From NCBI GenBank assembly GCA_963675295.2, contig CAXXKJ010000001.1, forward strand, positions 96,001 to 160,000: a stretch of 64,000 bases of DNA, given 5' to 3'. The DNA comes from a bacterium. GTDB lineage: Bacteria > Electryoneota > Electryoneia > Electryoneales > Electryoneaceae. This document shows, in pieces, positions 1-64,000 of the stretch (its first letter is position 1; each line of letters begins with the position of its first letter). The notes below the pieces were generated by a model that worked only from the letters and a program-made list of their open reading frames with translations, ran no database searches and had not been told where the DNA came from. The translations under genes and the position numbers were made by a program.

Positions 1-581
1 TGGATGGCGACGGCGTTTACACCACGACGATGGAGTTCGGGGCACCGTTCGTCTATCAGCTCGGCTACCGGATCGGCTACACGACGGATGACGAACCGGT
101 GTTGAACGGCGGTGGCGTGGAACGTGGACGCCGGTACTACCAGTTCATCTGGCCGCAGTTCCATACGCCGGGTGGTGAAACGATCTGGTTTGACGAGTTT
201 ACCCTGCGGACACTGGACTGGATGCCGTTCGACCTCACCGTCGAGGTTCCGCCGGACTTCTCGCAGGAGCAGGATGTGGACGAGTCATCCGCCAGCCGTC
301 CGGACACCTGGTTCCTCGCCCCGGCGTATCCGAATCCGTTCAACCCGTCCACGACCATCGACTTCATCGTCGGCTCGCGTGAAAAGGTGACGGTCAAGGT
401 GTACTCCGTTCTCGGCCAGGAGGTTACGACCCTGGTGAACGACGTCAAGGTGCCGGGTGCATACACCGCGGCGTGGAACGGTCAGGATGGGTCCGGCAAG
501 CCGGTCGCGTCGGGTCTGTACTTCGTCCGCATGTCGAGCCCGAGCTTCCAGCAGGTTCGCAAGGTGACTCTGCTGCGATAA
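1..581 (+). CDS. 5'-truncated secreted protein with C-terminal FlgD-Ig/T9SS-like sorting domain
   Basis: Frame is open from the window edge (DGDGVYTTT precedes the Met at 30); ends YPNPFNPSTTI...WNGQDGSGKPVASGLYF...RKVTLLR. Confidence 0.85.
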   Translation, partial: DGDGVYTTTMEFGAPFVYQLGYRIGYTTDDEPVLNGGGVERGRRYYQFIWPQFHTPGGETIWFDEFTLRTLDWMPFDLTVEVPPDFSQEQDVDESSASRPDTWFLAPAYPNPFNPSTTIDFIVGSREKVTVKVYSVLGQEVTTLVNDVKVPGAYTAAWNGQDGSGKPVASGLYFVRMSSPSFQQVRKVTLLR

Positions 582-596
582 CGAGTTGCGTGGGTA

Positions 597-666
597 GTTC
601 CGTTCTGAACCAGCATCACGGGTGGTGTCTGTATCTCCCCATTTCCACCCGTGGTGCGGACGGAAC
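597..666 (+). other. Intergenic stem-loop
   Basis: GTTCCGTTC..GCATCACGGGTGG (597-625) pairs with CCACCCGTGGTGCGGACGGAAC (645-666); no strong U-tract. Confidence 0.55.
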
Positions 667-699
667 GTTTGCATCGCTGTATACGACAGGAGTTGATGG

Positions 700-2910
700 A
701 TGAACGCCCCGATTTTCACACGACGACGGTTACCACTGGCGGGCCTGCTGGTTACGCTGGCCCTGCTCGGGGCGTCCGCACCCGCTGTCGCGCAGGACGA
801 GTTCATGGTCGGCGGGGATGTGTCCTCGCTCCGGGCTGTGCTCGACAACGGCGGCGTGTTTTACGACAGCGGCGAGGCCGGCGATCCGCTCGATATCCTG
901 CAGGAACACGGTTTCAACTGGATCCGGCTCAAGATCTGGCACACGCCGGACGAACCGTACAATGACCTTGAACGCGTCACCCAGACCGCCGTCGAAGGCG
1001 TCGCCCAAGGCTACAAATTCCTCCTCGACTTCCACTATTCCGATACCTGGGCCGACCCCGGCACGCAGGACAAACCCGCCGCGTGGGAGGATCTCGAGTT
1101 TGACACGCTCGTGGACAGCGTCTACGAATACACCTACGACGTGATGACACACCTGCGGGACGCCGGCGCGATGCCGGACATGGTGCAGATCGGCAACGAA
1201 ATCGACTGTGGCATGCTGTGGCCGGACGGGAATGTCTGCGGCGGCAACAATGACCCCGAACACTGGAACAACCTCGCGACGCTGATCAACGCCGGCATCT
1301 CCGCCGTACATGACAGCGAAGGTCCGGATGATGACGTCAAGATCATGATCCACCACGCGCGCGGCTTCACCAGCTTCCTCGATAACCTGCTGCAGCTCGG
1401 CGTCGAGATCGACGTCTACGGCCGATCCTACTACCCGACATGGCACGGCGACCTCAGCGTACTGCAGGACAACCTGACCGATCTCGCGACCAACTACGAT
1501 CAGGACATCGTCGTTGCCGAAGTCGCCTACATGTTCACCACCGGCTGGAATGACAACGTGCCGAACGTGTTCTGGGAAGATGACGTCCTGCCCGGCTATC
1601 CGGCGACACCGGCGGGCCAGAACGCGCTGCTGTCCGAAGTGAACACCATTATCCGCACCCTGCCAGGCGACAAGGGTGTCGGCGCGTTTTACTGGGAACC
1701 GGCGTGGATCAGCACCCAGACGCTCGGGACACCGTGGGAGAACGCCTGCCTGTTCGATTTCGACGGCGAATCGTTGCCCGCAATCAATGCCCTCGCCTTT
1801 GACCCCGGCGACCTCGAGGTCAGCACCGTGACCATGACGTTCAACACCTCCACCGTCTGGGACACCTTGAACCCCGGCGACGTGCTGCAGCTTCGCGGCG
1901 AAGTGCGAGGGTTCACCGGTTCGACGCTGCCCGATGGCCGCGGCGTGTCCTGGGGTGACGATTCCGAGCTGTTCGCGTACAATATCGGTGGCGATTACTG
2001 GCGCATCGAGATCCCGATGTATGTCGGCGACACGCTCAGCTTCAAGTGCTGGACCGGCTTCGACATCGACACACCGACCAGCCTCCGCCTCGGCTGGGAA
2101 GGGCCGGTTGTCCCAGCGATCGATCCGGATGGCAACACCCGGCTCGTGGTCGCCGAAGCCGAAGATTACGAGGACGAACTGCAATTCCTCAACGGAGCCG
2201 GTTCGTCCGTGGGACAATACTGGCGACCGTACGACACCGATCCGGATTCCGTTGTCATCCAGTACCGCGCGAATGTCTTCCACCTGATGCAGGACGGCAC
2301 GTTCGATCCGGATGATGGCGACATGATCGGCGTGATCGGCAGCGATCCGTTGCCGCAGAACGAGCCGGTCCTGCTGACGCGCGAAGAGTTCAGCGTTGGC
2401 GGTGGATCGTTCTGGACGGGACACTTCAGCGTGCCACGCACGATGCTGCAGGATGAGTTCACGCAAACGTACCGTTTCGCCGTCGTCAACAATGACCAGA
2501 TCACGCTGACCGAGGACCAGGCGCGCGAACTTACCCTCGCTGCCGGATTTGCGGCGTCCGATACCACGCTGCACTGGGTCTATTTCAACGAAAACTTCGC
2601 CGGTGTGGATAATCCGCCTGCCGGACAGGCACGTACCCACACCCTGTTCAACGCCTACCCGAATCCGTTCAACGGGCAGGTCACATTGGAATTCACGCTC
2701 GCTTCACCCGGTGCTGCACAGCTCGTCGTGTACAACACGATGGGGCAGAGGGTGTGGTCATCGGCGGACGACCACTACTCAGCTGGAGCGCACCGGGTGA
2801 CGTGGAGCGGATTCGACAGCGCGAGCAACTCGCTGGCCTCCGGCGTGTACATGGTCAGCCTGAACGCCGGTGGGCAGCAGGTCAACCGGAAGATCGTGCT
2901 GCTACGCTGA
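700..2910 (+). CDS. GH53 endo-beta-1,4-galactanase, multimodular, with C-terminal sorting domain
   Basis: Signal peptide; GGDVSS, LLDFHYSDTWADPG, MVQIGNE, VVAEVAY, FYWEPAW motifs; accessory beta-domains; YPNPFN tail. Confidence 0.93.
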   Translation: MNAPIFTRRRLPLAGLLVTLALLGASAPAVAQDEFMVGGDVSSLRAVLDNGGVFYDSGEAGDPLDILQEHGFNWIRLKIWHTPDEPYNDLERVTQTAVEGVAQGYKFLLDFHYSDTWADPGTQDKPAAWEDLEFDTLVDSVYEYTYDVMTHLRDAGAMPDMVQIGNEIDCGMLWPDGNVCGGNNDPEHWNNLATLINAGISAVHDSEGPDDDVKIMIHHARGFTSFLDNLLQLGVEIDVYGRSYYPTWHGDLSVLQDNLTDLATNYDQDIVVAEVAYMFTTGWNDNVPNVFWEDDVLPGYPATPAGQNALLSEVNTIIRTLPGDKGVGAFYWEPAWISTQTLGTPWENACLFDFDGESLPAINALAFDPGDLEVSTVTMTFNTSTVWDTLNPGDVLQLRGEVRGFTGSTLPDGRGVSWGDDSELFAYNIGGDYWRIEIPMYVGDTLSFKCWTGFDIDTPTSLRLGWEGPVVPAIDPDGNTRLVVAEAEDYEDELQFLNGAGSSVGQYWRPYDTDPDSVVIQYRANVFHLMQDGTFDPDDGDMIGVIGSDPLPQNEPVLLTREEFSVGGGSFWTGHFSVPRTMLQDEFTQTYRFAVVNNDQITLTEDQARELTLAAGFAASDTTLHWVYFNENFAGVDNPPAGQARTHTLFNAYPNPFNGQVTLEFTLASPGAAQLVVYNTMGQRVWSSADDHYSAGAHRVTWSGFDSASNSLASGVYMVSLNAGGQQVNRKIVLLR

Positions 2911-2932
2911 GTACGGCGCTGAACGAACCAAC

Positions 2933-4099
2933 ATGAGCCGAACGATGAAACGAATCGTCATCCTGATCCCACTGCTGGCCGCCACGCTGCTGTTCGGCTG
3001 TGCGCGAACGTCCGCGCCGGATTCCTCTGCCCCCGAGTTTCTCACCGGCGCGGACCTGTCGTCGCTGCCGCAGCTCGAGGATCATCATGCGGTCTTCTCC
3101 GATGATCAGGGCACGGCGGACGCGATGACGATCCTGCATCGGCACGGCTTCAACAGTGTTCGGCTCAAGATCTGGCACACACCCGAGCAGCCGTACAACG
3201 ATCTTGCCGGGGTTGCCGCGATGGCGAAACGAGCGGACGCGCTCGGCATGCATTTCCTGCTCGATTTCCACTATTCCGACTGGTGGGCTGACCCGCAGAA
3301 GCAGTACAAACCGGCGGCGTGGGATTCGCTCGATTTCGCTAAACTGGTGGACAGCGTTTACGCCTACACCCGCGCGGTCGTATCCACCCTCGACGGGCAG
3401 GGCACTCCGCCGGACATGGTGCAGACCGGCAACGAGATCCGGCCCGGAATGCTGTGGCCGGACGGACGTGTCGATGGCGACTACGACACCGCCGAACAAT
3501 GGGACAACCTCGCCGAGCTGCTCGCCGCTGCACGCAAGGGTGTGTACGACGGCCTATCCAACCCGGACGCTACCCGGTTGATGATCCATTTCGACAACGG
3601 CGGCAACAACGCCATCTGCCGTAAATTTTACGATTCGCTCGCCGTGCGTGAGACCGAGTTCGACGTCATCGGCCTGTCGTTCTACCCGAAATGGCATGGT
3701 CGGCTCGATTCGCTCGAGGCCAACCTCGCCGATCTCACCCAGCGGTACAACAAGGACGTGATCGTCGTCGAGGCGGCGTATCCGTTCACGATGGGCTGGA
3801 ACGATGACCAGGGCAACATCTGGGGCATGCCGGAGGATCTGCACGAAGGGTACGAGCCGACCATCGCCGGGCAGGCGGCCTATTTCGCGGGACTGCGGCG
3901 GATTGTCGAGTCTGTCCCCAATCATCGTGGCATCGGGCTGTATTACTGGGAACCGGCGTTGACCAGCGCGGATGCTTACAACTCGCCGTGGGAGAACGCC
4001 TGCCTGTTCGATTTTGACGGTGTGGCGCTGCCGGCGATGGACGCTTTCGCCGGACGGTGGACCCCCGAGAATCAACGCATCACCAGCGAGGCGGACTGA
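2933..4099 (+). CDS. GH53 endo-beta-1,4-galactanase, lipoprotein
   Basis: Lipobox LLFGC; GADLSS, DFHYSDWWADP, VQTGNE, YYWEPA; start at 2933 or 2945. Confidence 0.92.
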   Translation: MSRTMKRIVILIPLLAATLLFGCARTSAPDSSAPEFLTGADLSSLPQLEDHHAVFSDDQGTADAMTILHRHGFNSVRLKIWHTPEQPYNDLAGVAAMAKRADALGMHFLLDFHYSDWWADPQKQYKPAAWDSLDFAKLVDSVYAYTRAVVSTLDGQGTPPDMVQTGNEIRPGMLWPDGRVDGDYDTAEQWDNLAELLAAARKGVYDGLSNPDATRLMIHFDNGGNNAICRKFYDSLAVRETEFDVIGLSFYPKWHGRLDSLEANLADLTQRYNKDVIVVEAAYPFTMGWNDDQGNIWGMPEDLHEGYEPTIAGQAAYFAGLRRIVESVPNHRGIGLYYWEPALTSADAYNSPWENACLFDFDGVALPAMDAFAGRWTPENQRITSEAD

Positions 4100-8899
<4,800 letters not shown>

Positions 8900-8916
<17 letters not shown>

Positions 8917-9994
8917 CATAGCGTCCACTCCGGTCACGGCCGATGTGTTCACGCACGGGACCACGCCCAAGGGGCGTGTCGCGCGCGCATTCCGGTTGTC
9001 GTTGACGGACGGTTCTTCCGTCACCATCAGCGAGTACGGCTGCTCGATGCTGTCGCTGCAGATGCCGGACGAGTCTGGTGAGATCGGTGAGACGATCCTC
9101 GGGTTTCCGTGGCTGCCCGGCTACCTGCGCGACACGAACTACCTCGGCGCGCTGATCGGACGTTACGCCAACCGTATCGCGCACGGGCGGTTCAGCCTCG
9201 ACGGCGAAACGTACGTCCTCAGCAACAATGAGGGCGGGCATCACTTGCATGGTGGCCGCCGCGGGTTCAGCCACCACCTGTGGCAGGGCGAGATCATCGA
9301 GCTGGACGGTTGCCCCGCGCTGCAGTTCGAACGTGTCAGCCCGGACGGCGAGGAGGGCTATCCCGGCGAACTGAGCTGCCGTGTCGTTTTCTCACTCAGC
9401 CCGGATCACGAGGTCGACGTTACGATCTCGTGCGAAACATCCGCGCCGACCGTCGTCAACCTGACGCTGCACCCGTATTTCAACCTTGACGAACCCGGCA
9501 CCTCGGCGATGGATCATCGGGTGCGCATTCACGCGTCCGAATTCCTGCCTGTCGACAATGGCATGATTCCGATCGGGGAACGGCTTCCTGTTGCCGAAAC
9601 GCCGTTCGATTTCCGTACCTTGCGCACACTCGGCGAGCGCATCGGGGAGGATCATCCGCAGCTTGCGATCGGGAAGGGCTACGATCACACCTTCCCGCTC
9701 GAGGACGCAGATGGCACGTTGCGTGAGGCGGCGGTCGTTCAGGCGGCACGCTCCGGGCGGTGGCTGCGAATCTTCACCACCGCGCCCGGCATTCAGCTCT
9801 ACAGTGGCAATCATCTCGGCGAAAGCGTGAACGGACACGACATCGTGCATCCGTATCGATCCGGCCTTTGTCTCGAGCCACAGGCATGGCCCGATTCGCC
9901 GAACCAGCCGGACTTTCCCGATACCACCTTGCGTCCGGGCGAGGAGTACGTACACCGAATTCGATACAGCTTCGGCACCGGCGAACTGGACTAA
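8900..9994 (+). CDS. galM: Aldose 1-epimerase (galactose mutarotase)
   Basis: GRYANRI, HLHGG, GYPG, NLTLHPYFNL, GYDH, CLEPQ motifs; start uncertain (TTG at 8900 assumed). Confidence 0.92.
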
Positions 9995-10030
9995 TGTCCG
10001 CGCGTTGCGTGCAAGGCCACAGTCATAGTG

Positions 10031-12671
<2,641 letters not shown>

Positions 12672-12685
12672 AAGAAGGATTTGCG

Positions 12686-13000
12686 CACGCTCTCGGGCTT
12701 TCGTTCGGGCTGCTGACAGAAGTGGTGTGATCAGAAACTTGCCCTCGGACTTCAGTCCGGGTTGTAGAAAGTGTGAAGTAATTGTGAAGTCATGCCTTCG
12801 GGCTTTAGCCCGGGATTGACGTGCGTAGAAACACCATCCGTTTTCACGACCTCGGACTTTAGTCCGGGAAATATGATTCTGGTAAGATGCGGTTGCAGAA
12901 GTGCAAACATGGATTTCTTGACCCCGGGCTAAAGCCCGAGGGCATGAGTGCGGTGATGGTTTGGTTGGTGGATCATCCCGGGCTAAAGCCCGAGAGCAAG
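12686..13000. repeat. Array of six 24-bp palindromic REP-like repeats (four forward, two reverse)
   Basis: Approximate consensus CWYGCYCTCGGRCTTTAGYCCGGG at 12686, 12738, 12791, 12845 (+) and 12923, 12977 (-); 28-30 nt unique spacers. Confidence 0.88.
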
Positions 13001-13036
13001 AAGCCTGGGAAGTAGAAAACGAACTGGTTGCTAGAC

Positions 13037-14320
13037 ATGGCCATTAACAACATATACCCCCAGACCCGCTCGTCCCTCGCCAGCCTGTATCCCGGCGACG
13101 ACCACGATGATCAGCGCGCACGCTACACCGAGCTCGCCGCTTGTCTCGACAACCTCGCGCCCGGCGGCCCGGTGCCTGTCTTCATCAGCGCACCGGGACG
13201 GACCGAACTCGCCGGCAACCACACCGATCACAACCACGGCAAGGTGCTCGCTGGATCGGTGATGCACGACATGGTCGCGGCAGTACGCCCACGTGACGAC
13301 AACCGCATTACCTTGATCTCACGCGGGTACGATGGTGAGTTCACGGTCGATCTGTCGTCGCTGACACCGGTTCCCGCCGAACACAACAGCACCGAAGCGT
13401 TGCTGCGGGGGGTCGCAGACGGATTCCACAAACGGGGCTACGCCTATGGAGGCTTCGACGCCTGCCTCGATTCACAGGTGCCGGTGGGATCGGGATTGTC
13501 ATCGTCCGCCGCGCTCGAAGTGTTGATCGGTGGCATCTTCAACCACCTCTACAACGACCATCACATCGACGCGGTCGAGCTGGCGCAAATCGGTCAATAC
13601 GCCGAGAATACGCACTTCGGGAAACCGTGCGGCCTGATGGATCAGCTCGCATCCGCGGTCGGTGGCATCCAGTACATCGACTTCGCGGACGAAACCAACC
13701 CCGCGATCGAGAAGATTGACGCCGACTTTTCCAACGGGGGATTTGTGCTGGTGGTGGTCGATTCCGGCGGCAGCCACGCCGACCTGAGCCACGAATACGC
13801 CGCCATCCCGGCCGAGATGAACGCCGCCGCGAACCTGCTTGGCGCGGAGGTGCTGGGTGACCTGGACCCGCTTCGCGTCTGGCCACGGATGCGCGAGTTA
13901 CGTTCCGCGCAAGGTGACCGGGCGGTGCTGCGGACGCTGCATTTCTTCACCGAAAACCAGCGCGTCGAAGGGATGCGGGACGCCCTTCGCGATGGCAACC
14001 TCGACCGGTACCTCGAACTGGTCCGGCAGAGCGGGTGGTCATCCAGCCAATGCCTGCAGAACATCGTGCCTTCGTCCGGAGGTGGCCAGGATCAGCCGGT
14101 GGCGCTGGCCCTGGGCGCGAGCCAGGTGTTTTTCGCGCAACGCGGATGTGGTGTCTGCCGCATCCACGGCGGCGGGTTCGCTGGAACCATTCTCGCGTTC
14201 GTGCACGAGGACGACTTCAACGACTACAGCGACTGGATGGAACTGTACCTCGAGCACGGTTGTGTGCACGAACTCGCCATCCGTCCGGTCGGCGTTACCA
14301 GCGTAACGGTTGACGCGTAA
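13037..14320 (+). CDS. galK: Galactokinase (GHMP family)
   Basis: APGRTELAGNHTDHN, PVGSGLSSSAA, GKPCGLMDQ, RIHGGGFAG; follows galT. Confidence 0.9.
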   Translation: MAINNIYPQTRSSLASLYPGDDHDDQRARYTELAACLDNLAPGGPVPVFISAPGRTELAGNHTDHNHGKVLAGSVMHDMVAAVRPRDDNRITLISRGYDGEFTVDLSSLTPVPAEHNSTEALLRGVADGFHKRGYAYGGFDACLDSQVPVGSGLSSSAALEVLIGGIFNHLYNDHHIDAVELAQIGQYAENTHFGKPCGLMDQLASAVGGIQYIDFADETNPAIEKIDADFSNGGFVLVVVDSGGSHADLSHEYAAIPAEMNAAANLLGAEVLGDLDPLRVWPRMRELRSAQGDRAVLRTLHFFTENQRVEGMRDALRDGNLDRYLELVRQSGWSSSQCLQNIVPSSGGGQDQPVALALGASQVFFAQRGCGVCRIHGGGFAGTILAFVHEDDFNDYSDWMELYLEHGCVHELAIRPVGVTSVTVDA

Positions 14321-14429
14321 CGTATTTCAAGCGCCATTACTTTTTATCCAGCTTCTCGCAATTGCGGTACTACGTGCCGGTCGTTGTCGTACATTGTGCG
14401 AATGAGTCTATCGCTGGAAGGAGTGAATT

Positions 14430-17400
14430 ATGATCACACGCAATCACAGTTGTGCCTTCTACAGTTTCCTGCTCGCAGCTTCCGCAACGCTGTTCCTGAC
14501 GACTTCCGCTTTCGCAGACCGGCTCTGGACCCCGGCGAACGGCGCCCGAGTTCATCGCAGCTATACGATTGACCATGAATTCGTCTGCACCAGCAGTCTC
14601 ACCGGCGACGAAGCACTGGTAATCTGGCGGGATGACCGGGACGGCGATCTTGGGCTGTTCGGCCAACTCATCAACGCTGACACGACCATGCTCTGGTCCC
14701 CCGATGGCGTGCGTCTCGCCCAGGCATACGGCGAACAACTTCCCGCCGGAGTCGTTGCTGTACCCGACGGTTGGGTATTTGTCTGGCTCGATGCCCGTAA
14801 TTCGCCAAGCCTGATCGGTAACTTCGAAGTCTTCGCCCAGAAGGTCACTTCTGATGGCACATTGCGATGGCGGGAAGATGGCCGCCACCGGCTGAAAGGC
14901 ATCCTGATCGCCCGCCCACAACAAGCGGTTGAGTACGCGAACGTGGTCGTTGGTGAGGATGGCAGCGTCTTCGTGTCGTGGCAGACCAGAACTCAACTCC
15001 GACTCACGCACCTGATGCCGGACGGCAGTGTTGACCCGTCCTGGCCGGAGGAGGGGTTGGTTGTCGCTGCACGGCAGAACGCGACGTTTCACAAGCCGCA
15101 TTGCCTTGAACCCGATGGTTTCGGCGGTGTGATTGTCGCGTGGAACGAGTTCTGGCTGACGCTCGGGGTCAATCGTCTCGCTGCGGAACGGTTTGACGCG
15201 TCCGGACGACGCTTATGGTCCGACAGCCGGGGCGGGCTGCTTACTTCGGTGGAGGGCGACCTTCGACGGTTGTCTGTTTCTGCCGACCGTCTCGGCGGGC
15301 TGTTCGCCGCGTTCACGTCCGGGGACTACGATCATCCCCGGATTCAACGTATCAGCCCGGAAGGGGTACGACTGTGGGGTGACGACGGCGAGCCTATCAC
15401 GACTCCGAACTACGGCGATGTGTCAAGCCTGCTGATACAGACAATCATCCCGGATACCGCCGTCGTCGTCTGGGATTTCCCGGGAGGACGTGCGCAGAAA
15501 ATCTCCGGCACAGCATCCTGCACTCGCTTCTGGCATGATCCGAACGGTACCATCGCCGAAGGTCTGACCATCAGCGACGACGATGTATACTGGTACGATG
15601 TGTTACCCGACAACGCGGCCGGTGCGATCCTGCTTTTTGATGAATCGATTGGATTCAACGGTGGGCCAATGGTGCAGCACGTATCGGGGGATGGTGTTCT
15701 GCAGCTCGGGCCGACAGAAGGCCGGTTGTACGCGAATTCCTCGAACGGATATCATTTCCGCGGCACCCTGATGCAGAACAATCAGGCGTATCTGTTTGGG
15801 TTTACGTATACGAATTCCGGTACGGACTATGGACGTATCTCGCTGTTCGACTACGACACAAGCCAGCACGAATTGTTGACGTCGCATTCGGGTATTGCCG
15901 TTACCCGGGAGTCGACGGGACCTGTGACCTACGGCATGTCCCTCTACCAGCAGAACACCCTCTATTCGCTGTACACCTTCGAAAAACCGTTTTCCCAGGA
16001 TACGACCCGACTGCAGGCGATGAATCCCGACACGGGCGAACGTCTGTTCGGAGACCAGGGAATCCGCGTGTTTGAGCCTGCCAGTACAAACGAAACCTAC
16101 CACGACAAGCTGAAGCTGGCAGCCGGTGCGGACGGTACCGTGATTGCAGCTTCGATTACTTTCAATGATTTCATGAGAAAGGTTCTCCGGCTGGACAAAC
16201 TCTCGCCGCAGGGTGAGCATCTCTGGGGACCGGAGGGGATCAGTTTCGCCACCGATCCGGAAGGCGAAAACATGCATGATCTCGAGCTGTTGCCGACGGA
16301 TGATGGCGGCGTCTGCGTCGTGTTTGAATACGGCGACAACGACAACAGTATTGGCGCCCAACGCTTTGACCCGAATGGCCAACCCATGTGGACCGACGGC
16401 ACACTTCCCTATCTGCCAATCGTTTACAGCTTCGATAACGTGTATTCACTTGACGCCATTCGCTTGCCGGACGGCAGCTACATCGTGTGCTGGGACACAA
16501 CCGAGAACCGATGGTACATCAACCTTCAACGATTTGACTCGGACGGCGAATTGTTGTGGGATGATCCGATCAGTTTCACTGGCGAAGCACCCAGCGTGAT
16601 TCTCAGCGATGTCCATCTACTCGCGGTGGAACAGGGGGTGCTGGTGACCTGGCTCGCCCACTTAAACGATCAGGGGGAACTGCGAGGCTGTCTGATTGGA
16701 TTTGACGGATCCCTGCTCTGGGGACCAGATCCCGTTCAACTGGTAACCGGAGATAACTGGTCCTACAACCATTGCACGGGTATCGCTTCGGCGGACGCCG
16801 GCAGTTTCTGGCTTGCGTGGGATAACACCTTGGAACAATTGCTCGTGCAACGATTTTCCATCACAGACGGCAGCCCGGTGCTTGATCCACCCGGCGGCGT
16901 TGTCCTCGCTTCAGCTGAATCCATCCGCGTGAGCCGAGACATTCTTGTCGCCAGCGACAACAGTCTGCTGCTCGCGGCGTATGTACGCAATGGCGAGACA
17001 AGCGACCTGTTCTATACCCGGGTTCTAGACGATGGATCGCCCGCTCCGGGTTATGAAACGCCGCAGGTATTATGCAGCGCACCCGCCGATCAGATGACAC
17101 CATACCTCATTGATGATCAAGCGGGTGGGGCGTTTGCAGTCTGGGTGGACCGTCGCGGCAGTACGGGCGACAACTACGACGATTTTGGCGTCGAGAAGCT
17201 ATACGCGCAACGGATCGGGGAACATGCACTCAGTGCGGTTGTCGCCTCCGAAAGGACGCCCGCCATTTCGTGGGAATTGCACCCGATCCATCCCAACCCG
17301 TTCAATGACGCGACGACAGTCACGGTCGAGTTGCCGCATGCAGGCTATTTGCGTGTCGGGGTGTGGGACATCCTCGGCCGTCGAGTGACCGATGTCTATC

Positions 17401-17531
17401 ACGGATTTACAGCCGCCGGGCCGCATCAATTCACCTTGGATGCGACCCTTCTGGCCAGTGGGGTATACTTCATCCGCGCCAATTTCGAGGATTCAGATAG
17501 TCAAGTGCGTAAGATCGTCTTGCTGAAGTAG
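14430..17531 (+). CDS. Large secreted repeat (beta-propeller-like) protein with C-terminal sorting domain
   Basis: Signal peptide; recurring QR..xxG.xLWG.xG and DGxGG.xxxW motifs; HPNPFN...ASGVYF...RKIVLLK tail. Confidence 0.8.
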   Translation: MITRNHSCAFYSFLLAASATLFLTTSAFADRLWTPANGARVHRSYTIDHEFVCTSSLTGDEALVIWRDDRDGDLGLFGQLINADTTMLWSPDGVRLAQAYGEQLPAGVVAVPDGWVFVWLDARNSPSLIGNFEVFAQKVTSDGTLRWREDGRHRLKGILIARPQQAVEYANVVVGEDGSVFVSWQTRTQLRLTHLMPDGSVDPSWPEEGLVVAARQNATFHKPHCLEPDGFGGVIVAWNEFWLTLGVNRLAAERFDASGRRLWSDSRGGLLTSVEGDLRRLSVSADRLGGLFAAFTSGDYDHPRIQRISPEGVRLWGDDGEPITTPNYGDVSSLLIQTIIPDTAVVVWDFPGGRAQKISGTASCTRFWHDPNGTIAEGLTISDDDVYWYDVLPDNAAGAILLFDESIGFNGGPMVQHVSGDGVLQLGPTEGRLYANSSNGYHFRGTLMQNNQAYLFGFTYTNSGTDYGRISLFDYDTSQHELLTSHSGIAVTRESTGPVTYGMSLYQQNTLYSLYTFEKPFSQDTTRLQAMNPDTGERLFGDQGIRVFEPASTNETYHDKLKLAAGADGTVIAASITFNDFMRKVLRLDKLSPQGEHLWGPEGISFATDPEGENMHDLELLPTDDGGVCVVFEYGDNDNSIGAQRFDPNGQPMWTDGTLPYLPIVYSFDNVYSLDAIRLPDGSYIVCWDTTENRWYINLQRFDSDGELLWDDPISFTGEAPSVILSDVHLLAVEQGVLVTWLAHLNDQGELRGCLIGFDGSLLWGPDPVQLVTGDNWSYNHCTGIASADAGSFWLAWDNTLEQLLVQRFSITDGSPVLDPPGGVVLASAESIRVSRDILVASDNSLLLAAYVRNGETSDLFYTRVLDDGSPAPGYETPQVLCSAPADQMTPYLIDDQAGGAFAVWVDRRGSTGDNYDDFGVEKLYAQRIGEHALSAVVASERTPAISWELHPIHPNPFNDATTVTVELPHAGYLRVGVWDILGRRVTDVYHGFTAAGPHQFTLDATLLASGVYFIRANFEDSDSQVRKIVLLK

Positions 17532-17570
17532 CGGAATCTGCCTTGGAACAATGTCCAGGGACAGGATTCG

Positions 17571-18461
17571 CTACAAATCCCGCACAATCGCGATGCCGGC
17601 GCGAAGTGTGGACGTTTTCTGGTTGAACGCGTACAACTCCTCGCCGTATCCGCTGAAATACTCCGCGTAAATGTAGAAGTCCTCCCAGTCCCACGGCAGC
17701 TTCACACCGGCGCCAACCCTCACACTCGGGATGATCGGAACATGCACATACCATCGCGTCTGGTCGGGGTGCGCGCGTGGGTGGGGCAGGTGGCCGTCCG
17801 CGTTCTGCACTGCGTCGTACGCGATCGCCCGCTGGTTGTCCGTCACCCGGAATTCCACCTTGCCGAACAGGGATTTCGTCCGCACCGTGACCAGCCAGTT
17901 CATGAAGCCGAGATACGTCGGCATGTCCGGCGCCCAGTGGTGTTCCATCGCCGCGACCAGCCACGCCGATCCCTCGATCTCGAGGTAACTCTCGTCCCCG
18001 AACGGGAGCCACCACGCGCTGTACACCTTCCAGCGGTCCCAGCCACGGGAACTGTCGGACGCCGCGCCGTCGGACTCATGCGCCCGTGCCAACGCCAGCC
18101 GGTGCGGCAGCCACGGCTTGTCTGTCGGAACCTTCCAGCGCACCAGCACTTCCGGGTTCCAGTTGATCTCCTCGAACGGTTGCGAATCTTCTGTCGAAAA
18201 CGCCCAGAACGCCTTGATGTTCATCAGGAACCCGACATCGGGCGCGTAGGTGCTGTACTGGCTGAAACGCAGCAATCGGAGGTGGCTGCTGAGGAAGAAC
18301 TTGATGTCGCCGTTGCCGTCAAAAATCAGGTATTTCGGCTCATAGATCGCCAGTTGATCCTCGAACAACGTGTCCTTGTGGTTCGTGCTGTCCGCCATCG
18401 CGGTCCCAACTGTCAGCAGCAGCCCACCAGCCACGACCCAAACTGCCATCCATCTCCGCAT
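17571..18461 (-). CDS. pldA: Outer-membrane phospholipase A (OMPLA family)
   Basis: KFFLS, PFEEINWNPE, catalytic-type HESDG...SRGWDR, YFSGYGEELYAFN; signal peptide; GGAG upstream of ATG at 18461. Confidence 0.8.
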   Translation of the reverse strand: MRRWMAVWVVAGGLLLTVGTAMADSTNHKDTLFEDQLAIYEPKYLIFDGNGDIKFFLSSHLRLLRFSQYSTYAPDVGFLMNIKAFWAFSTEDSQPFEEINWNPEVLVRWKVPTDKPWLPHRLALARAHESDGAASDSSRGWDRWKVYSAWWLPFGDESYLEIEGSAWLVAAMEHHWAPDMPTYLGFMNWLVTVRTKSLFGKVEFRVTDNQRAIAYDAVQNADGHLPHPRAHPDQTRWYVHVPIIPSVRVGAGVKLPWDWEDFYIYAEYFSGYGEELYAFNQKTSTLRAGIAIVRDL

Positions 18462-18689
18462 GCCCACTCCCCGGAACTCATCCCGTTGTTCGCATAGTAC
18501 TTATAATTCTGTGTAAAATGTAATCCGGTCCTCACGCCTGTGCAAGCGCTTATTGCAAAATGGCCCCGCCGCGATATACATGCAGCCGATTCGCTCAGGA
18601 GACACACAATTTGTTGTTCATGGTTGTATCCTCAGTTTGTGTAGCTCGAGATTTAGGCTTCCCTAAGGAACCGAGACAGGAGTTGACCG

Positions 18690-19436
18690 ATGCCGCAGTT
18701 CAACGTTGACGATCTCACCCTGTTCTACCGGGAGCACGGTTCAGGAACGCCGTTGGTCATCCTGCCGGGAAACACCGCGACATCCGTCTGCCATGAGGGC
18801 GAGTTGGAGTACTTCGGGGACCGGTTCCACACAGTCTCACCGGATTTCCGGGGTACCGGCAGCTCGTCACGGCTGCAACAATGGCCCGGCGACTGGTGGG
18901 AAATTTGCGCTGATGATGTCGTGGCGCTATTGGATCATCTCGGCCTCAAGCAGGCTGTCCTGATGGGCACCAGCGGCGGTGCGAACATCGCCTTGTTGAC
19001 CGCGATCCGGCACCCGGAACGTGTGCTCGCGGTTGTCGCGGACAGCTGCGTCGAAACCTACTCACCGGACAACCTGCGGCAGGAAGTCAAGCAGCGTGAG
19101 TTACGCACCGACAATCAGGTGCAGTTCTGGACCTGGGCGAACGGGGACGAGTGGGAGGCGGTTGTAAATGCCGACAGCGGGCTGCTACTTAACCTGGCGG
19201 AACAGGGCGGCGACATCTACCGGGGACGGTTGCCACAAATCAAGTGCCCCGTGCTGCTGACCGGATCGCTGCACGATTCATTCCTGCCGGATATCGAAGC
19301 GCAACAGCAACGGATAGCAGAGCAAATCCCGAATTGCCGTGTGGTTCAGCATTCTGACGGCGACCATCCGTTCATGTGGACCAGTCCGGACCGGTTCCGA
19401 GCCGCTGCGGATGAGTTCCTCGCCCGATTTGTCTGA
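18690..19436 (+). CDS. Alpha/beta-fold hydrolase
   Basis: DFRGTGSS, nucleophile motif GTSGG, C-terminal DH. Confidence 0.9.
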   Translation: MPQFNVDDLTLFYREHGSGTPLVILPGNTATSVCHEGELEYFGDRFHTVSPDFRGTGSSSRLQQWPGDWWEICADDVVALLDHLGLKQAVLMGTSGGANIALLTAIRHPERVLAVVADSCVETYSPDNLRQEVKQRELRTDNQVQFWTWANGDEWEAVVNADSGLLLNLAEQGGDIYRGRLPQIKCPVLLTGSLHDSFLPDIEAQQQRIAEQIPNCRVVQHSDGDHPFMWTSPDRFRAAADEFLARFV

Positions 19437-19465
19437 CACGGTGTGCGTCGAACAGTAGTCAGAAG

Positions 19466-20818
19466 CTACCCGGACCGTCCATCACCAACTTCCAGGTCGA
19501 TCTCCAGCGCCTGCATCTTGCGGTAGAGGGTGCTCGGGTCGATGCCGAGCTGGGCGGCCGTTTTGCCGCGGTGGCCGTTGAACCGGCGTAACGCGTTCTC
19601 GATCAAAGCGCGTTCCATCTCCCGCAACGACATCCCCTCCAGCGCGGTCAGGCGATCATCCGCCTCGCCGCGAAATTCCTCCGGCAGGTGCATTGGTTCG
19701 ATCACCCCGCCACGGCTCAACACGAACGCCTGTTCGAGGATATTCTCCAATTCACGCACATTGCCCGGATAGTCGTAGGCGATGAGACGCGCGAGGGTCG
19801 CTTCGCTGACACCGGAACTGTCACGATTCTGCAGCCGGGCGATCCGTGCCAGCAGGTGATTGACCAGCAATGGGATGTCGCCACGGCGTTCCCGCAACGG
19901 CGGCAGCTGCAGCTGAATCACCCGCACACGATAGTACAGATCCTCACGGAACGTACCACGCTTCACGTCGCGCTTGAGGTTGTGATGCGTCGCCGCGACC
20001 ACGCGCACATCCACCGGAATTGTCTCGACAGAACCCAGCGGTTCGATCACCCGTTCCTGCAGCACCCGCAGCAGCCGCACCTGCATCGCGGGCGAAATGT
20101 CACCGATTTCGTCGAGGAAAATGGTGCCGCCCTGCGCGCGCTGGAACCGGCCCGGCTTGTCCTGGTGGGCGTCGGTGAACGCCCCTTTCACATGCCCGAA
20201 CAACTCGGATTCGAGCAACGTGTCCGGCAGTGACGCACAGTTCACCGCGACAAAAGGCTTGTCTTTACGCGGGGACAGGTTGTGAATTGCACGCGCGAAC
20301 AGCTCTTTCCCGGTGCCGCTCTCGCCAACCAGCAGCACCGTGCTCGCGCTCTCCGCGATCTGCGGCAGGATGTCGAACAACTCCCGCATCGGGGCTGAGC
20401 GGCCAACGATATCCTCGAACGTGTACCGCGCTTCCAGCTCCTTGCGCAATTGTTCGACACGGCTGAGATCCTGCATCGTCTCAACCCCGCCGATCACATC
20501 ACCGGCCTCGTCACGCAGCAACGCCGTCGACAGTCGCACCGGCACACGATCCCCATCGTTGTTGACAATGTGCGCGACAGCGTTCATCACCGGCTTGCTC
20601 GATTCCAGCGTACGCCTTAACGCGCAACGGGTTTCGCAGATATCGGTGTGGAAAATTTCCCAGCACGGCTGCCCGAGTGCGTCCTCACGCGTCACCCCGG
20701 TCAACTGCTCTGCGATGCGGTTGAAGGAGGTGATGCGCCAGTCCGGATCGACAGTAAACACCCCTTCGTTGATCGAATCCAGGATCGTCTGCTCACGGTT
20801 GATCCGTTGCGCTGTCAT
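19466..20818 (-). CDS. Sigma54-dependent activator, PAS-AAA+-Fis HTH (OrpR-like)
   Basis: PAS with C-x8-C-x3-C; [36 protein letters not shown]; GGAGG RBS. Confidence 0.93.
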
Positions 20819-20852
20819 CGTCCCGTCCTCCGGCTTGCAGTCCGCCATAATC

Positions 20853-20903
20853 TGCACGAATGATTCTTGCAAAATGCAAGAATCATGTTTCACGACTCGT
20901 GCA
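20853..20903. promoter_or_regulatory. Candidate enhancer (UAS) palindrome for a sigma54 activator
   Basis: Perfect IR ATGATTCTTGCA-AAA-TGCAAGAATCAT (20860-20886) inside TGCACGA...TCGTGCA; about 120-140 bp upstream of a -24/-12 site. Confidence 0.7.
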
Positions 20904-21001
20904 AGATACAAAAATCATCTAATCAAGTACAACATGAAGCTCTCTTCGTAATAGCATTATAAATAGGTAAATACGGAGTTGCCAGTATGTGTACCAGGAA
21001 T

Positions 21002-21016
21002 TGGCCCGCTTTCTGC
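21002..21016 (+). promoter_or_regulatory. Sigma54 -24/-12 promoter of the orp-like operon
   Basis: TGGCCCGCTTTCTGC = GG-N10-GC. Confidence 0.7.
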
Positions 21017-21028
21017 CCTGCATCAGGC

Positions 21029-21409
21029 ATGAAGGTGGCAATACCGCAATGGATGGGGCGAGTCTCCCCAGTGCTGGATGTGGCGAACCGGCTCGTGATC
21101 TGTGAACGGACCGAGCGTGGCGACATCATCCGGGAAGACATCCTGCTCGCGGACAACGATCCGTACACCCGCGCCGAAACGTTGCGTGCGCTGGGGATCA
21201 CGGAGGTGGTCTGCGGAACCTTGTCGCGCGGTTTGCGGCGGGCGCTGCAGGCGGCCGGGATTGACATCTACCCGCATGTGCGGGGCGACATCGAGCAGGT
21301 GGTGGACGCCTGTCTGAACGGATCCATCGCGAGTGACGACTTCCGCATGCCCGGCTGCGGGCATGGGCGGCGGCACGGCATGCGCCACCGTCGGGGACGA
21401 CACCGGTAA
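21029..21409 (+). CDS. NifB/NifX-family (FeMo-co domain) protein
   Basis: MKVAIP...RVSPVLD...EVVCGTLS...FRMPGC. Confidence 0.85.
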   Translation: MKVAIPQWMGRVSPVLDVANRLVICERTERGDIIREDILLADNDPYTRAETLRALGITEVVCGTLSRGLRRALQAAGIDIYPHVRGDIEQVVDACLNGSIASDDFRMPGCGHGRRHGMRHRRGRHR

Positions 21410-21438
21410 CACAACAAGAAATACGAAGGAGCAGAACG

Positions 21439-21837
21439 ATGGCAAAGGGAAACAAGAAAGGCCCGTACAATCAGGGACCGATGACCGGCCGTGGAATGGG
21501 CTACTGCGCCGGTTTCCATGAACCGGGCTACATGAACCCCGGTTTCGGCGGTGGACGCGGCCGTGGGTTTGGTGGCGGCGGAGGCATGGGCTGGCGTCAC
21601 GGTCAGGGCGGCGGCGGTGGACGTGGTCGCGGCTTTGGCTGGGGCGGCGGCATGGGACGCGGATTCCATCCCGGTATGGCAGTGCCGCCGTGGGCGGAAC
21701 AGGGCTATCCGGGCTACGAGGACGAGGATGAACTCGAGTTCCTCAAAACGCAGGCGAAGTCGTACGAGAGCGACCTCAAGACGATTCGCAAGCGGATGGA
21801 TTCGCTCGAACGCGACATGAAGCAGGACAAGGACTAA
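21439..21837 (+). CDS. DUF5320-like Gly/Arg-rich protein
   Basis: GP.GPMTGRGMGYCAG, GRG repeats, C-terminal coiled coil; GGAG RBS. Confidence 0.85.
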   Translation: MAKGNKKGPYNQGPMTGRGMGYCAGFHEPGYMNPGFGGGRGRGFGGGGGMGWRHGQGGGGGRGRGFGWGGGMGRGFHPGMAVPPWAEQGYPGYEDEDELEFLKTQAKSYESDLKTIRKRMDSLERDMKQDKD

Positions 21838-21877
21838 CCGCCGGACCGGTTCACACCGTTTCAGCGGAGGAGGCACT

Positions 21878-22309
21878 ATGAGCCCGCGAGGACGAGGATT
21901 CGGCCGAGGAATGGGCGGAGGAGGCCGTGGACACGGCGGGGGACGGGCACACCGTCTCCGGGATGGATCCTGCCGGGGTGGATCTGTCCTTTCACCGGGC
22001 AACGTGGAACGGAACGCCGCCGCGATCAAGGCGGCATCCACCGTCGCGCTACCGTTGCTGAAGCTGGCCGGACAAGCCTTGCTGCAGGCGACGCGCGGCC
22101 TGCTGGAACGTGCGCGGCAACGCCCAGAAACCGCCCGGATTGAGACGACTGTTCGTTCGGCGAACCGTGAACTCGCGACACAGCAGGAACCGGAGCAGAT
22201 CGAGGTGATCGACGTGGAAGCGTTGCCTGTGGACGAGGACAACAAAGATGGCCGCTATCTGGATACGGCACCGCGGACATCTGTACGGGATTCCGGTGCA
22301 ACGGAGTGA
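21878..22309 (+). CDS. Hypothetical protein with Gly/Arg-rich N-terminus
   Basis: GGAGG RBS; in operon; GRGFGRGMGG...RDGSC. Confidence 0.6.
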   Translation: MSPRGRGFGRGMGGGGRGHGGGRAHRLRDGSCRGGSVLSPGNVERNAAAIKAASTVALPLLKLAGQALLQATRGLLERARQRPETARIETTVRSANRELATQQEPEQIEVIDVEALPVDEDNKDGRYLDTAPRTSVRDSGATE

Positions 22310-22311
22310 GG

Positions 22312-22674
22312 ATGACCATGCGAATTGCATTCACAACATCCGGCGATTCGTTGCAGGCAGCATTCGAACCTCATGTCGCACGGGCGAGTCACATCCTGCT
22401 GTACGACAGATCCAGTGGGATGTTCGAGGTCCTGCCGGGTTGCCAGCCCGCAAGCCGGGACCAGCAACCCGGGGTGCAGCTCGCGCACGCTTTGCAACGG
22501 ATCGGCGTCGATACACTGGTGACCGGGCATGGTGACGCTCAAGACCTCCAACAGTTGAAGTCGGAAGGCATTGACGTTTGCGAACTGGATGCGACAACCG
22601 TCGCGGATGCGTTCAACCAGTTCAACGCCTTGCACGCGAAAGCGCAAGGAACGGCGTCAGCTCCGCAACACTAA
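22312..22674 (+). CDS. NifB/NifX-family protein (divergent)
   Basis: MRIAFTTSGDSL...RASHILLYD...LVTGH. Confidence 0.78.
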   Translation: MTMRIAFTTSGDSLQAAFEPHVARASHILLYDRSSGMFEVLPGCQPASRDQQPGVQLAHALQRIGVDTLVTGHGDAQDLQQLKSEGIDVCELDATTVADAFNQFNALHAKAQGTASAPQH

Positions 22675-22740
22675 TGTCGAGCCGCAGCCTTGTGAATCCG
22701 ACTGGACCCGGACCTGTGCCGGGGTAAACCGAGGGGCAGC

Positions 22741-23184
22741 ATGACAAAGATCGCGGTCATCATCTGTGACCGGTACCGCAACTGCGGTGGGGGAAAGTGC
22801 TTCCGGGCGCTGCGGGAGCGGAAGGGCGGTTTTACACGCTATCCGGCGGATGAGGACGTCGAGATCGTCGGGTATTCCACCTGCGGCGGTTGTCCCGGCG
22901 GCAACATCGAGTATGTCCCCGCCGAGTTCAAGAAGAACGGCGCCGAGGTGGTGCATCTGGCGACCGGATTCGTGGTGGGGTACCCTCCGTGCCCGTACCT
23001 GGCCGGGTTCAAGACCTACATCGAGACGATTCATCACCTGCCGGTTGTGGTCGGGACGCACCCGATCCCGCTGAAATACCTGCAGGCACATGAACAGCTT
23101 CCCTTCTGGAAAGATTCCGGCATGCGAGAGCTTGCGGGCGAGCTGATGGACGAGTCGGCAGATACGATGGAAGCCTACAACTGA
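22741..23184 (+). CDS. CGGC-domain protein
   Basis: KIAVIIC...CGGGKC...TCGGCPG...PCP...VVGTH. Confidence 0.9.
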   Translation: MTKIAVIICDRYRNCGGGKCFRALRERKGGFTRYPADEDVEIVGYSTCGGCPGGNIEYVPAEFKKNGAEVVHLATGFVVGYPPCPYLAGFKTYIETIHHLPVVVGTHPIPLKYLQAHEQLPFWKDSGMRELAGELMDESADTMEAYN

Positions 23185-23200
23185 TACGAGGACCAGCAAC

Positions 23201-23563
23201 GTGAAAATCGCGGTTACGACATCCGGTACCGATCTGAACGCTCCATTCGAAGCACGCTTCGGTCGTGCGGCCTGCTTTCTCATCTACGATCTCGAGCAGT
23301 CGGCGTTTGAAATCATCGACAACCAGGCGAACGCGCAAGCCGCTCGTGGCGCGGGAATCCAGGCGGCGCAGTCGGTGTGCCAGCGTGGCGCTCAGGTGTT
23401 GTTGACCGGCCATTGCGGGCCGAAGGCGTGGGATGTACTTCAGGCGGCTGGGGTTGAGGTGTTCAACATCGAGGCGACCACGGTGGCGAACGCGTTGGAA
23501 CAGTACAACAACGGATCGCTTACGCCAGCCGGGGGCGCCAATGTCCAAGGACACTGGTCATGA
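23201..23563 (+). CDS. NifB/NifX-family protein (Orange-protein-like)
   Basis: MKIAVT...RFGRA...GAGIQAAQ...LLTGHCGPKA...ANVQGHW. Confidence 0.9.
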   Translation: MKIAVTTSGTDLNAPFEARFGRAACFLIYDLEQSAFEIIDNQANAQAARGAGIQAAQSVCQRGAQVLLTGHCGPKAWDVLQAAGVEVFNIEATTVANALEQYNNGSLTPAGGANVQGHWS

Positions 23564-24087
23564 GCCAATCCCTCACCCTGCACCCGATCGGCGTCATCCG
23601 AAGCGTACACACCGAGCCGGAGAAGACACCGATCCAGCCGATGTTCGCGCAGGATTGCATCGGAACCGTCGTTGTGGACGAGAAATACCTCGACGCACTC
23701 GCCGATATCGACCGCTTCTCGCATCTTTACCTGATTTACTGGCTGCACAAGGCCGGACCGGTGAAGTTGAAGCTGAAGCCGTTCCTGAGTGACGACATTC
23801 GCGGGTTGTTCGCGACACGAGCACCGAGCCGCCCCAACCCGATCGGGATGAGCATCGTCGAGCTGATCAGCCGGGACGAAAACATCCTCGATGTGCGCGG
23901 CGTGGACATCCTCGATGGGACCCCGTTGCTGGATATCAAGCCATACACCGAACGGTTTGACAATGTGCAGACCCGCCGCAACGGCTGGCAGGACAGGTTG
24001 GACGACGAAACCGCGGAACGGTTGGGAAGACGCAACTACCAGCCCGCTCCACCTGTACCCGAACATGAAAATAGACGGAAGGATTGA
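23560..24087 (+). CDS. tsaA: TsaA/TrmO-family SAM-binding methyltransferase
   Basis: PIGVIRS, GLFATRAPSRPNPIG, DGTPLLDIKPY. Confidence 0.88.
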   Translation: MSQSLTLHPIGVIRSVHTEPEKTPIQPMFAQDCIGTVVVDEKYLDALADIDRFSHLYLIYWLHKAGPVKLKLKPFLSDDIRGLFATRAPSRPNPIGMSIVELISRDENILDVRGVDILDGTPLLDIKPYTERFDNVQTRRNGWQDRLDDETAERLGRRNYQPAPPVPEHENRRKD

Positions 24088-24093
24088 CCCACG

Positions 24094-24966
24094 ATGAAAC
24101 TCGTGATCGCCAGCGGGAAAGGCGGCGCCGGTAAGACGATGGTCGCGACCAACCTGGCTTGGACTGCCGCGCAACAAGGCATCGACACGGCCTTTCTCGA
24201 CTGCGATGTGGAAGAACCGAACGCCGCGCTGTTTCTCAAGCCGGAGATCGATAACGTTTTGCCGGTGCACGTACCGACGCCGGTGATCAACCAGGACGCG
24301 TGTACGCACTGCGGGCTGTGTTCCGATATCTGCCGCTACAACGCGCTCGCCGTGCTCAGCGACAAGGTGCTGTTGTTCAACGAATTGTGCCACTCCTGCG
24401 GCGGATGCGTGCATGTCTGCCCGGAGCACGCGATCCACGAGGAACCGCGCCTTGTCGGACACATCGACGTTGGCCAGTCCGGCACGCTGAAGGTCCGTTC
24501 CGGTGTGCTCAAGGTGGGGGAGGCAATCGCTCCGCCGGTGGTGAAGGCGGTGAAACAGCAGGCTGGCGACGAAACCCTGACCATCCTCGACTCCCCGCCC
24601 GGAACCGCCTGCCCGGCGGTGGAAACGGTGCGTGATGCCGACTTCGTGCTCTTCGTCGGCGAAGCGACACCGTTTGGACGGCACGATCTCGCGCTCGCGA
24701 TCGACCTCGCGGAAGCGCTGAAACGACCGTTCGCCGTGATGCTGAACCGTGCCGATCTCGACCATGGCGAGACGAAACGCTGGTGCGAGGAGAAGGGATA
24801 CAGCGTCCTTGCGGAAATCAACGAGGACCGGCGGATCGCTGAAACCTGCTCAAGCGGCGCGCTGGTCGTGGACACACTTCCCGACTACCAGGAGGTGTTC
24901 AGCAAACTGCTGGTGGATGTGAATGCGGCGGCGGGGATCACCACAAACGAACAGGTGCGCGGATGA
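24094..24966 (+). CDS. MinD-like P-loop ATPase with 2x[4Fe-4S] insert
   Basis: ASGKGGAGKT, DCDVEEPN, two CxxCxxCxxxC, DSPPGTACP. Confidence 0.92.
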   Translation: MKLVIASGKGGAGKTMVATNLAWTAAQQGIDTAFLDCDVEEPNAALFLKPEIDNVLPVHVPTPVINQDACTHCGLCSDICRYNALAVLSDKVLLFNELCHSCGGCVHVCPEHAIHEEPRLVGHIDVGQSGTLKVRSGVLKVGEAIAPPVVKAVKQQAGDETLTILDSPPGTACPAVETVRDADFVLFVGEATPFGRHDLALAIDLAEALKRPFAVMLNRADLDHGETKRWCEEKGYSVLAEINEDRRIAETCSSGALVVDTLPDYQEVFSKLLVDVNAAAGITTNEQVRG

Positions 24967-25862
24967 AACCGACGGAACTGGTTGTGATCAGCGGCAAGGG
25001 CGGAACCGGCAAAACGTCGCTGGTGGCGGCGTTCGCCACGCTGGCTGCTGAATGTGTCCTGGCGGATTGTGATGTGGACGCGTCCAACCTGCACCTGATC
25101 CACCACTCGGAGCTGGTGCTGCGCGAACCGTTCTCCGGACGCGTGCGTGCATCGATTGATCCGGATCGCTGCACCGACTGTGGCATCTGCGAAACCCTGT
25201 GCCGCTTCGACGCGATCCAGCCATCGGGTGGAAACGGATTCACGCCGGTTTTCCACCCGACGATCAACCCGCATCTGTGCGAGGGGTGCGGCGTGTGCGC
25301 GTGGTTCTGCCCGGAAAAGGCGATTGACCTCTACGACGGCGAGGACGGGCACGTGCTGCTGTCCAAAACCCGTTGCGGGCCGATGGCGCACGCCCGGCTC
25401 GGCGTCGCCGGCGAAAATTCCGGTAAGCTGGTTGGCCTGGTCCGTGAACAGGCACGCGAGCTGGCCGTCATGCGCGAGCTGGACACCATCCTGATTGACG
25501 GGTCTCCCGGGATCGGCTGCCCGGTGATCGCGTCCCTGACCGGCGCGGACATGGCGCTGATCGTGACCGAGCCGAGCGTCAGCGGCGTGCACGACATGAA
25601 GCGCATCGCCGAACTGGCCGCGGGTTTCGGCATTCCGACGCTGGTCGCCGTCAACCGCTGGGATGTCAACCCGCAGTTGACTGATGAGATTGAATCGCTG
25701 GCGGTCAAACATGGCCTTGAGTTCGCGGGACGGGTTCGCTACGACACCGCGTTCAGCCGGGCGCAGCTCGAGGGCAAATCGGTGCTGGATATCGAAAGCA
25801 ACGACCTCGCGGATGATATCAAGCAGGTGTGGTCGGTCGTGGAGGCGCGGCTCCACAATTGA
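24963..25862 (+). CDS. MinD-like P-loop ATPase with 2x[4Fe-4S] insert (partner subunit)
   Basis: ISGKGGTGKT, DCDVDASN, two ferredoxin motifs, ENSGKLV, DGSPGIGCP. Confidence 0.92.
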   Translation: MKPTELVVISGKGGTGKTSLVAAFATLAAECVLADCDVDASNLHLIHHSELVLREPFSGRVRASIDPDRCTDCGICETLCRFDAIQPSGGNGFTPVFHPTINPHLCEGCGVCAWFCPEKAIDLYDGEDGHVLLSKTRCGPMAHARLGVAGENSGKLVGLVREQARELAVMRELDTILIDGSPGIGCPVIASLTGADMALIVTEPSVSGVHDMKRIAELAAGFGIPTLVAVNRWDVNPQLTDEIESLAVKHGLEFAGRVRYDTAFSRAQLEGKSVLDIESNDLADDIKQVWSVVEARLHN

Positions 25863-25878
25863 CGGAGGAGCTTCAGCC

Positions 25879-26799
25879 ATGAAACATGTTTATGGGCCTG
25901 TGCCCTCTAGGCGGTTGGGCAGGTCACTGGGTATCGACCTGGTCCCATACAAAACATGCAGTTTCGACTGCATTTACTGCCAGTTGAAACGTACGACTCT
26001 GCTGACGACTGAGCGCCGCGAATGGTATCCGCTGGACGACGTAGTGGAGGACGTTAAAAGCAGCCTGTCGCAAGAGTTCGATTACATCACTCTGAGCGGG
26101 TCCGGCGATCCCACGCTCTACAGTCGGCTGGGAGAATTGATCGACCGGATTCATTCACTGACGGATCGTCCTGTCGCAGTGCTGACCAACGGATCGCTGC
26201 TCTGGCGGGAGGATGTGCGGCAGGAGCTGAAGGAGGCTGACCTGTTGATCCCTTCGCTGGACGCCGGGGATGAAGAAACCTTCCAGTTGGTCAACCGGCC
26301 CACTGATGAGTTGAACCTGGGCTTGATCGTCGAGGGTTTGATCCAGACCCGGGAACAGTTCCGCGGCGAGCTGTGGCTCGAGATCATGTTGGTGAATGAA
26401 TGGAACACGTCCGATGAGCAGGTCCAACGGATTGCCGACCAGATTCGTTGGATTCGACCGAACCACGTGCAGCTGAACACCGTGATCCGGCCTGCAACCG
26501 AAACGTATGCCGTGGCGGTCCCTCCCGGCCGTCTGGGGAAAATTGCGACTCACTTCTCAAACGCGGACGTGATCGCCGGGTTCTCCTCAGAAGAGCTGCA
26601 AGACGCAAAACTAATGTCCGGAACGGGTGAAGAATCGGTGATGGAAATGCTGATCCGGCGTCCGTGCACGTTGCAGGATTTGTCGGATGGACTGCAATGC
26701 CACCCCAACGAGGCAGTCAAAGCACTGGACCGCTTGCAGGAAATGGGAAAGATCCGCACACGTGATGTGGATGACAAGATGTATTACCTGGCGTGCTGA
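25879..26799 (+). CDS. Radical SAM protein
   Basis: [36 protein letters not shown]; GGAGG RBS. Confidence 0.92.
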   Translation: MKHVYGPVPSRRLGRSLGIDLVPYKTCSFDCIYCQLKRTTLLTTERREWYPLDDVVEDVKSSLSQEFDYITLSGSGDPTLYSRLGELIDRIHSLTDRPVAVLTNGSLLWREDVRQELKEADLLIPSLDAGDEETFQLVNRPTDELNLGLIVEGLIQTREQFRGELWLEIMLVNEWNTSDEQVQRIADQIRWIRPNHVQLNTVIRPATETYAVAVPPGRLGKIATHFSNADVIAGFSSEELQDAKLMSGTGEESVMEMLIRRPCTLQDLSDGLQCHPNEAVKALDRLQEMGKIRTRDVDDKMYYLAC

Positions 26800-26910
26800 A
26801 CCATTAAACAGTGTTGGGTTCGCATAGCCCGGATCAAGTTGAACAAGAACGAACCTGAGGTCACCCCTGACCCTCTCCAATGACACCTTGATGCCCACTA
26901 TAAGACCAAA

Positions 26911-26949
26911 CCGCCCGTGGCATGGACCTTCCCAGTCTGCCACGGGCGG
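26911..26949. terminator. Hairpin between convergent operons
   Basis: CCGCCCGTGGCA / TGCCACGGGCGG perfect 12-bp stem. Confidence 0.65.
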
Positions 26950-26978
26950 AATGATTTTGTCAGAATGGTTGGTTCGAA

Positions 26979-27329
26979 TCAGTCGAGGCCTTCCTTCTCA
27001 AACTGCTTCACAGCCTCATAGGCTTCGATGCCGTAAATCACGGACGGTCCGCCACCCATCAGAATCGCCACGCCGATCGTCTCAAGGATTTCCTCCCTGG
27101 ATGCGCCGGCCTTGAGCGAATCGTGCACATGGAACGAGATACACCCGTTACAGCGAACGGTGATGGCGATGCTGAGCGCGATCAACTCCTTGGTTTTCTT
27201 GTCAAGCGCGCCTTTGCCGCCAGCCGCCTGATGAAGCTGGCCGAAGCCTTCCATTACGCCGGGCAGATCCTGATGCAGCCGCTTCATCATCCCGACGGTG
27301 TGCTTGTAGGTCTCCGGATAGTTGTGCAT
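26979..27329 (-). CDS. Carboxymuconolactone decarboxylase/AhpD-family protein
   Basis: LDKKTKELIAL...RCNGCISFH...GASREEI...MGGGP. Confidence 0.92.
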   Translation of the reverse strand: MHNYPETYKHTVGMMKRLHQDLPGVMEGFGQLHQAAGGKGALDKKTKELIALSIAITVRCNGCISFHVHDSLKAGASREEILETIGVAILMGGGPSVIYGIEAYEAVKQFEKEGLD

Positions 27330-27397
27330 CGTCTCCTCCTTTTACCAGTCAGGTAGCCATGCAAGAGTTTCAGCGAAATTCGTCCTGTTGAATCCAT

Positions 27398-29377
27398 CTA
27401 CCTTGTGAACTCCTGCACATACACCATCTGTTCCGAGGAAAGCTTCGTTTCCTCTCGGAGGAGGGTCGGCGTCATCTCATGGCACGTGGTGCAGCGATCC
27501 AGCTCGGGACGGTTCTGCGACAATGCGTTTTTCGTGTGGCACGGGATGCACGTGTTGTGCATCGCGCTATGGTACGAGGTCGCCGCAAACTGCGCCAGCC
27601 TGCCGGCCGCTGGTTCCACCGCGTGCATGTCTTCACGATGGCATTCCATGCACGCCTTCGCGGATGCGACCGAGCGTGCCTGCCCACTGTGGCATTCGAC
27701 ACAGGACTGGTTTTCCGGTATCCAGCCGCCCAGTTGCTTGTCGTCCGCGACCCACGCCAGGTGCTGCTCGTGGTTGAAGATCACCGTTTCCGTCTCCATC
27801 GCACGGTGACACTCGGAACACGGCGTCGCACGGTCGGCGGGCATGGAAAGGTGATGGCAGTTGACGCACGATTCCTCGCCACCCAACCGCTGCTTGTGTG
27901 CGGCGTGGGCGAAGACGGCGTCCAGACCGTCACGGTTGGCGTCGATACGAAGCGTATCCCGCGCCACATCCACCGCCAGCGGCGGACGTGTGTCCGGCGG
28001 AGTGGAACTGTGGAACGGTGGGTACAGCGCGATCCACGCCAGCGGCAATACGAGCAACGCAATCAGCGAGGCACGTTCAAGGCCGGTCATCAGCCGGTGA
28101 TTCCAGGCCCAGGTCAGCCGGTCGAACGAGGAGCTGAATTTCAGCTCGGAATCGGCGAGGCGTTTCCAACGCTCGTCAAACACACTGAAGTTTTCGATGA
28201 TGAAGAAAAACGCCAGCCCGGCCATGGCGAGCACGCCGAACGTAATCACCCACTCAATCGCGGAGGGGAAGTAGGCTTCGCCGGCGTCACGGAAGTAGCC
28301 GAAAATGCCGACATCGACACGGTTCAGCGCCAATCCGAACGCCGCCAGCCCGGCGGTGACCGCCAGGGCGTATGGCGAGCGGCGCACCGGCTTGAACAGC
28401 ACGAGCAGCACCGGCAAAATCGCAGCCGCCAACAGTTCGACGACGTACAGCACGCTCTCCCACGTACCCGCCAGCAATGCCTGCCGTGCTTCCGGACGCA
28501 AGACGAGATCACCGATCTTCAGCAGCAGGTAAACACTCAGCACCCATGCGCCGGCCTTGACCAGCGCCCGCACCACGTGCAGGTCCGGTCCCTCCGGCGT
28601 GGCACCGTTTTCCGATTCTCCGCCGCAGGTCTTGCAGACGACGCCCTCACGAACCATCGTCCCGCCAAACACACGGCTCGGATCGTACCACCACGAGTGC
28701 AGCGTCTTGATCAATGCCAGCAGCATCAGCCCGCCACCAATCGCCGAGATGATGAACAGCAGGGAGATGATCGGGCTGTACCACAATGCGTGCAGCCGCT
28801 GCGGCGTCACCAGGAACAACGATCCCAGCGAGGTGTGGTGCAGGCTGGAGAGGGTGATGCCGATGATGACGAACACGCCCGCCGCCTTGCTCAGCACGCC
28901 GCGCAGTTTCGCCAGCCCCAGCCGCTCGAGCAGCGTCGGGCTGAGTTCGAGGAAGGTGATCACGAAGTAGCAGGAGACACACCAGAAGACCTCGAACAGG
29001 AACGAATGGATGTTCCAGTAGACAAACGGATGCCAGAAACGCCACGGCAGCCCGATGTCAAACAGCAACGCGAACAACGACGCGCCGTAGCCTAAAAACG
29101 CCACCAGGATCGCCGGTTTCACCATCCGGTCGAATGGTTTCAGGTGCAGTACATGGCCGAGGAAGCCGACGGTAAACCCGCAGGTCGCCAACGCCGCGCC
29201 GCCAATCATGTTGAAGATCTTCCACAGTCCCCACGGGACACGGTCATCGAGGTTTGTCGTCACGCCCAGCCCGAACACGAACCGCAGCAGCATCGCCACC
29301 AGTCCGGCAAATGTCAGCGCCCAGAGGATGTCCTTGATCCGTCGCGTCCGGTCGGTTGTCAGTTCCAGCTCACTCAT
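27398..29377 (-). CDS. NrfD/HybB/HmcC-family membrane subunit fused to a multiheme c-type cytochrome
   Basis: TNLDDRVPWGLW, DIGLPWR, SFLFEVFWC, LHHTSLGSL, NRVDVG; C-terminal six CxxCH. Confidence 0.88.
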   Translation of the reverse strand: MSELELTTDRTRRIKDILWALTFAGLVAMLLRFVFGLGVTTNLDDRVPWGLWKIFNMIGGAALATCGFTVGFLGHVLHLKPFDRMVKPAILVAFLGYGASLFALLFDIGLPWRFWHPFVYWNIHSFLFEVFWCVSCYFVITFLELSPTLLERLGLAKLRGVLSKAAGVFVIIGITLSSLHHTSLGSLFLVTPQRLHALWYSPIISLLFIISAIGGGLMLLALIKTLHSWWYDPSRVFGGTMVREGVVCKTCGGESENGATPEGPDLHVVRALVKAGAWVLSVYLLLKIGDLVLRPEARQALLAGTWESVLYVVELLAAAILPVLLVLFKPVRRSPYALAVTAGLAAFGLALNRVDVGIFGYFRDAGEAYFPSAIEWVITFGVLAMAGLAFFFIIENFSVFDERWKRLADSELKFSSSFDRLTWAWNHRLMTGLERASLIALLVLPLAWIALYPPFHSSTPPDTRPPLAVDVARDTLRIDANRDGLDAVFAHAAHKQRLGGEESCVNCHHLSMPADRATPCSECHRAMETETVIFNHEQHLAWVADDKQLGGWIPENQSCVECHSGQARSVASAKACMECHREDMHAVEPAAGRLAQFAATSYHSAMHNTCIPCHTKNALSQNRPELDRCTTCHEMTPTLLREETKLSSEQMVYVQEFTR

Positions 29378-30153
29378 TGTTCGCCACCCCCGTGCCCGTT
29401 GGTTGACGCGTCCGGTCCATGCATCTGCTGCATCCGCCGCCGCACGATCCAGTTCACTCCGGCCACGCTGGCGAGCACGCTACCGCCGACAATCGGCGTC
29501 GCGTGCATCACCGGTTCGACCAGGTGCGGAATCGACCCGGTATCCGGGGAGGGCCAGCCCAGTTCGGCGAGGTCGGTGTTCGCGATGTAGAGCACGCCCG
29601 TACCGCCGAATTCATGCTCGCCCCAGACGTGGTCGATGTACCCGTTCGGATTCTCACCGATCCGCTGGTGCGCGAGACGCAGCAACTTCTCTCGCTCGCC
29701 AAACTCGATCGCGTTCTGCGGGCAGGCCTCCGCGCAGGCCGGGATTTCGCCCTCCGCGAGACGTTCCTCGCACAACTCGCATTTCTTCATGAACGGCACC
29801 GTCGCCGACCACTCGTAGCGCGGTACGTGAAACGGGCACGCCAGCATGCAGTAACGGCAGCCGATGCACTTGTCAGGATCGTAGACCACCGCACCATTTT
29901 CGCTGCGGGTGATGCCGCCAACCAGGCACGCGCTGACGCAACTCGGCTCGAGGCAGTGCATGCACGCCTTCTTCGCGAACTGGTCCCAGCCAACCGGCTG
30001 CACCGTCGTCAACCGGTCCGCTGAAAGCCCGTCCGGGGTGGTCGCACGGTCACGGTCGGCGGCTGCCGGGTCGCAGCCGTTGGCCTTCACGCAGGCCGCG
30101 ACACATTTCTCGCAGCCGACGCATTTCGTCACATCAATCAGCATCCCGATCAT
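29374..30153 (-). CDS. HybA/HmcB-like 4Fe-4S dicluster protein with C-terminal TM helix
   Basis: IDVTKCVGCEKC, CMHCLEPSCVSAC, CIGCRYCMLACPF, CELC...PACAEACP, GEHEFGGT. Confidence 0.9.
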   Translation of the reverse strand: MIGMLIDVTKCVGCEKCVAACVKANGCDPAAADRDRATTPDGLSADRLTTVQPVGWDQFAKKACMHCLEPSCVSACLVGGITRSENGAVVYDPDKCIGCRYCMLACPFHVPRYEWSATVPFMKKCELCEERLAEGEIPACAEACPQNAIEFGEREKLLRLAHQRIGENPNGYIDHVWGEHEFGGTGVLYIANTDLAELGWPSPDTGSIPHLVEPVMHATPIVGGSVLASVAGVNWIVRRRMQQMHGPDASTNGHGGGEQ

Positions 30154-30854
30154 ACCTTCGCCTCCTTGCCGAGCACCGTCTCCGCGACACGATCGCCCGC
30201 GCCCGGACGCAACTGCCAGTGAATCTCCGAGATGCGGTCAAAGAAGATCAGCACGATGTGGCTCAGCTTGGTGAACGGCACCAGGATCAACAACGCTTCC
30301 GCGCTGAGCAGGTGGATGAGGAACATCGTCTGCCACGGCAATGGATTAAACGCCGGATGCGCCGCGAGGAAGCCGCTGATGAACGGCAGCAGGATCAACA
30401 CCAGCAGGCTGACGTCCGAATTGCGGCTGATCGCACGCAGGCGTGGCACCGCGATCCGGCTGACCAACAGCACCAGCACCGCAAGGATCGTGATCACGGT
30501 GAGCACATCCGCAAATCCGTTCCCGATCGACCACAGGTTGATCCCGAGCCACTGTTCCCAGAGCACGATGTGGCCGGCGTAAAACAGCGGCACGAGGATC
30601 GCACCGATGTGGAACACGAATGATGCGTTGGAGAAAGTCACGTTGCCCGATGTCAGGTGACGGACCGGCAGCGCCCACTCCAGCGAGTCGTGCAGCATCT
30701 TGTTCCACGGCATGTATTTGAGCCGGCTGCGTTTGCGCCGGAACAACGTGTCCAGTTGCAGCACCAGGTGCCGCAGCAGCCCGAGTGCCATCACGCCCAG
30801 CGACAAGGCGAACAACGGCCCCATCGCGAAATCGATCCAGGCTTGCATTCCCAT
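30150..30854 (-). CDS. NarI/DsrM/HmcE-like membrane cytochrome b
   Basis: About 5-6 TM helices; FHIG...GH and HLLS...PFTKLSH heme-ligand pattern. Confidence 0.85.
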   Translation of the reverse strand: MGMQAWIDFAMGPLFALSLGVMALGLLRHLVLQLDTLFRRKRSRLKYMPWNKMLHDSLEWALPVRHLTSGNVTFSNASFVFHIGAILVPLFYAGHIVLWEQWLGINLWSIGNGFADVLTVITILAVLVLLVSRIAVPRLRAISRNSDVSLLVLILLPFISGFLAAHPAFNPLPWQTMFLIHLLSAEALLILVPFTKLSHIVLIFFDRISEIHWQLRPGAGDRVAETVLGKEAKV

Positions 30855-30861
30855 CCTCCAC

Positions 30862-32304
30862 TCACATGGCGTACAGTTCCGCCTCTTCCTTGCGTTCCTC
30901 CGCCGACTTGCCGCCGGGGATCTCGATCGCCTTCAGGATCAGGTCGTGCAGGCCCATCACCTCGCACGGGATCTCGTAAAACTCGACCAGTTCCTTGAGC
31001 TGCTTCTTGCAATTGGCGCAAGGGGCGATGCAGATCTGCGCGCCGGTCGCGACGATCTGGTCGGCCTTTGTCTTGCCGCCGACCTTCATCCGGAAGTCGT
31101 GGATCTCGTCAATCGACACCAGCCCGCCACCACCGCCACAGCAGTAATTGTTGCGGCCTCCCGGTGTCATCTCGACATAGTCCTTGACGAACGACTTGAG
31201 GATTTCGCGGGGCTGGTTCACAATCCAGCCGCCACGCGCCATGTTGCACGGGTCGTGGTAGGTCACTTTCTCGGTGATGATGTCCGGGTTCAGCTTGATC
31301 TTGCCCCGGCGCAAACAATCCAGCGTGTATTCGATGAAGCTGACTACCGGACGGGTCTGTGCACCGCCGAAGACTGGCACGAAATCATGCGCCGACCGCG
31401 AGGCGTGCCCGCATTCGCCGATCAGGATGTTCTTCCCGTTCAATCGGTCGACTTCACCGACGAGCTGCTTGATGATCCGTTCGAGATGCCAGTCGCTGTA
31501 GAACAGGCCGTAGTTGATGCCGTCGAAATTGCCGGTGCCGATGGTCCAGCGATCCCAGTCGCCGGCGGCGTGCAACACCGCGAGGTTGCCGAGCAACGTG
31601 TCCGGCTCCATCAGGTAGTCGCTGACCGCGCAGAAGAAGACGTAATCCCGGTTCTTCTTGTCCACCGGCACGTCCAGATCGATGCCGAACTGGTCGGAGA
31701 ATTCCTCTTGCAGGAATTCGAGCGTGTGCAGCATCGCCGTCGCCGGAACCTTGGACGTGTTGTGCGTTTCACCTTCCAATTGTTCCCGCACACTTACTTG
31801 CAGCGCCTTCGGTGCAATCCCCGTGAGGCTCAGGATATAGCGTCCGAGACGAGTGATCAGGCCGTGATCCATCCCCATTGGACATTCGAGTGTGCAACGG
31901 CGGCAGGCGGTGCAACGGTAGAACACCTCCGCCATCTCCGCGATGACCTCTTCCGTCAGCTCGAACCGGTTCGGCGTGAACCGTGCATTGAGCCATCCGC
32001 CGAGCGTGAAGTACCGCTGGTAAATCGAAAGCAGCAGCGTCGTCTTGTAGCACGGCACATCGCGCGGGTCGCCGGTCACCTGGTACACCGGACAAGTCAC
32101 CGAACAGCGGTTGCACTTGTTCGTCGTGCGGCAGTACGAATCGAGCAGCGGCTTGTAGTCCGTGTGCTCGAGCACCGCCGCGAACGCATCGAGGAAACGT
32201 TCCACCCTTCCCCCCGAACCGTTGCCCTCGATGTGGTACGGCAGGCGGGCTTTCAGGTCGATCTCGGCTGACGTAGCCAGGCCGCCGTTCGTTGTTTCAG
32301 CCAT
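30862..32304 (-). CDS. DsrK/HmcF/HdrD-like Fe-S oxidoreductase (CCG domain)
   Basis: CNRCSVTCP, CTACRRCTLECP, GECGH, YHDPC, CCGGGGG, PCANC; start 32304 or 32316. Confidence 0.9.
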   Translation of the reverse strand: MAETTNGGLATSAEIDLKARLPYHIEGNGSGGRVERFLDAFAAVLEHTDYKPLLDSYCRTTNKCNRCSVTCPVYQVTGDPRDVPCYKTTLLLSIYQRYFTLGGWLNARFTPNRFELTEEVIAEMAEVFYRCTACRRCTLECPMGMDHGLITRLGRYILSLTGIAPKALQVSVREQLEGETHNTSKVPATAMLHTLEFLQEEFSDQFGIDLDVPVDKKNRDYVFFCAVSDYLMEPDTLLGNLAVLHAAGDWDRWTIGTGNFDGINYGLFYSDWHLERIIKQLVGEVDRLNGKNILIGECGHASRSAHDFVPVFGGAQTRPVVSFIEYTLDCLRRGKIKLNPDIITEKVTYHDPCNMARGGWIVNQPREILKSFVKDYVEMTPGGRNNYCCGGGGGLVSIDEIHDFRMKVGGKTKADQIVATGAQICIAPCANCKKQLKELVEFYEIPCEVMGLHDLILKAIEIPGGKSAEERKEEAELYAM

Positions 32305-32346
32305 GCAGAACTCCATTGGGTTGCAGTGTTGTCGCTGCCGGTGTCA

Positions 32347-32361
32347 GCAAAGGGCGGGCCG
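32347..32361 (-). promoter_or_regulatory. Sigma54 -24/-12 promoter of the Hmc-like operon
   Basis: Minus strand CGGCCCGCCCTTTGC = GG-N10-GC. Confidence 0.6.
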
Positions 32362-32508
32362 AACAAGAAGAGGCGGGCAAATCCGGCTGGAAAACGAGGC
32401 CGCTGTAACTCGTGTCACCGCTGCGAATTCACCAGCGGGGAGAGGCCGAGGTACCTGCGCCGCACGTGGTACGATTTCGCATTCCTGATTTTCCGTTTTT
32501 GCGCGAAA

Positions 32509-32577
32509 AGTGTTGCAGGCGTTGCAGCGAAACGTTGTGTTGCAACGACTCCTGCTACAGCTGCGACACTTGCAACT
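32509..32577. promoter_or_regulatory. Cluster of TGTTGCA-like half-sites (candidate shared enhancer)
   Basis: Half-sites at 32511, 32520, 32538 (+) and 32541, 32553, 32562, 32571 (-); 19-bp imperfect IR 32509-32527/32552-32570. Confidence 0.6.
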
Positions 32578-32719
32578 CACGACCCGGGCACCTGACCGGA
32601 GACCGTCTTACACACGACGGAAGATTCACGTAACTCCCGTGCCTCAACCGCTCCGCGTGATTTCGTCCTGCTCATTCCGTCATCAAGGGGGGTACCGTTA
32701 CGCGACGCTGATCCCTATC

Positions 32720-32734
32720 CGGCACAACGCTTGC
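32720..32734 (+). promoter_or_regulatory. Sigma54 -24/-12 promoter
   Basis: CGGCACAACGCTTGC, close to the TGGCAC-N5-TTGC consensus. Confidence 0.78.
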
Positions 32735-32764
32735 CGTTTGCTGCGATGAAACCGGAGGCGATCC

Positions 32765-33817
32765 ATGCGTATTTGTGTACCCCTGTTTGGCGATCGAGTG
32801 GCACCGCGTTGCACACACGCGGATAGCGTGCTGCTCTGTACGCTGAAACGCGGACGCATCGTTGAACAGGAACGGATCCGGCGCAGCATCGACAGCCTGC
32901 TCGACCTCGAGGATGTTCTCCGCAACCGCAAGGTCGACACGCTGGTCTGTGGCGGCATCAACCAGCATGACCGCTCCACCGTCGATCCACTGCTGGAAGC
33001 GGTGGTGTCGAACGTCGCGGGCACGGTTGAGGACGTATTGCTCGGGGTGTCGTCCGGTCGGATCGGTCTGGACGAGGCGAACGGTGCAACGCCGGAGACA
33101 GCAACGGTTGCAACACCGGCGAAACCGCAGCCCAAGCCCGCAGCTGGGAATCCGTCGATGACCGACTGCCTCACCTGCGACACCATGACGTGCCTCGAGG
33201 GCAAGGGATGTGTGCTGCAGGCGTCCGGCATTCTGCTCGGTGACCGCGACGACCGCATCATGCTCGAGGTCGCGCGCGATTTGAACTGCGAGGACGAACG
33301 ACGCCTCTGCAGGCTGTCCGAGCTGATCTACTTCGGCCTCGAGATGGGCTACCGCACCGTCGGCATCGCCTACTGTAGCGATTTGTACCAGCCGGCGCGG
33401 GTGCTGGCGGGCGTGTTCAAGCGTTTCTTCGAGGTGCATGCCGTCTGTTGCAAGCTGCACGTCCCGAGCAACGGCCACACGTTCAACGCCGACATGCCGG
33501 ACCCGTCCACCCGCTGCAACCCTCTCGCACAGGCTGAATTGCTGAACAAACTGGGCACCGACATGAATGTGATCGTCGGACTCTGCGTTGGCGCGGACTG
33601 CGTCTTCACCCACGCCAGCGACGCTCCGGTGACCACCCTGTTCGCCAAGGATCGCGCGCTCGCGAACAACCCCATCGGCGCGGTCTATTCGGAACGATAT
33701 CTGCGCGAAGCGGCACAAACCCTGGCCGCCCCAAAAACCGATATCCGCAACCACCAGATAAGCGTCGAGCGTGAATCCATGGAACACGCCGGCGACACAG
33801 GAAGGGCAGACTCATGA
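32765..33817 (+). CDS. NifB/NifX domain fused to a DUF1847-like Cys-rich domain
   Basis: MRICVPLFGDRVAPRC...LVCGGI, then CRLSELI, GIAYC, CCK, CNPLAQA, VGLCVGAD, KDRALANNP. Confidence 0.82.
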   Translation: MRICVPLFGDRVAPRCTHADSVLLCTLKRGRIVEQERIRRSIDSLLDLEDVLRNRKVDTLVCGGINQHDRSTVDPLLEAVVSNVAGTVEDVLLGVSSGRIGLDEANGATPETATVATPAKPQPKPAAGNPSMTDCLTCDTMTCLEGKGCVLQASGILLGDRDDRIMLEVARDLNCEDERRLCRLSELIYFGLEMGYRTVGIAYCSDLYQPARVLAGVFKRFFEVHAVCCKLHVPSNGHTFNADMPDPSTRCNPLAQAELLNKLGTDMNVIVGLCVGADCVFTHASDAPVTTLFAKDRALANNPIGAVYSERYLREAAQTLAAPKTDIRNHQISVERESMEHAGDTGRADS

Positions 33818-34371
33818 CGATGGTGTCGATGAAGTCCATCGGGCTATGCGCCAACTATTCGGAAGCGGGAGACTGGGCGTTCGACTTCGCCCTCGGGCTC
33901 GCACGCAAGCACAACCTGCAGCTGAACATCTTCCACTTTCTCGCGGACCCGTTCGACCCCTCCGCCGATTCCCCGATGGCGATGCCGAAGGATCAACGGG
34001 ACGCGATGTCGATCGAGATGGAACGCAATCTGCGCTTCTACTACGACGAACGTCTCGGCGATCACCTTAAGGCCGGATTCCGCGTCTGCGAAAGCAATGA
34101 GTGGACCGAGCTGCATCACTGCCTGATGCGCCGTGAATTTGAGCTGCTGGTGCTGCCGTACCCAAAGCGGAACGCCACCTTCGGCGGCAAGCCAATTGAA
34201 GATTTCGCGAAGAATTTCGTGTCGCCGGTGGCACTGGTCGGACCGGACACTCCCGACCAGATCCGGCTGAACAACCAGGCCGGCCTGGCGAACAAAATCG
34301 CCGATTTCGTCGGCGCGCAAGAGATCCTGGCGACGGCGCTTGCGCTGATCATGATGGCAGGCAGCATTTGA
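33814..34371 (+). CDS. Universal-stress-protein-like protein
   Basis: KSIGLCANYS...AFDFALGLARK...LNIFH USP-type N-terminus. Confidence 0.65.
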   Translation: MTMVSMKSIGLCANYSEAGDWAFDFALGLARKHNLQLNIFHFLADPFDPSADSPMAMPKDQRDAMSIEMERNLRFYYDERLGDHLKAGFRVCESNEWTELHHCLMRREFELLVLPYPKRNATFGGKPIEDFAKNFVSPVALVGPDTPDQIRLNNQAGLANKIADFVGAQEILATALALIMMAGSI

Positions 34372-34494
34372 CCTGGATTTCAGATTACAAGGGGAGATCG
34401 GTGCCTTTTCCGGCAATTTCATTCGTACATTTAGGATACACTATCTCCTCCTGATCTTTTGTGACGGAAGTGCCCCCCGAAACACGATGGCGAG

Positions 34495-35802
34495 ATGGAC
34501 GAAAGCCTCAGCAAAATCATTTTCGAAAGCATCCGTGACGGCGTGTTCACGGTCAACAAGCACTGCATCATCACCTCGTTCAACAAGGCTGCCGAAAGCA
34601 TCACCGGCTTCAGCAGCGACGAGGCGATTGGCCGTCATTGTTTCGACGTTTTCCGCACCGAAGTGTGCCACAAGCGCTGCGCGCTGAAGGACACACTGAA
34701 GAGCCAGGAAGCGGTCGAAAATGTGCGCGTCACGATCATCACCAAGGACGGCTGCGAGGTTCCGATCACCGTCTCGACCACCCTGCTGCGCGACCGCAAA
34801 GAAAACGTGATCGGTGCGGTGGAGTTCTTCCAGGACCTGTCCACGATCGAAAACCTGCGCAATCGCGTCCATCATGCCACCACGCTGGACAATATCGTCA
34901 GTGTCAACGCACGCATGCAGGAATTGATCCACCTGCTGCCGGACGTTGCCACCGCCGAATGCAACGTGCTGATCGAAGGCCCGAGCGGGTCCGGCAAGGA
35001 GCTGTTCGCGCAGGCGATCCATTCGCTCAGCCCACGTAAGTACGGATCGTACATCCGCATCAACTGCGGTGCGCTGCCTGCAACGTTGCTCGAATCCGAA
35101 CTGTTCGGCTACGAAAAAGGCGCGTTCACCGACGCCAAGCGCGACAAGCCGGGCATGTTCTGCCTCGCCAACGGCGGCACGCTGCTGCTCGATGAAATCG
35201 GTGAAATGGACGTGCAGCTGCAATCCAAGCTGCTGCGCGTGCTGAACAACGGCGAGTATCGTCCGCTCGGTTCCACCCGCACCATGCGCACCGACGCCCG
35301 CATCATCGCCTCAACCAACATCGACCTGCAGGCAGCCATCGAACGGCGTGAGTTCCGCCAGGATCTCTACTTCCGTCTGAATGTCGTCAACATCCACATT
35401 CCGCCGCTGTCCGACCGTCCCGAGGACATTCCGCTGCTGGTCGACTACTTCATCCGCAAGGTGAAGAAAAAGATCCGCAAGCCGATCGAATCGGTGTCGC
35501 CCGACGTTTTGGCGCAACTGCGGCGCTACGACTTCCCCGGTAACGTTCGCGAACTGGAAAACGCGATCGAACACGCGTTCGTGATGTGCCACGGCAGCGT
35601 GATCCAACCGAACCATCTGCCCGGCCACATCATGAATAACGTCAACGCCGACATCACCCGCCATCCGCACCCGAGGCACGAGAAGGACGAGATCGTCGAA
35701 GCGCTCAGCCGTCACCACGGCAACCGTACCCAGGCCGCACGCGACCTCGGCATGCACCGTACCACGCTGTGGCGCAAGCTCGTCGCCTACCACCTCGACT
35801 GA
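34495..35802 (+). CDS. Sigma54-dependent activator, PAS-AAA+-Fis HTH (second OrpR-like paralog)
   Basis: PAS with C-x8-C-x3-C; [33 protein letters not shown]. Confidence 0.93.
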   Translation: MDESLSKIIFESIRDGVFTVNKHCIITSFNKAAESITGFSSDEAIGRHCFDVFRTEVCHKRCALKDTLKSQEAVENVRVTIITKDGCEVPITVSTTLLRDRKENVIGAVEFFQDLSTIENLRNRVHHATTLDNIVSVNARMQELIHLLPDVATAECNVLIEGPSGSGKELFAQAIHSLSPRKYGSYIRINCGALPATLLESELFGYEKGAFTDAKRDKPGMFCLANGGTLLLDEIGEMDVQLQSKLLRVLNNGEYRPLGSTRTMRTDARIIASTNIDLQAAIERREFRQDLYFRLNVVNIHIPPLSDRPEDIPLLVDYFIRKVKKKIRKPIESVSPDVLAQLRRYDFPGNVRELENAIEHAFVMCHGSVIQPNHLPGHIMNNVNADITRHPHPRHEKDEIVEALSRHHGNRTQAARDLGMHRTTLWRKLVAYHLD

Positions 35803-35906
35803 CAACGCTCCAGACAGTAGCAGTCGATGACATCCTGCAACCGCCTGCCATTCGAGGCGGAGACGCCCCGGTCTCTCGAGAAATTCGACTCTCTTCAGCT
35901 GAACCC

Positions 35907-35955
35907 TTGACAAGCACCATCGTTCAGAGTACTTTGTTCGGTGTTCGTACAAAGT
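35907..35955 (+). promoter_or_regulatory. Sigma70 promoter overlapped by ROK-type operator 1
   Basis: TTGACA-N17-TACTTT; operator ACTTTGT-N11-ACAAAGT at 35931-35955. Confidence 0.85.
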
Positions 35956-36018
35956 GAGCGGAAAGACCTTGCCGGGTTGTCGGCGGACCCCGGCGGGCTT
36001 ACGCTCAACATTTTGTTC

Positions 36019-36043
36019 TCTTTGTACGGGTAACAAACAAAGT
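36019..36043. promoter_or_regulatory. ROK-type operator 2
   Basis: TCTTTGT-N11-ACAAAGT. Confidence 0.75.
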
Positions 36044-36168
36044 GGCGCGGCAACCCGGCGGAGACGTCAACTCAACGGGATCAGATGGTTGCCGGATAAA
36101 CGCAATGATGCAGCCAGGAAAACTTTAGATACGCTGATCAAAGTACGTTTACGAAGGAGAGATGCGTC

Positions 36169-37989
36169 ATGAGTAAGAAATTGGTTTTGACAACATTGTT
36201 GCTCGGTCTGCTCACCGTTTCGGCAATGGCTCAGCCGACAAACCCGGCCCCAACCCCGACGGAACCGGCGAATGAAGTGACCTCGCTGTTCAGCGACGTC
36301 TACACGAACGTTACGGTGGACACCTGGTCCGCGGTCTGGGATGCGGCGGATGTCGAAGATGTTCTGATTCAGGGCAACCCGACCAAGCTGTACACCAACC
36401 TCGTGTTTGCCGGCATCGAATTCACCTCGCAGCCGATCGATGCTTCCACTCACACCACGTTCCACATGGACATCTGGACCCCGGATCCGACCTCGACTCC
36501 GAACGTTTTCAAGATCAAGCTGGTCGACTTCGGTGCCGATGGCCTCTTTGGTGGTGGCGATGACAGCGAACATGAACTCGTGTTTGACGAGTTCACAGAT
36601 CCGCCGTTGGTGACCGGAGAGTGGATTCAGTTTGATATTCCGATGTCCGATTTCGCCGGCCTCGCGAGCAGTGAACACCTCGCGCAGCTGATCATTCAGG
36701 CTGATCCGGGCCCGGACACGGTTTACATGGACAACGTCTACTTCAGCGGCGTTGCCGGAACGCAGGCCGAGCCGACCGAACCGGCTCCGACCCCGACCGA
36801 GCCGGAAGCGGAAGTCATTTCCCTGTTCAGCAACGCGTACACCGATGAACCGGTCGACACCTGGTCTGCGGACTGGGATCAGGCCACGGTGACAGACATT
36901 CAGATCGACGGCAACGAGACCAAGCTGTACACCGGTCTTGTCTTCGCTGGCATCGAGTTCACCTCGCAGGTGATCGACGTGTCCAACATGGAATATTTCC
37001 ACATGGACATCTGGACCCCGGATCCGACATCTTCCCCGGCGATCTTTGAGATCAAGCTGGTTGACTTCGGTGCGGACGGCGTCTGGAGTGGTGGGGACGA
37101 CAGCGAAGCGGCCATCGTCTTCGACGAATTCAGCACCCCGCCGCTGGTGTCGGAACAGTGGATCAGCTTCGACATTCCGATGGCGGATTTCGTTGGCCTG
37201 ACCAACCTGACCAGCATGGCGCAGTTGGTGATCACCAGCACGCCGAACACGGTGTACATCGACAACATCTACTGGCACACCTTCATTAACCCGCCGGCAA
37301 ACTACGTGTTGACGATGGACCCGGTGACCGATCCAGTGATCGTGCCGCAGGGTGGCATGTTCTCGTTCGACATTTCGGTGACTAACAACACACCGAACAC
37401 AGGCAGCGGCAACCTGTGGACCGAAGCCGTGCTGCCGAACGGCAACACCTTCGGCCCGATCATCAACGTGACTGGTCTGACCCTCCCGGCGCAGCAGTCG
37501 TTCTACTTCACCAACCTCGCTCAGGCGATCCCGGCGGTTGCTCCGGCAGGTAACTACATCTACAAGTGCAAGATCGGGTACCCGGGCTTTGTCGTCGCGA
37601 TGGATGGCTTCGCGTTCGAGGTCGTAGCCAGCGCCGGTGGTGACGCCAGCAGCTGGAACGTAAGCGGCACCGAACAGATCGAAAAGGCGATGGATCGCGC
37701 GATGGCGAGCACGGAAGTTCCGACCGAAGCCGCGTTGATGTCGGTCTATCCGAACCCGTTCAACCCGACGACGACCGTTCAGCTGACCCTGCCGAATGTG
37801 GCGAACGTCCAGGTCAACGTGTTCAACAGCCTCGGCCAGCAGGTCGCGACGCTTGCGTCCGGTTCGCTGACCGCGGGCACCCATGCGCTGCAGTTCAACG
37901 GTGCGAACCTCGCCTCCGGGCTGTATTTCGTCCGTGCGACGGTTGACAATCAGCCGCTGGACATGCAGAAGCTGATGCTGCTGAAGTAA
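36169..37989 (+). CDS. Secreted non-catalytic protein: two CBM-like modules, Ig-like module, sorting domain
   Basis: Signal peptide; 2x APTPT..SLFS..Y...DTWSA.WD...FHMDIWTP...KLVDFGADG...DN.Y; YPNPFN tail. Confidence 0.82.
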   Translation: MSKKLVLTTLLLGLLTVSAMAQPTNPAPTPTEPANEVTSLFSDVYTNVTVDTWSAVWDAADVEDVLIQGNPTKLYTNLVFAGIEFTSQPIDASTHTTFHMDIWTPDPTSTPNVFKIKLVDFGADGLFGGGDDSEHELVFDEFTDPPLVTGEWIQFDIPMSDFAGLASSEHLAQLIIQADPGPDTVYMDNVYFSGVAGTQAEPTEPAPTPTEPEAEVISLFSNAYTDEPVDTWSADWDQATVTDIQIDGNETKLYTGLVFAGIEFTSQVIDVSNMEYFHMDIWTPDPTSSPAIFEIKLVDFGADGVWSGGDDSEAAIVFDEFSTPPLVSEQWISFDIPMADFVGLTNLTSMAQLVITSTPNTVYIDNIYWHTFINPPANYVLTMDPVTDPVIVPQGGMFSFDISVTNNTPNTGSGNLWTEAVLPNGNTFGPIINVTGLTLPAQQSFYFTNLAQAIPAVAPAGNYIYKCKIGYPGFVVAMDGFAFEVVASAGGDASSWNVSGTEQIEKAMDRAMASTEVPTEAALMSVYPNPFNPTTTVQLTLPNVANVQVNVFNSLGQQVATLASGSLTAGTHALQFNGANLASGLYFVRATVDNQPLDMQKLMLLK

Positions 37990-38020
37990 GACCGGAAATG
38001 GTCTGGTACTTGCATACAAT

Positions 38021-38058
38021 CCTGCCGGTCACAATCTGGCCGGCAGGTGTTTCTTTTT
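38021..38058 (+). terminator. Intrinsic terminator
   Basis: CCTGCCGGTCA/TGGCCGGCAGG stem plus TGTTTCTTTTT. Confidence 0.75.
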
Positions 38059-38095
38059 GTACCAACCATTTCGGGACTCAACTGAGGAATTGACG

Positions 38096-39517
38096 ATGAA
38101 CAGGATGTTCCTTTTTGCTTTCCTGATGCTGAGTGTCGCTGTCACGCCGGTGTTCGCACAGCCGTCCGAACCCGCGCCGACACCGACTGAACCCGCAAAC
38201 GAGGTGACGTCGCTGTTCAGCAACGCCTACACTGATCAGCCGGTTGATACGTGGTCGGCGGATTGGGACATGGCGGACGTCGAAGATGTCCAGATTCAGG
38301 GCAATGACACCAAGCTGTACACCAACCTCACGTTCGCGGGGATCGAGTTTACCTCCAATACGTTGGATGTGTCCGACCATTCGCACTTCCACATGGACAT
38401 CTGGACCCCGGATGCGACAGCTTCACCGGCGGTCTTCGCGATCAAACTGGTCGATTTCGGTGCGGACGGCCTCTACGGCGGCGGTGATGACAGCGAATCT
38501 GAGATCCCGTTCAACGAGTTCAGCGATCCGCCGCTAGTCACCGAATCCTGGATCGAATTCGACATTCCGATGTCTGATTTCTCGGCACTGACCAACCTGA
38601 CCAACATGGCGCAGCTGGTCATCTCCGGCGATCCGAACACCGTCTACGTCGACAACATCTACTTCTACGGCACCGGCGGCAGCGTCCTGCCGGAACCGAC
38701 CGTCGCAGCGCCGACTCCGACCGAACCGGCGGACGAAGTCGTCTCGCTGTTCAGCAACGCCTACGACGATGTTACCGTCGACACCTGGTCCGCGGGTTGG
38801 GATAACGCGAACGTGGAAGACGTGCAGATCGCGGGCGACGACGCAAAGAAGTATACCGGCCTCGTCTTCGCCGGCATCGAGTTCACCTCGAACCCGGTGG
38901 ATGCGTCCGACAAAGCCTATTTCCACATGGACATCTGGACGCCGGATGATACCGGCGCCCCCGCCGTGTTCAAGATCAAGCTGGTCGATTTCGGCGCGGA
39001 TGGCCTGTTCGGCGGCGGCGATGACAGCGAATCGGAGCTGACATTCAGCGCGACCAGCGATCCGCCGCTGGTGTCAGAATCCTGGATCAGCTTCCACATC
39101 CCGCTGACCGATTTCGCTGGCCTGACCAACCTGAGCAGTATGGCTCAGCTGGTGATCTCCGGCGACCCGAACACGGTCTACGTGGACAACATCTACTTCA
39201 GCGATTCCTTCATGAGCGTGTCCGAACCGAATGCGGATCCTTCGCGGCCGCTGGAGTTCGCGACGGTGAATGTGTATCCGAACCCGTTCAACCCGGCGAC
39301 GACCGTCGCGTTAACCCTGCCGTACGCGGCAGACGTGCAAGTCGCTGTTTACAACGGGCTCGGCCGTCAGGTCGCGACCCTCGCGCAGGGCCGCTATGCC
39401 GCCGGAACGCACAGCCTCGCGTTTGACGGTTCCACGCTCGCGTCCGGCGTGTACCTCGTCCGGGCGACCGTCGATCAACAGCCGCTGGCGATGCGCAAGA
39501 TGCTGCTGCTGAAGTAA
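38096..39517 (+). CDS. Secreted non-catalytic protein: two CBM-like modules plus sorting domain (tandem paralog)
   Basis: Same repeats as the 36169 gene; GAGG RBS; YPNPFN...RKMLLLK. Confidence 0.82.
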   Translation: MNRMFLFAFLMLSVAVTPVFAQPSEPAPTPTEPANEVTSLFSNAYTDQPVDTWSADWDMADVEDVQIQGNDTKLYTNLTFAGIEFTSNTLDVSDHSHFHMDIWTPDATASPAVFAIKLVDFGADGLYGGGDDSESEIPFNEFSDPPLVTESWIEFDIPMSDFSALTNLTNMAQLVISGDPNTVYVDNIYFYGTGGSVLPEPTVAAPTPTEPADEVVSLFSNAYDDVTVDTWSAGWDNANVEDVQIAGDDAKKYTGLVFAGIEFTSNPVDASDKAYFHMDIWTPDDTGAPAVFKIKLVDFGADGLFGGGDDSESELTFSATSDPPLVSESWISFHIPLTDFAGLTNLSSMAQLVISGDPNTVYVDNIYFSDSFMSVSEPNADPSRPLEFATVNVYPNPFNPATTVALTLPYAADVQVAVYNGLGRQVATLAQGRYAAGTHSLAFDGSTLASGVYLVRATVDQQPLAMRKMLLLK

Positions 39518-39550
39518 GCACAGCCGGACTGTGATTTCTTGCTGCAATAC

Positions 39551-39588
39551 CCTGCCGGTCCCCACGTGAGACCGGCAGGTTCTGTTTT
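39551..39588 (+). terminator. Intrinsic terminator (paralogous to 38021)
   Basis: CCTGCCGGTC/GACCGGCAGG stem plus TTCTGTTTT. Confidence 0.72.
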
Positions 39589-39634
39589 GTACCTTACCGT
39601 TCCCAGCGTGGGACGATAACCCGGGATCAGACCG

Positions 39635-40738
39635 ATGAACCCCTTGCCGCTGTTTGCCTCGATCATGGTGATTGTTCAACTGGCGGCGATGCTGCTCGCT
39701 GGGGGATGCTTCCAGGCAGACAGTGGCGTCAGTCCGAATGAACCGGCATTACCTGCAGTTGGCGACAGTGTCATCGGCGACCTGAGGCTGCCGCCCGAAG
39801 TCAGCATTACCAGCGCCACTCAGTCCAGCGTTGCGGGGACGGCGGAGAACGTTCACATCGGTCTGCACCGTATCGTGCTGTACGCGAAGACCGACCGCTG
39901 GTATGTGCAGCCGCTGACCACCGATCCATACACACTGATCGACAGCGACGGAACCTGGTCAAACTCGACCAACAGCTGGAACCGGCTGGCCGCCGTACTT
40001 GTCGAGGAGGATTTCGTGCCGGAAGCCGTGCTCACGCTGCATCCGTCCACGGAACCAGGCGTGCTCGTGTGGGACGAGGTGCCCGATTCCTCCGCGCGGA
40101 CGGTGACCTTTGCTGGACGCTCGTGGCACGTGAAAATGGCCGACGAAACACGCGTCGGACCAGGCCCGAACTATTTCTCGGGCAGCGAAAACGCGGTCCA
40201 TGTGGACGGGAACGGCCTGCATCTGCGGACCGAATACCGCGACGGCAACTGGTTCAGCGCGGAGGTGTTCAGCGTGGATCCGGCCGAGTACGGCGAGTAC
40301 ACCTTCGAGCTCAACAGCCGGGTCGACAATCTCGATTACAACCTCATCTTCGCCTGCTTCATCTACCAGGGCGCGAACCAGGAGATCGACTTCGAATTTT
40401 CTCAGTCGCTGATCCCCGCCCCGGACAACGCGCAGTATGTCACCCAGCCGTGGGACTACCCGGGCAACATCGAGCGGTATCAGCTACCCGCCGGGATCAA
40501 CGTGTCCACCCACCAGCTCGACTGGCGTGCGGACGCGCTCACCTTCACCAGCTGGCGCGGCCGGATCGAGGACGAATCCCCCGACAGCCTGCTGCACAAC
40601 TGGACCTATACCGGACCCTACATCCCTTTGCCAGACGGTGAACGCATCCACATCAACCTGTGGTTCATCAACGGCGAAGCGCCCGTCTCAAATGAGCCGG
40701 ACGAAGTCGTCGTCTCCGCCTTCACCTACCAGCCCTGA
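39635..40738 (+). CDS. GH16-like lipoprotein
   Basis: Lipobox LAGGC; GPGPNYFS, SAEV, YGEYTF, EIDFE, HINLW. Confidence 0.7.
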   Translation: MNPLPLFASIMVIVQLAAMLLAGGCFQADSGVSPNEPALPAVGDSVIGDLRLPPEVSITSATQSSVAGTAENVHIGLHRIVLYAKTDRWYVQPLTTDPYTLIDSDGTWSNSTNSWNRLAAVLVEEDFVPEAVLTLHPSTEPGVLVWDEVPDSSARTVTFAGRSWHVKMADETRVGPGPNYFSGSENAVHVDGNGLHLRTEYRDGNWFSAEVFSVDPAEYGEYTFELNSRVDNLDYNLIFACFIYQGANQEIDFEFSQSLIPAPDNAQYVTQPWDYPGNIERYQLPAGINVSTHQLDWRADALTFTSWRGRIEDESPDSLLHNWTYTGPYIPLPDGERIHINLWFINGEAPVSNEPDEVVVSAFTYQP

Positions 40739-40807
40739 ACAGCTTGACAGCAACGCCGGATGGACTCTCTTAACCCGCGTTTCATCCCACAACCAACGAG
40801 GTTGCAG

Positions 40808-40856
40808 TTGACTTTCCGGGTGGAATGGGTTACTTTGTTCGTTAAGCGAACAAAGT
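40808..40856 (+). promoter_or_regulatory. Sigma70 promoter overlapped by ROK-type operator 3
   Basis: TTGACT-N17-TACTTT; operator ACTTTGTTCGTTAAGCGAACAAAGT at 40832-40856. Confidence 0.87.
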
Positions 40857-40970
40857 TGAATCCGGGCCAATCCGCCACTACCGGTGGAAACTGCTGCGGA
40901 CAGGTCTTCAGGCAGCGCTCATGCCGTACAGACAAGAGCACGCCTTCAGGACAGGGTGTTGGAGGACAGC

Positions 40971-43436
40971 ATGCGGATCAGATTGACTTCTTCATGGATC
41001 ATCGTCACGCTTGCAGCGCTGCTGCTGATCGTGGCCGGCTGCGAACGCGAAAGCGATGTGACCAATCCGGCAACCTCGCCGGACGACGCCGACGTTTTTC
41101 TCGACGAGTTCGGTGACAATGTAACCTTCCAGGCGTTCGCTGGCTCGAAGCTGGATGCGCTCGACACTGACGCCTCGGTCGTGCATAGCGGCACACAATC
41201 CCTGATTATCACTGTCCCCGATGAGGGCAACGCCGCCGGAACCTTCGCCGGCGGGGCGTTTACCACCTCGATCGCACGTGACTTGAGCGGTTATGACGCC
41301 GTCACCTTCTGGGCGAAAGCCAGCACTCCGGCGACGCTGAACGTAGTCGGTCTTGGCAACGACAACACCGGCACCTCGTTGTACATGGCGGAGATGTACA
41401 ACCTTGAGTTGACGACCTCCTGGACCAAGTTCATCGTTCCGATTCCGTTGCCGGAGAAACTGGAGGCGGAACAGGGGCTGTTCTACTTCGCCGAAGGGCC
41501 GGAGGACGGCCAGGGCTACCAGTTCTGGATTGATGATCTGCAGTTCGAAGCGATAGAGCTCAACACTCCGCAGCCGGATATCGGCACCGAGACGGTCGAA
41601 GCCGAGATCGGCGAAGAAATTGTCGTCGATATGGCGACCGTGACCTACAACATCGGTGGGAACGACTACATCCTCTGGGCGCAGCAGAACTACTTCAGCT
41701 TCGCCTCGTCCAACACGAACGCGGTGGAAGTCGCGGAGGACGGCACGATTACCGCCGTTGGCCTCGGCACGGCGACAATCACGGCGGAACTGGGGTCCGT
41801 TGATGCGGACGGCCAGATCACGGTCACCGTCGGCGAAGGTCCGGACCTGCCGGGTGAACCGGCACCGACTCCGACGCAGGACGCCGGAGATGTCATCTCC
41901 ATCTTCAGCAACGCATACACCAACGCCAGTGTCGACTCCTGGTCGGCTGACTGGGATGTGGCGGAGTATGCCGACCTGCAGATCGATGGCGACGATGTCA
42001 AGCAATACACTGACCTGGTGTACGCCGGAATCGACTTCTCCTCGGTGCCGATCAACGCCAGCGGGATGACCCATTTCTACATGAACCTGTGGACGCCGGT
42101 TACGGTGGATGCGTCTACCCAGTTCAAGATCAAGCTGGTCGATTTCGGCGCGGATGGGGTGTATCAGGGCGGCGACGACGTCGAATCCGAATTGACCTTC
42201 ACCACTACCAGCAGCCCGGCGCTGGTGTCCGGATCGTGGATCAAGTTCGACATTCCGCTGGTCAACTTCAGCGGCCTGGCCACGACTGAACACGTCGCTC
42301 AGCTGATCATCTCCGGCGGGAATCTGCCGACGGTGTACGTGGACAACATCTTCTTCTACGACAGCGGCCAGATCATCACCGATCCCGAGCCGACCACACC
42401 GGCGCCAACCCCGACGCACGATGCCGGCGACGTCATCTCCCTGTTCAGTAATGCGTATGACGACGTGACCGTCGATACCTGGTCGGCCGACTGGGATGAA
42501 GCTGAGCTGGAAGACGTGCAGATCGCCGGAAATGACACGAAGAAGTACACCGGCCTGACCGTCGCCGGAATCGAGTTCACATCGGAAACGATTGACGCGT
42601 CCGAAATGACATACTTCCACATGGATTTCTGGACGCCGGACGCGACCTCGGATCCTGCCGCGTTCAAGATCAAGCTGGTCGATTTCGGTGCGGACGGTGC
42701 CTGGGGCGGCGATGATGACGTCGAGCACGAACTCACCTTTACCGCGAACACCGACCCGGCGCTGGAAACCACCAACTGGGTCAGCTTCGACATTCCGTTG
42801 CAGGATTTCGCCGGCCTCACCACCACTGGCCACCTGGCGCAGTTGATCCTCTCCGGTGACCCGAACACGGTATACATCGACAACGTCTATTTCCACGGCG
42901 GCGAAGTGATTCCGGATCCGGAACCAACCGAGGCTGCACCGGCACCGACCTACCCGGCGGCAAACGTGATCTCGCTGTTCTGCGATGAATACACGAACGT
43001 GCCCGTTTCCACCTGGTCGGCGGAGTGGGATGAGGCGTTCTTCGAAGATGTCCAGATCGCCGGCAACGACACGAAGAAGTATTCGATTTCCGTCTACGCC
43101 GGGATCGAGTTCCTCGATCCGACGATCGACGCGTCCGGGATGACGCACTTCCGGATGGACATCTGGACGCCGGACGATACAGCGGACCCGGCGATATTCA
43201 AAATCAAGCTGGTCGATTTCGGCGCGAACGGCGTGTGGTCGGGCGGTGACGACGTCGAGCATGAGCTCACCTACACCGCGTCCACCACGCCTGGACTGGT
43301 CACGGGATCGTGGATCACCTTCGATATCCCGCTGTCGGAGTTTACCGGGCTCGTGACAAGCGAACACATGGCTCAATTGGTTATCTCTGGGGACCTGAGT
43401 ACGGTGTATGTCGACAACGTCCTCTTCCACAACTAG
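40971..43436 (+). CDS. Surface glycan-binding lipoprotein: galactose-binding-like domain, Ig-like domain, three CBM-like modules
   Basis: GGAGG RBS; lipobox VAGC; RDLSGYDAVTFWAKA; ASSNTNAVEV..G.ITAVG.GTA; 3x DFGA(D/N)G modules. Confidence 0.82.
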   Translation: MRIRLTSSWIIVTLAALLLIVAGCERESDVTNPATSPDDADVFLDEFGDNVTFQAFAGSKLDALDTDASVVHSGTQSLIITVPDEGNAAGTFAGGAFTTSIARDLSGYDAVTFWAKASTPATLNVVGLGNDNTGTSLYMAEMYNLELTTSWTKFIVPIPLPEKLEAEQGLFYFAEGPEDGQGYQFWIDDLQFEAIELNTPQPDIGTETVEAEIGEEIVVDMATVTYNIGGNDYILWAQQNYFSFASSNTNAVEVAEDGTITAVGLGTATITAELGSVDADGQITVTVGEGPDLPGEPAPTPTQDAGDVISIFSNAYTNASVDSWSADWDVAEYADLQIDGDDVKQYTDLVYAGIDFSSVPINASGMTHFYMNLWTPVTVDASTQFKIKLVDFGADGVYQGGDDVESELTFTTTSSPALVSGSWIKFDIPLVNFSGLATTEHVAQLIISGGNLPTVYVDNIFFYDSGQIITDPEPTTPAPTPTHDAGDVISLFSNAYDDVTVDTWSADWDEAELEDVQIAGNDTKKYTGLTVAGIEFTSETIDASEMTYFHMDFWTPDATSDPAAFKIKLVDFGADGAWGGDDDVEHELTFTANTDPALETTNWVSFDIPLQDFAGLTTTGHLAQLILSGDPNTVYIDNVYFHGGEVIPDPEPTEAAPAPTYPAANVISLFCDEYTNVPVSTWSAEWDEAFFEDVQIAGNDTKKYSISVYAGIEFLDPTIDASGMTHFRMDIWTPDDTADPAIFKIKLVDFGANGVWSGGDDVEHELTYTASTTPGLVTGSWITFDIPLSEFTGLVTSEHMAQLVISGDLSTVYVDNVLFHN

Positions 43437-43453
43437 CAGAGGTTGACCCGGTC

Positions 43454-44692
43454 ATGGCCAAGCCGACGAATGGAAACGGGAAACGGTCGCGTGATGTGCT
43501 GACGCGGAACCGTCCCCTCGCGGAATCGGTGCTGCGTTTCATCTGGAAGGAAAAGCAGACCACGCGGGCGTACATCGCGAAGACGATGGAGTTGTCACGC
43601 TCGACAGCGTCCGAGATCGTGGACATGCTGCTGAAAACAGGCCTGATTGCAGAGGTCGGCGCGGGACGGTCGTCCGGCGGACGGAGGCCGATTGTGCTCG
43701 AGTTTCAGGACAACGCGTGCAGCCTGCTCGGTGTCGATGTCGGCGCGACACACGTGTCCGTTGCCATGACCAACCTGCGCGGCAAGGTGCTGAAGTGGAA
43801 GGAAAAGCGCCACCCGGTACGCACCGACCCGACGGGCACCCGCCAGCTGGTGATCGACATGTGCGACGATATCGTCGAGTCGATGAAAGGCGTCGCCAAA
43901 CCAGTCGTGCGGATCGGTGTCGCGGTGCCGAGCCCGGTTGATCCGTTGAACCCGGAATGGATCTCCGAGACCGTTATCCCGGCGTGGCAGGGCGAGAGTG
44001 GTCTAGCGGAGCTGCGGGAACGGTACGCGGTTCCGGTGCACATCGATAACGACGCGAACCTTGGCGCACTGGCCGAGATGTGGTGGGGCGCGGGACGGAA
44101 TGTCAGCGACTTCGTTTACATCAAGATCGCACACGGTATCGGTGCCGGGTACATCCTCAACGGTCAGATCTACCGTGGCGCACGCGGTGTCGCCGGCGAA
44201 ATGGGCCACCTGCCGATCGACCCGAGCGGCAGAAAATGTGTCTGCGGAATGCATGGCTGCCTGGCGACGTTCGTCAGCGCGCCGTCACTGGCCGAACGTG
44301 TCGTCGAGCTGCTGCCGCAGTATCCGAACAGCCTGCTCGGCCAGGTCGAACGGCGGATCTCGACCATCGTTGATGCCGCCCTGCAGGACGATCCGCTTGC
44401 AAACCAGGTCGTCGCAGAAGTCTCGGACTACCTCAGCATTGCGATCACCGGCCTGTTCAACATGATCAACCCGAAGCTGGTCATTCTCGGCGGCGGATTG
44501 GCACGGCTGGACGAAAAACTGCTCAAGCCGATGCGGGAGAAGGTGCACAGCAGCATCCTTGTCAGCTCAGCAGCCGCCGACATTCGCTCCGGCGAACTCG
44601 GGTCGCAGACCATCGCGCTCGGCGCGGCCACCTTCGCGCTGGAAGCACTGATTACCGACCCTGAACTGTACCGAAACGGAGAGCACGGCTGA
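43454..44692 (+). CDS. ROK-family (XylR/NagC-like) repressor
   Basis: N-terminal HTH, SSGGRRP, GVDVGAT, DNDANLGALAE, GEMGH, CVCG.HGC. Confidence 0.93.
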   Translation: MAKPTNGNGKRSRDVLTRNRPLAESVLRFIWKEKQTTRAYIAKTMELSRSTASEIVDMLLKTGLIAEVGAGRSSGGRRPIVLEFQDNACSLLGVDVGATHVSVAMTNLRGKVLKWKEKRHPVRTDPTGTRQLVIDMCDDIVESMKGVAKPVVRIGVAVPSPVDPLNPEWISETVIPAWQGESGLAELRERYAVPVHIDNDANLGALAEMWWGAGRNVSDFVYIKIAHGIGAGYILNGQIYRGARGVAGEMGHLPIDPSGRKCVCGMHGCLATFVSAPSLAERVVELLPQYPNSLLGQVERRISTIVDAALQDDPLANQVVAEVSDYLSIAITGLFNMINPKLVILGGGLARLDEKLLKPMREKVHSSILVSSAAADIRSGELGSQTIALGAATFALEALITDPELYRNGEHG

Positions 44693-45507
44693 TGATTTCA
44701 CGCTACGAGCGGCTGACGTTAACCCTGCTGATTGTAATGCTGATGAATACTACCGGCTGCACCACACCGACCGGCACCGACGGCGACACGTGGGAACTCG
44801 CGTGGCAGGACGAATTCGACGGCGACGCGGGTCAACTCCCGGACGCGTCCAAGTGGGGCTACGATATCGGCACCGACTGGGGCAACGCCCAGCTCGAGTG
44901 GGATACCGACCGGCCGGAGAATGTTTCGCTGGACGGCAACGGCAACCTCGCCATCACCGCCCGGAAGGAAAGCTACGAGGGGCAGAACTACACCTCGGCG
45001 CGGATCGTCACCCGTGGCCTGTTCACGATGAACACCGGCCGTATCGAAGCACGGATCAAGCTGCCGATCGGCGCGGGTATCTGGCCCGCTTTCTGGCTGC
45101 TTGGCGCAAACATCAACGAAGTCAGCTGGCCGCAGTGCGGCGAGATTGACATCATGGAATACCGAGGGCAGGAGCCGAACATCGTACACGGCAGCCTGCA
45201 CGGCCCGGGCTATTCCGCCGGGGACGCGTTCACCAACCGCTACGTGCTGAACAGCGGTACCTTCAACGACGATTTCCACACCTTCCGCGTGGACTGGTCG
45301 GATGACTACATCCGCTGGTTCATCGACGACATCCTGTACCAGACGATTACCATCGATCAGGTACGCGCGAAAGGCGAGTGGGTGTTCGATCATCCCTTCT
45401 ACATCATCCTGAACATCGCTGTCGGCGGTGGGTTTGTGGGACCGCCGAATGCCAGCACCGAGTTTCCGCAGACGATGCTGATCGACTGGGTGAGGGTGTA
45501 CCAGTAA
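44692..45507 (+). CDS. GH16 endo-beta-1,3-glucanase (laminarinase-type), probable lipoprotein
   Basis: WQDEF, WGNAQLE, YTSARI, GIWPAFW, WPQCGEIDIME, NIAVGG, DWVRVYQ. Confidence 0.93.
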   Translation: MISRYERLTLTLLIVMLMNTTGCTTPTGTDGDTWELAWQDEFDGDAGQLPDASKWGYDIGTDWGNAQLEWDTDRPENVSLDGNGNLAITARKESYEGQNYTSARIVTRGLFTMNTGRIEARIKLPIGAGIWPAFWLLGANINEVSWPQCGEIDIMEYRGQEPNIVHGSLHGPGYSAGDAFTNRYVLNSGTFNDDFHTFRVDWSDDYIRWFIDDILYQTITIDQVRAKGEWVFDHPFYIILNIAVGGGFVGPPNASTEFPQTMLIDWVRVYQ

Positions 45508-45543
45508 TCCGACACTTGGATCAACCTGCTTCGTGAGCCGTGC

Positions 45544-46992
45544 ATGGCCGCTGCCCAGTACACAACCGCACCCGAAGACCGCATTTCGATGGGTCACCGC
45601 CTGATCTACGGGCTCGGCGGGTTTGTCAACAACCTGCTCGCCGCGGCCAGTGGCGGGATGATGATCGTGCTCAACCTCGGGCTCGGGATGAATCCGGCGC
45701 TGGTCGGGCTGCTTGGCGCACTGCCACGTCTCACCGACGCGCTCACCGATCCGTTGATGGGCTACATCTCCGATAACACCAGCACACGTTGGGGACGGCG
45801 CCGGCCTTACATCTTCTGGGGTGCCATCGCGGCGGGTATTATCTTCGCCCTCCTGTGGCAATTGCCACACGACAAGAGCGAAACCTTCTATTTCGTCTGG
45901 TTCCTCGTCGGTTCCATCCTGTTCTACATGGGTTACACCGTGTTCGCGACGCCGTGGGTCGCGCTCGGCTACGAACTGACCCCCGATTACCACGAACGCA
46001 CCCGGCTGATGGGCACGCAGAACTTCATCAGCCAACTCGCGTATGTCGTGTCGCCGTGGTTCCTCTGGATCATGACCTACGAAGGCTTTTTCGAGGACCA
46101 GGTTACCGGCGCGGCGGGACTGGCGATCATCATCGCGGTGTTCACCATCGGCGTCGGTATCCTCCCGGCGATCATCCTGCGTGAACGGTTCAAGGAAGCG
46201 TCACTGAACGGTGAGACCAACGCGATCGCACCGAAGTCGATCCTCGCGAACCTGGTGGAATTCTTCAAGGGATTCGGCACCACGCTGAAGTCCGGCCCGT
46301 TCCTCAAGCTCGGCCTCGCCACCTTCCTCGTGTTCAATGGCTTCATCCTGATCTCGGCGTTCGCGTCGTACGTGATCATCTACTACGTCGCGGGCGGCGA
46401 TCAGAACCTCGGCGCGAAGTATGCCGGTTACGCCGGGACTGTCGGCGCGGCGGGCACGTTCCTGATCATTCCACTCATCACCTGGCTGGCGACGAAGATT
46501 GGCAAACGCCGGGCGTTCTTCGTCTCGACCGGCCTCTCGATCATCGGTTACGCGCTCAAGTGGGTATGCTACACCCCGGAGAATCCGTGGCTGACCCTCG
46601 TCCCGGCGCCGTTCCTGTCCTTCAGCCTCGGCGGGCTGTTCACGCTGATGCCGTCGATGGTGGCGGACGTGGTCGATCTGGACGAGCTGAAAACGCACAA
46701 ACGCCGCGAAGGGATGTACGGCTCGATCTTCTGGTGGGTGGTCAAGCTCGGCATGGCGGCGGCGCTGGCCGGCGGTGGCTACCTGTTGAACTGGACCGGA
46801 TTCGACGTCGAACTCGGCGGCAATCAGTCCGACCGCGCGCTCACCCTGATGCGCCTCGCCGACATGCTGATCCCGATTGTCACTTCACTGATCGCGATCT
46901 GGGCGGTGTGGACGTTCCCGATCACCGAGGAGAAGGCGCACGAGGTCCGGATGGAACTCGAACGCAGACGTGGAAAACCCGGCGAAGCTTGA
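45544..46992 (+). CDS. MFS glycoside-pentoside-hexuronide (GPH) transporter
   Basis: DALTDPLMG..SD.T.TRWGRRRPY, ELTPDYHERT, ADVVD, RREG. Confidence 0.92.
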   Translation: MAAAQYTTAPEDRISMGHRLIYGLGGFVNNLLAAASGGMMIVLNLGLGMNPALVGLLGALPRLTDALTDPLMGYISDNTSTRWGRRRPYIFWGAIAAGIIFALLWQLPHDKSETFYFVWFLVGSILFYMGYTVFATPWVALGYELTPDYHERTRLMGTQNFISQLAYVVSPWFLWIMTYEGFFEDQVTGAAGLAIIIAVFTIGVGILPAIILRERFKEASLNGETNAIAPKSILANLVEFFKGFGTTLKSGPFLKLGLATFLVFNGFILISAFASYVIIYYVAGGDQNLGAKYAGYAGTVGAAGTFLIIPLITWLATKIGKRRAFFVSTGLSIIGYALKWVCYTPENPWLTLVPAPFLSFSLGGLFTLMPSMVADVVDLDELKTHKRREGMYGSIFWWVVKLGMAAALAGGGYLLNWTGFDVELGGNQSDRALTLMRLADMLIPIVTSLIAIWAVWTFPITEEKAHEVRMELERRRGKPGEA

Positions 46993-47014
46993 TCGTTGGA
47001 ATTCAAGCAGCAAC

Positions 47015-47050
47015 GCGAATGCCCACCATCCTCGGACAGTGGGCATTCGC
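47015..47050. terminator. Hairpin between convergent operons
   Basis: GCGAATGCCCAC / GTGGGCATTCGC perfect 12-bp stem. Confidence 0.65.
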
Positions 47051-47088
47051 TGTATGTGAAATGCTCCGCGCTTGTACCTTCAGAGCGA

Positions 47089-49305
47089 TTACGCCATAAG
47101 CTCAAACTCCGCACCCAGATTCGCCGTCGAATCGCCACCGATCCAGACATCAAACCAGCCCGGTTCCGCTTTGAGCCGCATGTCGCGTCCGTAAAACGCG
47201 AGGTCTTCCCTACTCAACTCAAACCGCACCCGTTTCGTCTCGCCCGGCTGCAACCGGACACGCTGGAAACCCTTCAGCTCGCGCACCGGACGTGTCACAC
47301 TGCCGGCCCGATCCCGTACATACAACTGCACCACTTCGGTGCCTTCGCGGGTGCCGATGTTCGTCACCTCCGCCGATACTGCAACCGTCTCGCCCAGCAT
47401 AATCTGATCCGACTCAACCCGGATCGCGTCATACCGGAAACGGGTATAGCTCAGCCCGTACCCGAATGGCCACATCGGTGACGGATCGACATCGAGATGG
47501 AACGACGTATTCCCGAACGAGTGCTGCGACGCACCCTGCTCGATCTCGTCAATGTGACGCACCGACTCCGGTGTCGCGGGACGGCCGGTGTTTTTCTGCG
47601 AATAATAGATCGGGATCTGGCCGGTGACGCGGGGGAACGTCACCGTCAGCTTCCCGACCGGTTCTTCGCGGCCAAACAGCAGGTCAACAATCGCCGGGCC
47701 CGCCATCGTGCCCGGATGCCATGCGTACAGGATCGCATCCACCGACCCAGCGACATCTTGCAACGCCAATGGCCGGCCGGCCATCACGACCAGCACCACC
47801 GGCGTGCCAACCTTCGCGAGCTCATGAATCAGCTCAGCCTGATTGCCCGGCAAGCCGATATCCGCACGTGAATGCGCTTCGCCGCTGAGGATCGACTCTT
47901 CGCCGAGGAACAGCAGTACCACATCCGATTGCCGTGCAGCGGCAATCGCCTCGTCGAAGCCGTCCCGCGAACGGCTGCGAGTCGTCTCCAGCGCTCGAAC
48001 ATGGTTGATCGTGATCCGATCGCCCGCAACCTCGCGCAACGCCTGCAACGGGGTCTGGCTCAGCGCCGGGTCACCGTCAAAGACCCACGTGCCCAGCTGT
48101 TCGTAGCCATCGTCCGCGAGCGGACCAATCACCGCGACCGACTTGACCGCGTCGGGTGACAACGGCAGCAGCCAGTCCTGATTCTTCAGCAAGACACAGC
48201 TTTCCAGCGCTGCCTGTTTCGCCAGGCCCAACGCGTCCGGGCTGCCCGGCTTCGGCACATCAACCGGGATCGTAGTGCGTTCGTCGAACAGTCCGAGCGC
48301 AAATTTCACACGCAGGACATTGGCAACCATCGCGTCGATCTGGGCGATGGTCAATCGGCCTTCGTCAACCAGGTCCGCGAGATGGTCGGCGTAGGTCCGG
48401 CTCGCCATCTCCATGTCCACACCGGCGGACGCCGCCGCGAGGGCGGATGCCTTGTCGCCATCGGTCAGGCCGTGAACCGCCAACTGCGGGATTGATTCCC
48501 AGTCGCTGACCACCATGCCGTTGTAGCCCCACTCCTCGCGCAGGATTTTGCGCAGCAGAAAATCGTTCGCACTGGCGGGGATACCGTCCAGGTCGCTGAA
48601 CGAGGTCATGAAGGTTGCGACACCCGCGTCCGCCGCCGCCTTGAACGGTGGCAGGTGGACGTTGCGCAGCTCGTTTTCCGGGATGTTTGTCGTGTTGTAG
48701 TCGCGTCCGCTCTCGCTTGCACCATAGCCGGCGAAGTGCTTTGCGCACGCCGCGACTGAGGCCGGGTCAGACAGGTCATCACCCTGGAAGCCTTCGATCA
48801 TCGCTTGTCCATACAACGCGGCCAGCCACGGGTCTTCACCGAACGTTTCGGCAACACGGCCCCAGCGTGGATCGCGGCCGATGTCCAGCATCGGGGCGTA
48901 GGTCCAGTTGACACCGGCCGCGACCGCCTCGCGCGCGGCGATCCGCGCCGTGTCGCGCACGATGTCCGGGTTCCAGCTCGCCGCCAATCCGAGGGGGATT
49001 GGGAAGACGGTCTTGAAGCCGTGAATCACGTCGCGCCCGACCAGTAACGGAATCCCGAGCCGGCTGTCCTCACGCGCGATCCGTTGAAACTCACGGATCT
49101 GTTCCGCGCCGACTTCGTTGAGAATGCCGCCGATTTCGCCCGCGGCAATCTGGCTGTTGAACACGTCCGCCTGCTCCGGTCCGGGCGTGTTCATCACGTT
49201 CAGCTGACCGATCTTCTCCGCCAGTGTCATCCGGCTGATCAGCTCCGCGATCCGTTGCTCCAGCGTGGGCGCGACTGGTGTAAGTGTATCTGGTTCCCGT
49301 GCCAC
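47089..49305 (-). CDS. GH3 beta-glucosidase (BglX-like), no signal peptide
   Basis: MTLAEKIGQL, DVIHG, RDPRWGR, KHFAGYG, VSDW, SGEAHSR, Fn3-like C-terminus; GTG start at 49305 after GGAG. Confidence 0.93.
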   Translation of the reverse strand: MAREPDTLTPVAPTLEQRIAELISRMTLAEKIGQLNVMNTPGPEQADVFNSQIAAGEIGGILNEVGAEQIREFQRIAREDSRLGIPLLVGRDVIHGFKTVFPIPLGLAASWNPDIVRDTARIAAREAVAAGVNWTYAPMLDIGRDPRWGRVAETFGEDPWLAALYGQAMIEGFQGDDLSDPASVAACAKHFAGYGASESGRDYNTTNIPENELRNVHLPPFKAAADAGVATFMTSFSDLDGIPASANDFLLRKILREEWGYNGMVVSDWESIPQLAVHGLTDGDKASALAAASAGVDMEMASRTYADHLADLVDEGRLTIAQIDAMVANVLRVKFALGLFDERTTIPVDVPKPGSPDALGLAKQAALESCVLLKNQDWLLPLSPDAVKSVAVIGPLADDGYEQLGTWVFDGDPALSQTPLQALREVAGDRITINHVRALETTRSRSRDGFDEAIAAARQSDVVLLFLGEESILSGEAHSRADIGLPGNQAELIHELAKVGTPVVLVVMAGRPLALQDVAGSVDAILYAWHPGTMAGPAIVDLLFGREEPVGKLTVTFPRVTGQIPIYYSQKNTGRPATPESVRHIDEIEQGASQHSFGNTSFHLDVDPSPMWPFGYGLSYTRFRYDAIRVESDQIMLGETVAVSAEVTNIGTREGTEVVQLYVRDRAGSVTRPVRELKGFQRVRLQPGETKRVRFELSREDLAFYGRDMRLKAEPGWFDVWIGGDSTANLGAEFELMA

Positions 49306-49325
49306 AAATACTCCGTGCTGCTCGT

Positions 49326-52300
49326 CTAGTTTCCGATGGTGAGACTCAGGTACGTGCGAATCTCCCACTCGCTGCCCTGTGACAGGCCCGGTGTTTCGGT
49401 GTCGCAGGTTACATTGCCGCTGGCGTCAACGATCGTCGCCGGGCAATACCGCGGCGAATACTGGTCGAGTGACCGCCACGTAACCCGCACGCCAAACCGT
49501 GTCTGCGGCTCGTCAAACCACTCCGGCATCCCGACGAACGTCGACACATCACCCACCAATTGCAGCGGATACGTCAGGTTGAAGTCCTTGTGGTAATCGT
49601 ACGGACCCCAGTCATTCACTTTCGCGGACGCGATGAACTTGAACGAATCCAGAATCAACCGCACGTCGCCACCGTACCGTTCGACCAGCCGGGGATCATT
49701 GCCGTTCGGCTCGCCGGTGCCGACAAATACGTTGGTCACCAGTCCGAAGCCCGGCCACGCTTTCGACACCATCCGGGAATACACTTCCCACAGGTCACGC
49801 GCGGGCGTGGCGCCCGGGAAGGCGAATGATGTAACTCCATCCTCAAGGATGCCGATCGCCGCGTCCTGCGTCGTCGGGTGATGCTTGAAGACAAAGCCGA
49901 GGTTGCCGGCAAACGCGGCATCTTCGCGCAGGTCGTTGTCCCAGTCGTACATCCAGGTCGCCGGGGTTGGGTCATAGGTCAGCAGGATTTCGCCTGCGGT
50001 CGTCTCACGGTTGGCCCGCACCGCGAACGCGTCGTCGAGGATGTTGCGCGGACGTCCCGGAGTGGGCACATCGCCCGGGATCGGCCCGACAATCGGCTTC
50101 TGCCAGAGGAAGTTCGGCGCGATGGTCCAGTTGCCGATCATGTAGGTGAAGCCGGTGATCACGTTGTTCTGGTTCCCGCTGCCGGAATCGGCCAGCCGCC
50201 AGCCGGTGAAGGTCTGCACCGCCGTCGGACCTCCATCTGCCACCAGCCCCATCGAGGCGGCCTGCAGGTACCAGTTCCAACGGCCATACGAGAACGTGAA
50301 CTTGACCTTGCCGCCGAAAGTGTCTGTATCCTTGATCTCGTCCTGCAACACGGTGTAGTTGCCGGAAGACCCTTCGACGAACTGGAAGGAGTCGCCGATT
50401 CGTTCGCGCCCACCGACGATCCCACCGATCTGAATTCCGAACGGACCCTTTTCCGTCTCGAGCGCCAGGGTCACCTTCTCCGTCGAGGGGGACGGGATCG
50501 CGATGGAACTGACCGCCGCGTCACGCTGCTCGAGGTCGCGCTGGTATACTGCCGATGCCAGCACCGGGCCAATATCATACTGATACTTCGCCAGCACCGC
50601 CGGGTTCGCACCCCACCACAACTGCGGACCGAATGCCAACACCAGGTTGTTCAACGCACGCTTGCCAGCCACCTCGAAACCAACCGGCGCCTCACCGTTG
50701 TAGATGTCGATGTTCTCGCCGTAATTCGCCTCACGGTACAGGCCGAAGAAGTCGCCCTCATACCCCCAGTGATAATGCCCGGTGCGGTAGAACCCGTCCA
50801 GATTGAACCAGTGATCCTCCCAGTGGATGCTCGCCTGGTACAGTTTCACCCGCTCGACGTCGGTCAACTCTTTGGTGCCGGAGGTGGTTTGTACCGTCAC
50901 CGGACGGCCGCGATTCTCGTAGAAGATCTCGTCGATCGGGTTGGTCGGCACGTTGCCGAGGATGTTAAGCGTCGCATATCCGGTTACGTTGTCCGCCGGA
51001 GTCGCCTCGAACGTGGTGTACACCGACTGCATGTGATCGAAGCCGAGGAACGCGGGGTAGGTATCGCTGGTCGACGACGGCTGGTCCGGTGTGCTGATGT
51101 TCGTCCCGCCGGTGCTGTACGTTTCCATATCGACCCGTAAGCCGCTCAACCGTACCCGGCGCAGGGTTTCCGTCTGTAGCGCGGCCTTGTCGGAACGCGC
51201 CTCGAGCGTCGCGCCGAGCGGATTGATATTCGCGAAATGCGCGTTGATCTCCGCCAGACCGACCTCCGGCGCGTACGGGTTCAGCTCATGCGCCTGCTTC
51301 AACGCATAGTACGCCGCGCGCGGATACAGCTGGTAAATCCCCGCGCTGTTCGGCATGCCCTTGGCGCAAATACCCCACCACTCCTCATTCATGTTGTTTT
51401 CGCCCGGAATGAAGTCGTCGGGGTAGCCGTCGTTGGGCCAGGACGCGTTGATATCATGCACTTCCAGGTTGCTGGTCTGCTCGAATTTCCACCAGCCGTC
51501 GCTGAACTGGAAAGTCATCCCGCCGATGGAGTTGTCCGCGAGGCCGTGCCCGGCGGCGTTCGCGTAAATCTCCCGCCACTGGCTGATCAGGTACCGTGCC
51601 TGCATCTGTTGATCTTCGCTCAACGTTTTCGCGTTGAACGCGTCCGAACCGAACTCGGTGAACACAATCGGCACACCCAGCTTCTCCTTGACCACCTCAA
51701 ATGCGTCACGGAAGGAATACCCGCGGTACATGTTGGTGCCGAAAATGTCGAGGTTGCCCGCCTCGGACGCGATCAGGTCGATGTACTGCACGTCCCCGTT
51801 GGCGATGGCGACGGGACGCATGTCGTCGATGCCGTGAATCGCGTCGATGATCTCACCGTACAGGGAATAGAGGTAACGCGCGCGGGCGGTGTCACGTTCG
51901 CCTTCCGGCAACGCTTCGGTCTCGGCCGAGGACCACGTCAGCCCATAGTTGTTCTCGTTGCCGAGCAGCCACATCAGGATGCCGGGCGTGTCCCGATACT
52001 GTTCGACCAGGCCGGTGATCTCGTCCTTGAGCGAGGCACGGGTCAGCTCGTCCGAATAGTCTGTGCTCGGGATGTACAAGCCGTCAATCGTGACACCATA
52101 CCGGCCCATCGGATGGTTCAGCACGGTGTAAATGCCGTAGGTCTCGTAAATGTACTGCACCCACTCGGGTGGGACACCGACATACTGCCGGATCACATTC
52201 ACGCCCATGTTCTTCAGCAGCAGCATCTCACCGTGCAACGCCTCCCGGATCACCTCTTCCGGTTGATTCCACAAGGCGTAGTTGTAGTTGTCGCCGATCG

Positions 52301-52508
52301 GGATGTAGTCCCAGTTCATCCCGTTGATGATGAAGTCCTCACCGTTCACCTGCAGCCGTGACCCGCTGGCGTCATTCACCACCTGCACCCGGTCAACACC
52401 GGCCAGCGCCGGGAGGGCAACACCGAGGATCAGCAGTGCCAGCAACAGCAACAGGCTACGTCCACGCAATCCCGCTGCACGGTTCCGGTTCGCCGTAAGG
52501 ATTCCCAT
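49326..52508 (-). CDS. Secreted clan GH-A (GH2-TIM-like) glycosidase with a ~600-aa beta-rich C-terminal region
   Basis: Signal peptide; MGVNVIRQY, WLLGNENNY, FTEFG, FQFSDGWWK, NEEWWG; C-terminal amphipathic strands. Confidence 0.8.
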   Translation of the reverse strand: MGILTANRNRAAGLRGRSLLLLLALLILGVALPALAGVDRVQVVNDASGSRLQVNGEDFIINGMNWDYIPIGDNYNYALWNQPEEVIREALHGEMLLLKNMGVNVIRQYVGVPPEWVQYIYETYGIYTVLNHPMGRYGVTIDGLYIPSTDYSDELTRASLKDEITGLVEQYRDTPGILMWLLGNENNYGLTWSSAETEALPEGERDTARARYLYSLYGEIIDAIHGIDDMRPVAIANGDVQYIDLIASEAGNLDIFGTNMYRGYSFRDAFEVVKEKLGVPIVFTEFGSDAFNAKTLSEDQQMQARYLISQWREIYANAAGHGLADNSIGGMTFQFSDGWWKFEQTSNLEVHDINASWPNDGYPDDFIPGENNMNEEWWGICAKGMPNSAGIYQLYPRAAYYALKQAHELNPYAPEVGLAEINAHFANINPLGATLEARSDKAALQTETLRRVRLSGLRVDMETYSTGGTNISTPDQPSSTSDTYPAFLGFDHMQSVYTTFEATPADNVTGYATLNILGNVPTNPIDEIFYENRGRPVTVQTTSGTKELTDVERVKLYQASIHWEDHWFNLDGFYRTGHYHWGYEGDFFGLYREANYGENIDIYNGEAPVGFEVAGKRALNNLVLAFGPQLWWGANPAVLAKYQYDIGPVLASAVYQRDLEQRDAAVSSIAIPSPSTEKVTLALETEKGPFGIQIGGIVGGRERIGDSFQFVEGSSGNYTVLQDEIKDTDTFGGKVKFTFSYGRWNWYLQAASMGLVADGGPTAVQTFTGWRLADSGSGNQNNVITGFTYMIGNWTIAPNFLWQKPIVGPIPGDVPTPGRPRNILDDAFAVRANRETTAGEILLTYDPTPATWMYDWDNDLREDAAFAGNLGFVFKHHPTTQDAAIGILEDGVTSFAFPGATPARDLWEVYSRMVSKAWPGFGLVTNVFVGTGEPNGNDPRLVERYGGDVRLILDSFKFIASAKVNDWGPYDYHKDFNLTYPLQLVGDVSTFVGMPEWFDEPQTRFGVRVTWRSLDQYSPRYCPATIVDASGNVTCDTETPGLSQGSEWEIRTYLSLTIGN

Positions 52509-52607
52509 CGCATACTCCCAGCAAAATCGCCCACGAATCCCCGGCGCTGTTGACGCTTTCAACGTCACCTACCGCCCGGACTCGAGGCCGGCCACGTCCC
52601 CAACGGG

Positions 52608-52656
52608 ACTTTGTTTTCTTGCCGAACAAAGTAAGCCCGTGAGCCCCGGGAGTCAA
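52608..52656 (-). promoter_or_regulatory. Sigma70 promoter overlapped by ROK-type operator 4
   Basis: Minus strand TTGACT-N17-TACTTT; operator ACTTTGT-N11-ACAAAGT at 52608-52632. Confidence 0.85.
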
Positions 52657-52722
52657 GAGCGGGACGGAACATTGAGACAAAACCTGACGGTTGCGGGCTC
52701 TGATTCTGTGGCTGTGAGGTCC

Positions 52723-52755
52723 AGAAGAAAACCCGGCATCGTGCGACACCGGGTT
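52723..52755 (-). terminator. Intrinsic terminator
   Basis: Minus strand AACCCGGTGTC..GATGCCGGGTT plus TTCTTCT. Confidence 0.65.
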
Positions 52756-52790
52756 GTGTTTCACTGACAACTGAGTACTGACCACTGTCC

Positions 52791-55700
52791 TTACCGGACC
52801 AACATCACCTTCTGAGTCTGGTTGAGCTGACCGGGGACAGACGCGTGGATGAAGTACGCGCCACTGGCGAAATTCGTCGCGTCGAACGCCAGCTCGTGCG
52901 TCCCCGCCTGCGTATACCCATCCACCAGCCGCGCGACAGTCTGGCCGAGGGTGTTGACCACGGTGACCGTCAGGTCGGACGCTTCCGGCAGCGAGACACG
53001 CACCGTCGTCATCGCGTTGAACGGGTTCGGGTACGCTTCGTGCATCACAAAACCGGTCGGTACCGCGGCATCCGTCTGCTCATCCGCGATCCAGCTGCCG
53101 CCACCTGCCGGCCAGTCAGCGTAGACCATGCCCGCGGCATCGGTCCCGTTGCTCAGCTTGGTGAAGCTGAAGGACTCGGTAAACAGCGGGTTGTTGACGT
53201 TCAGGCCGAGGTGGGCACGGAACTCGTGCGTTCCGGCGGGCGCGTTGCTGGGAATTTCCTGCGTCAGGCCGGTGACGGTCGCGTTGAAGAACGGTGTCAT
53301 CGTGAACGTCTGGTGGAACAATGGACCGAACACATTACCGTTTTGCAGCTCGACACTGGTCCAGAAGTCGACGCCCGGATAGCTCTGCGCGAGCGAACTC
53401 TGCAACGAGACCGTGTACACCAGCGTTCCGCCCGAGGCCGGGATCGTGGTCGAGGAGGTCGGGGTGACGTTAAACGTGACCGGCGAGGGATTTCCGAGCG
53501 CGATGCTGTACATCGAGCGGCCGTGCGTGCCGGCAACCAGACGGCGCTCGCTGGCGATGAACTCGATGTCGAACACGGCGGACATTGGCAGGCCCTGGCC
53601 GAGCGCGGCCCAGGTGTCGCCTTCATTGGTGGTGAAGAAAACGCCGAAGTCGGTCCCGACGTAATACCGGCTCGGATCGTCCGGATCGATGATGATATCG
53701 TTGACCGGACCTTCAGGAAGTTCACCGGCGCCGGTGCCGGAGACGGAGTACCAGGTCGCGCCGAGGTTGTCGCTGCGATAAACATGCGGCGTCGGGTCAC
53801 TGACACGGTGTCCGGAGAAGGTGCAGAAAATCGTGTTCGGCTCGGTGGGGTGGAACGCCACGCGGCTGACCCACATCTCCGGCAGGGCGCTGTCGATCCG
53901 GGTCCAGTTGGAACCACCGTTCTGCGTGACCCAGACATTCGCGTCGTCCGTGCCGACCACGATGTAGTTTGGTTGTACCGCGCTGGCGGCAATGGTGGTG
54001 ATGGTGCCGAAGGTCAGCGAGCCGGGATCATCGCCGTCGGTGAGATCGCCCGAGATCGTGTTCCAGTCGCTCCCCCGGTTGTTCGTGCGATAAACGCGGT
54101 ACGATCCGAAATACAGCCGGTCGTAATTGAACGGGTCGAAACAGAAAGGCGACATCCAGTTGCAGCGGTCGCTCCACCATTCGGAAATGCCGTAGAACGA
54201 TGCGCCGCCGTTGGTGGACCGGGCCATGTTGCCGTTCTGCGATTCCGCGTAGGCATACCCGTTGTCACGTGGGTCGACAAGGCAGTAGAACCCGTCCCCG
54301 CCGTAGATACGGTCCCAGTCACCTGTACCGCCGTTGACCGTCCGCATCGTGCCGTTGTCCTGCGTGCCGCCGAACAACCGTTCCGGGTGCGACGGGTCGT
54401 GGCAGATGGCGTAAAACTGTGTCGCGCCGAGGGAATTGAACTCGGTGGAGGTGCTCCCGCGATTCGTGGAACGGTCCAGACCGCCGTCGTGACCGGAGGT
54501 CACATGCGACGGGTTGTTCGGATCGATCCAGAAGGCGTGATGGTCGGCGTGGGCATTGTCAAACTCCGTCGACCAGGACGCGCCGCCGTCAAGGCTGCGA
54601 ATGACGTCAACACCAGCGACGTAGATCACGTTCGGATTGCCCGGCTCGACAATGCTTTCGCCGAAGTACCAGCCGAAGGTCGAGTACAGGTTGTCGTCAT
54701 AGCCGCCAATGTCGATGCTGGTCCACGTGTCGCCGCCGTTGTCGCTGCGCCAGCTGCCGTAGTACGGTGTGCTGCTGGAGCCGGGGTACGGTGTCCCCGA
54801 ATGGAAGAGGTAGAGACGGTCCGGATTGTCCGGCGAGATGGCGAGCGCGCCACGACCGAGATTTGGATCGTTGCTCGGGATGCCGTTGGTCAGCTGCTGC
54901 CATGTGTCGCCGCCGTCCGTGCTGCGCCACACACCGCTGTCATCGCCGGCGACCTCGCGGGTCGAAGGCGTGCGGTAGCGTTCCCACATCACCGCGTAGA
55001 CGATATCCGGGTTCAGCTCGTTAATCTCGATGTCGATGCAGCCGGTGGTCTCGTTGATGTAATGAACCAGCTCCCACGTGTCGCCGCCATCTTCCGTGCG
55101 GTACACGCCGCGCTCCGTGTTTGTCCCGAACAACTTTCCCGCGACCGCGACGAAGATCCGGTCGCTGTCAGTCGGGTCGACGACAATTCGCCCGATGTGA
55201 TACGATTCCGGCAGACCCTTGTATGTCCAGGTGGCACCCGCATCTTCGGTCAGGTAAATGCCGACTCCCGGGTAGCTGTCGCCGGAAGCATTCGCTTCGC
55301 CGGTCCCGAACCAGATCCGGTTGGGATCGTTGGGATCCATCGCCAACGCGCCCGCCGACTGAGCATAATCTTCGTCAAAGATTGGCGTGAAGTTCATCCC
55401 GTAGTCGTAGGACTTGAACACACCGCCGACCGCGCCGCCGGCGTACACGACGCCCGGGTTCGAGGGGTGCACCGCCAGAGCCGTGATGCGTCCGCCGATG
55501 TTCGTCGGACCTTCAAACAGCCAGGTTTCCTCCAACGGTGAGACCTGCTGCCGCATCACGTTGGCGCGCTCACGCCCCGCGCGCACGGCGTCCATGTTCA
55601 ACGTGCCGTCCGGCCCGACACGCTGCGCCATGAACCAGTCGTTCGGTTCTTTCACCGGGCCGCGCAGCTCGGCTTTCATATCCTGCATCAGCGCCGGAGT

Positions 55701-55805
55701 CATCAGGTAGGGGGCTCGTTCTGTGGGCTGCGGCACAAACCAGATCAACAGCAGCAGTACCGAGGCCAGGAAAAATGCGGTGACGGGGTGGGTGAACGAG
55801 CGCAT
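52791..55805 (-). CDS. BNR/Asp-box (VPS10-like) beta-propeller protein with sorting domain
   Basis: GPTNIGGRI, many SxDGGxTW boxes, HADHH, GGTQDNG, GTHGRS; YPNPFN tail. Confidence 0.87.
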   Translation of the reverse strand: MRSFTHPVTAFFLASVLLLLIWFVPQPTERAPYLMTPALMQDMKAELRGPVKEPNDWFMAQRVGPDGTLNMDAVRAGRERANVMRQQVSPLEETWLFEGPTNIGGRITALAVHPSNPGVVYAGGAVGGVFKSYDYGMNFTPIFDEDYAQSAGALAMDPNDPNRIWFGTGEANASGDSYPGVGIYLTEDAGATWTYKGLPESYHIGRIVVDPTDSDRIFVAVAGKLFGTNTERGVYRTEDGGDTWELVHYINETTGCIDIEINELNPDIVYAVMWERYRTPSTREVAGDDSGVWRSTDGGDTWQQLTNGIPSNDPNLGRGALAISPDNPDRLYLFHSGTPYPGSSSTPYYGSWRSDNGGDTWTSIDIGGYDDNLYSTFGWYFGESIVEPGNPNVIYVAGVDVIRSLDGGASWSTEFDNAHADHHAFWIDPNNPSHVTSGHDGGLDRSTNRGSTSTEFNSLGATQFYAICHDPSHPERLFGGTQDNGTMRTVNGGTGDWDRIYGGDGFYCLVDPRDNGYAYAESQNGNMARSTNGGASFYGISEWWSDRCNWMSPFCFDPFNYDRLYFGSYRVYRTNNRGSDWNTISGDLTDGDDPGSLTFGTITTIAASAVQPNYIVVGTDDANVWVTQNGGSNWTRIDSALPEMWVSRVAFHPTEPNTIFCTFSGHRVSDPTPHVYRSDNLGATWYSVSGTGAGELPEGPVNDIIIDPDDPSRYYVGTDFGVFFTTNEGDTWAALGQGLPMSAVFDIEFIASERRLVAGTHGRSMYSIALGNPSPVTFNVTPTSSTTIPASGGTLVYTVSLQSSLAQSYPGVDFWTSVELQNGNVFGPLFHQTFTMTPFFNATVTGLTQEIPSNAPAGTHEFRAHLGLNVNNPLFTESFSFTKLSNGTDAAGMVYADWPAGGGSWIADEQTDAAVPTGFVMHEAYPNPFNAMTTVRVSLPEASDLTVTVVNTLGQTVARLVDGYTQAGTHELAFDATNFASGAYFIHASVPGQLNQTQKVMLVR

Positions 55806-56005
55806 GTGTCAGCTCCAACAGTTTGAGTTTCAGATCCAGGTGGCAGACGCACTCATGCCAATGTTTCAAGGTCATCTGGAATATAGGCGGCAGCATTCAG
55901 GGATTGTGCAGAATGGCTCAAGAAGTCGAAAAATCATCAAGGTGCGTGCCTCCACCTCTTCGCCCGTCATAGACTGACTGATTCCTGCCTCACTGTCCCA
56001 AGTCT

Positions 56006-57787
56006 TCATCTCACCAGCATCACTTTCTGCGTCTGGTCGAGCTGGCCGGGAACGCTTGCGTGAATGAAATACAGGCCGCTTGTCAAGGACGATCCATCAA
56101 ACACCATTGTGTGCCTGCCAGACTGGTGTAGACCGGACGAAAGCGCCGCAACCCGTTGGCCGGCAATGTTATACACTGTCACAGTCAGCTCGGCGGCTTC
56201 CGGCAACATGACGGTTAGCGTCGTCGTCGGATTGAACGGATTCGGCGAGGCGGGGCAGAAAGCGTAGTCCTGGACCTGATCCGCTGACTCGCCGGATTCC
56301 TGCTGCCCCGCAAGATCGTCACCAATCGCCCGGATGATGTTCTGTCCATCCGGGGAAACATGATTTCTCAGACGGAAGGTCGCGGATTCGATCGCATGAA
56401 TCGGGTAGGTGCCAGCCTGAACCGTGACATAGTACACCCCCGCCGGAGCGTCATCGGGAATCGTCCATGTGTCCGACACACTCGCCACGTGTTCGCCGGG
56501 AATCAGCTCCACTGAACGCAGGTTCACTGTGTCGATCTGAACCAGTCCCGGATAGCGGATCACGGTCCACAGATCAACGATGGTGTTGAAGTTCATTCGG
56601 TTGGATATGCTGGTGCGGTACTGGATGGTGCGCTCGAGATTGCCGGAAAAATAGGCTTCCTGTTGAACCCCCATCTCGATGGGATCTCCCTCGACCCATT
56701 CCCAGAAGACACACTCGCCCTCGGTGTTCCCGGCGACAAGGACATCCCAGTCGCCATCGCCGTCCATGTCCGTGGCGTCAACGTGCATCGGTCCCGGATA
56801 CGCGCGGGCGATGTAGCGCTTGGTCCAGTTATTGTTGCCCAGATTCTCATACCAGCAGACGTAATCCTGCTGGAAGGAGTTGGCGACAATGTCCATGTCG
56901 CCATCGAAATCCATATCCACCGCATCCAGGCTGCGTGGATAGATGATGTCACCATCGATCAGGTGCGGGTTCCAGCCGTTGCCCTGGCCGTCGTTTTCCC
57001 ACCAGATAATCATGTCGGCGTAGCGCCCGGCGCTTACAATGTCGCAGTCGCCATCGTTGTCGATGTCGACACCGATTGCCGCACGCGACCCCTCCCAGTT
57101 TTCCGCGACGAGGTGTTCGACCCAGCCGTCCGCCGTCTGTTCGAACCAGCCGACCCTGTCAATCGAGCCGGATGAACCGATGAAATCAAGGTCGCCGTCG
57201 AGGTCGATGTCGGCGGGGTACACCCAACGCGCGCCGTTGATGGTGGCGACAATCTGGTTGTCGAAGTGTCCCGCGCCGTCGTTGATCGAAAGCGTGAACG
57301 CCTCGAGGCCGGCCGAGGCGCCAAGGACGTCGTTGTCGCCGTCTGCGTCGATGTCAACCGCATAAACACCCTTGGCGAGGGGCATGTCCATCAGCAGGTG
57401 ACGCGACCAGGGGTCGGTGCCACGATTTTCCCACCAGGCGAGTTGATTTGCGACAATCGCCGTCGCGAGGATGTCGCCGTCGCCGTCACCGTCAATATCG
57501 GCGGCATGAATCTGCCAGCCACCGGTAAAGCTGCTGTCGATAACGTGCATGGCGAAGGACGTTCCCAAGTTCTCGAACCAGGCCACCCTTCCGTCCAAAC
57601 GGCTGACACACATCGCATCCATGTCGCCGTCAACGTCCAGGTCCATGGAATACACGCCGCGTACGCTATCGAATCCTTCGCCCAGCCGGTGAAAAATCCA
57701 GGCGGCATCAGCTGTCAACGTGGAGAGCACCAGGACAACGAGGAGAACAGCGATACGTAGCCCATCTGATTTCGATTCGTACTGCAT
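56006..57787 (-). CDS. FG-GAP/VCBS repeat protein with sorting domain
   Basis: Seven DxDxDGDxD repeats with W(W/F)EN; PNPFN...QKVMLVR. Confidence 0.87.
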   Translation of the reverse strand: MQYESKSDGLRIAVLLVVLVLSTLTADAAWIFHRLGEGFDSVRGVYSMDLDVDGDMDAMCVSRLDGRVAWFENLGTSFAMHVIDSSFTGGWQIHAADIDGDGDGDILATAIVANQLAWWENRGTDPWSRHLLMDMPLAKGVYAVDIDADGDNDVLGASAGLEAFTLSINDGAGHFDNQIVATINGARWVYPADIDLDGDLDFIGSSGSIDRVGWFEQTADGWVEHLVAENWEGSRAAIGVDIDNDGDCDIVSAGRYADMIIWWENDGQGNGWNPHLIDGDIIYPRSLDAVDMDFDGDMDIVANSFQQDYVCWYENLGNNNWTKRYIARAYPGPMHVDATDMDGDGDWDVLVAGNTEGECVFWEWVEGDPIEMGVQQEAYFSGNLERTIQYRTSISNRMNFNTIVDLWTVIRYPGLVQIDTVNLRSVELIPGEHVASVSDTWTIPDDAPAGVYYVTVQAGTYPIHAIESATFRLRNHVSPDGQNIIRAIGDDLAGQQESGESADQVQDYAFCPASPNPFNPTTTLTVMLPEAAELTVTVYNIAGQRVAALSSGLHQSGRHTMVFDGSSLTSGLYFIHASVPGQLDQTQKVMLVR

Positions 57788-58157
57788 ACCAACCTCATTT
57801 CAAACGTGATACCATTCGATGCTTCAGACAAGCGTTCCGCAGCCGCATATGCCAGACCAGCAACCGCCGGAACCAGGCATCTGTAATCGTACTTGCCGTG
57901 ATTGGGGGAACGGCAACAATACGTTGCAATATCGGTTGATGTCATATGGAAAACGAGGACTGCCGGCGATTTTGTAAAATTTCTCAGAGCCCAACCGTCT
58001 CCACTATACTGCAAAAGGCGACGCCAAGACCGAAGTAATTTCTTTTCAAACATTTAGAATGTGTTTTGCCTCCGATCCATTGCATCGAAACAGTTATGCT
58101 GACAGGATTCAGCGTGTTGGTTGACTCACATCCTCTTCACACAAATGCCCCATTCAC

Positions 58158-58232
58158 ACAGAAAACGGGAGCCAGCGTTTCGCTGACTCCCGTCTATTTC
58201 CGTACCCCCGACAGGACTTGAACCTGTTGCCT
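58158..58232 (-). repeat. Direct repeat of tRNA-Arg 3' end plus terminator (att-like site)
   Basis: 72/75 identical to 62885-62959. Confidence 0.92.
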
Positions 58233-58385
58233 TCGGATCAGAAATCCTGAACAGCACAAAACACACAACAAGCAACAAGCGGTAACAGCAGGGATAATCG
58301 TTAGATAGCCGTTTTTCTCCAGCTCTGAGTTGTTGTGACTTGCAGGCCATTCTTGAGGACACTGCACCACGAGTGCCCCACAGGA

Positions 58386-60530
58386 TCACCTCACCAGCAT
58401 CACCTTCTGCACCTGGTCCAGATGACCGGGGACAGTGGCGCGGATGAAGTACAAGCCGCTCGCAAGATTTGATGCTTGGAGAGTTATCCGGTGTTCCCCG
58501 GCAGAGTGCCGTCCATGTGCCAGAGTAGTCACTTCCCGCCCGAGCACGTTATAGACCGTAGCTGCGAGCTCTGCGGATTCGGGTAAGGTCACCGTAAACG
58601 AGGTGCTGGCGTTGAACGGGTTTGGGTACGCGGAGGAGACGCTGAACTCAGTGGGGAGCGGTTCCTGAGTGGCTACCTGCGCACCGGTTGTTTCCCATGC
58701 TTCGTTGCGCCAGTCTTCTACGTTCCATTCGGACTGAGGGACGGAAACTGTGTTTGTTCCCGCCAGCTTTTCAAACTCGAAGCTGTCCGTGTCAACGATC
58801 AGAGTTGGGTACGTACCGACGTGGATCTCGAAATCATAGGTTCCCGCAGGTGCAAACGCCGGCACCCAGACCGGGTACGGATCGGCGGGCGCAATTGTGC
58901 TGAATGGAGTGAGGGTGAGTTGAATTTGATCCAGGGGTCCGTAGCTGTTGCCGTTCGGCAGGATGACCTGTGTCCAGACATCACCGGTGACCGGGTAGGG
59001 TGTGGGATTGTTCAACTCGACGAAGAACCAGAAGCCGCCGCCATAGGACGGGATCACGATCGGTTCATGGTGCGGAGTCAGAGTGACCGTCGGCGTCGAT
59101 GTGATGGTAAAGGCTGAGTCGCTGACATCCTGTTCGATACCGCTGAAGGCTGTGATCCGAACACGGTAATTGTCGCCGAGCTCGAAGTCTTCCGGGATTG
59201 TGAACACAAACTCACCGTCATTTTCGGTGCCGTCCGAAATAACCGCCGCGACAAACGCCCCATCCAGCAGTTCAAGCAGCATTTCTTCGTTCGGTCCGTT
59301 CTGCCATTCGATCGTGTGCGTGGTTCCGACACGCCAGGATTCGCCACCGTTTGGAGACTGGATATGCAAGTCGAGACGGTCGTATCGCGCGACGTAGAGA
59401 TCGTCATTGTTCAAGCCAATACGGCCGGCAACGATGATGCCATTGTCATCCGTCTGGTCAATGCCATAGCCCGATCTCGCGGTTGGATCGACCAGGCTCC
59501 ACTCTTCCTCTCCCTGGTTGTCGGTTTTCACAAGCCAGATCTGGCCGTCAATGTTGCCAGTCATGATGAATCCGCCCTCACGCGCTGCCGTCATCGCGAA
59601 GAAATAGTTGTGTTCCGGGGCGGAAAATACGCGTTCCCATTCAAGCACTCCGGCGGAGTCCGTTTTAAACAGATACCCTTCCTGGCCGTACCCGATCTCT
59701 TCATGAACACCTGCCACTACAAATCCACCATCCGCAACCTGTACCAGTGATTTGGCCGAGTCGTATTCCGGTCCTCCGTACACCTCATGCCAGAGCTCAT
59801 TTCCATCGGAATCCGTTCGGAGGAGGAAGGCGTTGTAGTCGGCGTCTCCCAACGTGGTGTTCCCACAAATGGCAAATCCACCGTCCTCCGTCTGGATCAC
59901 GCAATCGCCATAGTCTCGTGTGCTCAACTCATAATTCTGCTGCCAGAGCTCCATTCCGCTTTCATCAAACTTCTTCAGCCAAAGGTGGACGGGATTTGTC
60001 CCAAACGGGAACGTTGACCCGACCACCGCATAGCCGCCGTCGTTTGTCTGGATGACCCATTCCCCGTTGTCGTAGTCAGATCCGCCCCGGTACACATTCC
60101 ATTCTTCGTTGCCGTTGGCGTCCGTTTTGATCAGCCACATGTCGGCGTTTCCGGAACCGTAGGAGTACGTCGTTCCGGTGATGATGTAGCCGCCGTCCGA
60201 GGTGAGTTCAACGTTCTCCGGCCAGTCGTGATTGGGTCCGCCGAACGTGGTCTCCCATTCTTCTTCCCCGTCCGCATCCAGCTTCAGTAACCAGATATCG
60301 CGGTCGCCCGCGCCGATAGATTCTGTTACGCCGACAACGATGTAGCCACCATCCGGCGTTTGCCGCACGCATTCTCCCTCATCGTCTTCAATGCCCCCGT
60401 ACGTTTGAGTCCAGAGCAGATCAGGGGGTTGCGCGGAGGACACCCCCGCCAGTATCAATAGCGCCAGACCAAACCCGAGATGCTGGGATATCTTCGTCAT
60501 CCGCTGGTGGCTGCGTGTATCTGTCGTCAT
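58386..60530 (-). CDS. Secreted beta-propeller repeat protein with Ig-like modules and sorting domain
   Basis: Repeats QT.DGGY...G......WL.K.D..G...W...YGG; SPNGGE module; YPNPFN tail. Confidence 0.87.
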   Translation of the reverse strand: MTTDTRSHQRMTKISQHLGFGLALLILAGVSSAQPPDLLWTQTYGGIEDDEGECVRQTPDGGYIVVGVTESIGAGDRDIWLLKLDADGEEEWETTFGGPNHDWPENVELTSDGGYIITGTTYSYGSGNADMWLIKTDANGNEEWNVYRGGSDYDNGEWVIQTNDGGYAVVGSTFPFGTNPVHLWLKKFDESGMELWQQNYELSTRDYGDCVIQTEDGGFAICGNTTLGDADYNAFLLRTDSDGNELWHEVYGGPEYDSAKSLVQVADGGFVVAGVHEEIGYGQEGYLFKTDSAGVLEWERVFSAPEHNYFFAMTAAREGGFIMTGNIDGQIWLVKTDNQGEEEWSLVDPTARSGYGIDQTDDNGIIVAGRIGLNNDDLYVARYDRLDLHIQSPNGGESWRVGTTHTIEWQNGPNEEMLLELLDGAFVAAVISDGTENDGEFVFTIPEDFELGDNYRVRITAFSGIEQDVSDSAFTITSTPTVTLTPHHEPIVIPSYGGGFWFFVELNNPTPYPVTGDVWTQVILPNGNSYGPLDQIQLTLTPFSTIAPADPYPVWVPAFAPAGTYDFEIHVGTYPTLIVDTDSFEFEKLAGTNTVSVPQSEWNVEDWRNEAWETTGAQVATQEPLPTEFSVSSAYPNPFNASTSFTVTLPESAELAATVYNVLGREVTTLAHGRHSAGEHRITLQASNLASGLYFIRATVPGHLDQVQKVMLVR

Positions 60531-60557
60531 TTGTCCATCTCCTCGTTCTGATAGCGA

Positions 60558-62672
60558 TTATCTCACCAGCATCAGCTTCTGAAACTGGTTTTCCCGGCCC
60601 GCGACTTGCGTGTGGAGGAAATACAAGCCACTGCTCAGCTGTGAACCGTCGAAGGTGAATCTGTGCGTCCCCGCACGGAAGCTTCCATCCGCGAGTGCCG
60701 CCACCTTCTGTCCCATCACGTTGTACATGACCATCGTCACCTCGCCCCCGTCCGGCAGGGTGAGCTCGATCGTCGTGGCTGAGTTGAATGGATTCGGGTT
60801 GATGTGAAGGAGTTCGTGGGGTGCATCCAGATCTACTTCCGCGCCTGGTTGCGTCGGATACTCACCGACCGGTTGCGACCAGTCGGAGAGATTCCAGCTT
60901 TCCCGTGGTTTTACATCGATGTCATCAGCGTTGAGCTTTTCGAACGAGAAGCTGTCCGAGGCAAGGACCCTCGATGGAAAGATCCCGGCGTTGGCGATAA
61001 ACTGGTAGGTCCCAGCCGGTGCATAGGACGGGACCCATTGCGCAAACGGCTGCACTGGTGACCACGTAGAATTTCCCGGAACCGTAATCGTGCTCAACGA
61101 CAATGGACCGTACAGCGCACCATTGGGCAGCTCAACCTCTGTCCAGAATTGCCCGGTTGCGGAGGCGGATGATGGGTTGAACACCTCAGCCCAGTAAAAG
61201 AAACCATCACCGTCCGGAGTGATCGTGACAGGGGGATCATACGGTGTCAGGGTGAGGCTGGGCAGCGACGCGACGCTGAACGGGGCATCGCTGACATCCT
61301 GCTCACTCCCCGACAACAGGGTGAGACGTATCCGGTAATTGTCTCCGAGGGGAATGTCGTTGCTGATCGTCCAGTCATACTCACCATCGTTCTCAGTGCC
61401 GACGGAAATCACCTCGATGACGATTGGTCCCTCGATCAACTCGATGTACACCAGCTCCTGCGCACCCGGTACCCAACGAAGAGTCTGGGTCGTGTTACGG
61501 CGCCACGTTTCACCGCCATTGGGCGAAACGACACGCAATGGGAAAGGCTCGTCCAACCCCCACCAGACGATGTCGTCGCCAAAATATGCCCCGCTGAGGA
61601 TGTCCTGCATACCGTCGCCGTCAATATCCGCGGGGACAACATACCAGGGATCATCGAAGGAATCGTCCACGATGTGTTCCACCCAGCTCAGCCCGTCACC
61701 GTCGCTGTTTTCCCACCAGGCGATAGTGTTTGCCTCGCGAGCGGCACCGAGGACGTCGATGTCGCCATCCAGATCCATATCCTGGCCATACACGCAGTGC
61801 GCGCCGTAGAAATATCCGCTGAGTGGATGTTCGGCCCACTCGGTGCCGTTCCCATCCACATTTTCCCACCATAGCAGCAGATTGTCAACGCGGGCTGCGC
61901 CGAGTATGTCAAGATCGCCGTCCCCATCCACATCGGCGGCGTTCGCATTGATTGCGCCGTTGGCGTCGCCCACGACCAGGTGTTCTTCCCAGCTCGAGCC
62001 ATCGCCGTTCACATTTTCCCACCAGGAAATGTCGTCAGCGTCGTAGGCCGCGCCAACGACATCCAGATCGCCGTCCTCGTCCATGTCGACCGTGCTGACG
62101 TTAAACGCACCATCAAACTGGTCGTCGATGGCATGTTGCGTCCAGACAAGACCGGTACCCTCGGCATTCTCCCACCACGTGATGTCGTTGTCGTCCCGTG
62201 CAGCACCGAGCACGTCATCGTCGCCGTCACCGTCCACATCAGCAACGCAGACACAGGAGACGGCGTCAAATCCACTCGCTATCTGGTGTTCGTCCCATTG
62301 AGGAGGTCCGAAATCCAACGTTTCCCACCAGGAGATGGTGTTGGTGTCGTACGCGGATCCGACGACGTCCATATCCCCATCTCCATCCAGATCCCCGCCA
62401 TAGACACTTGACGCGCCCGGGAAATTGTTGTCCAGCACATATTCAGACCATGACGATCCAGCTCCGTTGTTGCGCCAGTACGTGATATGCCCTTCGTACC
62501 CGGGACGCGCGCCCGCAGCAAGAATGTCGATCTCACCATCGCCATTCATGTCCACGGCGCAGACCGATTTTGGGCCGCGGAACGTATTTGTCACCGGGTG
62601 CTCGACCCAGGTCTGGGCCACCGCAAAAGAAGGCAGCAGCACAACCACCAACGCGAATACAATGTTTTTCAT
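60558..62672 (-). CDS. FG-GAP repeat protein with Ig-like modules and sorting domain
   Basis: Seven DxDGDGDxD..WWEN repeats; SPNGGE module; NPNPFN...QKLMLVR. Confidence 0.87.
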   Translation of the reverse strand: MKNIVFALVVVLLPSFAVAQTWVEHPVTNTFRGPKSVCAVDMNGDGEIDILAAGARPGYEGHITYWRNNGAGSSWSEYVLDNNFPGASSVYGGDLDGDGDMDVVGSAYDTNTISWWETLDFGPPQWDEHQIASGFDAVSCVCVADVDGDGDDDVLGAARDDNDITWWENAEGTGLVWTQHAIDDQFDGAFNVSTVDMDEDGDLDVVGAAYDADDISWWENVNGDGSSWEEHLVVGDANGAINANAADVDGDGDLDILGAARVDNLLLWWENVDGNGTEWAEHPLSGYFYGAHCVYGQDMDLDGDIDVLGAAREANTIAWWENSDGDGLSWVEHIVDDSFDDPWYVVPADIDGDGMQDILSGAYFGDDIVWWGLDEPFPLRVVSPNGGETWRRNTTQTLRWVPGAQELVYIELIEGPIVIEVISVGTENDGEYDWTISNDIPLGDNYRIRLTLLSGSEQDVSDAPFSVASLPSLTLTPYDPPVTITPDGDGFFYWAEVFNPSSASATGQFWTEVELPNGALYGPLSLSTITVPGNSTWSPVQPFAQWVPSYAPAGTYQFIANAGIFPSRVLASDSFSFEKLNADDIDVKPRESWNLSDWSQPVGEYPTQPGAEVDLDAPHELLHINPNPFNSATTIELTLPDGGEVTMVMYNVMGQKVAALADGSFRAGTHRFTFDGSQLSSGLYFLHTQVAGRENQFQKLMLVR

Positions 62673-62884
62673 GGATTGAAACCCTCATTTTTGCTCAAAC
62701 ATAGATCTTCTGAACGCGAATATACGAAACGTTAGCAGATCGTGCCACGCGTTGACCACATTCGTCATCGTGTAATATCGCAGATTGCCGGCGGGCAGTT
62801 GACTTGCAGGGAGCCTGCCTTCGATTGAATCAGATTATCTGTGAGACAACGACAAAGCGGACCGGTCTGCATGTCCTGACCGTA

Positions 62885-62920
62885 ACAGAGAACGGGAGCC
62901 AGCGTTTCGCTGACTCCCGT
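62885..62920 (-). terminator. Terminator downstream of tRNA-Arg
   Basis: ACGGGAGCCAGCG-TTT-CGCTGACTCCCGT hairpin, followed by TCTCTGT on the minus strand. Confidence 0.7.
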
Positions 62921-62929
62921 CCATTTCCG

Positions 62930-63003
62930 TACCCCCGACAGGACTCGAACCTGTTGCCTCAAGATTAGGAATCTTGCGCTCTATCCTGATGAGCTACGGG
63001 GGC
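62930..63003 (-). tRNA. tRNA-Arg (anticodon CCT), CCA not encoded
   Basis: GCCCCCGTAGCTCATCAGGATAGAGCGCAAGATTCCTAATCTTGAGGCAACAGGTTCGAGTCCTGTCGGGGGTA folds into a cloverleaf. Confidence 0.96.
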
Positions 63004-63330
63004 AAAGCATGACGCCGCCAAGATAACAACCCATGCGGCGAATCCGAACCCTGAGTCTCGTGGCGTTCTCCCCAAATACTGTCAGCAGGCAACACCCGTC
63101 ACTGGACAGTCGGGTTTCGTCTCCCTGCATCCATGACTCAGCGCTGACAACATTTTGTCCATGAAACCACGTCAGTGATTCTGCGGCTGAGCCAGGGGCC
63201 GAGTTTTTACCTGTTCCTGTTGAACCTCTGAACGCGAAAATGAACGGAGAACGCCGAACAATTCGCTGTTTGGCACCACTACTTTTTGCGGCAAGCTACC
63301 ACAATGATTCAGGCGAAAGCGTCAACTCCG

Positions 63331-64000
63331 ATGATTCGACACGCCGTCAGCTTCGCCGCCCGGAAACGGGTGGACATCGTGGAAGAAGAAGTCGCTTCAC
63401 CCGCTGCCGGCGAAGTCCTGGTCCAGACCCGTGCCAGTCTTGTCAGTCCGGGCACGGAAATGCTGGTCTATCGCGGACAAGCGCCGTCCGAAATGCCGGT
63501 GGACGCCAAGCTGCCGGCATTCAATGGCGAACGGTTCCGCTATCCGATCAAGTATGGGTACGCCTGTGTCGGAACCGTCGTCGAGATCGGCGAATCCGTG
63601 CCGGACCAGTGGCGTGACAAAACGGTATTCACGTTTCACCCGCATGAAACCGCGTTCCTCGCCAAACTGGAAGATCTGATTCCGCTGCCGGACGGAATAT
63701 CAGTCGACGACGCGCTGTTTCTCCCGTTGATGGAAACGGCGGTCAACCTGGTGCAGGACGGTGCCCCGCGACTGGGGGAAACCGTTGCCGTGACGGGTGT
63801 CGGCGTTGTCGGCCTGTTGACCACGGCGATCCTCGCCCGGATGCCGTTGTCGGGTGTGTATGCGCTCGACCTGTACCCGAAACGCCGGGAGCTGGCGCTG
63901 ACCCTTGGGGCGACAGCGGTTGCTGATCCGGCGGACGAAGGGGCCGTCAACGAATTGCAGACACAGCTCCAGTCGCACAGTCCCGGTGCAGATGTCACAT
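63331..64000 (+). CDS. 3'-truncated zinc-binding alcohol dehydrogenase-like (MDR) oxidoreductase
   Basis: Translated by hand (absent from ORF track): GEVLVQTRASLVSPGTE...YGYACVG...HPHE...GVGVVG Rossmann motif; alternative start 63304. Confidence 0.85.
   Translation, partial: MIRHAVSFAARKRVDIVEEEVASPAAGEVLVQTRASLVSPGTEMLVYRGQAPSEMPVDAKLPAFNGERFRYPIKYGYACVGTVVEIGESVPDQWRDKTVFTFHPHETAFLAKLEDLIPLPDGISVDDALFLPLMETAVNLVQDGAPRLGETVAVTGVGVVGLLTTAILARMPLSGVYALDLYPKRRELALTLGATAVADPADEGAVNELQTQLQSHSPGADVT

Follow-up and report, generated by a model that had tools for sequence, protein, structure and literature searches.

The locus and the fusion gene

Inside the window, that is, the whole 64,000-nt stretch of DNA that was analysed, a minus-strand gene encodes a glycoside hydrolase fused to a predicted outer-membrane barrel, and genes for sugar-binding, sugar-degrading, transport and regulatory proteins lie around it (Table 1). 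The open reading frame was called from a GTG codon at 52568 to 49326, stop codon included. The database record of the protein (1060 aa, 100% identity) starts at the ATG at 52508, the same codon from which the first-pass annotation had read the gene, whose coordinates were thus exact. Residues are numbered from this ATG throughout.

Table 1. Features of the locus and of the fusion protein, with positions in the window
Feature	Position	Residues	Strand	Basis or remark
Two T9SS-sorted proteins	36169-37989 and 38057-39517		+	two ~178-aa repeats each
Lipoprotein	40971..43436		+	Ig-like domain and three ~178-aa CBM-like repeats; lipobox ...VAGC, then ERESD
ROK-family regulator	43310..44692		+	N-terminal MarR-like HTH
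GH16 laminarinase-type enzyme	44692..45507		+	lipoprotein signal ...TTGC
MFS_2 sugar transporter	45544..46992		+	glycoside-pentoside-hexuronide type; predicted inner-membrane oligosaccharide importer
GH3 β-glucosidase, BglX-like	47089..49368		-	immediately downstream of the fusion gene, overlaps its stop codon
Fusion gene	49326-52508		-	signal peptide, GH-A TIM barrel, helical linker, ~610-residue barrel
Outer-membrane β-barrel (predicted)	49329..51155	452-1060	-	24-26 strands, unnamed family; AlphaFold2 and structural matches
Helical linker	51156..51233	426-451	-	DSSP of full-length model
Clan GH-A enzyme domain	51234..52397		-	Pfam GH2_C TIM barrel, 29 bits; profile and Foldseek matches
Predicted nucleophile	51654..51656	E285	-	TE motif after strand β7 (FTEFG)
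Predicted acid/base pair	51954..51959	N184-E185	-	NE motif after strand β4 (LGNENNYG)
Signal peptide, Sec type I	52401..52508	1-36	-	end ...ALA|G; read from sequence
25-bp palindromic operator	52608..52632		.	ACTTTGTT-N9-AACAAAGT; 76 nt upstream of fusion ATG
Terminator-like hairpin after upstream BNR/T9SS gene	52730..52755		-	11-pair stem and T-run; consensus match only
Strand FNLDGFY		568-574		AlphaFold2 model
Strand FGIQIGG		690-699		AlphaFold2 model
Strand GGKVKFTFSY		731-741		AlphaFold2 model
Strand WNWYLQA		744-753		AlphaFold2 model
Strand GNLGFVFK		866-877		AlphaFold2 model
Strand FGVRVTWR		1003-1014		AlphaFold2 model
Strand WEIRTYLSLT		1045-1058		AlphaFold2 model

Signal peptide, GH-A enzyme, linker and outer-membrane barrel follow one another in a single chain, an architecture that we regard as close to certain. 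The AlphaFold2 model of the full-length protein placed a low-confidence helix (residues 9-31) in the signal-peptide region, and a check by Pfam and sequence found neither a Cys lipobox nor a T9SS C-terminal domain in the fusion protein. This full-length model had a pLDDT of 87.9 and a pTM of only 0.63, so that the relative arrangement of the enzyme and barrel domains is uncertain.

Because of the terminator-like hairpin, the upstream BNR/T9SS gene appears separated from the transcription unit of the fusion gene. A TTGACT hexamer (52651-52656) precedes the palindrome that lies in front of the fusion gene. Four copies of this palindrome occur in the window, where none was expected, and just two more in the 4.8-Mb genome; the remaining copies in the window (40832-40856, 35931 and 36019) precede genes for CBM-repeat proteins. 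The ROK regulator is the candidate protein to bind this palindrome. The repeat of the two T9SS-sorted proteins is the same as that of the lipoprotein, which is itself the counterpart of the lipoprotein gene found directly after the fusion in other phyla. No signal peptide was found in the GH3 sequence, so this enzyme is predicted to be cytoplasmic, which leaves the fused domain as the sole candidate periplasmic glucanase of the locus. Searches of the genome (92.8% complete) returned no SusD match (PF07980) anywhere and no TonB-dependent receptor reaching the SusC cut-off. The locus reads as a laminarin (β-1,3-glucan) catabolic regulon under a predicted ROK repressor that would act at the palindromic operator, and the fusion protein very probably has a role in β-glucan use.

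The enzyme domain is distantly related to GH158 and GH157

An N-terminal GH-A barrel with catalytic glutamates in NE and TE motifs had been proposed from the sequence, its assignment to GH2, GH158 or another CAZy family being left for later analysis. The AlphaFold2 model of this domain showed the secondary structure of a TIM barrel. A search with the single sequence of the domain returned GH2 entries only (E ~0.02). A profile of the family matched BuGH158 (6pal_A, E 3.6e-10, 41.7 bits) and GH158(Pro) (9oro_A, E 7.4e-9), in both cases over only ~200 positions, and Foldseek retrieved 9oro (3.3e-14), the GH157 structure 9g5g (9.1e-13) and 6pal (2.2e-12). By profile and predicted fold, the enzyme is therefore nearest, though distantly, to the GH158 and GH157 endo-β-1,3-glucanases rather than to GH2. 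N184-E185 and E285 were kept in 36 of 36 aligned homologues, which bears out both proposed motifs. The NE motif aligns with the GNE of BuGH158 (N136/E137) and E285 with its TEWG (E220); in BuGH158, the residues matching the GNE and TE(F/W)G motifs, N136 and E137 among them, were shown to be essential (PMC7157763).

The fusion enzyme and the GH158/GH157 proteins of known structure (BuGH158, 6PAL; GH158(Pro), 9ORO; LaGH157, 9G5G) share the (β/α)8 fold of clan GH-A, the NE acid/base and E nucleophile at aligned positions, and an origin in β-1,3-glucan utilisation loci. They differ in what surrounds the fold. In both solved GH158 members an eight-stranded Ig-like domain packs on α7/α8, whereas in the fusion protein this domain was not seen: the TIM barrel is followed by helices in residues 398-448 and, from residue 452, by the 610-residue membrane barrel. 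Furthermore, the fusion carries a type I signal peptide and the GH158 comparison enzymes a lipoprotein signal. The domain probably represents a separate, unclassified family inside clan GH-A. With a structural-alignment identity of 11-16% to GH158/GH157 members and no Ig-like domain, its substrate and mode of action were inferred from the locus, where the neighbours (GH16, GH3, GH17 and GH30 across related loci) suggest that it hydrolyses β-1,3-glucan.

The conservation of the active site also bears on whether the GH-A domain might be not a working enzyme but a glucan-binding gate or plug of the channel. Such a role would suit a barrel that is wide enough to require a gating element and has no plug domain, and the likeness to characterised GH158 enzymes is remote; but both catalytic glutamates and the asparagine before the first are invariant in the close homologues, and NE persists even in a second, divergent clade, in which a truncated ORF begins ...GNESNYG. 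Given this invariance, loss of activity is not expected, and we consider a purely gating function very unlikely.

The C-terminal region is predicted to form a large outer-membrane barrel

AlphaFold2 modelled the C-terminal ~610 residues with a pLDDT of 90.7 and a pTM of 0.87 as one antiparallel barrel, in which the DSSP string counts 26 long strands, or 24 and one hairpin. Many of the strands alternate hydrophobic and polar residues. All the strand peptides quoted in the first-pass annotation are present in the translation, and each falls in a predicted strand of the model (Table 1). With Foldseek, the barrel model gave 447 matches at E≤1e-3, the top 50 all being outer-membrane barrels, and with VIA-align 50 of 50 rows were membrane barrels, among them AlgE (Z 16.2), MOMP (15.0) and maltoporin (13.5). 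Matches along the whole model (residues 6-616) came, among the VIA-align rows, exclusively from barrels of 22-26 strands: FimD (356 residues aligned, Z 12.9), PapC (364), MtrB (406) and FyuA (362). We conclude with great confidence that the model depicts a barrel of the outer-membrane type, probably a closed one, as had been suspected from the sequence.

A string of soluble β-sandwich or CBM domains had been named as the finding that would overturn this assignment. β-Sandwich modules are frequent on glycosidases, and the region has no Pfam model. Against them, the region folds in the model as one continuous unit, all 100 listed structural matches (50 from Foldseek and 50 from VIA-align) are membrane barrels, strands of 10-19 residues are joined on one side by 2-residue turns, and relatives end in a canonical outer-membrane C-terminal signal. 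Soluble modules can thus be practically discounted.

No Pfam or NCBIfam model matched the barrel region, and the published literature that we searched held no description of the fusion or of the barrel family and no experiment on any member. This is an undescribed barrel family without a solved relative. Its 24-26 strands are far above the 14-18 of known sugar porins; its own loops might plug the barrel, or it might serve another purpose.

The predicted short helical linker between the enzyme and the strand region was seen in the full-length AlphaFold2 model, where DSSP assigned helices to residues 418-426 and 430-448, ahead of the first long strand; the second, a hydrophilic helix of 19 residues, joins strand 1 after 3 residues. 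Mean column identity was 0.33 in the linker, the lowest in the protein, versus 0.62 in the enzyme and 0.50 in the barrel. The connectors between barrel strands fell into two sets. The 12 on the side of the termini measured 2, 3, 6, 2, 2, 6, 2, 2, 21, 5, 2 and 10 residues (median 2.5), and the 13 on the opposite side 19, 36, 34, 7, 18, 7, 6, 26, 31, 26, 9, 11 and 30 residues (median 19). Canonical outer-membrane proteins have short turns toward the periplasm and long loops outside. Since both termini of the barrel lie on the short-turn side, this asymmetry places the enzyme in the periplasm, a location that we favour with modest confidence. Several of the long loops were conserved above the level of the strands, and aromatic and acidic residues abound in them (GHYHWGYEGDFFGLY, LWWGANP, PRNILDD..AVR.NRE and GPYDYH.DFN).

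The C-terminal end of the protein had been noted as a caveat to the barrel, because it lacks the usual terminal aromatic residue. This held for the fusion protein, which ends ...YLSLTIGN, and for its close homologues, where the last residue among 113 sequences was mostly M (61), L (13) or I (8). It did not hold for most members further away: a terminal F, Y or W was present in 23 of 38 divergent representatives of the family and in 9 of 12 second-clade ORFs, typically as ...Y-x-F, within a β-signal such as ...EIQTFLEYKF. The subfamily of the fusion protein has two additional residues after the last strand, and the canonical ending of divergent relatives limits the caveat to this subfamily.

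The fusion is widespread and, in two cultured Bacteroidota, occupies the position of SusC/SusD

Database searches with the C-terminal 611 residues retrieved more than 5214 proteins at E≤1e-3, the best 120 matches being 60-66% identical and mostly 1036-1105 aa long. At least 592 species genomes, from about 10 phyla, encode the fusion; cultured carriers include Flavobacterium terrisoli PT-3 and Flavilitoribacter nigricans DSM 23189. In the 33 related loci with full 10-kb flanks on both sides, we found a CBM-repeat partner in 31, GH16 in 29, MFS in 20, GH3 in 13 and ROK in 13. The partner, a lipoprotein (...C-E-R-D...), followed the fusion on the same strand at a distance of at most 1.5 kb in 30 of the 64 loci with enough downstream DNA. 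The fusion is also kept in a second clade, ~30% identical, whose loci contain GH30, GH17, GH16 and MFS genes.

In two cultured Bacteroidota the genes are arranged in the order regulator (Y_Y_Y/Reg_prop/LuxR type), fusion, lipoprotein, GH16, and GH3 or GH17, which puts the fusion in the usual SusC/SusD slot. The same slot, after a regulator and followed by a surface lipoprotein, GH16 and GH3, is that of SusC/SusD in the 1,3GUL of B. uniformis and the laminarin PULs of Formosa, where a large outer-membrane barrel is likewise combined with a lipoprotein for the same class of substrate. SusC has 22 strands and a plug, whereas the fusion has 24-26 predicted strands, no plug and a covalently attached enzyme; the SusC barrel matched that of the fusion with a Z of only 10.2 and no similarity to TonB-dependent receptors was detectable. 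SusD is TPR-like and the partner lipoprotein consists of CBM-like β-sandwich repeats. A TonB-dependent transporter of the SusC type was ruled out, as the fusion protein had no Plug (PF07715) or TonB_dep_Rec (PF00593) match at E≤0.1 and no SusD lies next to it. The method does recognise plug domains, as 23 genes with one were found elsewhere in the same genome. In the flanks of the related loci, a home-made Plug profile, which recovered 6 of 6 control receptors, found a Plug-domain ORF at only 1 of 80; many of these loci are short contigs, which makes absences lower-quality evidence. The fusion is probably the entry gate for laminarin in many bacteria whose laminarin clusters lack SusC/SusD.

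Comparison with other barrels

The best Z-scores against the fusion barrel (13.5-16.2) came from LamB, chitoporin, CymA, OprD/Occ and AlgE, which, like the barrel proposed here, are passive and plug-less, with long loops proposed to fold inward as a specificity filter. They have 14-18 strands, and under half of the fusion barrel was aligned (208-295 of 616 residues); with no Pfam match either, membership in a sugar-porin or polysaccharide-barrel family was rejected. To our knowledge, none of these channels carries a fused enzyme. FimD/PapC ushers, MtrB and LptD are of a similar size class, with 24-26 strands in a single chain, and, FyuA apart, they were the only solved barrels in the VIA-align rows to align along the whole fusion barrel (356-406 residues). 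They have no sequence relationship to it and an unrelated function, and the fusion lacks the usher plug, the N- and C-terminal usher domains, the enclosed cytochrome of MtrB and the LptE partner of LptD. DUF6029 (PF19494), a lead from language-model features (0.93), was also dismissed, since BLASTP against the DUF6029 protein of the genome gave an E of 4.9 and hhalign a probability of 0.4.

The likeness to AlgE raises the possibility that the barrel secretes a self-made β-glucan exopolysaccharide which the hydrolase trims or clears in the periplasm, as in AlgE/AlgL, BcsC/BcsZ and PgaA/PgaB. Export systems that depend on a synthase are known to combine an outer-membrane barrel with a hydrolase in the periplasm; AlgE was the best single structural match, and the barrels of BcsC and PgaA matched as well. 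The AlgE match, however, spans no more than 277 of the 616 residues. The annotated genes of the window and the related loci include no glycosyltransferase, synthase or TPR scaffold, and the conserved neighbours are catabolic or serve uptake (GH16, GH3, GH30, GH17, the MFS importer and a regulator of the ROK or BguR-like type that responds to sugar). Export is thus highly improbable.

Type V autotransporter enzymes, such as the esterase EstA, begin with the enzyme, continue with a helical linker and end in a barrel of 12 strands. The fusion has the same order of parts, and its 19-residue hydrophilic helix, meeting strand 1 almost directly, also resembles an autotransporter linker that spans the pore. 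The barrel could accordingly anchor, and perhaps translocate, a surface glucanase, with the helix running through its lumen; laminarin would then be cleaved extracellularly, with this barrel or other pores admitting the fragments. One relative (P0247) has a CBM4_9 module ahead of the enzyme, and a binding module of this type would serve best in an extracellular position. In addition, a location at the cell surface is predicted in Bacteroides for BuGH158 and for its GH16 partner (PMC7157763). Several observations argue against surface display. The 24-26 strands, compared with 12 (type Va) or 16 (type Vd), and the lack of an Autotransporter Pfam match speak against the type V class as such, and the connector lengths put the N-terminus of the barrel in the periplasm. 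Folded TIM barrels make poor passengers for autotransporters. A mere anchor needs neither loops conserved above the strands nor a SusC/SusD slot beside a surface lipoprotein; conservation is lowest in the linker; and these phyla normally use lipoproteins or T9SS for display, as the neighbouring genes do. We therefore regard display as unlikely.

Proposed mechanism

The reading that we prefer, with a probability of roughly 0.6, is that the fusion protein is a TonB-independent glucan channel with a glucanase tethered at its periplasmic mouth and serves laminarin uptake; that the barrel is an import channel is itself somewhat better than an even chance. After Sec export, the ~610-residue barrel would insert into the outer membrane, with no plug and no TonB dependence. 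Laminarin would be captured at the surface by the CBM-like repeat proteins, one a lipoprotein and two anchored by T9SS, and the GH16 lipoprotein may make the first cuts there. The conserved aromatic and acidic loops would line a glucan-selective passage, in which transit of the β-1,3-glucan (laminarin) is presumably coupled to hydrolysis by the fused enzyme. The MFS transporter would then carry the products across the inner membrane, the GH3, which has no signal peptide, would turn them into glucose, and the ROK regulator would switch the whole set by way of the palindrome on each promoter. Coupling of import to hydrolysis, as first suggested from the sequence, would fit the regulon, the lack of plug, SusC and SusD, and the periplasmic topology indicated by the connectors.

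A comparable arrangement is FbGH17B of Formosa sp., in which a GH17 laminarinase is joined to an MFS transporter (Unfried et al. 2018, PMC6246565). Its authors proposed coupling of hydrolysis to transport and wrote that theirs was the first transporter-CAZyme fusion to be described. Both proteins would be transporter-CAZyme fusions in laminarin use. FbGH17B joins an inner-membrane α-helical transporter to GH17, whereas the present fusion joins a predicted outer-membrane barrel to a GH158-like domain.

A strongly conserved gene encodes a glycosidase fused to a barrel

The minus-strand gene analysed here encodes a signal peptide, a glycosidase of clan GH-A, a helical linker and a C-terminal barrel (hereafter the fusion). 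Its open reading frame extends from a GTG at 52568 to a stop codon at 49326-49328, in a window of about 61% G+C. The coordinates 49326 to 52508 assigned in the first-pass annotation agree exactly with the start of the public record of the protein (P0005; 1060 aa, 100% identical), which begins at the ATG at 52508; residue positions given here count from this ATG. The translation opens with a type I signal peptide, in which basic residues and a core rich in Leu precede ...ALA/G at about residue 36; it ends in ...YLSLTIGN and contains every peptide quoted in that annotation. At E<=1e-3, the C-terminal 611 residues matched more than 5214 database proteins, of which the top 120 share 60-66% identity and nearly all measure 1036-1105 aa. 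The fusion gene is real and strongly conserved, and its own genome holds one copy. Computation establishes its architecture, fold, catalytic residues and locus; the remainder is what we infer from these.

The C-terminal region is predicted to be a very large outer-membrane barrel

The C-terminal region has no Pfam or NCBIfam family. Folded alone with AlphaFold2 from a 63-row alignment (pLDDT 90.7, pTM 0.87), it was predicted to adopt a single barrel-type fold rather than soluble beta-sandwich domains, and its structural matches were all membrane barrels, in line with the porin-like barrel proposed at first pass. Foldseek returned 447 matches at E<=1e-3, the top 50 of which were all outer-membrane barrels, including MOMP (1.2e-11), OprD/Occ, BtuB, PfeA/FepA, AlgE, maltoporin, chitoporin, LptD and FimD. 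An independent structural search of 48,161 representative chains likewise listed 50 matches, all membrane beta-barrels, among them AlgE (Z 16.2), MOMP (Z 15.0), Occ channels (Z 14.1-14.7) and maltoporin (Z 13.5). Among the matches listed, only barrels of 22-26 strands aligned over the whole model: FimD (Z 12.9, 356 residues aligned), PapC (364 residues), MtrB (406 residues) and FyuA (362 residues).

In the DSSP string of the model 26 long strands can be counted, or 24 if one hairpin is taken as external, and many of them alternate hydrophobic and polar residues. On the side that holds both chain ends the connectors measure 2, 3, 6, 2, 2, 6, 2, 2, 21, 5, 2 and 10 residues (median 2.5), and on the opposite side 19, 36, 34, 7, 18, 7, 6, 26, 31, 26, 9, 11 and 30 (median 19). 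In the model this asymmetry is the usual outer-membrane protein pattern, in which short turns would point toward the periplasm. By connector lengths alone, the enzyme would be placed on the periplasmic side. The main rival reading is surface display, in which the linker helix would occupy the pore, in the manner of autotransporters; the helix here, hydrophilic and 19 residues long, abuts strand 1 and fits this arrangement too. A predicted complex of enzyme and barrel showed no contacts (ipSAE 0.00 in both runs), which speaks neither for nor against binding.

Several long loops of the barrel (residues 575-608, 630-636, 754-779, 805-835 and 968-978) have a mean column identity of 0.59-0.75, above the 0.35-0.5 of most strands. 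Because the loops are better conserved than the strands, sequence comparison points to them as the working part of a channel.

The caveat raised at first pass, that the C-terminus lacks the usual terminal aromatic, holds for the close subfamily, in which the last residue of 113 proteins is usually hydrophobic and not aromatic (M in 61, L in 13, I in 8). It does not extend to divergent members, whose homologous last strand bears a textbook outer-membrane signal (e.g. ...EIQTFLEYKF or ...YEVVTYFQYFF), nor to a second clade of barrels about 30% identical to the first; an aromatic residue ends 23 of the 38 divergent representatives and 9 of the 12 second-clade ORFs. The equivalent position in the window protein is I1058, after which two extra residues follow.

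DUF6029, a lead from language-model features, was rejected as the family of the barrel (BLASTP E 4.9, hhalign probability 0.4). The genome does encode a DUF6029 protein of 524 aa, unrelated to the barrel, which ends in the canonical outer-membrane signal ...LTFTSIF and adjoins a thioredoxin-like gene.

The N-terminal domain is probably a GH158-like enzyme

Pfam gave a weak GH2 TIM-barrel match (29 bits, residues 109-328 of the ORF), an NCBIfam search of the domain gave nothing useful, and a single-sequence search of the PDB found beta-galactosidases only (E about 0.02). With a profile of 53 family members, the best PDB match became BuGH158 (6pal_A, E 3.6e-10), followed by GH158(Pro) (9oro_A, E 7.4e-9), and GH2 enzymes ranked below both. 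The full-length AlphaFold2 model (pLDDT 87.9, pTM 0.63) gave a similar picture in Foldseek, with GH158(Pro) at E 3.3e-14, GH157 from Labilibaculum at 9.1e-13, BuGH158 at 2.2e-12 and GH2 enzymes from 5.7e-11. The NE and TE glutamates highlighted in the first-pass annotation lie in LGNENNYG (N184-E185) and FTEFG (E285) and do not vary in any of the 36 homologues aligned. The profile alignment sets the GNE and TEFG of the family opposite the GNE and TEWG of BuGH158, motifs that include N136, E137 and E220, whose mutation abolishes activity (PMC7157763).

Of the two assignments considered at first pass, GH2 and GH158, profile and fold therefore favour the neighbourhood of GH158 and GH157, while membership of GH158 itself does not stand at 11-16% identity to characterised members. 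The fusion also lacks the Ig-like domain that occurs in both solved GH158 enzymes (PMC7157763; PMC13195107). Given the low identity and the missing domain, we call the N-terminal domain GH158-like; it probably represents an unclassified family within clan GH-A.

A glucan locus surrounds the fusion

The ORF of a BglX-type GH3 beta-glucosidase overlaps the stop codon of the fusion, an arrangement of the sequence that suggests co-translation in one unit. No signal peptide was found in this GH3, which sets it apart from the periplasmic GH3 encoded in beta-glucan loci of Bacteroides, and the tethered domain would thus be the sole candidate for a periplasmic glucanase in the locus. The opposite strand encodes a ROK regulator, a GH16 with a lipoprotein signal and an MFS_2 sugar transporter.

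Coordinates of features in the window, elsewhere in its genome (C2) and in related loci (L-numbers: stretches of other genomes that bear homologues of the fusion; L002 is a stretch of the window's own genome)
Feature	Coordinates	Strand	Remark
BglX-type GH3 beta-glucosidase	47089-49368	-	directly downstream of the fusion
Copies of the ~178-aa repeat	36217-37290, 38144-39211, 41832-43433		
ROK regulator	43310-44692	+	
25-bp palindrome	35931-35955, 36019-36043, 40832-40856, 52608-52632		front of glucan-locus transcription units
25-bp palindrome, rest of genome	C2:186009, C2:1705044		
Terminator-like hairpin	52755-52730		between the fusion and the upstream gene
T9SS-sorted protein, sortilin/BNR propellers	52791-55805	-	
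T9SS-sorted proteins, FG-GAP/VCBS repeats	56006-57787, 60558-62672	-	
T9SS-sorted protein, Kre9/KNH-like Ig domain	58386-60530	-	
DUF6029 protein	C2:3161186-3162586 (L002, 1498-3072)	-	
Second-clade small lipoproteins	L106:3348-3998, L107:9800-10462, L113:9184-9888		metagenome loci
~1150-aa protein, examples	L041:17240-20668, L038:17785-21258, L106:4096-7590		25 further loci

A repeat of about 178 aa occurs in seven copies in three window proteins, the copies being 51-57% identical to the first. Two of these proteins have T9SS sorting domains and the third is a lipoprotein (lipobox ...VAGC, then ERESD). The repeat had no Pfam match at E<=0.01 and no PDB match at E<=0.1, nor did the whole lipoprotein match anything in the PDB at E<=0.01. 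Its language-model features resemble CBM11, CBM4_9, CBM30 and SGBP_B_XBD (scores 0.87-0.92, to be taken as a lead only). The repeat is probably an unnamed beta-glucan-binding module, and possibly one of the laminarin-binding CBMs ('CBMxx') of the Zuhlke et al. preprint.

Four copies of a 25-bp palindrome, ACTTTGTT-N9-AACAAAGT, stand in the window, where zero would be expected by chance; the 4.8-Mb genome has only two more. One of the four precedes the ATG of the fusion by 76 nt and the other three precede repeat-protein genes. The palindrome is the likely operator of the ROK regulator. A terminator-like hairpin separates the fusion from the gene upstream. A sigma-70 consensus scan of 52400-52900 found no promoter; in TTGACT-17-TACTTT, upstream of the operator, the second hexamer matches at only 3 of 6 positions. 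The 4 sequencing runs listed as containing the stretch, all from one study, include no RNA run. The genome (92.8% complete) encodes 23 Plug-domain receptors, none reaching the SusC cut-off, and SusD was not found in it.

Upstream of the fusion, four large T9SS-sorted proteins are encoded in a run (52791-62672, minus strand), and the last ~90 nt of these four genes share 69-75% DNA identity.

The fusion lies in beta-glucan loci of many phyla

Window neighbour proteins were compared by tblastn with 80 related loci, 33 of which extend a full 10 kb to either side; counts over all 80 include many short contigs. The CBM-repeat lipoprotein, the partner of the fusion, was present in 31 of the 33 full-flank loci (55/80 overall), GH16 in 29 (51/80), MFS in 20 (33/80), GH3 in 13 (21/80) and ROK also in 13 (19/80). 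In 30 of the 64 loci with at least 1.5 kb of downstream DNA, the partner lies within 1.5 kb downstream of the fusion on the same strand. Its N-terminus has a lipoprotein signal followed by acidic residues (...C-E-R-D...), which we take to resemble the surface-export signal of Bacteroidota lipoproteins. A Plug-domain profile, built from the genome's own receptors and recovering 6 of 6 control receptors in five of the Bacteroidota genomes, found a Plug-domain ORF in only one of the 80 loci (L047).

Carriers of the fusion number at least 592 species in a scan of one genome per species. The phyla listed include Gemmatimonadota, Ignavibacteriota, Calditrichota, Krumholzibacteriota, Eisenbacteria, Fibrobacterota, Delongbacteria and many Bacteroidota, and one Myxococcales bin is also among the carriers listed. 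Two cultured Bacteroidota, Flavilitoribacter nigricans DSM 23189 and Flavobacterium terrisoli PT-3, share the order Y_Y_Y/Reg_prop/LuxR-type regulator, fusion, lipoprotein, GH16, GH3 or GH17; no SusC or SusD was seen in these two loci. A regulator of that type has recently been described as the beta-glucan regulator BguR in a preprint (10.64898/2026.01.10.698779). Within the window's own phylum, the fusion was found in only 3 of 79 genomes, where identity is 62-63%, and homologues in other phyla are equally close (65-66%). Since the own-phylum copies are few and no closer than those of other phyla, the resulting patchy distribution resembles gene transfer; these identities point to a laminarin module transferred between phyla.

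An exhaustive barrel search gave 467 clusters (50% identity) at E<=1e-3 and 141 at E<=1e-30. Full-length members are mostly fusions of 980-1130 aa, one with an extra CBM4_9 module, whose N-terminal part has the same weak GH2_C or GH72 matches; database names are 'glycosidase', 'GH2 TIM barrel-domain containing protein', 'beta-galactosidase' and 'hypothetical protein'. A few shorter entries (564-662 aa) resemble a barrel without the enzyme; of these, P0192 and P0237 at least carry a signal peptide of their own. The fetched metagenome relatives of P0192 were all full fusions of 1007-1077 aa, so a split form is not established.

The second clade is likewise fused to a glycosidase (ORFs of 1007-1077 aa). 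Its loci contain MFS, GH30, GH17, GH16 and CBM proteins, and the gene directly after the fusion encodes a small lipoprotein (about 216-245 aa; ...TGCGD or ...AACLGD). As tblastn found no counterpart of this lipoprotein in the 80 first-clade loci or in the window's genome, the barrel has a different lipoprotein partner in each clade. With both clades carrying the fusion next to a lipoprotein, the fusion and this pairing would be old and conserved. The catabolic theme of the loci is always beta-1,3/1,6-glucan.

Of the 80 related loci, 28 encode a protein of about 1150 aa that has neither a signal peptide nor a Pfam match, often beside a GH17 gene; the second clade has it too, and tblastn found no match to it in the window's genome. 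Its size and context presumably fit a GH149 beta-1,3-glucan phosphorylase.

A putative laminarin channel with a tethered enzyme

Starting from architecture, fold, catalytic residues and locus, we consider a six-step pathway of capture, import and cutting the most likely reading. The CBM-like proteins would capture laminarin at the surface, where the GH16 lipoprotein may nick it, and it would then enter through the wide, plug-less barrel. At the periplasmic mouth the tethered glucanase would cut it, the MFS transporter would take up the oligosaccharides, the cytoplasmic GH3 would hydrolyse these to glucose, and the ROK regulator would switch the whole set. Coupled transport and hydrolysis in laminarin use has a published precedent in the MFS-GH17 fusion of Formosa (PMC6246565). 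A role in export, as in AlgE or BcsC systems, is unlikely because no synthase genes lie beside the fusion and all conserved neighbours are catabolic.

A bolder form of the import reading, to which we would give about one chance in five, is a self-contained ratchet that works without TonB energy: intact or long laminarin captured by the lipoprotein would thread the barrel, and processive periplasmic cutting would pull the chain inward. This would amount to SusC/SusD-independent 'selfish' uptake, gene-transferred across about ten phyla. If true, it would explain laminarin uptake outside Bacteroidota and in Bacteroidota loci without SusC/SusD, for one of the most abundant marine polysaccharides.

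To our knowledge, the TonB-powered SusC/SusD pair of Bacteroidota is the only well-understood outer-membrane route for such glycans, and the barrel-enzyme fusion and surface lipoprotein stand exactly in its place, in a family of more than 5,000 database proteins. We rate the fusion as a putative substrate-specific outer-membrane channel of a glycan-utilisation locus, which differs from known channels in its unprecedented barrel size, new barrel family and covalently attached enzyme. If it is an importer, it would give polysaccharides a second way across the outer membrane, one independent of TonB, and would be the first channel of that membrane known to carry a glycosidase covalently, as well as a new structural family of very large barrels; in metagenomes it would mark laminarin use better than SusC/SusD in phyla without SusD. 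Among the fluxes of fixed carbon in the sea, that of laminarin ranks with the largest (PMC11345257, PMC6246565). No fusion of a glycosidase to an outer-membrane barrel was described in the literature searched, which included GH158 and laminarin papers. The 'GH2' genes that PMC11345257 lists in laminarin PULs of Croceitalea and Croceivirga may be this fusion.
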